In this document: piece by piece, positions 1 through 34,002 of the stretch
How positions within the stretch are numbered: position 1 is the first letter of the stretch
How the letters are laid out: the number at the start of each line of letters is the position of its first letter
Origin: Bacteroidia bacterium
GTDB lineage: Bacteria; Bacteroidota; Bacteroidia; Bacteroidales; VadinHA17
NCBI GenBank assembly: GCA_026391215.1
Contig: JAPLDX010000039.1
Span: 1 to 34,002 of the forward strand
Direction: 5' to 3'
Length of the DNA stretch: 34,002 nucleotides
Translations under genes and position numbers: made by a program
Notes under the pieces: model-generated
Seen by the model: the letters and a program-made list of their open reading frames with translations, nothing else
Databases searched by the model: none
Told to the model about the DNA's origin: nothing

Positions 1-3000
1 ATATTCATGAGCAGTCATATTCTCATAGCTGCCGAATTCCTGAGGCAGGTACCCGATAAGCCCCTGGAGCTCCTCACGTTTTTTCTGGGTGTCAAGCCCG
101 TTTATCCATACCTTGCCATAGCTCTGCTCCAGGATCCCGCAGATGATCCTCATAAGTGTTGTCTTCCCTGCGCCATTTGGTCCAAGCAATCCGAACATCC
201 CGTTGCCAATGTCCATCGAAACACAGCTTAATGCTTTGAATGGCTTTTTCTTTTTCCCGATCAGAGGTACCGCTGCCACAATTTTATAGATTGTTTTTCT
301 TAAGCCTTTAAACCGGCCTTCAAGCCTGTAGATATCAATATTTTCCGTGCTTAATTTTTGTCCTGTCTTATAGATGAATAATGCTACGAACCATACAAAT
401 CCAAGTATGAGCACAACAGCAATATTATCCCATTTAAGCTGGAAAAGGACAAGGTTTAAAAGAGGGACGATCCAGAAAATCACGAAATCGATGACTGGGA
501 TCATTTTTTTCAGGAATCTTTTCTTACCGCCTGATGTCATATTGGTGAACAGTTCCTTGAACTGGTTCCAGATGGCAGAGAGGAAAAACCATGTCGCAAT
601 GCTGAAAATGAAGATCCAGAATCCCTTCTTAAGGTAGAAATATGTGAAATAGACCATGAATGCAAATAACGGAAGCTGCCATGCTACCTGTGTCATGTCC
701 TTCCATTTCCTGAAATGCCGTTTTAGGCCGAGCCTGGTCCTTATCCTGTCACCTGCCCTCCATTCACGGGCCCAGCGGTTTTCCCTGTCGTAGATCTTTA
801 CAAGACTTTGTACACGGATGTTGATGTTTTCTTCGGGAGGAATGACTGTCTCCCTTGCCTTTCTAAGGCTGTTCATTATAAACCATGTTGCTGCAGGAAC
901 TAAGATTACGCTGAGAATTGTGGTGATAAGCTTCCAGAGGAATTTATCTATATTAGTGTAAATCAGAAAGATCAATAAGCTAAACACAAGAAGCTGGATT
1001 ATTTGGTTCTTCCATCCCAGCGATTTGAACCAATCAAGTGCATTCTCAAGTCCTGAATAAAATGTAGGAATAAATATAAGTGTAAGAAGGGTGCTGAGAG
1101 TGAGTCCTCCAATGACAGTAATGGCAAAAGAGGCCCCGATTACTGAAACAAATTCAGCTTTGCCCATTGCCAGGGGAACCATGGCTATAACTGTTGTCGA
1201 AGCAGTAATGAGTATTGGCCTTATCCTTGCCATGCCCGCCGACATCAATGCCCGCGAGCGGCGATATCCCCGTTTTCTCAGGATATTTGTATAATCGATA
1301 AGTATGATCCCGTTGTTGACCACAACCCCGAGGAGTATCAGGAGACCCAGAAGGGTGTTCGCATTTATAAGTGTGTTGCCTGTAAGGATAAGCGCTATCA
1401 GTGATCCAAGGGCAGCGAGTGGAATGCTGAACAGAAGCACAAACGGTATTGCAAGAGACTCAAAAACAGCGGCGAGGATCATGAAAATAAGAAGGAAGGC
1501 AATTCCTATCAGCTTGTAAAAATCTTTGAACTGGTCCTCTTCATGCACTACCTCTACCGCAATTCCTGCAGGGATATTCAGCCCGGCGACAATTGATTCA
1601 ATTTCAATCCTTGCTCCCTCAAGGAGATCCTTAGAGGATTCAATCTCGCTTGTGAAATTATAGGTTACAGTCACCCTCTTTTCCTGGTTCTCCCTGTGGA
1701 TATTACCTGTCCCGTATGCGAAAATAATATTTGCAAGCTCTTCCATTTCCATCACCCCTCCTGAAGCAGTGCTTACTTCAAGACGCCTCAGGTCATCAAT
1801 TGTTTTATCTTCATTTCGGTTTGCCAGTGTGTCTTCTTCAGCATATTTAATAATAATATCATAGCTGTCGGTCCCCTGCTTGAATGTTGCCTCCGAGGAA
1901 TATTCCCTTCCGAAAGTCATCAGCGCTGCCGAAAGATTCATTAGATTAATATTGTTCCTGCCGATATAGTCCATGTCAAAATGAAGCTGAACTTCAGGTT
2001 TATTGTCCTGGACATTCAGATTTACCCTATCGATAGTGGTAAGTGCATCAACATAGGTTCTTATATCATTGGCAAGGTCTTTCATTTGTTCAAAATCCTG
2101 TCCCTTGATGATAACGCTTTCCGATTGAGAACCGATGCCAAGCATGTTCATAAATCCTTCTCCCGGATTAATGGTTTCACCACCACCTCCACCTCCTCCT
2201 TCAAATCCGCCGCCTGTCGAAATATCATCCATGCTTATTTCAGCAGAAGAGATATTCTTTGTTTTTTCCGAGATGTCATTTTTTATTTCAGGAAGGCTCC
2301 TTTTGCTTTTTTTGTCCCAGTCTTCCGGAAGACTGATGGTTACGGTAGCCTGGTCTTCCTCGATACGGCTGACAATATCCTGCTTCTCCGGCAGTGATGC
2401 CAGCCTTGATTCAATTTCCGAAACGACTGCATCGGTTTTTTTAAGCGTTGATCCGGCCGGCATTGTCACGCTCAGCCTGAAATCAGGCGTATTTATTTCC
2501 TGGGGATTGTTCAGACTTAATGTCAGGCTTATGAGAAGCGCAGCAAAAAAGAGAGCCAGCGTCCCGATAATTGTTGATGCGGGCTTTCTCATACTTGCTT
2601 TAAGCACAAGATGGTATGCCTGGATCAGCCTGTCATGCAGGGATAGTTTCTTGAATACTTCTGAATTGCCTGTTGATTTTCCTGACAGAAGGAAGTTTGT
2701 TGCCATCGGGATGAACAGCACCGCAACTGCAAGAGATACAAGGAGGGTTGAGACTATTGAAACTCCAATGTTCTTTCCGATTATTTTGATCAGGAAGTTT
2801 GTCGAAAATATAAAGGGGAAGAAGACCACGATGGTTGTCAGGGTGGAGGCAAATATAGCCCTCCAGACTTCTCTGGTACCTTGCTTTACGGCTGTCTCAG
2901 GATCCTTGCCCAAGCCCGCAAGTCGATAGATATTCTCGAGCACCACCACGGAGTTATCGACCAGCATTCCAATAGCAAGTGCAATGCCGACCAGAGTAAG

Positions 3001-4149
3001 GCTGTTGATGGTTATATCATAGGCATAAAAGAAATTGAATGCAGCGTAAACTGAAATAGGCATTGAGACTGCAATAACTGTCACGAGACGAACATTCCTT
3101 AGAAAGAACCAGAGAATAATTATAGCCAGGATAGCTCCTGTTATTGCCAGGTTAATGATCTGGTTGATATTCTCCTCCATCGTCTCGGCGCTGTTATACT
3201 GAACGACAACTTCGACTCCGGCAGGAGCAAGATCCCTGTTAAGCTTGTTTACCTGGTCTATGGCATCATGTGACAGCTTGATAAGATTAGCCTGGTTATC
3301 ATTAACAAGGTTCACTGTAACAGCATCCATCCCGTTGACCCTGCTGTATGACGTCTGCTCCTTAACACCATAAAAGATCTCGGCAATATCGCGCAGCAAT
3401 ACAGGCCCTTCCTGCTTGACGATGATACTGCCAATTTCATTTACATCAGTATATTCCGAGGTAATGTTTACGAACAGCTCGTTATTGCCGTCAACTACCT
3501 TGCCAGCGAAAGTCTTTTCCCTTCCGTTATTGTTAAGCAGAGTCCTGATCTGTCCCATAGTTATTCCCAGGGATTTACATGCTTTCTCGTTGAGACGGAT
3601 CTCAATTGAATTCTCCTGACCTCCGTAAACCTGCACTCCGGCAATGCCATCAATGTTCTCAAATTTGGGCTTGATATCCCTGTCTGTGATGTTTCTGATC
3701 CTGTCAACGCCTCCCTCTCCCAATACCTGGAGCGCCATGAACTGGTTTGTCAGCTCCTCAAGGTCAATCTTTATTACATTAATAATAAACTCCTGGGGAA
3801 TTGAACTCTTTACCAGATCTATTTTTTCCTGCAGCTTGAGGTTAGCATATTTAAGATCGGCATTCTGATTGTAATAGATCACGATTGTACCGAAACGGGA
3901 GCTGATGTTTGTTTCTATCTTTTCAACTCCCTCAAGTGTACCTATCGTTCCTTCAATAGGAATGATAGCTTGTGTTTCTATATATGAAGGGTCCATTTCC
4001 AGGGGAGTGCCAACCTGGACTAACAATGCCGGAAGCTGCGCATTCGGGATGAGCTCAAGTGATAATTTCTTATAAGAGATGTAGCCGAGCATTGACAGCC
4101 CGGTAAATAACATTATGATAAGGATCCTTCTTTTTAAAATAAAGTCCAT
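1..4149 (-). CDS. AcrB/HAE1-like RND permease fused C-terminally to extra TM helices and an ABC ATP-binding domain (>=1383 aa, 3' end outside window)
   Basis: Manual translation from ATG at 4149: [40 protein letters not shown]...; TM4 [16 protein letters not shown] (~2970-2925); TM10 [10 protein letters not shown] (1320); [12 protein letters not shown]; TM12 [20 protein letters not shown]. Same frame then gives [22 protein letters not shown] (Walker A 183-157) and Q-loop [10 protein letters not shown] (60-31). 1320->1 was read codon by codon with no stop. For the rest, any in-frame stop would have produced a closed minus-strand ORF in the track, and none is listed. Confidence 0.93.
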   Translation of the reverse strand, partial: [1383 protein letters not shown]

Positions 4150-4156
4150 TTTTCTC

Positions 4157-7100
4157 TTAAGATTGAACAGGATCTGCTGCAGTTCTTCTTTTACCTCTTA
4201 CAAAAACGCTGAATGAATCAAAAACCCAGTAGACACATGGAATGACAACAAGTGTCAGAAGCGTTGAGGATACCAGTCCTCCGATCACCGCCAGGGCCAT
4301 CGGAGACCTTAGTGATGCACTTTCCCCGATACCGATTGTCAGCGGCAGCAGAGCCAGTATTGTTGTCAGACTTGTCATAAGGATCGGCCTGATACGCTGT
4401 GATCCGGCAAGTACAATGGCATCTTTCTTCTCCATTCCCCCTTCCCTCAGCTGATTTATCCTGTCTATGAGTATTATCGCGTTGTTGACAGCAATCCCCG
4501 CCAGCATTATGATACCGATATAAGCCATCATGTTCAGCGATTTGCCAAGCAGAAAGAATATCAGTACAGTTCCGACTCCGGCAAGAGGGATGGTAAGCAT
4601 AATGACAAAAGGCTGTATTATTGATTCAAACTGTGCTGCCAGCACCATGAATACAAGGACCAGTGAAAGGATCAATGCAAACGTCAGATTTGTATTGGAT
4701 TCTTCTCTTTTCATCTCCTCTCCGGTGAACTCCATCTTGTAATCAACCGGCATAACAATGCCTTTCAAAGCTGATTCAGCGTCTCTGATGACCTGGTCAA
4801 ATGCCATACCCGGTTTTACCATTGCATATATGTAGCACGTTCTCGACTGGTTACGCCTCGTAATTTCCCTTGGACTCACAATTGTCCTTATATCAGCCAG
4901 TTCGCTTAACGGAACCCTCACATTGCCGGCAGTTATCATGAGATCCTGAAGCTGATGCAGTGATATCTCTCCAAGCCTGATTGTAATATCTTTCAGCTCT
5001 CCCTCCTGTTCAAAGCTGCCGGCTGCAGCTCCCTCAAGATAGCTCTTTAGCTGGTTGATCACATTCTCGACGGTAACATTGTAATAGCTCGTCTTAAAAC
5101 GGTCAATGGCCACCTCTACCTCAGGAGTTCCTTCATCCATTGAGGTTGTAAGATTACTGAGCCCGGGATTTTGTTCAAGGATTGCCCTGGATTCCTTAAG
5201 GATCTTTTCAAGCTCAATATAATCCTCACCTGAGATCTCAAGTGCAAAGGGAGATTCAGTTGTTCCGAGCGATGTCTGAAGTGCAGTCTCTTCCCTGGTA
5301 AAGTTCACTTCCAGGTCAGGGACAGATTCAAGGTAGTTCTCAATCAGGGTTATTGAACTTTCAGTCTCTGATGCATATTTATCGGTAAGGATCACTTTGA
5401 GGGAAGCTGTGTTTTCACCTTGTACAGTCGATGTCTGGCTTATTGTTGAAGTATTGTCTTCCCCCGACTGGCTGTATATCATTTTTATCTTTTCACCGAG
5501 AAGTTCCCTGATGATACCTTCAGTATTGGAGGCGGTGCTGAAAGTCCTTTCCAGGCTGGTGCCTTCAGGCAGCTTCAATTCGATTGTAAATTCGGCTGAT
5601 TCGGATTTTGGCATAAATTCACTTCCCAGCTGAGGTATAAGCAGGGCACAGGCACCCATCAGAATGACAGCCAGGAGAATGACAAGATTTCTCTTTTCCA
5701 CGATTTTCTCCAGGAACCTGGTATACCAGGTAAATTTGACCGGTGCGCTTAAACGGTCTTTTTTCTTAGTATCTCTGAACAATGTTGAAACCAGCATTGG
5801 TATTACAAGCATTGCTACGAGAAGTGATGAAAGAAGGGAAAAAGCCACCGTCCATGCCTGGTCCCTGAACATTTCACTTGATGCGCCATGAAGGTAAACG
5901 ATAGGAAGAAAAACCACAATTGTTGTAACGGTGGATGATGTGATTGCTGCCCCCACCTGGCCGGCGCCATTTATTACCGCATCTTTCAGCGGCATTCCTT
6001 CCTCAGTCAGACGGGTAATATTCTCGAGTACGACGATTGAATTATCCACAAGCATTCCAGCTCCCAGGGCAAGTCCGCCCAAAGTCATTATATTGAGAGT
6101 GAGGTGATTGAAGTACATCAGGTTGAATGTGGCAATTATAGATATTGGAATTGCCACACTTATTACCAGGGTTGTCCCTATTCTCCTGAGAAAAATATAC
6201 AGGACGAAAACCGCAAGAAGGATACCTATTAATAATGTATTCTTTACTTCACCTATTGCATTCTTAATATAGGTTCCCTGGTCCAGCACCTTGATGAATT
6301 CATATCCTGGCAATGCTTTCCCCAGGTCAATAATAGCCTTATCAAGGCTTTTTACTGCATCAACAGTATTGAATTTAGGTTCTTTATATATTGAAAGCCC
6401 GATACACCTCTCCCCATTGATTGTAACAATGTTCTGAGGATCTTTATTTGCAAAACCGATTTTTGCAACATCCCTCAGGTATACAGGCACCCTTGCTGAA
6501 GATGAAGCAGTGGAACCACCAGCAGCCGAAACGGCTGAAACATTTGCAGCTGATGAACTTCCTGAAGATGATGCCTGTTTGAAGCCGACAATAATATTCT
6601 CAAGATCCTGAAGATCTTCAAGAACACTAACACCTTTAACGACATATTTTGTTCCCATGTCGACTATCGAGCCTCCCGAAACATTCCTGTTGTAATTACT
6701 AATCTGTGCTGCTATCCCGTCAGATGTAAGCCCGAATGACTCAAGCAGATATTTGTTTGTCTTAATTACCACTTCACTCTCTTCCACACCGGTCAGTTTC
6801 ACGTCGGCCACACCTTCAATCCTTACGAGCTCATTGCGGATATAATTTTCAGCAACTTTCCTTAGCTCATCCATATTGGTTATGCGGTCATTCTTAAGTC
6901 CAACGATCATTACAGGAGATGCATTGGGATCGTACTGTGAAATTGTAAAATCCTCAAGATCAGAGTTCTGACTGAATGAATTCAGCTCTTTCTGAAGATC
7001 AAGGAATGCCTCATCCATATCCTTGTTCCAGTTGTATTCCACTGTTATATTGGCTGAACCGGCATGTGATACAGACGACACCTGTGTCACATTACTCTGC

Positions 7101-7321
7101 CTCATAGCCAGTGATTCAATCTGATCAACATAATTCTTTTCTATCTCTTCGGGAGGCTTTTCACCTGCTTTCAGCTCAATATAGATCTTTGGAGTGTTGA
7201 GATCAGGAAACAGGTCAGTGCCGAGCTTACCGAACGAGATAAATCCCAGCAGGACGATGCCCAGCATCAGCATAAGAACCGTGACCGGGTATTTGACAGC
7301 AAATCGGGCAATAGCGTTCAT
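4157..7321 (-). CDS. Efflux RND transporter permease subunit (AcrB/AcrD/AcrF family), 1054 aa
   Basis: ORF track; typical length and motifs GMLVDNSIVVLENI, LAAQFES, GIAVNNAIILID, RIRPILMTSLTT, AVIGGL. Confidence 0.97.
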   Translation of the reverse strand: MNAIARFAVKYPVTVLMLMLGIVLLGFISFGKLGTDLFPDLNTPKIYIELKAGEKPPEEIEKNYVDQIESLAMRQSNVTQVSSVSHAGSANITVEYNWNKDMDEAFLDLQKELNSFSQNSDLEDFTISQYDPNASPVMIVGLKNDRITNMDELRKVAENYIRNELVRIEGVADVKLTGVEESEVVIKTNKYLLESFGLTSDGIAAQISNYNRNVSGGSIVDMGTKYVVKGVSVLEDLQDLENIIVGFKQASSSGSSSAANVSAVSAAGGSTASSSARVPVYLRDVAKIGFANKDPQNIVTINGERCIGLSIYKEPKFNTVDAVKSLDKAIIDLGKALPGYEFIKVLDQGTYIKNAIGEVKNTLLIGILLAVFVLYIFLRRIGTTLVISVAIPISIIATFNLMYFNHLTLNIMTLGGLALGAGMLVDNSIVVLENITRLTEEGMPLKDAVINGAGQVGAAITSSTVTTIVVFLPIVYLHGASSEMFRDQAWTVAFSLLSSLLVAMLVIPMLVSTLFRDTKKKDRLSAPVKFTWYTRFLEKIVEKRNLVILLAVILMGACALLIPQLGSEFMPKSESAEFTIELKLPEGTSLERTFSTASNTEGIIRELLGEKIKMIYSQSGEDNTSTISQTSTVQGENTASLKVILTDKYASETESSITLIENYLESVPDLEVNFTREETALQTSLGTTESPFALEISGEDYIELEKILKESRAILEQNPGLSNLTTSMDEGTPEVEVAIDRFKTSYYNVTVENVINQLKSYLEGAAAGSFEQEGELKDITIRLGEISLHQLQDLMITAGNVRVPLSELADIRTIVSPREITRRNQSRTCYIYAMVKPGMAFDQVIRDAESALKGIVMPVDYKMEFTGEEMKREESNTNLTFALILSLVLVFMVLAAQFESIIQPFVIMLTIPLAGVGTVLIFFLLGKSLNMMAYIGIIMLAGIAVNNAIILIDRINQLREGGMEKKDAIVLAGSQRIRPILMTSLTTILALLPLTIGIGESASLRSPMALAVIGGLVSSTLLTLVVIPCVYWVFDSFSVFVRGKRRTAADPVQS

Positions 7322-7326
7322 GTCTG

Positions 7327-8379
7327 TTATTTGATTATTTTCACTTTCGACCTGTTGCTGAGGGTCTCAAAGCCGCCTGTAACCACGCGTTCATTTTTAG
7401 CAAGCCCCCTGGTAACCTCAACATCAGTGATATTCTCAAGTCCTGTTTCAATTATACGTTCCGCTGCAACGCCACGGTCAACTATGAATACTGTCTTACC
7501 TCTCTGACGGGATAGTATGATGCTCTTCGGAATTACAATTACGGAATCCCTGAGGTCAGTCACTATATCTGCTTTCACGAACATTCCCGGCCGCAAAAGG
7601 TAATCCTGGTTATCAATGGATACAGTTCCCTTGAAGGTCCTTGTATCGGCATTTATTGCCGGTGACAATTGTGTCACATGGCCTATTATGGTATCTTCGG
7701 GAATCGTATAATTTGTAAGCTTGACAACCTGCCCGGCTTTAATGACAGAGATATATTTTTCAGGCATCTGGACATCCATGTACATTGTCCTGTAGTCCAT
7801 TATCTTAACGATTGTCAATCCGGTTTCAATCTGTGTGCCCTGTGTATGATATGGCAGATCTACAATAACACCATCGATCGGAGCAACTATTTTTGTCTTT
7901 GCCAGCTGCAGCTTTGAATTGACAACAGTCGTCTTTGCATTTTCATAGTTGATGCCCGCGGTCTTAAGCTCCTTGAGAGTGACTCCTCCTTTTTCGTACA
8001 GTGATTCCTGCTTTCTCAGCTCTGTTTCCATGAGCTCAAGGTTAAGCTTGTTTGTCTCCATCTTAACGGAATTTATATACTCCTCGTCCTCGAGCCTGGC
8101 AATCAGATCGCCGGTTTTGACCTTGTCGCCCATCTGCCACATTTTCCCGGTCTGTGGATTTCTTTCAAGAAAATATGTTGCGCCAATTTTTGATTTAAGC
8201 TCTATCTCTCCTTTTGGGAATGCAGTGCCGGTAGTATTGATGAATTCCTCAATTGGCCTGAGCTTAAGCTCCTCGACTGAAACAGGGATCTCGACATCTG
8301 CTGTCAGGTTCTGGTCCTGGTTACGGCATGAGGCAAGTGCAAAAAGCAAGGCTGCGGCTAGGATTAGATTTTTCTTCAT
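7327..8379 (-). CDS. RND periplasmic adaptor (membrane fusion protein), predicted lipoprotein
   Basis: Lipobox-like LASC at residue 18; GDKVKTGDLIARL and IVAPIDGVI lipoyl halves, LRPGMFV, VIPKS, GLAKNERVVTGG. Confidence 0.95.
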   Translation of the reverse strand: MKKNLILAAALLFALASCRNQDQNLTADVEIPVSVEELKLRPIEEFINTTGTAFPKGEIELKSKIGATYFLERNPQTGKMWQMGDKVKTGDLIARLEDEEYINSVKMETNKLNLELMETELRKQESLYEKGGVTLKELKTAGINYENAKTTVVNSKLQLAKTKIVAPIDGVIVDLPYHTQGTQIETGLTIVKIMDYRTMYMDVQMPEKYISVIKAGQVVKLTNYTIPEDTIIGHVTQLSPAINADTRTFKGTVSIDNQDYLLRPGMFVKADIVTDLRDSVIVIPKSIILSRQRGKTVFIVDRGVAAERIIETGLENITDVEVTRGLAKNERVVTGGFETLSNRSKVKIIK

Positions 8380-8398
8380 TTTATTATGAATTTATTTT

Positions 8399-9883
8399 TT
8401 ATTCTTCTATTGACATTACCGGTGATACAGCCTCCTTCTTTTCAAAGTCATAGAGAGTCTGTATTTTAAGATTCAGCAACTCAAACTTATAGGATATAAG
8501 CGAATTGGTATATGAAAGCTGTTTCTCTGAAAGCTGGTTCTGAAATATATTCAGGTCCATACCTGTAAGATCGCCATTCTTGTATTTTTCAAGATTAAGA
8601 TCATAAGTAAGCTGAGCATTTATTACATTCTGACGTGCTATTTCGATCTGATTCTGAAGATTAAGCAGGTTCCTGTAAACCTTTCTTATACTGAGAATTA
8701 TATCATTCTGCTCCTCTTCCAGCGATATGTTTGCAGTCTCTATTGACGCCTCTGATGCTTTGATACGTGATTTTCTTTCTCCCCAATCCCATAATGGTAT
8801 GATAAGCGAAAGAGACACACTTTCATTATCTGTAGGATTATCATACACACCTCCGAATTTTTCATTATCCCCGAAGAGGCCGACCGAAAGGCCAAGACTT
8901 CCTTTAAATTCATTGAGTGATTTGGTCTGCATTAATTCGAATTCAGATTCCTCAATGCTTATTTTCCTTTGCCTCAGCTCCATCCTGTTTGCCAGTCCCT
9001 GATCGATTGCAAATGAAATATCTATCTGAACAGTATCCACTGCAATGTTAGGCAGTACGATGAGGTCATCATAAAGACTCATTCCGATCAGAACTTTAAA
9101 ATCATCCTTGGCATTTTCAAGATCGACCTGCTTGTTTTCATAATCCGATCTTGCTGTGGCAAGGTTAAGTTCTGCCTGGAACATTTCTTCACGGGGGGAG
9201 ATGCCGGCATCAACCTTATTCCTTGATACCTCGTAGCTTTTCTTCATATTCTCATATGCCTGGCTGGCTATATCAAGACTCTGCTGCTGCTGGTATACAT
9301 AGTAAAAAGCCTGGGTTACCATATTCTCAAGCGATAACAGCTGTATGGCATAGTTGAGCTGTGAATTTTCAAGGGCGAGCTCGAGTTCCCTCAGCTGGAG
9401 CTTTGTCCTGTTATATGTGAACAAAGGCTGATCGAGGCTCAGGGATAGATTATTGCTGAATCCTTTTGTCGTCTGATCGGTGTATTCGCTGTAAGAATCG
9501 GTATACCCGAACTTATTTGTTAATGAGACTCTTGCGTCGGTAAGAACTATCGGCTGTGATATTGTGAAAAGGCTATAGCTTTCAGTAGTTTGGGTTGAGT
9601 TCCATTTAGATATAAGCTCATTGAATGTCCTGTTCTGGCTATAGCCAATCGGGTTTACTGACAGGGAGAAGCTCGATTTCAATGCAGCCTTCTGTGCATT
9701 CAGATTCTCCTGGCTTCTTACCAGGCTGAGCCTTGTCTTTTTCATCGTCGGACTGTTTGTCTCGGCAACCTTCAGCGCCTCCTCAAGAGTCAGCCCCTTC
9801 TGCGGAAAAACACATAACGTACTTATTATCAGCAAGAATCCTGAAAATATATACCTGCTTCTTGTTTTAATTAGAATTTTCAT
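8399..9883 (-). CDS. TolC-family outer membrane efflux protein
   Basis: LTLEEALKVAETNS start, LSLDQPLF, VTQAFY, LIIPLWDWG, two OEP halves. Start set at ATG 9883 before the signal peptide; ATG 9910 is an alternative. Confidence 0.93.
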   Translation of the reverse strand: MKILIKTRSRYIFSGFLLIISTLCVFPQKGLTLEEALKVAETNSPTMKKTRLSLVRSQENLNAQKAALKSSFSLSVNPIGYSQNRTFNELISKWNSTQTTESYSLFTISQPIVLTDARVSLTNKFGYTDSYSEYTDQTTKGFSNNLSLSLDQPLFTYNRTKLQLRELELALENSQLNYAIQLLSLENMVTQAFYYVYQQQQSLDIASQAYENMKKSYEVSRNKVDAGISPREEMFQAELNLATARSDYENKQVDLENAKDDFKVLIGMSLYDDLIVLPNIAVDTVQIDISFAIDQGLANRMELRQRKISIEESEFELMQTKSLNEFKGSLGLSVGLFGDNEKFGGVYDNPTDNESVSLSLIIPLWDWGERKSRIKASEASIETANISLEEEQNDIILSIRKVYRNLLNLQNQIEIARQNVINAQLTYDLNLEKYKNGDLTGMDLNIFQNQLSEKQLSYTNSLISYKFELLNLKIQTLYDFEKKEAVSPVMSIEE

Positions 9884-9939
9884 TTTATCTATTTGAATTC
9901 TTTTAACCATTTTCTTAACCAAGGAGTTACACTGTTTTT

Positions 9940-9992
9940 TCTCCCCTTATTCTTAAGGGGAGACGTCACGAGCTTGCGAGTGACAGAGGGGT
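9940..9992. repeat. REP-like intergenic palindrome (CCCCT...AGGGG type)
   Basis: TCTCCCCTTA-ttct-TAAGGGGAGA perfect 10-bp stem (9940-9963), then GTCAC-N10-GTGAC (9965-9984) and AGAGGGGT. Confidence 0.7.
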
Positions 9993-12900
9993 TCATTCCA
10001 CTCTGACCCACTTTATCGCATCCCCCAGTACGACCCTTCCTGCCGACTGATTTGTCAGTTCAACCTTTGCGCTGTCGGATGATATATAATAGCGACCCAT
10101 GTTATTCCATCCTGCTTCTGCATTCTCAAAATCCACGGTTATCTCCTCAACACCTTCATCATGATATATTTTATAATGCATATCCTTATAAAGACTCTCC
10201 TGTCTTGATTCATCGCCCGGAGGAGGAGGTGCATTTCCTCCGCTGGTGACAGTTACACGTTCAGTCATTTTTCCGACGTAACAATAAATATCATAATAAC
10301 CAGCCTTATCAACAGGTGTTATCCATGATACAGGTCTGTCGTCTGTTCCGCCTGCTGTATAGACCGAAGAGAGAATGTACTTGCCATAGTAATACGAATT
10401 TACTACCGGTTGCCAGTAATTCGGGCGATCATATCTTCGTACCTGCTGATAGATATCTCCCCTGGTGTTTTTTATTCTTAGTATCTTTTTTAGAAGGCTC
10501 GGGCTCTGCCTTATTCCAGGATTGAATCCGGGATCTTCATTGTCAACAATGGTTTCGCCGGGATATGAATACCGCGGCATTGACTCCAACAGTTCTTCAC
10601 TGTCTGAATCTCCGTTTTTGTTTTTCGATTTTTTTATTTCATCAACAGGCATATTAATTTCTCCCGGAATGTTCTTTGCACCAAGAGAGTTGATAAGCAT
10701 TTCTCTTGGTTCTGTATCAAGAATTATGCTGATCTTCTTTGCTTCACCCGGCCCCAGCATTACAATTTTTGAAATATCTGTGACATCCATTCCTCTTCCC
10801 TGACTCTGAAAATCATATGCTCCTGCCATGCCCTGCTGGGATGTTAACGATGTCTGACGTGCACTGCCTCCTGCCCCTGCTGTCCTGAATGCTACATTGA
10901 ATATTCCGGCAACGGGTTCAGGATTTGATGCGGTAAAAGTGACCCGATACCTGATCCTGTTGTCCACAACAATTTCATTTACCTGCATATCGGTAAAAAG
11001 AAATCCCGGCTGCTCTTTTGTATTGAACCAGTCATACAGATAAGGATAAAACTCAAATCCGAATTTTGCTTTTATATCATCATTGAATCTCTTTATATCT
11101 ATCCTTATGAATTTATGATCCTCAACATAATTGCGGAAAAAATCATTGAACTCCTGGATACCGGCTTTTGATCTCAGAATATTGAAAATATAATCTCCTT
11201 TAAGTGTCACTATGAGCCTGACAGTATCAATCCCCGGATTCATGGCAAGCAGATCCCTGAAGCTTCCGATCCTGAATATCAGGTTTGTCCTGTCAATATC
11301 AGAGAGTCCGCCTATCCATGATCTGTAATCCCATTCCGGTTGAGTATCAATTTTCTGAAGATGTGATTCAAAGACGGCATTTATCACAGGATAATCTTCT
11401 GAAAAGAAATTGTTCTTATGGAAATAGAAGCTCGGACCGAGCAAATATCGGCCAGGTTCATTTATAACAACGTTATTCCTGAATCTGATATTCTCTCCGT
11501 TAATGAAAGTATTCCTTATGAAATCATTAAATATCCTTACCTGAAGCTCTTTGTCAGTTATAACCTGGTTATTTCTGGCCATTCTTTTCTTGTTGCGATT
11601 GAATCGTTTTTGAAAGCCGGCACCCTGAGTTGTGGATAACTTCTCAGGGAGCAGTACCATTGAGGGCTGCACCTCAGCCCTGGTCTGCGTGCTCATCCTG
11701 GGTAAAGAATAAAACTGAACAGGTACCTCAAGAAGGCTCAGTGTCCTGAAAGGATATTTAGTGGAAAAGTTTACTTCCAAATCTCTCAATATACCTTTGA
11801 CAAGCAATGGCAGGGTATCTTTTATTTCTGCAAGAGCCTTTTTATAATAATCATGTCCGGGAAAGTAGTACGTGATATAATTAATTGTATCATCCTTTAA
11901 TGTATCTGACCTGTAGTCACCTATGGCAAGTGTCAGCCCTGTTAGAGGTGATTCAGGGTCGAAAACAGAATAACCATCCTCTGCCTTCATTATTCCCTGT
12001 GAAACCGGCGTCAGACCATTCATTGGTTTGACACGTAAAGTATAATTAGTAAAATCAACTTTAATTCTGGCCGGATTGGAGGGATAGTAATTAAGTCCCG
12101 GAACCGGATACCAATGTAACTCGGGAATTAACAGGACATACTTCTCCGATAGAAATGCCTGACGCTTGTGTATGTTCAGCATTTGGATCTGATAAGGATT
12201 TTCTTTGATATTATCAGTATAATCAGGATAACTGAATGATTCATTAATAGTACCGGAATACGAAATGATCAGACTGTCCTGTCGTCCGGGAAGAAGAGTT
12301 GTCAGAGCATCAACTTCTATTATGTGGTGAGTTGTTTTAAAGGTGAGATCTTTTCCGCCTGAAGTGATCCCTGTGACATTTAAACCCGGATTTAGTGAGA
12401 ACAGGTATTTGTCGAGACCCTCTTTATTATCATTTGTGAATTTCAGCGCAGCAGTTGCATCAAATGAATTCCCATTGTGTATAAAATCAATTGCAGCATC
12501 AGTCAGGCTTACAACATTCCTGTCTTCAAACTGTTTATTGGTCTCAATGACCAGTTTCTTTTCATCAATATCTTTCTTATATATAGAATAAGTGTTATAA
12601 GCACACACAACTGCTCCTGCCGTGAATATGACCAGGAAGACGTAACTCAGTATTGTATGCAGCCGTGATTGTGGCAACCTTTTGAATAACAATACTGTTA
12701 CAAGGACAAAGACAAGTCCCAGGAAAAAGTAAAGCAAACGCTGGTTTATTATAAAATCAAGATTATCATATCCAATGACACCCGATTTAAAAACTGGAAG
12801 ACCGAATGCCATATAATCGAATATTGACCCGAAACGGAAATAAAGATAGAAGATGTCGAGAGCAGCTATTCCAAGCAGTATAAGAAAAGTTATAGCCTGG

Positions 12901-13421
12901 TTCCTGATGACAGACATCAGCATAAAAGCCAGCCCGAGACTGAAGACAATTGTTGGTACACAGATAATAAGAAGATATGATAGATATGATAAAAGGTCGA
13001 TCGTCATCATTTTTGAAATGATATTCATCAGCAGGCCTATTAACAGGATTATGATATCCAGTCCAAGGAAAAGCCTTAGAATGCCCCATGTCTTCCCCAT
13101 TATATATTCGAAGTTGGACATGGACCTTGTGTAAAGAACTTCATTTGTATCGACCTTCTTATCTCTCTTCAGAAAATCAGAAGCAAGGAATATCACTACT
13201 ATTGCCTGGGCAATATTGAGCAGGTAAAGATTAAGTAGCGGTACTGATGAAGGAATTGAGACAAGACCCCACGTCTCATCTCCGATCGGAGAGAAAACCC
13301 CGATATTCAGGAATGTAAAGATCAATAGGGCACCTATTGAAAAGAGCCTGAAAAACCAGCTTCTCCTCAGGATTGTGGCTTCATACCTGGCAACTGTTCT
13401 TATGTTAAGAAGGGGTGTCAT
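9993..13421 (-). CDS. ABC-2 type permease fused to M1-aminopeptidase-like ectodomain (no HExxH) and C-terminal golvesin/Xly-like domain
   Basis: About 7 hydrophobic segments in the first ~280 aa with ABC-2-like motif DTNEVLYTRSMSNFEYIMGK; M1-like segments ELHWYP, KYPFRTLSLLEVP, LKGDYIFNILRSKAG..F..FFRNY; C-terminal IVDNEDPGF...GYYDIY...GWNNMGRY...VLGDAIKWVR. ATG 13421 preferred over TTG 13445. Confidence 0.85.
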   Translation of the reverse strand: MTPLLNIRTVARYEATILRRSWFFRLFSIGALLIFTFLNIGVFSPIGDETWGLVSIPSSVPLLNLYLLNIAQAIVVIFLASDFLKRDKKVDTNEVLYTRSMSNFEYIMGKTWGILRLFLGLDIIILLIGLLMNIISKMMTIDLLSYLSYLLIICVPTIVFSLGLAFMLMSVIRNQAITFLILLGIAALDIFYLYFRFGSIFDYMAFGLPVFKSGVIGYDNLDFIINQRLLYFFLGLVFVLVTVLLFKRLPQSRLHTILSYVFLVIFTAGAVVCAYNTYSIYKKDIDEKKLVIETNKQFEDRNVVSLTDAAIDFIHNGNSFDATAALKFTNDNKEGLDKYLFSLNPGLNVTGITSGGKDLTFKTTHHIIEVDALTTLLPGRQDSLIISYSGTINESFSYPDYTDNIKENPYQIQMLNIHKRQAFLSEKYVLLIPELHWYPVPGLNYYPSNPARIKVDFTNYTLRVKPMNGLTPVSQGIMKAEDGYSVFDPESPLTGLTLAIGDYRSDTLKDDTINYITYYFPGHDYYKKALAEIKDTLPLLVKGILRDLEVNFSTKYPFRTLSLLEVPVQFYSLPRMSTQTRAEVQPSMVLLPEKLSTTQGAGFQKRFNRNKKRMARNNQVITDKELQVRIFNDFIRNTFINGENIRFRNNVVINEPGRYLLGPSFYFHKNNFFSEDYPVINAVFESHLQKIDTQPEWDYRSWIGGLSDIDRTNLIFRIGSFRDLLAMNPGIDTVRLIVTLKGDYIFNILRSKAGIQEFNDFFRNYVEDHKFIRIDIKRFNDDIKAKFGFEFYPYLYDWFNTKEQPGFLFTDMQVNEIVVDNRIRYRVTFTASNPEPVAGIFNVAFRTAGAGGSARQTSLTSQQGMAGAYDFQSQGRGMDVTDISKIVMLGPGEAKKISIILDTEPREMLINSLGAKNIPGEINMPVDEIKKSKNKNGDSDSEELLESMPRYSYPGETIVDNEDPGFNPGIRQSPSLLKKILRIKNTRGDIYQQVRRYDRPNYWQPVVNSYYYGKYILSSVYTAGGTDDRPVSWITPVDKAGYYDIYCYVGKMTERVTVTSGGNAPPPPGDESRQESLYKDMHYKIYHDEGVEEITVDFENAEAGWNNMGRYYISSDSAKVELTNQSAGRVVLGDAIKWVRVE

Positions 13422-13437
13422 AATTTCCCTGGCTATC

Positions 13438-14331
13438 CTATTCAATTAAATCAGCATGCATTTTATGTTCCATATAATATACATAAGCATCTTCTATATT
13501 CGGTATTATTTCAGTTGATTCAAATTCCGGAATGTTATCTGCAACAATCTGCACCTCCCATCCGGATTCTACAGGGATCGTGGAGATCACATCATATCGT
13601 TCCTTGACCGTCTCATAATCGCGGGGCGAAAGATTTAGCTTAAATACATGTCCTTCAGCTTGTTTGACGAGGCTTTCAGGAGATCCAGTAAACACAAGCT
13701 CTCCCTTATTCAGCAATGCCATTCCCTGGCAGGTAGAGGAAATGTCCCCGACAATATGTGTCGAAAGGATTATAGTAACATCATGCTGGCTGAGCTCTGA
13801 GAGGATATTCCTGAACCTTATCCTTTCATCAGGATCAAGTCCGGTTGTAGGTTCATCGACAATAATAATCCGCGGATTCCCGATAAGCGCCTGTGCAATT
13901 CCAAGCCTTCGCTTCATCCCTCCTGACAGCTTGTTGGCCTGACGGTCACGCACCTCCAGAAGCCCTACCTGGTCAAGAAGTCTGTCAACTTCTGCAAATC
14001 TCTCTTTTTTATTTTTCAAACCTGCCAATGATCCTGAATAATCAAGGAATTCCCAAGTCCTCAGTGAAGAGAAAAACCTGAAATCCTGCGGAAGATAGCC
14101 GAGCATGCCTCTGATTTCCTTCCTGTGTTTCTGGATATCTTTCCCATCAACAAGCACAACACCCGAAGTAGGTTTCATCAGTGTCACCATTATTCTCATA
14201 AGGCTTGATTTGCCAGCTCCGTTGGGTCCGAGAAGTCCGAACATGCCGGTTCCGAATTCAAGGTTTACATCCTTTAATGCCTGATTGCCATTTGGATATA
14301 TTTTATTCAGCCCCTGAATTTCAATTTTCAT
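13438..14331 (-). CDS. ABC transporter ATP-binding protein (ABC-2/DrrA-like)
   Basis: Walker A GPNGAGKS, Q-loop GYLPQ, signature LSGGM, Walker B IIIVDEP, H-loop LSTH. Confidence 0.97.
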   Translation of the reverse strand: MKIEIQGLNKIYPNGNQALKDVNLEFGTGMFGLLGPNGAGKSSLMRIMVTLMKPTSGVVLVDGKDIQKHRKEIRGMLGYLPQDFRFFSSLRTWEFLDYSGSLAGLKNKKERFAEVDRLLDQVGLLEVRDRQANKLSGGMKRRLGIAQALIGNPRIIIVDEPTTGLDPDERIRFRNILSELSQHDVTIILSTHIVGDISSTCQGMALLNKGELVFTGSPESLVKQAEGHVFKLNLSPRDYETVKERYDVISTIPVESGWEVQIVADNIPEFESTEIIPNIEDAYVYYMEHKMHADLIE

Positions 14332-14380
14332 GTTACCGGAGAGGTATTTAGGTAGTTTGTTGTGGGTTATTACGCAATAA

Positions 14381-14405
14381 AGACGTCATTTATTTTAAAT
14401 GTTGC
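14381..14405 (-). promoter_or_regulatory. Possible ECF-sigma-type promoter of the RND/ABC operon
   Basis: Minus strand reads GCAAC-N15-CGTCT, ~50 nt upstream of ATG 14331; resembles AAC...CGT ECF promoters but the spacer is about 1 nt short. Confidence 0.3.
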
Positions 14406-14430
14406 TTAAAAGTTACAACTATTTATTAAA

Positions 14431-14537
14431 AGTTCCTTTGTGACCCTTCGTGAATACCTTCGTGATCCTTTGTGGTTAGATATTTTTTACTACAAAGGGA
14501 CACTAAGTGCACACAAAGTAACACAAAGGGAAGAACT
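14431..14537. repeat. Mirror array of heptamer boxes forming a long imperfect inverted repeat
   Basis: Four CTTYGTG boxes at 14436, 14446, 14458, 14468 and four inverted YACWAAG boxes at 14491, 14501, 14512, 14522; ends AGTTC/GAACT. Confidence 0.8.
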
Positions 14538-14564
14538 GATAGGACCTTGTTATAAACAAATTCA

Positions 14565-14572
14565 TACTTTTG
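14565..14572 (+). promoter_or_regulatory. Bacteroidota sigma-A -7 box
   Basis: TACTTTTG matches TAnnTTTG, ~20 nt upstream of the GTG start of the HD-lpx operon. Confidence 0.6.
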
Positions 14573-14591
14573 TAAGTTAAATATCCTTAAA

Positions 14592-15845
14592 GTGACATTT
14601 AAAACAAACAAAAGAAAGATAATCAATGATCCTGTATATGGATTCATAAATATTCCTGGTGATTTTATTTTTGACCTTGTTGAGCATCCATGGTTCCAGA
14701 GGCTGAGGAACATCAGGCAGCTCGGGCTTACAAGCTTTGTTTATCCCGGAGCCAACCACAGCAGGTTTCAGCATTGCCTGGGGGCATTGCACCTTATGGA
14801 TCTTGCACTCGGGACACTTAAAGGAAAGGGTGTCAGCATTTCGCAGCAGGAGGAAGAGGCCGCACAGATTGCTATTCTTCTGCATGACTCCGGTCATGGC
14901 CCGTTCTCCCATGCTCTTGAGACTTCAATAATCAATGGCATTTCCCATGAAGACATTTCCCTCCTGATGATGAGGAAGCTGAATGAACAGTATCAGGGGA
15001 AACTCAGCCTGGCAATAGAAATTTTCAAAGGGACTTATCACAGAAAATTTCTGCATGAGCTTATTGCAGGACAGATAGATATGGACAGGCTCGACTACCT
15101 GCGCAGGGACAGTTTCTTTACAGGAGTCATCGAAGGTTCAGTGGGATCGGACAGGATAATCCGTATGCTTAATGTTGTCGATGACAGCCTTGTAGTAGAT
15201 GAAAAAGGAATTTATTCACTCGAAAAATTCCTGATAGCCCGAAGGCTTATGTATTGGCAGGTTTATATGCATAAGACAGTGCTTTCTTCGGAAAACCTGC
15301 TTGTGAGAATTCTCAAGCGGGCAAAGGAGCTTGCGCTTGAGAGCGTCGACCTATATGCTACTCCGGCCCTACGGTTCTTCCTGTATAATAAAATAGGCCC
15401 TGATGATCTTCTGAGGGATGGAAATTTCACGCCAGGCCTGGTGGCTTCAACATTTACCAGGCTTGATGATTCAGATATCCTTGTCTCGGCAAAATACTGG
15501 GCTGATCATTCCGATAAGATCCTTTCCGATCTTTCAGCGAGGCTTATGAAAAGAGACCTCCTGGCAATAGAACTGCAGAATGAACCGTTCCCTAAAGAAA
15601 GGGTGAATAAACTGAAAGCCATGACTGCAGAAATGAAAGGTATAAGTACAGAAATGGCGGATTATTATGTTTTCACAAACAGCATATCGAACCTTGCATA
15701 TACGCCTGATGCACCGGAAGTCAGAATATTGCTAAAATCGGGCAAGACAGAGGGCATCTCAACAGTTTCGGATATGTTCGATCACAGATTTAATTCAGAG
15801 AGAATGATTAAATATTTTCTTTGCTATCCAAAAGAATGCAGATAA
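14592..15845 (+). CDS. HD-domain phosphohydrolase (dNTP triphosphohydrolase-like)
   Basis: INDPVYG, FQRLRNIRQLG, HSRFQHCLG, LLHDSGHGPFSH, DMDRLDYL; usual position upstream of lpxD in Bacteroidota. Confidence 0.93.
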   Translation: MTFKTNKRKIINDPVYGFINIPGDFIFDLVEHPWFQRLRNIRQLGLTSFVYPGANHSRFQHCLGALHLMDLALGTLKGKGVSISQQEEEAAQIAILLHDSGHGPFSHALETSIINGISHEDISLLMMRKLNEQYQGKLSLAIEIFKGTYHRKFLHELIAGQIDMDRLDYLRRDSFFTGVIEGSVGSDRIIRMLNVVDDSLVVDEKGIYSLEKFLIARRLMYWQVYMHKTVLSSENLLVRILKRAKELALESVDLYATPALRFFLYNKIGPDDLLRDGNFTPGLVASTFTRLDDSDILVSAKYWADHSDKILSDLSARLMKRDLLAIELQNEPFPKERVNKLKAMTAEMKGISTEMADYYVFTNSISNLAYTPDAPEVRILLKSGKTEGISTVSDMFDHRFNSERMIKYFLCYPKECR

Positions 15846-15860
15846 CTAATTATAAGAATC

Positions 15861-16898
15861 ATGGAATTTACAGCAGCAACAATAGCCGGATTTCTGAAAG
15901 GAGAAATAGTAGGAGATCCTGATACCGTTGTCAATACAATAGCGAAAATTGAAGAAGGTCATGAAGGGGCTCTTTCATTTCTTGCAAATCCGAAATACGA
16001 GCATTACTTATATACCACCGGATCATCTGTTGTGCTGGTAAACAAAAGCCTGGTGCCGTCTGAAAAAGTCAGAGCCACTATGATCAGGGTTGATAATGCC
16101 TATGAATCGTTTGCATCTCTGCTTCAGCTTGTTGATCAGGCAAGGCCAAGAAAAAAAGGCATACATCCCACAGCGGTCATAGAGCCAACAGCCACTATTG
16201 GATCAGATATCTATATAGGAGCGTTTGCATATATCGGCGATAATTCTGTGGTGGGAGACAATTGCTCAGTATATCCCCATGTTTATTTAGGTGACAGAAC
16301 CAGGATAGGCAAAGACAGCATTCTTTATTCAGGTGTCAAAATTTACCATGAATGTATTGTTGGCGAGGGATGCATAATCCATGCAGGATCAGTTATCGGA
16401 AGCGACGGTTTCGGATTCGCACCCCAGTCTGAAACGGAATACATGAAAATACCGCAGATTGGCAATGTTGTTATTAAAGATCATGTGGAGATCGGTGCAA
16501 ATGTAACAATTGACCGTTCCACAATGGGGTCCACAGTGATCCATAAAGGAGTTAAGCTTGATAATCTCATCCAGGTAGCCCATAATGTGGAAATAGGCGA
16601 AAACACTGTTATAGCAGCACAAACAGGAATTGCAGGTTCAGCAAAAGTAGGCAGGAACTGTATGATAGGAGGACAGGTAGGTATCGCCGGACATATTAAA
16701 GTTGCTGACGGAACAAAAGTAGGAGCACAGACTGGTATTCACAGTAATGTAAGAACTGAAAACACTATATTACTAGGCTACCCCGCTATCGAACATAAGA
16801 ATTTCTTCAGATCAGCAATGATTTTCAAAGATTTACCAGAACTATCAGCCAGACTAAATGCTTTGGAAAAAGAGGTTAAATCACTTAAAGAAAAGTAA
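15861..16898 (+). CDS. lpxD: UDP-3-O-(3-hydroxyacyl)glucosamine N-acyltransferase
   Basis: LSFLANPKY, hexapeptide repeats, [26 protein letters not shown]. Confidence 0.98.
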
Positions 16899-17017
16899 AA
16901 AATTGTCCTGGTCTGTTTTAAATTAACTGGTATTTATGCAGTTATAAGCAGTTTTTTTAGATTGTTCTGTTTTTTTTTATTTTTTTTGTACCCGAAATCA
17001 CAATCAATACAATACTG

Positions 17018-18412
17018 ATGAGTGAAAAGCAAAGAACACTGGCGAAGGAAATCAGTCTTAACGGCAAGGGATTGCATTCTGGTATCAATGTGACAATTAC
17101 ATTCAAGCCGGCACCGGCAAATCACGGATATAAATTTTGCAGGATTGATCTTCCGGGGAAACCGATAATTGAAGCTCTTGCTGACAATGTTTCAGATACT
17201 TCAAGGGGAACTACACTGGTTCAGAATAATGCTTCGGTTGCCACAGTTGAACATGCTCTTGCTGCATTGCACGGTATGCAGATTGATAATGCGCTGATTG
17301 AGCTTGACGGACCGGAGGCGCCTATTATGGGTGGATCCTCATGGAAAATTGTTGAGGCTCTCAAGGAAGCTGGTTTTGTTGACCTTAAGGAGGACAGGAA
17401 TTATTTCGTAGTAAAACAAAAGCTGACATATTCTGATGAAGAACACGGCGTCGACCTCATCATTTATCCAGACGACCATCTGAGCATCAATGTGCTGATA
17501 GATTATAACTCAAAAATTCTTGGCAACCAGTATGCCATACTTGATTCAATTAAGGACTTTGAGGAAAAAATATGTAAGAGCCGCACATTTGTTTTTTTTC
17601 ATGAGCTGGAGCCTCTTCATAAACTGGGACTGATTAAGGGAGGAGATCTTGATAATGCAGTTGTTATTCTCGAAAAGGAAGTTGAGCAATCTGAGATTGA
17701 CCGTATTGCAAAGCTCTTTAACAGGCCGGGAATAAGCAAGCATACAGCCGGGATACTTAATAATACAGAGCTCCGGTACCCCAATGAGCCGGCAAGGCAC
17801 AAGCTTCTTGACATCATGGGCGACCTGGCGCTGGTCGGACATCCTATTAAAGGGAAGGTTGTTGCAACACGCCCCGGTCATTATGCCAATACAAGGCTTG
17901 CAAAGATCATGAGACAGGAGATGAAAAAATCTCTTTCACAAAGGAATATCCCTGTATATGATCCATCACAGCCGCCGGTTTATGGTCTTGAAGATATTAA
18001 AAGGCGTCTTCCGCACAGAGCTCCATTTCTCTTTGTCGATAAAGTAATAGCACTGGACGAAAACGCTATTGTGGGAATTAAGAACGTGACTTTCAACGAA
18101 CCGTTCTTCCAGGGACATTTTCCGGATGAACCTGTTATGCCTGGAGTTCTGCTTGTAGAAGCCCTGGCACAAACAGGAGGCATCCTGGTACTCCATAATA
18201 TTGATGAGCCTGAAAAATATTCAACATATTTTCTCAAGATTGATAAGCTGAAATTCAAGCATAAAGTAGTTCCGGGTGATACAGTGATCCTTAAGATGGA
18301 ACTTATGGAACCAATGCGCCGCGGAATAGTAACCATGTTTGGCCAGGCATTTGTAGGAAATAACCTGGTTGTTGAAGGCGAGATGACAGCACAGGTAGTT
18401 AAAAACAAATAA
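17018..18412 (+). CDS. lpxC: Bifunctional UDP-3-O-acyl-GlcNAc deacetylase / 3-hydroxyacyl-ACP dehydratase (LpxC-FabZ)
   Basis: QRTLA..GKGLHSG, TVEH, RHKLLDIMGDL (LpxC); LPHRAPFLFVD, FFQGHFPDEPVMPGVLLVEALAQ (FabZ). Confidence 0.98.
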   Translation: MSEKQRTLAKEISLNGKGLHSGINVTITFKPAPANHGYKFCRIDLPGKPIIEALADNVSDTSRGTTLVQNNASVATVEHALAALHGMQIDNALIELDGPEAPIMGGSSWKIVEALKEAGFVDLKEDRNYFVVKQKLTYSDEEHGVDLIIYPDDHLSINVLIDYNSKILGNQYAILDSIKDFEEKICKSRTFVFFHELEPLHKLGLIKGGDLDNAVVILEKEVEQSEIDRIAKLFNRPGISKHTAGILNNTELRYPNEPARHKLLDIMGDLALVGHPIKGKVVATRPGHYANTRLAKIMRQEMKKSLSQRNIPVYDPSQPPVYGLEDIKRRLPHRAPFLFVDKVIALDENAIVGIKNVTFNEPFFQGHFPDEPVMPGVLLVEALAQTGGILVLHNIDEPEKYSTYFLKIDKLKFKHKVVPGDTVILKMELMEPMRRGIVTMFGQAFVGNNLVVEGEMTAQVVKNK

Positions 18413-18419
18413 TTCCGCG

Positions 18420-19196
18420 ATGATATCAAAATCAGCTTATGTTCATCCCGATGCCAGGATAGGCGAAAACGTGACCATTGAACCATTTGCTTATATTGCC
18501 GGCAATGTTGTTGTAGGCGACGGAACATGGATTGGTCCGAATGCAGTGATAATGGACGGGGCAAGGATAGGCAAAAACTGCAGGATATTCCCGACAGCTG
18601 TTGTATCAGCCATACCCCAGGATCTTAAATTCAGGGGAGAAGATACCACGGCAGAGATCGGCGACAAGACAACTATACGGGAAGCGGCCACAGTAAATCG
18701 GGGTACTGCAGCTGCAGGCAAAACAATAGTCGGAGAGAACTGCCTCCTGATGGCTTATTCTCACATTGGTCATGACTGCATAGTGGGTAATAACTGTATC
18801 CTTAGCAACGGAGCAGGACTGGCTGGTGAAGTAAAAGTGCATGACTGGGCAATTCTGAGTGCAGGAGCACTGGTGCATCAGTTTACACATATCGGAGGAC
18901 ATGTTATGATCGGTGGCGGCACTAAAGTCAGGACCGATGTACCTCCCTTCATTAAAGCCGACAGAGACCCGCTATCCTTTATGGGGATCAATTCTGTAGG
19001 GCTTACAAGACGCGGATTTGAAAAAGAGAGGATCGATGAAATACACAATATTTACAGGATCATCTACCAGAAAGGAATGAATGTATCGCAGGCGTTGGAA
19101 TATATTGAAAAAGAATTCAAGCCGTCAACTGACCGGGATTATATAATTGAATTCATCAGAAGTTCCGAACGTGGCATTATCCGGGGGCCCAGATAA
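18420..19196 (+). CDS. lpxA: Acyl-ACP--UDP-N-acetylglucosamine O-acyltransferase
   Basis: PQDLKF, IRE..TVNRGT, MAYSHIGHDC, VHQF, GINSVGLTRRGF, RGII. Confidence 0.98.
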   Translation: MISKSAYVHPDARIGENVTIEPFAYIAGNVVVGDGTWIGPNAVIMDGARIGKNCRIFPTAVVSAIPQDLKFRGEDTTAEIGDKTTIREAATVNRGTAAAGKTIVGENCLLMAYSHIGHDCIVGNNCILSNGAGLAGEVKVHDWAILSAGALVHQFTHIGGHVMIGGGTKVRTDVPPFIKADRDPLSFMGINSVGLTRRGFEKERIDEIHNIYRIIYQKGMNVSQALEYIEKEFKPSTDRDYIIEFIRSSERGIIRGPR

Positions 19197-19260
19197 TAAT
19201 TTCCCCGCCGTGTCACTCTATCTTTACTCAATGAAACTCTGTGGTTTATTTTTTTAGGGA

Positions 19261-19635
19261 TCAAATACTTACAATATCCCTCCCAAACGGATTAATAGCT
19301 ATTGCCGTCAGTTTAAAATGCTGCATTCCAAAAGGGATCCCTATTATCGTGATACATAACAGCAATCCGAACAGGGCATGAGTGATGGCTATGCATATTC
19401 CTCCGCAGATCAGCCAGAGAATATTCATCAGAATATACAGACATCCGGAGGCTCTTTCATGAACACGGGTATCCCTGCCGAACGGCCATAATGCCAAAGC
19501 TCCCATCTTCAGCGTCTGCAGGCCGAACGGAATCCCGACAATTGTTACCATAAGGATAACACTGCCAATAATATACTCAATGGCAATTATGATACCTCCA
19601 AAAACGAGCCAGATAATATTTCCGAGTATTTTCAC
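19261..19635 (-). CDS. yccF: YccF domain inner membrane protein
   Basis: Two repeats of GNIIWLVFGG...TIVGIPFG.Q..K...LWPFG. Confidence 0.93.
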   Translation of the reverse strand: MKILGNIIWLVFGGIIIAIEYIIGSVILMVTIVGIPFGLQTLKMGALALWPFGRDTRVHERASGCLYILMNILWLICGGICIAITHALFGLLLCITIIGIPFGMQHFKLTAIAINPFGRDIVSI

Positions 19636-19647
19636 TGAAGGATAGTA

Positions 19648-21258
19648 TTATTCAAGAATAACATTTTTGTCTTTCGGATATTTTACCGAATAAGTAAGAA
19701 TGATCTGCCTGGTCTCCTGGGGCTTTATCTCAAGATCCCACCTGATTTCGCCAGTTTGTGTGTTATATCTTCCTCCTGTAAGCTCAGTCGCTTCAACAGT
19801 TATCCCGCTGTTCGATGATATTGGTACCTGATCCTTTAATGTGATCCTGATCTGGCTGGACTTATTATTTCTTATTGTTATCAGGAACGAATATGTCTCA
19901 GTCTTGTTTGTGCCAATCACCTTCTTGCTGGTGAAGTCCTGACGTTTCTCTCTCTTTACGAGGATACTGTTATCTGTTCCAAGTGAAAGAGTAAGGGTGT
20001 CAGTCAGCTGGTTTACATTAAGATCCGACTTTCCAACATAAGTGTTCTCGAAGTACAGAGTAGCTTCACCGCTCTGGAGGCTCTGTTCAGCCCAGTTTGT
20101 TATGTTACCGGTAAGATAGGCATAAGGGGTGAGTTTTGGCACAGTCACATATTTGTAATCTGCAGGAGTCGTTGTGTGCTGGATCTCGATTATCTGGTAT
20201 TTGCCGTCTGATTCAATAGTATAAGGCACGGCAATATCAAATGATATTGTCGTTTCGCCCACTTGCTTTTCAACCATGACGGAAGCTGCCTCTTCTACCA
20301 TAAGAAAAGCTTCTGCATTATTGGCCATATCCATTACCTTCGGTGTCTCGGTTCTTGCAGCACCCGATGCTTTCGTCCTCATTATCGGTATTGGAGTGTA
20401 AAAATCAATAAACCAGGGATAGAGTATTGGCACACTGCCTGCTATCCAGGGTGTTGCATTTGAAAAGCTCAGCTTCACGTCTTTCCATGCTAAGCCTGTA
20501 TTCTGGTAAACATTGGCTTTGTAAAAAATATTTACAGGCTTTGTGATGTCATCCACCCTGATATCATAGGACGGATACCATCCGGCATTTGAAACCACAT
20601 AGGAATATGTCAGTTTTCCTGAAACAGCTTTCTCTGAGCTGACCGATACTGAAATTTCTCCTGAAGGAAGCTGGGCTTTACCTGCCTTGTCGGATATTTG
20701 CTGCTGGAGGGCGGCAATCTGTTTTTCATAATCCTTTATTAGTCTGTTTTTCTTCAGGATCGTGGTAGTTACAAGATCCATATTGCTGGTATACAACTCC
20801 ATAACACTCTTAAGCTGTTCAACCGAAAATGTGGTTTCCTTTACCAGGATTGCCCGGTTAGCAACAAGAAAAGCCTCTTTCTCCTTCAACACGCTGATAC
20901 CTGCTTTTTCATCCTCAATCTTTATCTGGAGAGCTTCTATCTGGTTCCGGATGGTTTTTATTTCCGGCAATTCCTCGAGATTCTCCAGGTAATTATTCTG
21001 ATGATTTACAGAAAGGATTGTAAAGCCTCCATATCCTTTTACCTGTATGCTCTGTGCATCAATGTATGGTGAAAGTCCTCCAAGCTTAAGGAGAGTCTTG
21101 CCTTCAGGAATTTCAACTGCAGCTTCATGTGTAAGCTGTGCCCTGTCGGGATAGACCGTAACATGCTTAAGAGCAGCCTTTATATCTTTTTCATTGTCAG
21201 CAGAAAGGTATTGAAGAAATGTCATCAGTAATATTAAAATGAAAAACAATTTTCTCAT
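19648..21258 (-). CDS. DUF4139/DUF4140 (mucoidy inhibitor MuiA family) secreted protein
   Basis: Signal peptide MRKLFFILILL from ATG 21258; VTVYPDRAQL, coiled coil, SYVVSNAGWYPSYD, QNTGLAWKDVKLSFS, LKDQVPIS, YSVKYP. Confidence 0.9.
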   Translation of the reverse strand: MRKLFFILILLMTFLQYLSADNEKDIKAALKHVTVYPDRAQLTHEAAVEIPEGKTLLKLGGLSPYIDAQSIQVKGYGGFTILSVNHQNNYLENLEELPEIKTIRNQIEALQIKIEDEKAGISVLKEKEAFLVANRAILVKETTFSVEQLKSVMELYTSNMDLVTTTILKKNRLIKDYEKQIAALQQQISDKAGKAQLPSGEISVSVSSEKAVSGKLTYSYVVSNAGWYPSYDIRVDDITKPVNIFYKANVYQNTGLAWKDVKLSFSNATPWIAGSVPILYPWFIDFYTPIPIMRTKASGAARTETPKVMDMANNAEAFLMVEEAASVMVEKQVGETTISFDIAVPYTIESDGKYQIIEIQHTTTPADYKYVTVPKLTPYAYLTGNITNWAEQSLQSGEATLYFENTYVGKSDLNVNQLTDTLTLSLGTDNSILVKREKRQDFTSKKVIGTNKTETYSFLITIRNNKSSQIRITLKDQVPISSNSGITVEATELTGGRYNTQTGEIRWDLEIKPQETRQIILTYSVKYPKDKNVILE

Positions 21259-21334
21259 GGCAGTGACATTTGATTTAAAAGATAAAGGTAAGATTTTTGG
21301 AGGAACAAAAAACCCCGTCTGAGCGTAGCTTTTT

Positions 21335-23914
21335 TTAGTTCTGTATATAATGGCCTGTAAGAACGCCGCCTGCAAAATGTAACCATAATGAACAATAACC
21401 CCCGGTACCTTCAACATCTCCAAAATGAATCTCATAACCTGCACCATCTTTTACGGTTAGTACTATTGGTTCAGTGGCGCCAATTTCGATTCTCATGGCA
21501 CTTCCAGTAGGAGCAGCACCTTTTCCTTGCTCGGTGTACCAGTACCAGCAATTAACATCTGAGCCATTATAAATTGAGAATCTTGGTGTAGAAAGATCCC
21601 ATATCAATACCATTCCATATGTTGAGATCACGGGTCCACTTGCAGTCATATTGATAGTTCCCATTGTCATCCCTGTTCCTGTAACCTTTGTTGCTAATCC
21701 GTCGGATAAAGCTGTTTCAGTAGTTGCCAACGTTACGCTTGTTCCATCATAAGAATTACTTAGCTGAACAGCTCCTTTGGCTGATGTTGATGCATCAGCG
21801 ATTGAAATTACTGCAGCTCCTCCAACAACCTGGCGGGTTGGGCTTACTGACACAGGTCCGGTTGCTGTTAAATTACCAGTAGTGAGGGTAGCTGTTGAAA
21901 GAGGTGAGCCATTTACCCTGAAATCGCCTGTAATATTAACATCACCAACAACATCCAGCTTATACGCCGGAGTAATTTTCCCCAATCCAATCATGCCTGA
22001 TGAAAAATCACCGTAAATTAAAGGTGGATTATTAAAAGAATTAGCGATATATAGTTTGTTGGATTCGGTTGACAGTGAATAACCGGCATATTTACCAATA
22101 AGAACATTCCCTGAACCGGAAGTAAGACCATAACCTGAACTATAGCCAACAGCGACATTGTTATCTCCATCCTGGATGTTAAAACCTGCCATATCACCAA
22201 AGAGAGAATTATTTGATGCATCTAATAATGGATTTATAACATGGGGATCTCCGCTTCGGCCTGCATTAATACCAACCATAGTATTCCCTGATCCGTTTTC
22301 AATCCAGTAACCGGCATTCGTTCCAATAAACACATTTTCTTTGCCCAAAGCAATTTTATAACCTGCATTTATACCCATGAAGGTATTAAATGAGCTTTGC
22401 CACATATATGTTTCAATTAAATTTGCACCAGCTGATGTGCCAAGCATAACATTATATTCCTGAGTTGTGTGATTAAGGCCGGCAGAAGAGCCGATTAATA
22501 AATTATGCTGACCAGTTGTAAGGTTTGTTCCGGCATAGACGCCAATGAAGATATTATCGTTTCCGGAATTCTTCATCCCGGCGTCACGACCAATAAGAAT
22601 ATTATTGTCTCCGGTGCTGTTTAATCCTGCATTTTTGCCGATTATAACATTATAGTCTCCGGTAATATTATCTCTGCCGCTTTCGTATCCTATAAACACA
22701 TTGCTTTGGCCGTCACCATTTAACAGACCTGCATTGTAACCCATAAAAGTATTATATGTTCCCGATGTGTTATTCTTTCCGGATTGATAACCGATAAATG
22801 AATTAAAACTTGCATTATTGCTGAATCCTGACTGGAATCCAAGGAATACATTATCAGAACCGGTCGTATTTGTTTTCCCGCTCTCTTTTCCGATAAATAT
22901 ATTGCTCGTTCCGGTAGAGGTCTCCTTCATGTTTTTCAAACCTGCCAGCTGTCCGATGAAATAATTGTCTGAAGTAAGATTAAGGAAATTTACAGAAGGG
23001 GTTTTTGTACCACTGAATCCTCCGATAGCGAAACCACCTTTTACTCCTTTCCCTGAATCTTTAACATAAATCCTTGCACTGTCAGGGGCAATAAAAAGGT
23101 AATTCTGGTGAGGCAAGGGTTCTTTCCCTCCTATATCAAAACCGCCGATTGCAAATCCTCCCTTTGGCTTTTTCGCCAGATCAGGCGATTTGTCAAGGTA
23201 AATCCTGACACTGTCTTTATTCAAAGTGAACAGGTCATACCGATAATCCGTCTTTGAAGTTCCAAATCCTCCAATGGCAAATCCTCCTTTAACACTTTTA
23301 GGAACATTATCAACCATGGGTATATTTATTCTTACTCCCTGGTTATAAACAGCAAACATAGTTTGCCCGTCCTTCCGTTTTACTTCAAAAAGGGCTTCAT
23401 CTTCTGTTGTGGCGTAATTGCCGACTACATCAACACTGTTCATTATTACAACAGTATCATTATTCATCGTTACAGGATTATTAATGACATTGTAAGCTGA
23501 TTCTGATATCATAGCGTAAGGCACTGAAACTAATTGTGCATTGCCCATATCCAGCCATACACCTGCAACTAAACTAATCTTTGTTCTAATATACAATGGC
23601 TGAGGTGTCCAATTAACATCAGCAAAGGTAAGAGCATCATATCCACCCGGTACTTTCGTTGCTGTAGGATCACCTACAACAAGCTGGAAAAGTCCGTTAT
23701 CATTTGTTGTAACTGCATGTTCTTCTTCCCACACAATTAACCCGGGTTGATCCAGGATCGCAATTCTGACGGTAATGTCAGTGTTTTGTATGAGATCTCC
23801 GTCCTCGTCACGTGCAATAGCCATATAGTTAAAACTTTTCGGAACCTGTGCGGAAGCTGAATACCCGAAGGTAAATAAGACTATAGAAAGCAGGATTGTT
23901 TTCAGATTTTTCAT
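21335..23914 (-). CDS. Secreted repeat-rich fibre/adhesin-like protein (YadA-head-like NxFIGxxAG repeats, phage tail-fibre repeat)
   Basis: Signal peptide MKNLKTILL...SASA|Q from ATG 23914; SFNYMAIARD...TNDNGLFQLVVG...SVPYA N-domain; 3x KGGFAIGGF; 17x NxxxGxx(A/S)G; IGLGKITPAYKLDVVG; ASTSAKGAVQLS. Confidence 0.8.
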   Translation of the reverse strand: MKNLKTILLSIVLFTFGYSASAQVPKSFNYMAIARDEDGDLIQNTDITVRIAILDQPGLIVWEEEHAVTTNDNGLFQLVVGDPTATKVPGGYDALTFADVNWTPQPLYIRTKISLVAGVWLDMGNAQLVSVPYAMISESAYNVINNPVTMNNDTVVIMNSVDVVGNYATTEDEALFEVKRKDGQTMFAVYNQGVRINIPMVDNVPKSVKGGFAIGGFGTSKTDYRYDLFTLNKDSVRIYLDKSPDLAKKPKGGFAIGGFDIGGKEPLPHQNYLFIAPDSARIYVKDSGKGVKGGFAIGGFSGTKTPSVNFLNLTSDNYFIGQLAGLKNMKETSTGTSNIFIGKESGKTNTTGSDNVFLGFQSGFSNNASFNSFIGYQSGKNNTSGTYNTFMGYNAGLLNGDGQSNVFIGYESGRDNITGDYNVIIGKNAGLNSTGDNNILIGRDAGMKNSGNDNIFIGVYAGTNLTTGQHNLLIGSSAGLNHTTQEYNVMLGTSAGANLIETYMWQSSFNTFMGINAGYKIALGKENVFIGTNAGYWIENGSGNTMVGINAGRSGDPHVINPLLDASNNSLFGDMAGFNIQDGDNNVAVGYSSGYGLTSGSGNVLIGKYAGYSLSTESNKLYIANSFNNPPLIYGDFSSGMIGLGKITPAYKLDVVGDVNITGDFRVNGSPLSTATLTTGNLTATGPVSVSPTRQVVGGAAVISIADASTSAKGAVQLSNSYDGTSVTLATTETALSDGLATKVTGTGMTMGTINMTASGPVISTYGMVLIWDLSTPRFSIYNGSDVNCWYWYTEQGKGAAPTGSAMRIEIGATEPIVLTVKDGAGYEIHFGDVEGTGGYCSLWLHFAGGVLTGHYIQN

Positions 23915-24043
23915 AACGGCAGGCATAAAGTGATAAAAGAGAAAAATTACTGAAAATTCTGATAACGGCAAATTCTTTTTGACCAAATGAATAAAATGGT
24001 CTATAAATAAAAGAATTGAATAGATGAAAAATTCCCCGGATTG

Positions 24044-25450
24044 TTACTTCACAAGCTCCAGGTAACTAACGCTTCCGGCTTCCGCTTCACCCTGGCCGGC
24101 CATAGGACATCCCGGTACAGGACAATTTATGATCTTATGTTCGTTGTTATCAGCTGGCTCCCAACCCAGTAAAAGATACAATGCCAGAAAGCCTATAACA
24201 TAAGCGGCGGCAACATGCCATCCATTCTTAACCCATTTCACTACATTCCGGGCTTCAGGGAATTTATTAGTTATTGCAACACCTGCTGAAGACCCGAACC
24301 AAATCATTGATCCTCCAAAACCGACCGTGTATGCAAGCATTCCCCAGTCATAGTGACCCTGGTCGAGACAAAGCTTTGTAAGCGGTATATTATCAAATAC
24401 TGCCGACAGGCATCCGAGGAAGAAGGCAGTTACCCATGAAGCATTAGGAAGCTCTTCGACTGGCATTAATGAAGCACATGTAACAAGGCACAAAAGAAAT
24501 ATAGTTCCTTTTAATGCTCCCGAAACTTCTTTCCAGGGTATTGGCCTGAGAATTGCACCTGTCAGAATGGCGATCCAGACTCCCAGGGCCGGCATATCAT
24601 AAAGGAAATTTGAAATTATGGCGCCGATGAGTATTAGAAGCACGATAAGCAATTTGATCCAGTCAATCTTGACATCTGATGTTGCGCTCATCTGGATCCT
24701 CTGGTAATTATCCTGCTGCCGTGACGCAAACCAGGCAAAAAATAGAAGAGCTACTCCGGAGGCTACATAAGCATGAAGAACATTCAGCGGGCTCACTCCG
24801 TCTATCCACATCATGGTGGTGGTGGTATCACCTACAACACTTCCGCTTCCGCCGGCATTGCTGGCGGCTACAATTGCAGCAATATAACCGATATGGACCT
24901 TGTTTTTAAAGACGACCAATGCTATTGTACCGCCTATCAGTGCAGCAGCGATATTATCGAGAAATGAAGAGAGAATGAAAATAAATACCAATAATAAAAA
25001 TGCTCCTTTCCAGTCATTTGGTAGGAATTTTGGCAGAATATCAGGTACTCCCGATTCCTCAAAGATCTTTGATAGTAATGCGAATCCCAGCAATAACCCA
25101 AGAAGATTCAATATTATACCCCATTCACCCTGCCTCAGTTCCTTATCCATGAGCTGCTCGCCAATCGGAGTTGTTCCGAACAAATGCTCAAAGAAGTGAA
25201 AGCCTGGATCGAAGATAAACTTGAAGGTGAGTAAAACCGTCAGCCCGATAACTGCAACCCAGAAGGTCTGCTTGTGGAAAAGAGCGACGCCCAGTAATAT
25301 CAGTCCGAAGATTATGAATTCAATACGGACAGGCCCTATTGACGGAACCTCGCCGCTGGCTCCGAATAATGATAATGGAGCAAGAAAAATCAATAGCAAT
25401 AAGAACAGCTTTTTACTGTTATGGTTGAAGAAATTCTGCATGGAATTCAT
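24044..25450 (-). CDS. ArsB/NhaD-family permease (Na+/H+ antiporter or citrate-transporter-like)
   Basis: Multi-TM; LSSFLDNIAAA, ASNAGGSGSVVGDTTTTM, LSAVFDNIPL, GGSMIWFGSSAGVA. Start uncertain (25450 or 25441; track uses TTG 25480). Confidence 0.85.
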   Translation of the reverse strand: MNSMQNFFNHNSKKLFLLLLIFLAPLSLFGASGEVPSIGPVRIEFIIFGLILLGVALFHKQTFWVAVIGLTVLLTFKFIFDPGFHFFEHLFGTTPIGEQLMDKELRQGEWGIILNLLGLLLGFALLSKIFEESGVPDILPKFLPNDWKGAFLLLVFIFILSSFLDNIAAALIGGTIALVVFKNKVHIGYIAAIVAASNAGGSGSVVGDTTTTMMWIDGVSPLNVLHAYVASGVALLFFAWFASRQQDNYQRIQMSATSDVKIDWIKLLIVLLILIGAIISNFLYDMPALGVWIAILTGAILRPIPWKEVSGALKGTIFLLCLVTCASLMPVEELPNASWVTAFFLGCLSAVFDNIPLTKLCLDQGHYDWGMLAYTVGFGGSMIWFGSSAGVAITNKFPEARNVVKWVKNGWHVAAAYVIGFLALYLLLGWEPADNNEHKIINCPVPGCPMAGQGEAEAGSVSYLELVK

Positions 25451-25583
25451 AATGGGATCAGTTATAACTTTGGCTGCCAAATTAATAAGTTTTTTATGTA
25501 AGGAGCCTATCTAAATTATGATTTGTATCATCTTACCGGATAATTTTTCCTTTCTTCTTCTTTAGCAATTTCGGGTTATTTTA

Positions 25584-25591
25584 TATTTTTG
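25584..25591 (+). promoter_or_regulatory. Bacteroidota sigma-A -7 box of suf operon
   Basis: TATTTTTG (TAnnTTTG) followed by CA, 82 nt upstream of sufB. Confidence 0.6.
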
Positions 25592-25596
25592 CATGT

Positions 25597-25619
25597 TTAT
25601 TTAGATTAAATATAATTAA
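25597..25619. promoter_or_regulatory. Candidate Fur/PerR-family operator
   Basis: TTATTTAGATT-A-AATATAATTAA, 11-1-11 imperfect palindrome (9/11 pairs) just downstream of the -7 box. Confidence 0.5.
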
Positions 25620-25673
25620 CAATAGTGTTTCACGGTTGTTAATATATAAAGGTATAAGAAAGCCGATGTACAA

Positions 25674-27122
25674 ATGGTGAAGGATCAGGATAAAATAATA
25701 ACTGATGTAACTTCAGGCGATTACAAGTATGGCTTCTATTCCGATATTGAAGCGGAACAGATCCCCAAAGGCCTTAATGAGAATATTGTCCGGACAATTT
25801 CGAAGAAGAAAAACGAACCGGAGTGGCTCCTTGAATTCCGACTTAAGTCATTCCGCCACTGGCAGACATTGAAAATGCCGCAGTGGGCAAACCTGAAAAT
25901 ACCTCCTATTGATTACCAGGATATTATCTATTACTCTGCCCCTAGGCAAAAAGCATCGCCAGAGAGCCTTGATGATATTGATCCCGAACTTAAAAGAACA
26001 TTCGACAAGCTTGGAATACCTCTTGAAGAACAGAAGCACCTTACCGGTGTTGCAGTGGATGCAGTAATGGATTCAATTTCAGTGAAGACAACCTTCAGGG
26101 AAACACTGGCTGAATCAGGTATCATTTTCTGCTCATTCAGCGATGCTGTAAAAGAGTATCCCGATCTTGTAAAAAGATACCTGGGCACTGTGGTCCCTTA
26201 TACTGATAATTTCTTCGCTTCTCTCAACTCGGCAGTCTTTAGCGACGGTTCTTTCTGCTACATCCCTAAAGGAGTAAGATGCCCGATGGAGCTGTCAACA
26301 TATTTCAGGATAAATGCCGCAAACACCGGACAATTCGAACGAACGCTTCTTGTTGCCGATGAGGAAAGCTATGTAAGTTATCTTGAGGGATGTACCGCTC
26401 CGATGAGGGATGAGAACCAGCTTCATGCAGCTATTGTTGAAATAATTGCAGAGAATAACGCCGAAGTCAAATATTCAACTGTTCAGAACTGGTACCCTGG
26501 TGACAAGAACGGCAAAGGAGGGATATTCAATTTTGTGACAAAACGGGGACTATGCAGAGGTGAGAACTCTAAGATATCATGGACACAGATAGAAACCGGA
26601 TCTGCTATTACCTGGAAATATCCATCATGCATTCTAAAAGGTGATAATTCAACAGGAGAATTTTATTCTGTAGCAGTAACAAATAACTACCAGCAGGCAG
26701 ATACCGGGACCAAGATGATCCATATCGGAAAGAATACAAAAAGCACAATAGTATCAAAAGGTATATCGGCAGGGCATGGACAGAACAGTTACAGAGGCCT
26801 GGTGAAAGTTGTAAAGAATGCAACTGGGGCAAGAAATTTTTCCCAGTGTGACTCACTGTTGCTTGGCGATAAATGCGGTGCTCATACTTTTCCTTACATT
26901 GAGGTTGATAACCAGACTGCAATCGTTGAGCACGAGGCAACAACATCAAAGATAGGGGAGGACCAGATATTTTATTGCAACCAGAGAGGAATTTCAACAG
27001 AAGATGCAGTGGCTCTTATAGTCAACGGGTATGCCAGGGAGGTGATAAATAAGCTGCCAATGGAATTTGCAGTCGAAGCGCAGAAGCTGCTGGAGATAAG
27101 TCTTGAAGGTAGTGTAGGATAA
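25674..27122 (+). CDS. sufB: Fe-S cluster assembly protein SufB
   Basis: [63 protein letters not shown]. Confidence 0.98.
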
Positions 27123-27142
27123 AAGAAACAAATTCACTTTCG

Positions 27143-27183
27143 CCCCCTCTTTGCTTTAGCAGAGAGGGGGACGGGGGGTGAGT
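27143..27183. repeat. REP-like intergenic palindrome (CCCCCTCT...AGAGGGGG + GGGGGTGAG tail)
   Basis: CCCCCTCTTTGC-ttta-GCAGAGAGGGGG 12-bp stem with one G.T pair, followed by ACGGGGGGTGAG; no U-tract. Confidence 0.75.
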
Positions 27184-27190
27184 ACATGAA

Positions 27191-27225
27191 GACAAAAGAT
27201 AAAAGACAAAAGGAAAAAGATAAAA
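27191..27225 (+). repeat. Tandem heptamer repeat GnnAAAA x5
   Basis: GACAAAA GATAAAA GACAAAA GGAAAAA GATAAAA immediately before the probable sufC ATG. Confidence 0.8.
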
Positions 27226-27230
27226 GTATC

Positions 27231-27995
27231 ATGTTAGTTATTAAAAATTTACAGGCTGAAATAAACGGGAAGTTAATACTTAAGGGTATCAGCCTTGAAG
27301 TAAAAGCTGGAGAAATTCATGCAATCATGGGGCCGAACGGATCAGGAAAAAGTACTCTTGCAGCAGTCCTCGCAGGAAGGGAGTTGGCAAAGGTCACGGA
27401 GGGAACCGTAACATATCTTGGGAAGAACCTCCTTGACATGCCTCCCGAGGACAGATCAAAGGAGGGCATATTCCTTGGCTTCCAGTACCCTATTGAAATT
27501 CCGGGTGTAAGCATGGTAAACTTCATGAAGACAGCTGTAAATGAGCACCGTAAGCATAAAGGACTTGAACCTCTTTCAGCATCGGATTTCCTGAAAATGA
27601 TGCGCGAGAAAAAAGAGCTTGTGGAAATAGATTCCAAGCTTGCCAACAGATCTGTCAATGAAGGATTTTCAGGCGGGGAGAAAAAGAAAAATGAGATATT
27701 CCAGATGGCAATGCTCGAGCCTAAGCTTGCCATTCTTGATGAGACCGATTCCGGTCTTGATATCGACGCCCTCCGCATTGTGGCTAACGGGGTGAACAGG
27801 CTGAAACGCCCTGATAATGCAGCTATAGTCATTACTCATTACCAGAGGCTGCTTGATTATATAATTCCCGATGTTGTGCATGTGCTCTATGACGGACGGA
27901 TAGTAAAAACATCCGGTAAGGAGCTGGCTCTTGAGCTTGAGGAAAAAGGATACGACTGGATCAAACAGGATGTTGAAAAGAAGGATCTCTCATGA
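27231..27995 (+). CDS. sufC: Fe-S cluster assembly ATPase SufC
   Basis: HAIMGPNGSGKSTL, FQYPIEIPGV, NEGFSGGEKK, LDETDSGLDIDAL, ITHYQRLL. Start ATG 27231 (MLVIKNL); the upstream extension is the translated heptamer repeat. Confidence 0.97.
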   Translation: MLVIKNLQAEINGKLILKGISLEVKAGEIHAIMGPNGSGKSTLAAVLAGRELAKVTEGTVTYLGKNLLDMPPEDRSKEGIFLGFQYPIEIPGVSMVNFMKTAVNEHRKHKGLEPLSASDFLKMMREKKELVEIDSKLANRSVNEGFSGGEKKKNEIFQMAMLEPKLAILDETDSGLDIDALRIVANGVNRLKRPDNAAIVITHYQRLLDYIIPDVVHVLYDGRIVKTSGKELALELEEKGYDWIKQDVEKKDLS

Positions 27996-29362
27996 ATAAT
28001 CTGCCCGAAAGAACAGAACAATATTACAGGCTTTATGAGGAGAACATAAAGAAGATTAAGGAGAATTCAGATCCGTATATCAACTCATTCCGTAAGGCTG
28101 CAATTGAGAATTTCTGTAAAACAGGCATACCGACAAAGAAAAATGAATCCTATAAGTATACGAATCTGGATTCATTTTTTAACCACGACTATAAAAGTTA
28201 TTTTATTCCCGGGAAATCTGATTTCTTAAAAGCTGAAGAATTCAGGTGCGATGTGGCAGACCTCGATGCCTATGGAGTGGTCCTTCTTAACGGCTTTTAT
28301 CCGACCATCAACGGCAAGCTTCGGGAGCTTCCCGGCGGGATTTGGATAGGAAGCCTCGCTGAGGCTGCGAAAAAATTCAGCGATAAGATTGAAAAGCATT
28401 ACGGCAAATATTTAAACGGCAACTCTGACGGACTTGTGCATCTGAATACAGCAATGGCTTCCGATGGATTTTTTGTATATGTCCCTGAAGGAGCTGTCCT
28501 CAAAAGACCTGTCCAGGTTGTAAACCTTGTACAGTCGGATGAAGATATGTTCAGCCAGCATCGCAACCTAATTATTGTGGAAGATAACGCCGATTTCACG
28601 GTAATTATCTGCGACCATACATTATCACCGCAGAAATTTCTGACAAATGCCGTTACTGAGGTTTATGTGGGGGCAAATGCTCATTTTGATATTATGAGAG
28701 TCCAGAATGAACATAACAATGCCTGTAAGATCACCCATACATTCATTCACCAGGAGAGAAACAGCCACGTGTCTTCAAATAACATTACACTTCATGGCGG
28801 ACTGGTAAGAAACAGCACTCATCATTATCTTGGCGGCGAGGGAGCTGAGAGTAATTCATACGGATTGTTCCTTGCTGATAAATGGCAGCATGTTGATAAT
28901 TATGTAAATGTGGATCATGCATTCCCGAAATGCACCAGCAATCAGCTGTTCAAGGGCGTACTTGACGATATGGCGACAGGAGCTTTTAACGGAAGGATAT
29001 ATGTGCACAAGGATGCCCAGGGGACAATCGCATACCAGAAAAACAATAACATCCTTCTCACTGATGATGCAAAAATGGATACCAAGCCTCAGCTTGAGAT
29101 CTATGCTGATGATGTCAAATGCAGTCATGGGGCAACGGTCGGCCGGCTCAATGATGATGCACTGTTCTATTTGCAATCACGTGGTATAAACAAGCGTGAG
29201 GCATTGCTGATGTTGATGTTCGGATTTGCCCATGAGGTGATAAGGAATATAAAGGTGGATGCCCTGCAGGAAAGAATGGATAACCTGGTAATGCAGCGCC
29301 TGAAAGGCGAATTGTCACGATGTGCAAGCTGTATGGTAAGATGCGATAAACAACAACATTGA
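27992..29362 (+). CDS. sufD: Fe-S cluster assembly protein SufD
   Basis: ESYKYT, SNQLFKGVL, FNGRIYV, PQLEIYADDVKCSHGATVG, FYLQSRGI. Confidence 0.97.
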   Translation: MNNLPERTEQYYRLYEENIKKIKENSDPYINSFRKAAIENFCKTGIPTKKNESYKYTNLDSFFNHDYKSYFIPGKSDFLKAEEFRCDVADLDAYGVVLLNGFYPTINGKLRELPGGIWIGSLAEAAKKFSDKIEKHYGKYLNGNSDGLVHLNTAMASDGFFVYVPEGAVLKRPVQVVNLVQSDEDMFSQHRNLIIVEDNADFTVIICDHTLSPQKFLTNAVTEVYVGANAHFDIMRVQNEHNNACKITHTFIHQERNSHVSSNNITLHGGLVRNSTHHYLGGEGAESNSYGLFLADKWQHVDNYVNVDHAFPKCTSNQLFKGVLDDMATGAFNGRIYVHKDAQGTIAYQKNNNILLTDDAKMDTKPQLEIYADDVKCSHGATVGRLNDDALFYLQSRGINKREALLMLMFGFAHEVIRNIKVDALQERMDNLVMQRLKGELSRCASCMVRCDKQQH

Positions 29363-29363
29363 T

Positions 29364-30584
29364 TTGAAAAATATCTCCGACATAAGATCTGATTTCCCGC
29401 TGCTCAGCAGGAAGGTTTACGACAAGCCGCTTGTTTATTTTGACAACGGGGCCACTACCCAGAAGCCTCAGTGCGTTATTGATGCTTTCAATGAGGTATT
29501 TACAGAATACAATGCAAATATCCATCGCGGGGTACATGCTTTAAGCGACAGGGCCTCAGAGGAATATGAGAAAGCAAGGGAGAAGGTAAGATCCTTTATC
29601 AATGCCGGGAGCAGGGAGGAGGTCATATTTACTTCAGGAACAACAGGCTCAATAAATACTGTTGCATTTTCATTCGGTGAGAGATTTATAAATACAGGTG
29701 ATGAAATAATAATAAGCCATCTGGAACATCATGCAAATATTGTCCCGTGGCAGATGATGTGCGATCGCAAAGGTGCAATTCTTAAAGTGATACCGATAAA
29801 TGACAGGGGAGAAATACTCTTTGATGAATACCTGAAGCTTCTTAACAACAGGACAAAGATCGTAGCTGTCACCCAGGTTTCAAATGCTCTTGGGACTATC
29901 CTCCCGGTGAAAGAAATTATTAAAGCCGCCCATTCCATGAATATCCCTGTGATGGTTGACGGTGCCCAGGGTATTCAGCATGGAGCAATTGATGTTGCAG
30001 CAATGGATTGTGATTTTTATGTTTTTTCCGGTCATAAGATATATGCACCGACCGGTATTGGCGTTCTGTATGGAAAAACGAAATGGCTTTCTGATCTGCC
30101 TCCATACCAGGGAGGCGGCGACATGGTTGCAAATGTGACATTTGAAAAGACGACCTATAATGAACTACCCTTTAAATTTGAAGCCGGTACAATGAATTTC
30201 CCGGGTGCCATAGGACTCGGTGTCGCCATTGACTACATATTATCCCTTGGCCTGGAGGATATTGAAAAAAGAGAGAAAGAGCTTCTGGTTTATGCAACAG
30301 AAAGGATTTCAGGAATCAAAGAGGTTAAGATATATGGCAATACTGACAGGAAGATATCAATAATCTCTTTCCTTATTAATAATATCCACCAGTATGATGC
30401 AGGAATGGTCCTCGATAAATTGGGCATTGCAGTACGTACAGGCACCCACTGCGCACAGCCTGTCATGGACAGGTTCGGCATTGATGGAACTATAAGGGCA
30501 TCAATGTGTTTTTATAACACAACAGAAGAGATAGACCTGCTTGGCACAGGAATTGAGAAGGTGATTAAAATGTTTGCAAAATAA
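29364..30584 (+). CDS. sufS: Cysteine desulfurase SufS
   Basis: YFDNGATTQKP, ANIHRG, EHHANIVPW, FSGHK, FEAGT, VRTGTHCAQP; TTG start. Confidence 0.97.
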   Translation: MKNISDIRSDFPLLSRKVYDKPLVYFDNGATTQKPQCVIDAFNEVFTEYNANIHRGVHALSDRASEEYEKAREKVRSFINAGSREEVIFTSGTTGSINTVAFSFGERFINTGDEIIISHLEHHANIVPWQMMCDRKGAILKVIPINDRGEILFDEYLKLLNNRTKIVAVTQVSNALGTILPVKEIIKAAHSMNIPVMVDGAQGIQHGAIDVAAMDCDFYVFSGHKIYAPTGIGVLYGKTKWLSDLPPYQGGGDMVANVTFEKTTYNELPFKFEAGTMNFPGAIGLGVAIDYILSLGLEDIEKREKELLVYATERISGIKEVKIYGNTDRKISIISFLINNIHQYDAGMVLDKLGIAVRTGTHCAQPVMDRFGIDGTIRASMCFYNTTEEIDLLGTGIEKVIKMFAK

Positions 30585-30588
30585 TACA

Positions 30589-31020
30589 ATGACAGTCAAC
30601 AAGGTTCAGGATACAATAATTGAGGAGTTCTCAGTATTTGAAGACTGGATGGATAAATACAACCTGCTGATAGATTTCGGAAAAGATCTGCCGGTGATCG
30701 ATCCGAAATTCAAGGTAAAGGATTACCTGATAGAAGGTTGCCAGTCGAAAGTATGGCTCTATCCTGAATTAAGGGATAATAAAATCAAATTCAGCGCCGA
30801 CAGCGATGCAATAATTACCCGCGGCATAGTTTCACTTCTGATCAAGGTCCTTTCAGACAGGACGCCAGATGAAATTATATCTTCAGATCTTTATTTCATA
30901 GACAGGATAGGACTCAGGCAGAACCTGTCACCGACAAGGTCAAACGGACTGCTTTCAATGGTCAGGCAGATGAAACTGTATGCAATGGCATACAAGGCAA
31001 AAGACAAAAGTAAAAAGTAA
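30589..31020 (+). CDS. sufE: Sulfur acceptor SufE
   Basis: IEGCQSKVW, ADSDAIITRG, LSPTRSNGL; ATG 30589 preferred. Confidence 0.96.
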   Translation: MTVNKVQDTIIEEFSVFEDWMDKYNLLIDFGKDLPVIDPKFKVKDYLIEGCQSKVWLYPELRDNKIKFSADSDAIITRGIVSLLIKVLSDRTPDEIISSDLYFIDRIGLRQNLSPTRSNGLLSMVRQMKLYAMAYKAKDKSKK

Positions 31021-31036
31021 AAAGATAAAAGTAAAA
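30996..31036 (+). repeat. Tandem heptamer repeat GnnAAAA (5 units + one 6-mer)
   Basis: GGCAAAA GACAAAA GTAAAAA GTAAAAA GATAAAA GTAAAA spanning the sufE stop codon up to the next start. Confidence 0.8.
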
Positions 31037-31037
31037 G

Positions 31038-31358
31038 ATGGATGCTTCTGAACAGCTTGAAATAGAAACCAGGTTAGTGGGAGTGCTGAAAAGCATTTTT
31101 GATCCGGAGATCCCGGTCAATATCTACGATCTTGGCCTGATATACAATATAGAGGTCGATGATGACCGTATTGCTCATATAACCATGACCCTTACTGCTC
31201 CCAACTGCCCAATGGTGGATCAGATGATCGAGGAGATCAAATATAAAGTGGCTGGGACTAAAGGAGTAAAGGATTGTGATGTGAAGCTTACTTTCAATCC
31301 TCCCTGGGATAAAAACATGCTGAGCGATGAAGCAAAACTTGAACTTGGTCTATTGTAA
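31038..31358 (+). CDS. DUF59 / SufT-like Fe-S assembly protein
   Basis: DPEIPVNIYDLGLIY, MTLTAPNCP, FNPPW. Confidence 0.93.
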   Translation: MDASEQLEIETRLVGVLKSIFDPEIPVNIYDLGLIYNIEVDDDRIAHITMTLTAPNCPMVDQMIEEIKYKVAGTKGVKDCDVKLTFNPPWDKNMLSDEAKLELGLL

Positions 31359-31367
31359 AATCAACTT

Positions 31368-32315
31368 ATGAAAGCAACAGAAAAGAAAAATCTGTCCCGG
31401 GTAATAAAAGAAAAAGCTCATGAACTGGGCTTTGATATCTGTGGTATAGCAAGAGTGCATTCATTTCCGGAACGGGTATCTGCACACAAAGCATGGCTTG
31501 AGGCAGGCATGAATGATAAGATGGGATATCTTGAAAGGGAGCCTGAAAAAAGATTTGATCCGGGCCTTGTTTTCCCTGGTGTAAAATCACTGGTAGTTAC
31601 GGGATTCAGCTATTATTCAGAAATTATGCAAAGAGAAAAAGGAGTTCCTGTTCTTTCCAGATATACTTACGGTACTGACTATCATGATTTTATTATTTTA
31701 AAGCTTGAAGAATTACTGGATTTTGTGAAAAGAATGGCGCCAGAAACCGAAGGGAAAGCTTACTGCGATACAGGATTCCTTCATGAGAAATCCTGGATCA
31801 GTGAAGCAGGACTGGGCTGGCAAGGCCGTCATTCAATAATGATCAGCAAGGGAATAGGTTCGTTCTTTTACATCGGCATCCTTATGCTGACTATTGAACT
31901 GGACTACGATGAGCCGTTCAGGGGCGAATATTGCGGTAACTGCACATCATGCATTGATGCCTGTCCAACAGGTGCGATAAATGATAACAGGACAATAGAT
32001 ACCAGGAAATGTATTTCAAACCGTACAAATGAGAACAGGGGCCCTATCCCTGAAGAGATTATTCTAAAACTGGAAGGGAGGGTTTACGGGTGTGACAGGT
32101 GCCAGGAAGTGTGTCCCTGGAATAAGAATATAAAACCAAATACTCATCCGGAATTAATTTTTGACGAAGAGATAGCAGTAATGACCCGTAAAGACTGGGA
32201 ATCGCTTACTGAAGAGCGGTTTAACAGGCTCTTTAAGAAAACTTCTGTCAGAAGGATAAAATATGATGACTTTAAGAGAAACATCTCAGACGCACTGAGA
32301 TCCATTGATAATTAG
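31368..32315 (+). CDS. queG: tRNA epoxyqueuosine(34) reductase
   Basis: ELGFDICGI, SRY..G.DYH, CDTG, AGLGWQG, CGNCTSCIDACPTGA, GCDRCQEVCPWN. Confidence 0.93.
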   Translation: MKATEKKNLSRVIKEKAHELGFDICGIARVHSFPERVSAHKAWLEAGMNDKMGYLEREPEKRFDPGLVFPGVKSLVVTGFSYYSEIMQREKGVPVLSRYTYGTDYHDFIILKLEELLDFVKRMAPETEGKAYCDTGFLHEKSWISEAGLGWQGRHSIMISKGIGSFFYIGILMLTIELDYDEPFRGEYCGNCTSCIDACPTGAINDNRTIDTRKCISNRTNENRGPIPEEIILKLEGRVYGCDRCQEVCPWNKNIKPNTHPELIFDEEIAVMTRKDWESLTEERFNRLFKKTSVRRIKYDDFKRNISDALRSIDN

Positions 32316-32319
32316 TTTA

Positions 32320-32727
32320 TCATTTATCCTCAATTATAGTTATAACCACCTCCCTCTGGCTTCTTGGTCCGTCAAACTCACACAGGAATATATTCTGCCA
32401 TGTCGATAATCCGGCATTGCCGTCAACAACCGGGATAGTCTCTGATGCGCCCACCAGTCCTGCTTTAAGATGAGCATCCCCATTATTATCCTGGTGATCA
32501 TGCTCCCATATTCCGGAAGGAATTAACCGGTTCAGCAGGGTAATAACATCATTCTGAACCGACTGGTCCCAGTTCTCCTGGATCATAATTGCTGCAGTAG
32601 AACCCCTTGCATATACAGAGGCTATACCAGTCTTTACTTTGCTCTCTTTAATTACTTCGTGAACTTTTAGAGTAATATCATATAATCCGTTCTTTCGGTC
32701 GGTTTTGAGTGTAATTATCTTTTGCAT
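32320..32727 (-). CDS. yjbQ: YjbQ/UPF0047 family protein (secondary thiamine-phosphate synthase-like)
   Basis: TAAIMIQEN, NGDAHLKA, LSTWQNIFLCEFDGPR. Confidence 0.92.
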   Translation of the reverse strand: MQKIITLKTDRKNGLYDITLKVHEVIKESKVKTGIASVYARGSTAAIMIQENWDQSVQNDVITLLNRLIPSGIWEHDHQDNNGDAHLKAGLVGASETIPVVDGNAGLSTWQNIFLCEFDGPRSQREVVITIIEDK

Positions 32728-32760
32728 ATTAATATGTATAATAATTTGATTTACAAAGAA

Positions 32761-32858
32761 TTCCGGACTAAAGTCCAGCTGGATTGCGTTCCTGCTAACC
32801 CCGGGCTTAAGCCTGGGGTTAGTAAAATACTACTCAAAAATCGGGCTTTAGCCCGGAA
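32761..32858. repeat. REPIN-like composite palindromic element (GGGCTAAAGCCC-type)
   Basis: 16-bp imperfect terminal inverted repeats TTCCGGACTAAAGTCC / GGGCTTTAGCCCGGAA (14/16) around a 28-nt central palindrome CTAACCCCGGGCTT|AAGCCTGGGGTTAG (32795-32822). Confidence 0.8.
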
Positions 32859-32949
32859 CAATTCAGTTCACTATTTCACCATAAATTTACTATATGTTTT
32901 TTACCTTTCTGTTAAAATTGCGTCTTATTATCAGAAAACTGACCGGAAC

Positions 32950-33495
32950 TTGATTGATCGTGAAATTATAGAAGAATGCAGGAAAGGTAATCTCCTGAAT
33001 TTCAGGGAACTTGTTGTAAAGACCTCTCCGTTTGCCTTCTCAGTTGCTTTCAGGATGCTGGGCGATGAAGACCTGGCAGAGGATGTTGTGCAGGATACAA
33101 TGGTTACCGTGTGGCAGAAGATCGGGAAGATCACTTCCCCGGACAGTTTTAAAAAGTGGTTGTACAAAATTGTGATTAATAAGTGTTACGATGAATTACG
33201 TAAGAAGAAAAGGGTACAGGAATACAGGATGGATGAATCAGCCTGGGCAGTCATTTCAAATCACCTTTCAGAGAATTCATCTTCTGAAATGGAAAACGAA
33301 GAAACGGCAGCTATTATAAACCTTTTGACCAACAGTCTGAGCCCAAAGCAAAAAGCAGTTTTCGTTCTTTGCGATCTTGAAGAGATGAGCCTGGAAGAGA
33401 CCTCGGGAATTACAGGGATGAGAAAAGCAAACGTGAAGGCAAATCTTCACTATGCAAGAAAAAAGATTAACGAAATGATATTAAAATATATCTGA
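32950..33495 (+). CDS. ECF RNA polymerase sigma-70 factor
   Basis: Region 2 AEDVVQDTMVTVW..FKKWLYKIVINKCYD; region 4 LSPKQKAVFVL..MSLEET..VKANLHYARKK. TTG 32950 gives a typical 181-aa size. Confidence 0.93.
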   Translation: MIDREIIEECRKGNLLNFRELVVKTSPFAFSVAFRMLGDEDLAEDVVQDTMVTVWQKIGKITSPDSFKKWLYKIVINKCYDELRKKKRVQEYRMDESAWAVISNHLSENSSSEMENEETAAIINLLTNSLSPKQKAVFVLCDLEEMSLEETSGITGMRKANVKANLHYARKKINEMILKYI

Positions 33496-33496
33496 T

Positions 33497-34002
33497 ATGA
33501 ATACTGATGAGACCAAATATGACAGGATCGTTAATACCCTCAAAAAATCAAAACCGGTTTTAAGATCTCCAGATGATATTGAAGAAAAGGTGATTAACAG
33601 GATACTGCAGAATAAAGTGAAGAACGAGCCGGCTTCAGGTTTTCTCGATTTCCTTTTTGGCTGGGTTTATGTCGGGTGGGTAAGGACGGGACTCGTCGCT
33701 GCATCAATACTTTTAATTGTCGTATTTGCATACCAGCAGGTTGTGATCCTGAAAAGGGTAAATAATCTGAACCGACAGGCAATATTTATTGAAAGTCAAA
33801 TGATTACGGGGAGTCCGGATTATTCATACACGGATTTATTATACAGACTGGCAGGACGGAAACTGCCTTCAGGGAACAAAACAGTTTCCGAAAAGCAGAT
33901 GAAACAAATATTAAAATCGTACAATGAACTGGAGGAGAAGTATAAGGACCTTATCAAACTGATCGAAGAAAATCCTGAGCTGAAGGTTTATGTTGAAGAA
34001 AA
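33497..34002 (+). CDS. Single-pass membrane protein, probable anti-sigma factor (3' truncated)
   Basis: Manual translation from ATG 33497, 1 nt after the sigma stop: MNTDETKYDRIVNTLKKSKP...WVRTGLVAASILLIVVFAYQQ...YNELEEKYKDLIKLIEENPELKVYVEE, open to window edge. Confidence 0.75.
   Translation, partial: MNTDETKYDRIVNTLKKSKPVLRSPDDIEEKVINRILQNKVKNEPASGFLDFLFGWVYVGWVRTGLVAASILLIVVFAYQQVVILKRVNNLNRQAIFIESQMITGSPDYSYTDLLYRLAGRKLPSGNKTVSEKQMKQILKSYNELEEKYKDLIKLIEENPELKVYVEE

Follow-up and report, generated by a model that had tools for sequence, protein, structure and literature searches.

An RND permease fused to an ABC ATPase domain predicted to be split by four inserted membrane helices

ATPase domains of ABC transporters are treated as soluble cassettes that contact the membrane only through non-covalent coupling helices. 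If the cassette itself contained membrane helices, immediately behind its ATP-stacking residue, nucleotide state would be linked to the membrane in another, covalent way, and such an arrangement is proposed here for a fusion protein encoded in a stretch of Bacteroidia DNA (the window, meaning the whole 34,002 nucleotides analysed). By sequence and by structure, the ATPase domain of this protein is closest to the stand-alone ATPases of ABC-2/DrrA/GldA type (COG1131-like, among them a paralogue in the same operon and TM_1403), in which strands 1 and 2 form a contiguous hairpin (~5 residues in the paralogue) and which show no fusion to an RND permease. The operon resembles that of the MdtABC-TolC pump, whose MdtB and MdtC form a heterotrimer, in placing two tandem RND genes behind one adaptor gene, but MdtABC-TolC includes no ATPase, ABC-2 permease or extra helices. 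Where strand 1 leads over into strand 2, just behind the tyrosine that stacks on adenine, Wzt, TarH (TagH) and KpsT are described as carrying extra structure, as is predicted for the fusion. The gate helix of Wzt lies at the interface of cytosol and membrane and moves by ~8 Å upon ATP binding, according to PMC6379404. Wzt-type ATPases partner a six-helix ABC-2-type permease, as is proposed for the fusion, but the gate-helix ATPases have one short amphipathic helix outside the bilayer where the fusion has 185 residues and four membrane-spanning helices, and the fusion, unlike Wzt, carries its ATPase and an RND permease on one polypeptide. The regulatory insertion in NBD1 of CFTR (ABCC7; residues 404-435) occupies the same site as the insertion described here, although it is ~32 residues long, soluble, mobile, phosphorylated, eukaryotic and devoid of membrane helices. 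CFTR severed within this insertion (1-414 plus 433-1480) is gated with normal ATP dependence, and thus strand 1 can come from a separated segment of chain (PMC2217481). As described in PMC8277102, the ABC ATPase of MacAB-TolC is covalently linked to membrane helices and has an adaptor and a TolC-like channel as partners. These elements have counterparts at the present locus, but in MacB an intact NBD precedes the four-helix permease, nothing is placed inside the NBD fold and no RND component takes part. The strand 1-strand 2 connection, site of the Wzt gate helix and of the CFTR insertion, could on the proposed reading take up a whole membrane domain.

A single inner-membrane chain of ~1,580 residues, the fusion protein brings together proton-driven RND and ATP-driven ABC machinery, the two main classes in bacterial efflux. 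The chain would run from a complete RND permease through a two-helix hairpin into an ABC-2/DrrA-like ATPase that is split between strands 1 and 2. After strand 1, with Tyr1120 as the presumed A-loop residue, a basic helix would lead into four membrane crossings arranged as two hairpins, and a second basic helix would lead on to strand 2 and from there through Walker A to the end of the domain (Table 1). As the chain would leave after strand 1 and return to strand 2, two chain pieces would come together in the cytoplasm to form the ATPase fold, which would be anchored in the membrane both before and after strand 1. The split, the even number of helices, the intact catalytic motifs, the restriction of the insertion to fusions and the conserved gene set are borne out by sequence, conservation and prediction. 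Taken as a whole, the split ABC fold together with a proposed tethered ABC-2/RND exporter is in our judgement the best explanation, and we consider it likely. A full-text literature search, whose scope took in few of the subscription journals, returned no description of an RND-ABC fusion or of membrane helices inside an NBD.

Table 1. Features of the fusion gene and its operon in the window; residue i of ORF 1..4149(-) begins at window position 4149-3(i-1).
Feature	Window position	Strand	Residues and basis
Fusion ORF	1..4149	-	RND permease, 2 extra TM helices, IRVQSLVKIY, 185-aa insertion, rest of ABC ATPase
RND permease domain of fusion	1054..4146	-	residues 2-1032; Pfam ACR_tran (PF00873) 531.7 bits, cut-off 28
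TM13 and TM14, two extra helices forming a hairpin after the RND domain	853..1014	-	residues ~1046-1099
Displaced strand 1 of ABC domain (predicted), IRVQSLVKIY	790..819	-	residues 1111-1120; ends in putative adenine-stacking Tyr1120
Basic helix after strand 1	733..777	-	residues 1125-1139, conserved R-x-x-R-E-W; model helix 92-106 / 92-109
Four inserted TM helices, two hairpins	343..705	-	residues ~1149-1172, 1176-1206, 1211-1240, 1243-1269; hydropathy and model
Rival strand-1 candidate, NIDIYRLEGRF	310..342	-	residues 1270-1280
Basic helix just ahead of strand 2	274..309	-	residues 1281-1292; model helix 248-259 / 244-255
Strand 2, strand 3, Walker A (GPNGAGKT), start of NBD core	1..240	-	runs to contig end
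RND1, second, unfused RND permease	4157..7321	-	Pfam ACR_tran 739.7 bits; 27-28% identical to fused RND
Periplasmic adaptor	7327..8379	-	Pfam HlyD_D23
TolC-like outer-membrane factor	8399..9922	-	Pfam OEP
1,150-aa membrane protein	9993..13445	-	7 hydrophobic segments and ~860 aa outside
Stand-alone ABC ATPase	13438..14331	-	paralogue of fused NBD

A sequence-only reading of the window had described an NBD split by an insertion between its first strand and Walker A, and the strings and coordinates that it quoted were all confirmed on the sequence: 185 residues (1121-1305) stand between Y1120 and A1306, the four hydrophobic segments of the insertion fall at window positions 687-370, and a GGKKRFLKK loop joins the second of them to the third. 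The RND part gives a full-length ACR_tran match (profile positions 3-1018 of 1021), from which the count of 12 RND helices is taken. In the hairpin that follows, hydropathy peaks at 1049-1071 and 1074-1095 are paired with helices 13-33 and 37-66 of a homologue model. The fusion ORF is interrupted by the contig end; the end of another contig, C63, shares 141 nt identical to window positions 1-141 and supplies the remaining NBD, a join that is supported by the same gene order in relatives. With the window gene completed only through this overlap, one might take the fusion for an artefact of assembly or gene calling, be it a chimeric contig or a read-through of two genes, but the counts of loci and open frames already refute this, and we leave it practically no probability. 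The RND part lies directly upstream of, adjoining and on the same strand as the ATPase part in 63/67 and 25/26 independent loci, which span many assemblies, closed chromosomes included; most of 80 Bacteroidales loci have an open frame of ~1,030-1,060 aa upstream; and among 201 genomes of the same order, 22 of the 26 matches to the insertion lie in stop-free open frames of 1,369-1,764 aa.

Since the window copy is incomplete at the contig end, two homologues were folded in its place with AlphaFold2, one from Bacteroidales (linker 89% identical) and one from Latescibacterota (~31%), and the models (mean pLDDT 83.5 and 84.5; pTM 0.65 and 0.69) were judged by secondary structure and by the ranges of structural alignments. 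IRVQSLVKIY forms a strand of 10-11 residues in both (E78-87, block pLDDT 87/84; E77-87, 79/84), and by prediction only it represents strand 1 of the NBD, provides the A-loop aromatic and packs against strand 2. The NBD fold is familiar to AlphaFold2, which would be prone to put any strand-1-like peptide in the place of strand 1; moreover, the input alignments, of 47 and 53 rows, have little depth and overlap each other, which keeps the two models from being independent. The best structural match to the models is 4yer_B (Thermotoga TM_1403; Z 28.1-29.3, 264-265 of 277 residues aligned). FtsE (8hd0_A; 212/218 residues aligned, 1.9 Å, Z 26.2) and TM0544 (1vpl; 234/238, 1.5 Å, Z 28.5) also superpose, and residues 1-5 of these two solved NBDs land on model residues 72-78. 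All of the structural alignments listed, 50 per model, begin at model residues 72-78, with the matched chain starting at residues -3 to 6, or at ~34-72 and 525-924 in ABCG/ABCA chains with N-terminal extensions.

Support that is drawn from sequence comparison comes from a strand-1 scoring matrix, built from 17 distinct 11-mers of stand-alone ATPase orthologues and slid across the whole linker of 99 fused homologues. Its top score falls on the IRVQSLVKIY site in 97 of the 99, with a median z of 5.7 and a median best score of 15.8 vs 0.8 for the runner-up. IRVQSLVKIY is conserved on par with the ATPase core (3.16 vs 3.34 bits per column in 53 sequences), the flanking loops having 1.5 and the TM helices 1.7-2.3 bits. 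Lys85 (K1118 in the window) is invariant in both alignments, Leu83 and Tyr87 (Y1120 in the window) are at least 90% conserved in both, and Ile78 and Ile86 reach 90% in alignment A2 only. In the C-terminal part, matches to the NBD body (BLASTP, NCBIfam) do not start before residue 261-288, where the best NCBIfam families, GldA and DrrA, enter at profile positions 10 and 5, which argues that the sequence directly upstream does not supply strand 1. All three points on which the sequence-only reading could have been refuted have held up: the predicted count of TM helices in the insertion is even; the LVKIY motif was expected to be conserved, and L-x-K-I-Y is kept down to ~25-30% linker identity across four phyla; and no segment near KPFKAL takes the place of IRVQSLVKIY as strand 1, the adjoining residues being coil or short helix and then helix in both models.

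The most direct competitor for the strand-1 position is the nearer segment NIDIYRLEGRF, which would be connected to strand 2 by a linker of ~25 residues in the style of Wzt/TagH, leaving IRVQSLVKIY as a separate conserved cytoplasmic element, for instance a docking peptide or what is left of a duplication. NIDIYRLEGRF follows an I-x-I-x-x-L-x-x-x-F pattern, its spacing to strand 2 is like that of gate-helix ATPases, and it is well conserved, with Asp, Ile, Tyr, Arg, Leu and Gly invariant in 44 Bacteroidales sequences and Gly245 and Tyr255 of the region reaching 90% conservation or more across the wide alignment. However, it forms no strand in either model, carries less information than IRVQSLVKIY (2.37 vs 3.16 bits per column) and is the top matrix site in 0 of 99 homologues, on which grounds it was rejected as strand 1. 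It is moreover missing or degenerate in the distant relatives P0161, P0219 and P0134, and the structural alignments take model residues 72-78 onward as strand 1. We regard this assignment as decidedly improbable. The basic helix that follows it (1281-1292) is a possible counterpart of the gate helix, by analogy of position. The basic helix on the other side of the insertion has, in alignment A5, an invariant Trp in its R-x-x-R-E-W motif, the two Arg and the Glu being at least 90% conserved.

In place of the short strand 1-strand 2 hairpin of a contiguous soluble NBD, 185 residues with four TM helices intervene. An even number of crossings had been anticipated for this insertion, and hydropathy and models agree on four long helices in two tight hairpins (model residues 116-139, 143-173, 178-207 and 210-236). 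With a median K+R of 15, 3 and 10 in the inside loops vs 1, 0 and 1 in the outside turns of 53 sequences, the pattern is positive-inside, and four crossings with the basic residues on the cytoplasmic side are predicted. Searched for outside such fusions, as the sequence-only reading had suggested, the insertion was found only within fusions of ~1,570 aa. It matches 106 representative clusters of 1.84 billion, among which all 14 of 1,550-1,585 aa carry the region at ~1,023-1,300. The contigs behind the five shorter hits measure 1.6-5.1 kb, and two of these hits fall into 90% clusters that also contain proteins of 1,565-1,567 aa. P0139 (526 aa, starting at TM13) was rejected as a free TM plus NBD protein, since its contig has only 2,433 nt and a 1,567-aa protein belongs to the same 90% cluster; P0191, P0127 and P0129 were rejected as stand-alone forms, their contigs being only 1.6-3.2 kb; P0132, with 400 aa on a 5,078-nt contig, is still a candidate. 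A look-up of the 185-aa insertion in the ESM Atlas yielded no family, its best score of 0.83 lying under the 0.9 level; in a Pfam scan of 33 insertion sequences at E <= 1, at most three matched any family, none significantly.

The hairpin and the insertion together place six helices (2+4) ahead of the NBD, as in many half-transporters, and they could accordingly be read as the membrane domain of a classical TMD-NBD half-transporter behind the RND permease, with the motif serving as a coupling element in an intracellular loop. The motif, however, sits at the strand-1 position in both models, and an NBD without IRVQSLVKIY would have neither strand 1 nor A-loop aromatic. The insertion also lacks profile similarity to the neighbouring ABC-2 permease (hhalign probability 0.2%) or to any Pfam family, and a dedicated ABC-2 permease is encoded downstream in 93/94 loci. 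The half-transporter is thus quite unlikely, even if it and the split NBD are not fully exclusive because the helices could also line a pathway.

A purely regulatory, non-catalytic role for a degenerate ATPase domain, in which the strand-1 resemblance of IRVQSLVKIY would be functionally meaningless, might be argued from a proton-driven pump having no known need for ATP. Against it, GPNGAGKT and LPQEF in the window are complemented on C63 by the signature YSGGMKQR, Walker B with the catalytic Glu (ILVVDEPTAGLD) and the H-loop STH, and every catalytic motif is invariant in 53 sequences from several phyla (Walker A Lys, Q-loop Gln, signature SGG, Walker B Asp-Glu, H-loop His). IRVQSLVKIY is, furthermore, as conserved as the NBD core, and the fusion is accompanied by two ABC-2-like permeases and by the stand-alone paralogue of its ATPase. 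A degenerate module is highly improbable on this evidence; the fused NBD appears to be an active ATPase under selection, judged from its sequence. The domain, with its full set of motifs, scores above the gathering cut-off of Pfam ABC_tran (PF00005; cut-off 25) in both parts, with 49.1 bits for residues 1311-1382 in the window and 61.1 bits for the part on C63. It falls short of the GldA equivalog TIGR03522 (176.5 bits vs a cut-off of 402.6, covering only profile positions 10-211 of 301) and of the DrrA subfamily TIGR01188 (167 vs 312.45 bits). With the neighbouring stand-alone ATPase it shares 42% identity over 274 residues, from residue 17 of the latter onward and including the C-terminal domain.

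Gene order suggests the partners of the fused ATPase. RND1 is upstream of the fusion in 26/26 distant loci with enough flank, and the stand-alone ATPase and the 1,150-aa protein are both upstream in 21/21; five genomes of the same order have the ATPase in 5/5 and the 1,150-aa protein in 4/5. A small permease of 238 aa follows the fusion in 70/71 and 23/23 loci, its start often overlapping the fusion stop by 4 nt. The set of ATPase, large ABC-2-like permease, adaptor, RND1, fusion and small ABC-2 permease recurs in four phyla, Bacteroidota, Latescibacterota, Acidobacteriota and Gemmatimonadota. Among 37 orthologues of the small permease, 18 match ABC2_membrane_2 (best E 5.3e-07) and 13 match ABC2_membrane_3; the window genome's own copy gave no match to ABC2_membrane profiles at E <= 0.01. 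The N-terminal membrane part of the 1,150-aa protein was considered as a homologue of the small permease, and the similarity proved too weak (hhalign probability 7.4%, E 0.0048, 142 columns). Complex prediction for the fused C-terminal part with the small permease lends weak support: the score of 0.59 (best of 3 controls, 0.00) passes a mark that is passed by 116/157 solved complexes and 2/215 mismatched pairs, and scores of 0.60 or below include 18/157 of the solved complexes and both passing mismatches. The runs share at least 81% of contacts, with a partner pLDDT of at least 75, and the pass may reflect likeness, as solved structures of NBD-permease complexes exist. From gene order and this one weak score we infer that the fused ATPase works with the small permease encoded immediately downstream and probably also pairs with the stand-alone ATPase and its 1,150-aa permease, in what would be a heterodimeric ABC-2 exporter. 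This exporter would be physically tethered to the pump of two RND paralogues, adaptor and outer-membrane factor, and an ATP-driven step would take substrate from the cytoplasmic side and deliver it to the RND pump, which would expel it. Any nucleotide-dependent shift of the strand 1-strand 2 region would be transmitted directly to the inserted helices. The conserved gene set offers a natural system to study how cytoplasm-to-periplasm and periplasm-to-outside steps are coupled. An lpxD / lpxC-fabZ / lpxA cluster adjoins the operon divergently; none of its genes was found around the operon head in five same-order genomes (15 kb each, 7 kb in one), so that the adjacency looks incidental and a link to lipid A synthesis was discarded.

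It is also conceivable, but unlikely, that the inserted helices and the TM13/14 hairpin pack on the RND membrane domain and pass nucleotide-driven movement mechanically into it, whereby ATP would drive or gate the RND permease besides, or in place of, the proton gradient. Among solved structures, the fused RND is closest in sequence to MdtB (9lyq_B, E 2.6e-63), which has the Asp-Asp pair in TM4 and the Lys in TM10 that, as in AcrB, form the proton relay of HAE-1 pumps. The VDD of MdtB aligns with VDN and its KKN with VNN in the fused RND, and RND1, inspected by eye, is likewise without the second TM4 Asp and the TM10 Lys; at these positions both paralogues of the window have Asp-Asn and Asn.

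Based on the evidence collected here, the nucleotide-binding domain (NBD) of the fusion is predicted to be a catalytically complete ABC ATPase in which a membrane insertion of four helices displaces strand 1, and, as read from sequence, this split ATPase is consistently fused to an RND permease and consistently part of one recurring gene set. The open reading frame (1..4149, - strand; 1,383 aa) is open at the contig end, the window being the beginning of contig C75 in its assembly. An identical 141 nt is common to window 1-141 and the end of a second contig, C63 (locus L002, 1501-1641), which supplies in frame the last 199 ATPase residues with the signature YSGGMKQR, Walker B ILVVDEPTAGLD and the H-loop STH, and next after the ATPase end a 238-aa six-helix protein. 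The join is sound because relatives on uninterrupted contigs show exactly the same order. The assembly break falls within the conserved ATPase gene, at the shared contig ends, and the same 141-nt stretch is also matched by other contigs at 76-94% identity over 31-55 nt. Checked against the sequence, all strings and coordinates quoted in the sequence-only reading were correct: IRVQSLVKIY (motif 1) lies at residues 1111-1120 (819-790), 185 residues separate it from ALSCVS...GPNGAGK, and the four hydrophobic segments span 687-370.

Two candidates for strand 1, motif 1 and the nearer motif 2 (NIDIYRLEGRF, residues 1270-1280), were compared by conservation, by matrix score, by sequence matches of the NBD body and by structure prediction. 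Motif 2 stands about 25 residues ahead of strand 2, like strand 1 in ATPases where a long linker joins strands 1 and 2, and shares with motif 1 its conservation among 44 Bacteroidales homologues; it is, however, missing or degenerate in three homologous proteins (P0161, P0219 and P0134). In two wider alignments, which take in relatives with 25-40% identity over the linker and whose numbering plus 1033 gives the window residue, motif 2 reaches at least 90% conservation at G245 and Y255 only. There K85 is invariant; conservation of 90% or more is reached in both alignments by L83, Y87, E96 and W97, and only in one of them (A2) by I78 and I86. Over 53 sequences motif 1 averages 3.16 bits of information per column, strand 2 3.20 and the NBD core 3.34, as compared to 2.37 for motif 2, 1.7-2.3 for the TM helices and 1.5 for the flanking loops. 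A position-specific matrix from 17 distinct strand-1 11-mers of stand-alone ATPase orthologues was scanned over the whole linker of 99 fused homologues, starting at the RND end and stopping 18 residues short of Walker A; motif 1 was the top window in 97 of them (median z 5.7; median score 15.8 for the best window and 0.8 for the runner-up), motif 2 in none. BLASTP of the fused against the stand-alone ATPase gives 42% identity over 274 residues, starting with residue 17 of the latter at fused residue 272. NCBIfam profiles first match the C-terminal part at its residue 261-288, and the best two families (GldA, DrrA) are entered at profile positions 10 and 5. From these starts it follows that the sequence just upstream of strand 2 is not aligned to strand 1.

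Because the window copy is incomplete, two homologues of full length were chosen and their C-terminal parts folded with AlphaFold2, one from Bacteroidales (L005; 551 aa, linker identity to the window 89%, 47 alignment rows) and one from Latescibacterota (L087; 545 aa, linker identity about 31%, 53 rows). The models (mean pLDDT 83.5 and 84.5; pTM 0.65 and 0.69) both show motif 1 as a strand (E78-87 and E77-87; block pLDDT 79-87), whereas motif 2 forms coil or a helix of three residues and leads into a further helix (248-259; 244-255), after which strands 2 and 3 and then Walker A follow. VIA alignments to solved NBDs all start at model residues 72-78, which pair with the first residues of the solved chains: FtsE (8hd0_A; Z 26.2, 1.9 A, 212/218 residues aligned) places chain 1..218 on model 77..469, MJ0796 (1l2t_A) chain 1..230 on 77..473, and TM0544 (1vpl; Z 28.5, 1.5 A, 234/238 aligned) chain 2..239 on 76..538. 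Nearly all residues of the solved chains are aligned, and their strand 1 therefore falls on model residues 77-87. The model evidence consists of secondary structure and alignment ranges, and the two input alignments have rows in common; AlphaFold2 favours known folds. Sequence and models together make it quite probable that the domain is an NBD with strand 1 displaced by the membrane insertion.

Hydropathy picks the same segments as the model helices (see table), and the median Lys+Arg count in 53 sequences is 15, 3 and 10 in predicted inside loops and 1, 0 and 1 in predicted outside turns. The earlier proposal of an even TM count with both ATPase pieces cytoplasmic agrees with hydropathy, model helices and charge distribution alike, an even count being what would keep both pieces in the cytoplasm; the 12 helices of the RND part are taken from its full-length profile match. 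The strand 1-strand 2 connection of Wzt is a gate helix at the water-lipid interface, packed on the permease and shifting about 8 A upon ATP binding, with Tyr11 stacked on the adenine (PMC6379404); the regulatory insertion of CFTR NBD1 lies at the same connection, with gating still normal after a cut within it (PMC2217481). The site is thus membrane-facing and can bear an interruption. The fusion has the same insertion site, but the connection is here predicted to be expanded into membrane-spanning helices. By sequence definition the fused domain is an ABC ATPase; it is not the contiguous soluble cassette typical of these. Membership of GldA (176.5 bits, cut-off 402.6) and DrrA (167 bits, cut-off 312.45) was rejected. 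Literature searches covering only a minority of subscription journals turned up no account of an RND permease fused to an ABC ATPase or of an NBD with membrane helices inside it.

Features of the fusion, the folded homologues and the neighbouring genes
Feature	Position	Strand	Basis or remark
RND permease of fusion	residues 2-1032; window 1054-4146	-	Pfam ACR_tran, full-length, 531.7 bits
ABC ATPase start	residues 1311-1382	-	Pfam ABC_tran, 49.1 bits
Two long helices after RND domain	model 13-33, 37-66		AlphaFold2 model
Basic helix after strand 1, conserved R-x-x-R-E-W	model 92-106		AlphaFold2 model
Four long inserted helices	model 116-139, 143-173, 178-207, 210-236		AlphaFold2 model; joined by 2-4-residue turns
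Second basic helix, after the four inserted helices			AlphaFold2 model
1,150-aa protein	window 9993-13445	-	seven hydrophobic segments in first 282 residues, then ~860-residue large outside domain
DUF4139/DUF4140 protein	window 19648-21447		adjoins 883-aa ORF
883-aa ORF	window 21335-23986	-	no match to Pfam at E <= 1e-5
Ordinary suf operon (sufB, sufC, sufD, sufS, sufE)	window 25674-31020	+	Pfam

With residues 1034-1305 as query, 106 clusters were matched among 1.84 billion representative proteins; the region sits at about residue 1,023-1,300 in all 14 clusters of 1,550-1,585 aa. Five shorter matches that were checked, P0132 among them, come from contigs of 1.6-5.1 kb, and two of the five fall in 90% clusters with 1,565-1,567-aa proteins. 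The region is present in 25 of 201 genomes of the window's own order (22/167 genera), with 22 of 26 matches inside open frames of 1,369-1,764 aa. The named relatives belong to uncultured Bacteroidales/Bacteroidota, with 189 of 215 candidate stretches confirmed; a clade with about 31% linker identity is present in Latescibacterota, Acidobacteriota and Gemmatimonadota (33/59 confirmed). Relatives of the insertion itself were not recognisable in Pfam, Atlas or the neighbouring permease.

The operon (- strand) runs from the stand-alone ABC ATPase through the 1,150-aa protein, a TolC-like factor, an adaptor, a second, unfused RND permease (RND1) and the fusion to the 238-aa permease. Where flank suffices, this small permease lies downstream of the fusion in 70 of 71 Bacteroidales and all 23 distant loci; in distant loci RND1 precedes the fusion (26/26), and the stand-alone ATPase and large protein lie upstream (21/21). 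Five same-order genomes have the ATPase in every case and the large protein in four. In many Latescibacterota and Gemmatimonadota loci the permease starts 4 nt before the fusion stop (L085 14704-14707, L087 14707-14710), an overlap that suggests translational coupling of the two genes. ABC2_membrane_2 is matched by 18 of 37 small-permease orthologues. The membrane part of the 1,150-aa protein shows weak likeness to the small ABC-2 permease (hhalign probability 7.4%), and the sole match in its ~860-residue part is Golvesin_C at 1087-1147. Both RND paralogues read VDN versus VDD of MdtB in TM4 and VNN versus KKN in TM10, by alignment to MdtB for the fused one and by eye for RND1, and thus are without the second TM4 Asp and the TM10 Lys, which we take to be part of the AcrB-type proton relay.

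The complex predicted between the fused C-terminal part and the small permease scored 0.59 (best of three controls, 0.00; contact agreement between runs at least 81%; partner pLDDT at least 75). It passes a mark that 116 of 157 solved complexes and 2 of 215 mismatched pairs also attain; of these, only 18 of the 157 and both mismatches do so with scores of 0.60 or less. Since similar complexes are already solved, likeness and not binding may account for the pass, and the prediction lends weak support to an association of the two. As a tentative mechanism, the fused and free ATPases (42% identical, same C-terminal domain) would form with the two ABC-2-like permeases one heterodimeric ABC-2 exporter, which the six extra helices would tether to a tripartite pump with two RND paralogues; a substrate would reach the periplasmic side through the ABC step and then be expelled by the RND pump. 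We regard this two-step model as possible, though somewhat doubtful.

An HD-domain gene, lpxD, an lpxC-fabZ fusion and lpxA (14592-19196, +), divergently oriented, directly adjoin the operon head. None of them was found around the operon head in five same-order genomes, over stretches of 15 kb or, in one genome, 7 kb, and from gene order the adjacency looks incidental. The 883-aa ORF overlaps its neighbour at 21335-21447, so its start is probably further downstream.

Follow-up and report, generated by a model that had tools for sequence, protein, structure and literature searches.

A seven-gene operon of sediment-type Bacteroidales joins an RND efflux pump to an ABC transporter, in part inside a single protein

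RND and ABC exporters are seen as separate, proton-driven and ATP-driven answers to export across the Gram-negative envelope, and co-operation between an inner-membrane exporter and an RND pump is treated as a matter of separate transporters. What kind of machine, then, is encoded by a locus in which the two classes stand together? We analyzed a 34,002-nucleotide stretch of DNA from a Bacteroidia bacterium (GCA_026391215.1), here called the window, which is one entire contig (C75), from base 1, of a 135-contig assembly. A preliminary description had placed six same-strand genes in one hybrid RND and ABC operon with a single adaptor gene and a single TolC gene. All six lie where it placed them, on the minus strand, the gaps that it gave between them (16, 109, 19, 5, and 7 nt) were exact on re-reading, and the hybrid composition of the locus was borne out (Table 1). 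With one gene added from a second contig, the locus is a seven-gene operon that joins an RND efflux pump to an ABC transporter, in part inside one 1,580-residue protein.

The suspicion that more genes lie beyond the left edge of the window also proved correct. The contig break falls inside the second ATPase domain (NBD2), and window positions 1 to 141 are identical to the last 141 bases of contig C63, an end that only these two of the genome's contigs have in common. C63 completes NBD2 and adds the seventh gene, for a small permease, which overlaps the end of NBD2 by 14 nt; with the two contigs joined, the fused gene encodes about 1,582 aa. The join is supported by seven of the eight loci from the same genus, which show an uninterrupted fused gene of 1,579 to 1,604 aa followed by the small permease gene. 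In the eighth (L022), the fused and small permease genes are both present, and the contig ends after the MFP gene. A serA-like gene 3′ of the small permease gene was matched in none of the eight genus loci and was excluded from the operon.

Table 1. Features of the operon (window positions unless a contig is named)
Feature	Position	Strand	Basis or remark
NBD1, free ABC ATPase, 297 aa, C-terminal regulatory-type domain	13438..14331	minus	PF00005, E 4e-32
Large permease, 1,142 aa from the Met used by orthologues	9993..13421	minus	
109-nt gap with GC-rich hairpin CTCCCCTT..AAGGGGAG, then an A-run rather than a T-run	9884..9992	minus	
TolC-like outer membrane factor, 494 aa from ATG 9883, signal peptide	8399..9883	minus	
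Periplasmic adaptor (MFP), 350 aa, lipoprotein	7327..8379	minus	
RND-A, 1,054 aa	4157..7321	minus	PF00873, E 6e-222, full length
RND-B::NBD2	4149..1	minus	PF00873, aa 2-1032; PF00005, E 1e-12, aa 1311-1382; frame leaves the contig
RND-B domain of the fused protein, aa 1-1035	1045..4149	minus	PF00873, E 4e-159
Two-helix membrane hairpin after RND TM12, aa 1049-1095	865..1005	minus	Hydropathy
First beta-strand of NBD2, INIRVQSLVKIY, aa 1108-1120, V-K-x-Y	790..828	minus	
Four-helix membrane insertion within NBD2, aa 1152-1260	370..696	minus	Hydropathy
NBD2 core, PFKAL through Walker A and Q-loop	1..243	minus	PF00005; continues on C63
Rest of NBD2	C63 (locus L007) 5527..4787	minus	ORF reading
Small permease, 238 aa, multi-pass, ABC-2-like	C63 (locus L007) 4800..4084	minus	ORF reading

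A contig break inside NBD2, in an assembly of 135 contigs, raises the possibility of an artefact or chimera at the fusion or at the operon end, which we regard as exceedingly improbable. The frame is continuous from the RND domain to Walker A within one contig, the 141-base end is confined to C63 and C75, and the fused frame is found in three complete single-contig genomes (G294, G124, and G133). Searching with the linker between the RND and ATPase parts as the only query, we found it, at identities down to 27%, in 54 of 401 genomes from the order, spread over 35 of 236 genera, and in 3 of 400 other genomes in a draw from the phylum; 43 of the 54 carry frames of 1,536 to 1,764 aa. The top 120 clusters retrieved with the linker plus the ATPase domain are mostly 1,527 to 1,591 aa long, the remainder being 16 shorter ones (823 to 1,234 aa) and the 1,383-aa piece from the window itself. 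PF00873, PF00005, and PF03176 occur together in 119 of these clusters, PF03176 being missing from P0075. A pattern scan with generic ATPase patterns, which kept 80 loci, contains at least three full-length relatives. Fused frames across clusters, genus loci, and wider genomes refute the artefact; the RND::NBD fusion is real, old, and conserved and is no assembly accident.

Conservation of the gene neighborhood, which the preliminary description had named as a check, is strongly borne out as well. The seven-gene order was found in seven of the eight genus loci and in 26 of 30 loci from other families, and two more of the wider loci agree with it as far as the fetched DNA extends; the adjacent RND pair is kept together in 36 of 38 loci, and the small permease gene directly follows NBD2 in every syntenic locus. 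The operon is thus conserved in sediment-type Bacteroidales. Operon linkage is not obligatory, since in the complete genome G133 the fused gene (2.07 Mb), the large permease gene (2.65 Mb), and the small permease gene (2.35 Mb) are dispersed, all of them being kept. Nor is covalent linkage obligatory, since the complete genome G384 has two frames of 1,099 and 478 aa in place of the fused gene, the break lying precisely between hairpin and first ATPase strand. These two genomes, together with the frequent clustering of efflux genes of different classes, would fit a set of separate pumps that share only their regulation in response to a common stress, in which case the fusion would have no mechanistic meaning. 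We consider this distinctly unlikely: at least 35 genera retain the peptide bond, at linker identities as low as 27%, linker residues are invariant, the whole set has a single adaptor and a single TolC, and the linker family was found nowhere else among 1.84 billion representatives.

We also looked for signals that might separate the modules, which the preliminary description had named as grounds for refutation. No intergenic gap holds a terminator-like site on the coding strand; the scan returned 14 such sites against 10.8 expected. The hairpin of the 109-nt gap was not scored as terminator-like, and this gap is not a conserved separator, as its length ranges from an overlap to 158 nt in genus relatives. 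A sigma-70 scan, which is unsuited to Bacteroidota, gave 47 sites against 34 expected, all in coding DNA, and the Bacteroidetes −7 motif TAnnTTTG had zero matches in any gap, including the region upstream of NBD1; no promoter was therefore located. Lipid A-related neighbors (an HD protein and LpxD) are kept in six of the eight genus loci and were considered as a functional clue; they were dropped, both being unmatched in the approximately 1.3 kb of upstream DNA of 30 wider loci.

The middle of the operon encodes an ordinary-looking tripartite RND core, consisting of a TolC-like channel, a lipoprotein adaptor, and two paralogous RND proteins. The TolC-like protein matches PF02321 in three stretches (E 9e-48; 163 bits versus 22) and stays under the NCBIfam TIGR01844 cutoff (119.6 versus 225). 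The adaptor reaches 187 bits with TIGR01730 (RND_mfp; cutoff, 94.9), and its N terminus, MKKNLILAAALLFALASC, contains a lipobox-type Cys. RND-A and RND-B, which are 28% identical to each other, score 739.7 and 531.7 bits with PF00873 (cutoff, 28) and cover profile positions 1 to 1020. Neither passed any named NCBIfam RND model; the best was NF033617 (RND_permease_2), with 574 for RND-A and 444 for RND-B versus a cutoff of 1,250, and both are far below the cutoffs of the MdtB, MdtC, AcrB, AcrD, and OqxB models. MdtB and MdtC are two RND paralogues that form one heterotrimer, and here, too, two adjacent RND paralogues stand behind one adaptor gene. RND-A and RND-B might likewise build a 2:1 heterotrimer, and the ATPase domain it carries might pair with the free one, as the preliminary description suggested; what the loci show is co-occurrence. 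The likeness does not extend to orthology, however: identities to MdtB and MdtC are 21 to 26%, and the equivalog scores (382 and 353 for RND-A; 242 and 241 for RND-B) compare with cutoffs of 1,584 and 1,774. Unlike in MdtBC, one paralogue bears six extra helices and an ABC ATPase, and the TolC gene is part of the operon.

The proton relay differs as well. At the positions corresponding to AcrB residues 407, 408, 940, 971, and 978, both RND-A and RND-B read D-N-N-R-T, whereas E. coli AcrB, MdtB, and MdtC read D-D-K-R-T in the same alignment. Among 37 RND-A orthologues, the five positions are D in 37, N in 35 (D in 2), N in 35 (S in 2), R in 37, and T in 37; among 38 RND-B orthologues, they are D in 38, N in 36 (C and T in 1 each), N in 38, R in 38, and T in 38. 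With D-N-N-R-T in 35 of 37 RND-A and 36 of 38 RND-B orthologues, the proteins lack the relay described for HAE-1 pumps in PMC8277102, namely, a D407-D408-K940 triad with R971 and T978. According to the same review, substitution of any of D407, D408, K940, and R971 abolishes AcrB efflux, and D408 is the AcrB residue best shown to cycle protons (PMC8277102).

Such a reduced relay could be read as a sign that the pump is assisted by ATP, with a membrane-anchored NBD2 driving or gating the RND-B cycle. Asparagine at position 408 in 35 or 36 of the 37 or 38 orthologues and at position 940 in 35 to 38 of them, the loss of AcrB efflux upon relay substitution (PMC8277102), and the six extra helices that wire the ATPase into the membrane beside RND TM12 all fit this idea, as do the five other RND genes of the genome, which read DDKRT (three genes), DDERT, and DGLRT. 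Yet D-N-N-R-T also occurs in 2 of 20 RND genes (20 of 28 matches) from five genomes without the linker, one in a plain TetR-OEP-MFP-RND operon and the other in an MFP-RND-RND-OEP operon without an ABC gene. Since plain RND operons share the pattern, it is no proof of ATP drive, and we rejected it as evidence for that. RND-A, moreover, shares the pattern without carrying an ATPase, and the invariance of D407, R971, and T978 implies that a one-carboxylate relay likely still works. We therefore think it unlikely that NBD2, wired into the membrane by its insertion, moves the RND protomer, and equally unlikely that ATP, in addition to the proton gradient or in its place, drives or gates the RND-adaptor-TolC conduit.

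The linker itself is no passive tether. It runs from a two-helix hairpin (helices 17 to 37 and 41 to 66 of model mfc54d03138d0) through the first ATPase strand (strand 82 to 91) to a four-helix membrane insertion (helices 120 to 143, 147 to 177, 182 to 211, and 214 to 240). That the strand belongs to the ATPase is indicated by the match of INIRVQSLVKIY to the start of NBD1 (KIEIQGLNKIY), by the invariance of its V, K, Y, and R in 36 sequences, and by stand-alone ATPase chains, which align from their own residue 1 at model residues 78 to 81. NBD2 is consequently split, its first strand with the invariant Tyr being parted from the remainder of the domain by four membrane helices. Among 144 matches in 1.84 billion representatives, no relative of the insertion occurred outside the fused family. 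The piece of NBD2 on C63 matches PF00005 (E 2e-16) and contains the signature, Walker B, and H-loop; the NBD2 motifs are invariant in 36 sequences.

The free ATPase, NBD1, has Walker A, the Q-loop, the signature SGGMKRR, Walker B (DEP), and the H-loop (STH), and its orthologues are 59 to 86% identical. The ABC ATPase motif set is complete in both NBD1 and NBD2, and judging from these motifs, both ATPases look active. They had been described as clearly related, and they are indeed each other's closest paralogue in the genome, with 42% identity over 275 aa, the next-best ATPase paralogues having 32 to 36%. The nearest NCBIfam models of NBD1 are DrrA (190 versus a cutoff of 312) and GldA (TIGR03522; 186.7 bits versus 402.6), and the GldA score does not place it in the GldAFG gliding-motility transporter. 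The NBD2 model (pLDDT 82) best matches ABC-2-class ATPases, namely, TM_1403 (Z 23), NosF (E 2e-16), and the NBDs of ABCA4/7 (E about 1e-15). By NCBIfam and structure matches, the two are ATPases of the DrrA/GldA/NosF/ABCA class with a C-terminal domain.

The large permease begins with a probable ABC-2-type membrane domain of about seven helices (aa 1 to 298); hydropathy of the open reading frame gives seven helices, none past aa 282. It continues with a periplasmic M1-aminopeptidase-like pseudo-enzyme (approximately aa 305 to 800) and a C-terminal part made of a beta-sandwich and then a Golvesin_C domain to aa 1140. The top Foldseek matches of its AF2 model (pLDDT 81.8) are IRAP, ERAP1, ERAP2, and F3 (E 2e-18 to 3e-15), and alignments with these structures span 640 to 730 columns, about 680 for the top ones, at 10 to 12% identity, with a TM score of about 0.35 on the target. 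M1 zinc aminopeptidases have an HExxH(x18)E zinc site and a GxMEN exopeptidase motif. Among 35 large-permease orthologues, HExxH is present in none and GxMEN in only one, and the periplasmic part has zero invariant His residues; the earlier term "pseudo-peptidase" is thus apt, for an M1 aminopeptidase fold without HExxH in all 35. Pfam detects Golvesin_C in all 35, ABC2_membrane_2 (PF12679) in 21 (best, 2.7e-7; the window's own copy is unmatched), and Peptidase_M1 (PF01433) in 14 (best E, 5e-6). The closest feature neighbors (0.87 to 0.88) are ESM Atlas clusters annotated as "ABC transporter permease/M1 family aminopeptidase." These share the order of a presumptive ABC-2 membrane domain and then an M1-type domain, but PF01433 is found in 83 to 100% of their members, and the protein studied here differs in the absence of the zinc motif and the addition of Golvesin_C. 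The proposal that the substrate is a peptide, lipoprotein, or glycan rather than a drug is not supported; the dead peptidase fold and Golvesin_C are all that speaks for it.

The small permease supplies what looks like the last part of an ABC transporter: with this seventh gene, the locus encodes everything that such a transporter needs, namely, a pair of ATPases and a pair of membrane subunits, both probably of ABC-2 type. PF12698 (ABC2_membrane_3) was detected in 6 of 37 small-permease orthologues (best E, 8.5e-6), the window's own copy being unmatched. Complex prediction for linker plus NBD2 with the small permease scored 0.56, versus 0.00 for the best of three controls; at least 79% of contacts recur between runs, with a pLDDT of at least 75 for the partners. 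In calibration, 58 of 80 solved complexes came up to the mark, as did 2 of 110 mismatched pairs; of these, 7 of the solved complexes and both mismatches did so with scores of 0.60 or under. The model therefore hints only weakly that the two may pair. In G090, the small permease and the fused gene share one open frame of 1,764 aa; this genome is a fragmented metagenome-assembled genome (1,120 contigs), and the triple fusion could be a one-base error. When profiles of the small permease, the linker, and the large-permease membrane domain were set against each other, nothing reached significance (best E, 0.12, for small versus large permease), and a common origin of these membrane parts was dropped.

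On either side of the RND core lie the parts of a probable ABC-2 (type V) transporter: upstream, NBD1 with the large permease, and downstream, NBD2, covalently linked to RND-B, with the small permease. All seven genes are inherited together. How the two ABC halves are assembled can be read in two ways. They might form two homodimeric ABC-2 transporters beside the RND pump, each of two copies of an ATPase and its permease (NBD1 with the large, NBD2 with the small), in which case the fusion would merely place the second transporter by the pump and NBD2 would dimerize through two RND-B subunits of an A1B2 trimer or between trimers. Each ATPase gene is followed by its own permease gene, both ATPase sites are fully canonical, as in homodimers, and both the predicted contact of NBD2 with the small permease (0.56 versus 0.00) and the shared frame in G090 agree with this arrangement. 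Still, we hold it to be rather improbable, as NBD1 and NBD2 are each other's nearest paralogues, the two modules are always retained as a set, also in G133 with its scattered genes, and the threefold symmetry of an RND trimer suits a twofold ATPase dimer poorly.

On balance, we lean toward a single composite exporter of the cell envelope as the product of the locus, with two transporter classes combined in it. In such an exporter, the two ATPases and the two unlike permeases would assemble into a heteromeric ABC-2 transporter, which RND-B would tie to the RND trimer by way of the two-helix hairpin and the four-helix insertion of NBD2. The ABC part might spend ATP on extracting a substrate from the cytoplasm or the inner leaflet, or on mechanically working the periplasmic M1-like domain, and the RND pair, adaptor, and TolC would then carry the substrate across the outer membrane, so that two export steps normally performed by separate transporters would be tied in one complex. 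This is favored by the old fusion and its synteny, co-retention without linkage in G133, the paralogous and apparently active ATPases, the match of NBD2 to ABC-2-class ATPases, the small permease (which follows NBD2, shares its frame in G090, and is weakly predicted to bind it), the large permease with its probable ABC-2 domain and M1 fold without a zinc motif, and the lack of terminator-like sites in the gaps on the coding strand. Against it, the one RND-ABC contact seen here is the peptide bond, the complex prediction is weak, G384 and G133 do without covalent and operon linkage, respectively, the small permease is assigned to ABC-2 from 6 of 37 orthologues, and heteromeric ATPase pairs often show one degenerate site, whereas both sites are canonical here. 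An MFP-RND-RND-OEP operon without any ABC gene in G047 indicates that the RND core could work alone.

Several known systems resemble parts of the locus. YbhGFSR and YhiI-RbbA-YhhJ of E. coli are ABC-2 exporters that work with a periplasmic adaptor, and like the present operon, whose permeases are probably of the same type, they combine ABC-2-class ATPases, two unlike permeases, and an adaptor in one operon; they are not known to have an RND partner, helix-split ATPase, or M1-like periplasmic domain, and the score with RbbA (NF033858) is 145 bits versus a cutoff of 1,050. NosDFY and ABCA are type V ABC systems that work on large extracytoplasmic domains. NosF and the ABCA4/7 NBDs are structural neighbors of NBD2, its C-terminal domain included, but these systems lack RND and TolC components and have other extracytoplasmic domains and an unsplit ATPase. 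MacAB-TolC is described as a tripartite ABC pump in PMC5673888, PMC5985334, and PMC8277102. It is similar in having an ABC transporter with a large periplasmic domain, an adaptor, and TolC, with cytoplasmic ATP acting on the periplasmic side. MacB, however, has an FtsX-type four-helix fold with an N-terminally fused ATPase, in contrast to the ABC-2-like permeases found here; MacB chains match the NBD2 model via the ATPase domain only, and neither FtsX nor MacB_PCD families were listed for the operon proteins or their orthologues. Our literature search, supplements aside, turned up no publication that deals with RND-ABC fusions, with permease/M1 aminopeptidase proteins, or with what Golvesin_C does in bacteria.

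Here, a peptide bond ties two transporter classes together, and no fewer than 35 genera have retained it along with a fixed set of partner genes. Should the products form one complex, they would offer a natural model for coupling cytoplasm-to-periplasm with periplasm-to-outside export, for the docking of a twofold ABC motor on a threefold RND trimer, and for the role of an ATPase domain split by membrane helices. The locus also brings two unstudied building blocks to light. One is the catalytically dead M1-peptidase domain of a permease that is probably of ABC-2 type; the other is a lineage of RND proteins whose relay has a single carboxylate. One carrier is a named, cultured, non-pathogenic organism, Labilibacter sediminis CG51.

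All six genes listed in the preliminary description were found on the minus strand of the window, and the intergenic gaps it gave (16, 109, 19, 5, and 7 nt) are reproduced when each gene is started where its orthologues start. The last frame contains a complete RND domain (PF00873, amino acids 2 to 1032), a linker of ~270 residues, and then an ABC ATPase (PF00005, amino acids 1311 to 1382). We refer to this ATPase as NBD2 and to the free one as NBD1.

Genes of the operon in the window
Product	Position	Strand	Remark
NBD1	14331..13438	minus	
Large permease, 1,142 aa	13421..9993	minus	
TolC-like factor	9883..8399	minus	
Adaptor, lipoprotein	8379..7327	minus	
RND-A	7321..4157	minus	
RND-B::NBD2 open frame	4149..1	minus	runs off the window DNA

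The window is contig C75 from base 1, in a genome of 135 contigs that is 98.9% complete. Its positions 1 to 141 are identical to the last 141 bases of contig C63 and common to no other contig end. C63 supplies a further 199 residues of the RND-B::NBD2 frame, among them the signature, Walker B, and H-loop, which brings the protein to ~1,582 aa. The suggestion that more genes may lie beyond the left edge was borne out: a seventh gene on C63, overlapping the fused gene by 14 nt, encodes a small permease of 238 aa with six hydrophobic segments by hydropathy. We kept the two contigs separate; their join is supported because the fused gene is uninterrupted in relatives. A serA-like gene lies 3′ of the small permease on C63 and was not found beside the operon in the genus loci.

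The covalent RND-ATPase fusion is conserved. Among the best 120 clusters retrieved with residues 1036 to 1383 of the fused protein, most were 1,527 to 1,591 aa long, the rest being 16 shorter ones (823 to 1,234 aa) plus the incomplete frame of the window itself (1,383 aa). PF00873, PF00005, and PF03176 occurred together in 119 of them, and one (P0075) was without PF03176. Their database names are automatic only (e.g., [quoted passage not shown]). Within the genus, 14 of 18 species match the fused protein, the longest frame measuring 1,607 aa; two extra-genus matches of this search covered the ATPase part only and are ordinary 300-aa ATPases. When the linker alone (265 aa; E ≤ 1e-5) was searched against 401 genomes in 236 genera of the order, it was found in 54 genomes and 35 genera, at identities down to 27%. 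Forty-three of these matches lie in frames of 1,536 to 1,764 aa and 11 in shorter ones, including those of G000 (contig end) and of G384 (split), with several of the others at contig starts. In a draw from the phylum, the one phylum in which distribution was examined, the linker was present in 3 of 400 other genomes (two from another order of the class and one from another class). A linker profile run against 1.84 billion representatives gave 144 matches only, all of them either ~1,550 to 1,590 aa long with the linker at ~1,020 to 1,290 or shorter pieces; no linker relatives outside the fused family were found among these representatives. A full-length fusion is carried by a cultured organism, Labilibacter sediminis CG51. 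We consider it hardly conceivable that the arrangement is an assembly artefact. A full-text literature search of main texts and passages of the review PMC8277102 gave no description of an RND-ABC fusion.

The conserved set consists of seven genes, with a single adaptor and a single TolC-like factor. Using our own ORF calls and blastp, we found the order NBD1, large permease, TolC-like factor, adaptor, RND-A, RND-B::NBD2, small permease in 7 of 8 genus loci, a contig end truncating the eighth, and in 26 of 30 loci outside the genus (other families, other orders, and one further class), so that the check on neighbourhood conservation proposed at the outset came out positive. Two further loci, L056 and L070, agree with this order to the limit of the fetched DNA. 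In genome G090, the locus is rearranged at a contig edge, and a frame of 1,764 aa (L045, contig C59, 11459 to 16747) has the small permease in frame with RND-B::NBD2. This frame could be a triple fusion, or it could result from a one-base assembly error in a metagenome-assembled genome of 1,120 contigs. In G133, assembled as one contig, the fused gene stands alone among housekeeping genes, and the genome retains the large permease gene 0.6 Mb and the small permease gene 0.3 Mb away from it. G384, another single-contig genome, has the fused gene as two overlapping frames of 1,099 and 478 aa (L065, contig C1, 4661 to 7960 and 3241 to 4677), and the break falls exactly between a two-helix hairpin and the first ATPase strand. 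The split may be a naturally occurring unfused version of the gene; otherwise, it is a frameshift.

No terminator-like site was detected on the coding strand in any intergenic gap. The 109-nt gap contains a hairpin with A's rather than T's after it, and its counterparts in the genus range from an overlap to 158 nt. We found no trustworthy promoter for the operon. We judge it very unlikely that mere co-regulation accounts for the grouping of the genes.

Hydropathy places six extra helices after RND TM12, arranged as two, a hydrophilic stretch (INIRVQSLVKIY), and four. NBD1 starts with KIEIQGLNKIY, and its Walker A follows 24 residues later; in NBD2, the counterpart continuation (PFKALSCVS...GPNGAGKT) comes ~180 residues after the hydrophilic stretch. 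V, K, Y, and the following R are invariant in 36 sequences, and the invariant Tyr of the first NBD2 strand is, by its position, the adenine-stacking A-loop residue. For the C-terminal 551 residues of an orthologue from the genus, the AlphaFold2 model (36-row alignment; pLDDT, 82; pTM, 0.67) has helices at 17 to 37 and 41 to 66, a strand at 82 to 91, four long helices at 120 to 240, and then the ATPase core. Residue 1 of stand-alone ATPase chains aligns at model residues 78 to 81, and the alignments run to ~548 with only 220 to 264 positions aligned, the pattern expected of an internal insertion. The best structural neighbours are ABC-2-class ATPases, namely, TM_1403 (Z, 23.0; rmsd, 5.2; 264 aligned), NosF, and the NBDs of ABCA4/7. 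The model shows NBD2 as a predicted ATPase split by four membrane helices.

By hydropathy, the helices of the large permease, about seven in number, all fall within its first 290 residues, a topology that would put the other 850 outside the cytoplasm. The model of this permease (35-row alignment; pLDDT, 81.8; pTM, 0.76) matches M1 aminopeptidases over ~680 columns at 10 to 12% identity, with IRAP (E, 1.8e-18) ranked before ERAP1, ERAP2, and tricorn factor F3. Among the 35 orthologues, HExxH occurs in none and GxMEN in one, and their periplasmic part has no invariant His. Pfam assigns Golvesin_C to 35, ABC2_membrane_2 to 21, and Peptidase_M1 to 14 of them. Among the Atlas neighbours, clusters at 0.99 have Golvesin_C and are either unnamed or called "ABC transporter permease", and those at 0.87 to 0.88 are "ABC transporter permease/M1 family aminopeptidase" clusters. 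As modelled, the large permease shows a dead-peptidase domain on a putative ABC-2 permease. Of the 37 orthologues of the small permease, 6 matched ABC2_membrane_3 (best E, 8.5e-6).

RND-A and RND-B are 28% identical to each other and only 21 to 26% identical to Escherichia coli MdtB and MdtC, which indicates that the pair arose independently of MdtBC. In AcrB, D407, D408, and K940 form the proton relay triad, and substitution of any of these or of R971 abolishes efflux (PMC8277102). Aligned with AcrB, MdtB, and MdtC from the K-12 record, both RND-A and RND-B read D-N-N-R-T at positions 407/408/940/971/978. This holds with few exceptions in RND-A (37 sequences: D37; N35, D2; N35, S2; R37; T37) and RND-B (38 sequences: D38; N36, C1, T1; N38; R38; T38). 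The five other RND genes of the same genome have DDKRT (three), DDERT, and DGLRT. As a control, we took 20 of 28 RND matches from five linker-free genomes of the order, leaving out one truncated by a contig start, three that were full-length but weaker, and four partial ones. They comprised DDKRT (7), DDRRT (5), DGLRT (4), DNNRT (2), DGQRT (1), and EGIRI (1). The two DNNRT genes belong to a TetR-OEP-MFP-RND operon and an MFP-RND-RND-OEP operon (OEP, TolC-like factor; MFP, adaptor), neither with an ABC gene (L172, G047:C1:4838000-4857000; L173, G047:C1:3824000-3842000). We therefore dropped the idea that the ATPase compensates for a lost relay; the one-carboxylate relay characterizes an RND lineage whose members also function with no ATPase. 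The relay deserves notice, yet it is no evidence for ATP drive, and an ATP-assisted RND is quite unlikely. By sequence, a Bacteroidota RND lineage has neither D408 nor K940. The MFP-RND-RND-OEP operon of G047, flanked by beta-propeller genes (DUF5128 and TolB_like), shows the look of the RND core without ABC flanks. Separately, CzcA-like RND genes (D-G-L-R-T) at G000:C107:11266-14355 and similar ones in G024:C22, G047:C1:3734373, and G019:C6 have frames of 1,451 to 1,526 aa, ~450 aa beyond RND domain length, which suggests another conserved RND fusion in these genomes.

NBD1 and NBD2 are mutually nearest paralogues (42% over 275 aa) with family-specific motifs in common and canonical catalytic sites in both. 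Two ATPases and two unlike, putatively ABC-2-type membrane subunits are the parts list of one heteromeric ABC transporter; the gene order equally allows two homodimeric ones. Complex prediction of the linker plus NBD2 with the small permease weakly supports contact, its score of 0.56 (best of three controls, 0.00) falling in the range at the mark and up to 0.60 that held only 7 of 80 solved complexes plus both passing mismatches. Of the 80 solved complexes, 58 reached the mark itself, as did 2 of 110 mismatched pairs. At least 79% of contacts recur between runs, and the partner pLDDT is at least 75. The prediction leans towards NBD2 touching the small permease and decides nothing about NBD1. 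On balance, we consider two homodimeric ABC units unlikely and lean slightly towards the seven gene products acting as one complex, with an ABC-2 module anchored to an RND trimer. In its simplest form, that module would pair the two ATPases with each other and likewise the two permeases. RND-B would anchor the module to the RND-A/RND-B trimer, and the module would either feed the RND-adaptor-TolC conduit at its periplasmic entry or actuate that entry. Some siderophores and drugs are known to be exported in two steps by separate transporters; a single complex of this kind would tie two export steps together in one assembly.

Divergent from the operon, window positions 14592 to 19196 encode an HD-domain protein, LpxD, an LpxC-FabZ fusion, and LpxA (lipid A genes). 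Of the 8 genus loci, 6 retain the first two of these as neighbours, and in other families neither was matched next to the operon. The 260 nt from which NBD1 and the HD-domain gene diverge (14332 to 14591) contain repeated, inverted words of the CCTTTGTG / CACAAAGG type, running CCCTTTGTG...GTCCCTTTGTAG...CCACAAAGG...GTCACAAAGG, which could be an operator or a structured element. An 883-aa frame (21335 to 23986, minus strand) with no Pfam match at E ≤ 1e-5 adjoins a DUF4139/DUF4140 protein. Farther on, an ordinary SufB-SufC-SufD-SufS cluster (25674 to 30584) is followed by QueG and an ECF-type sigma factor (31368 to 33495).
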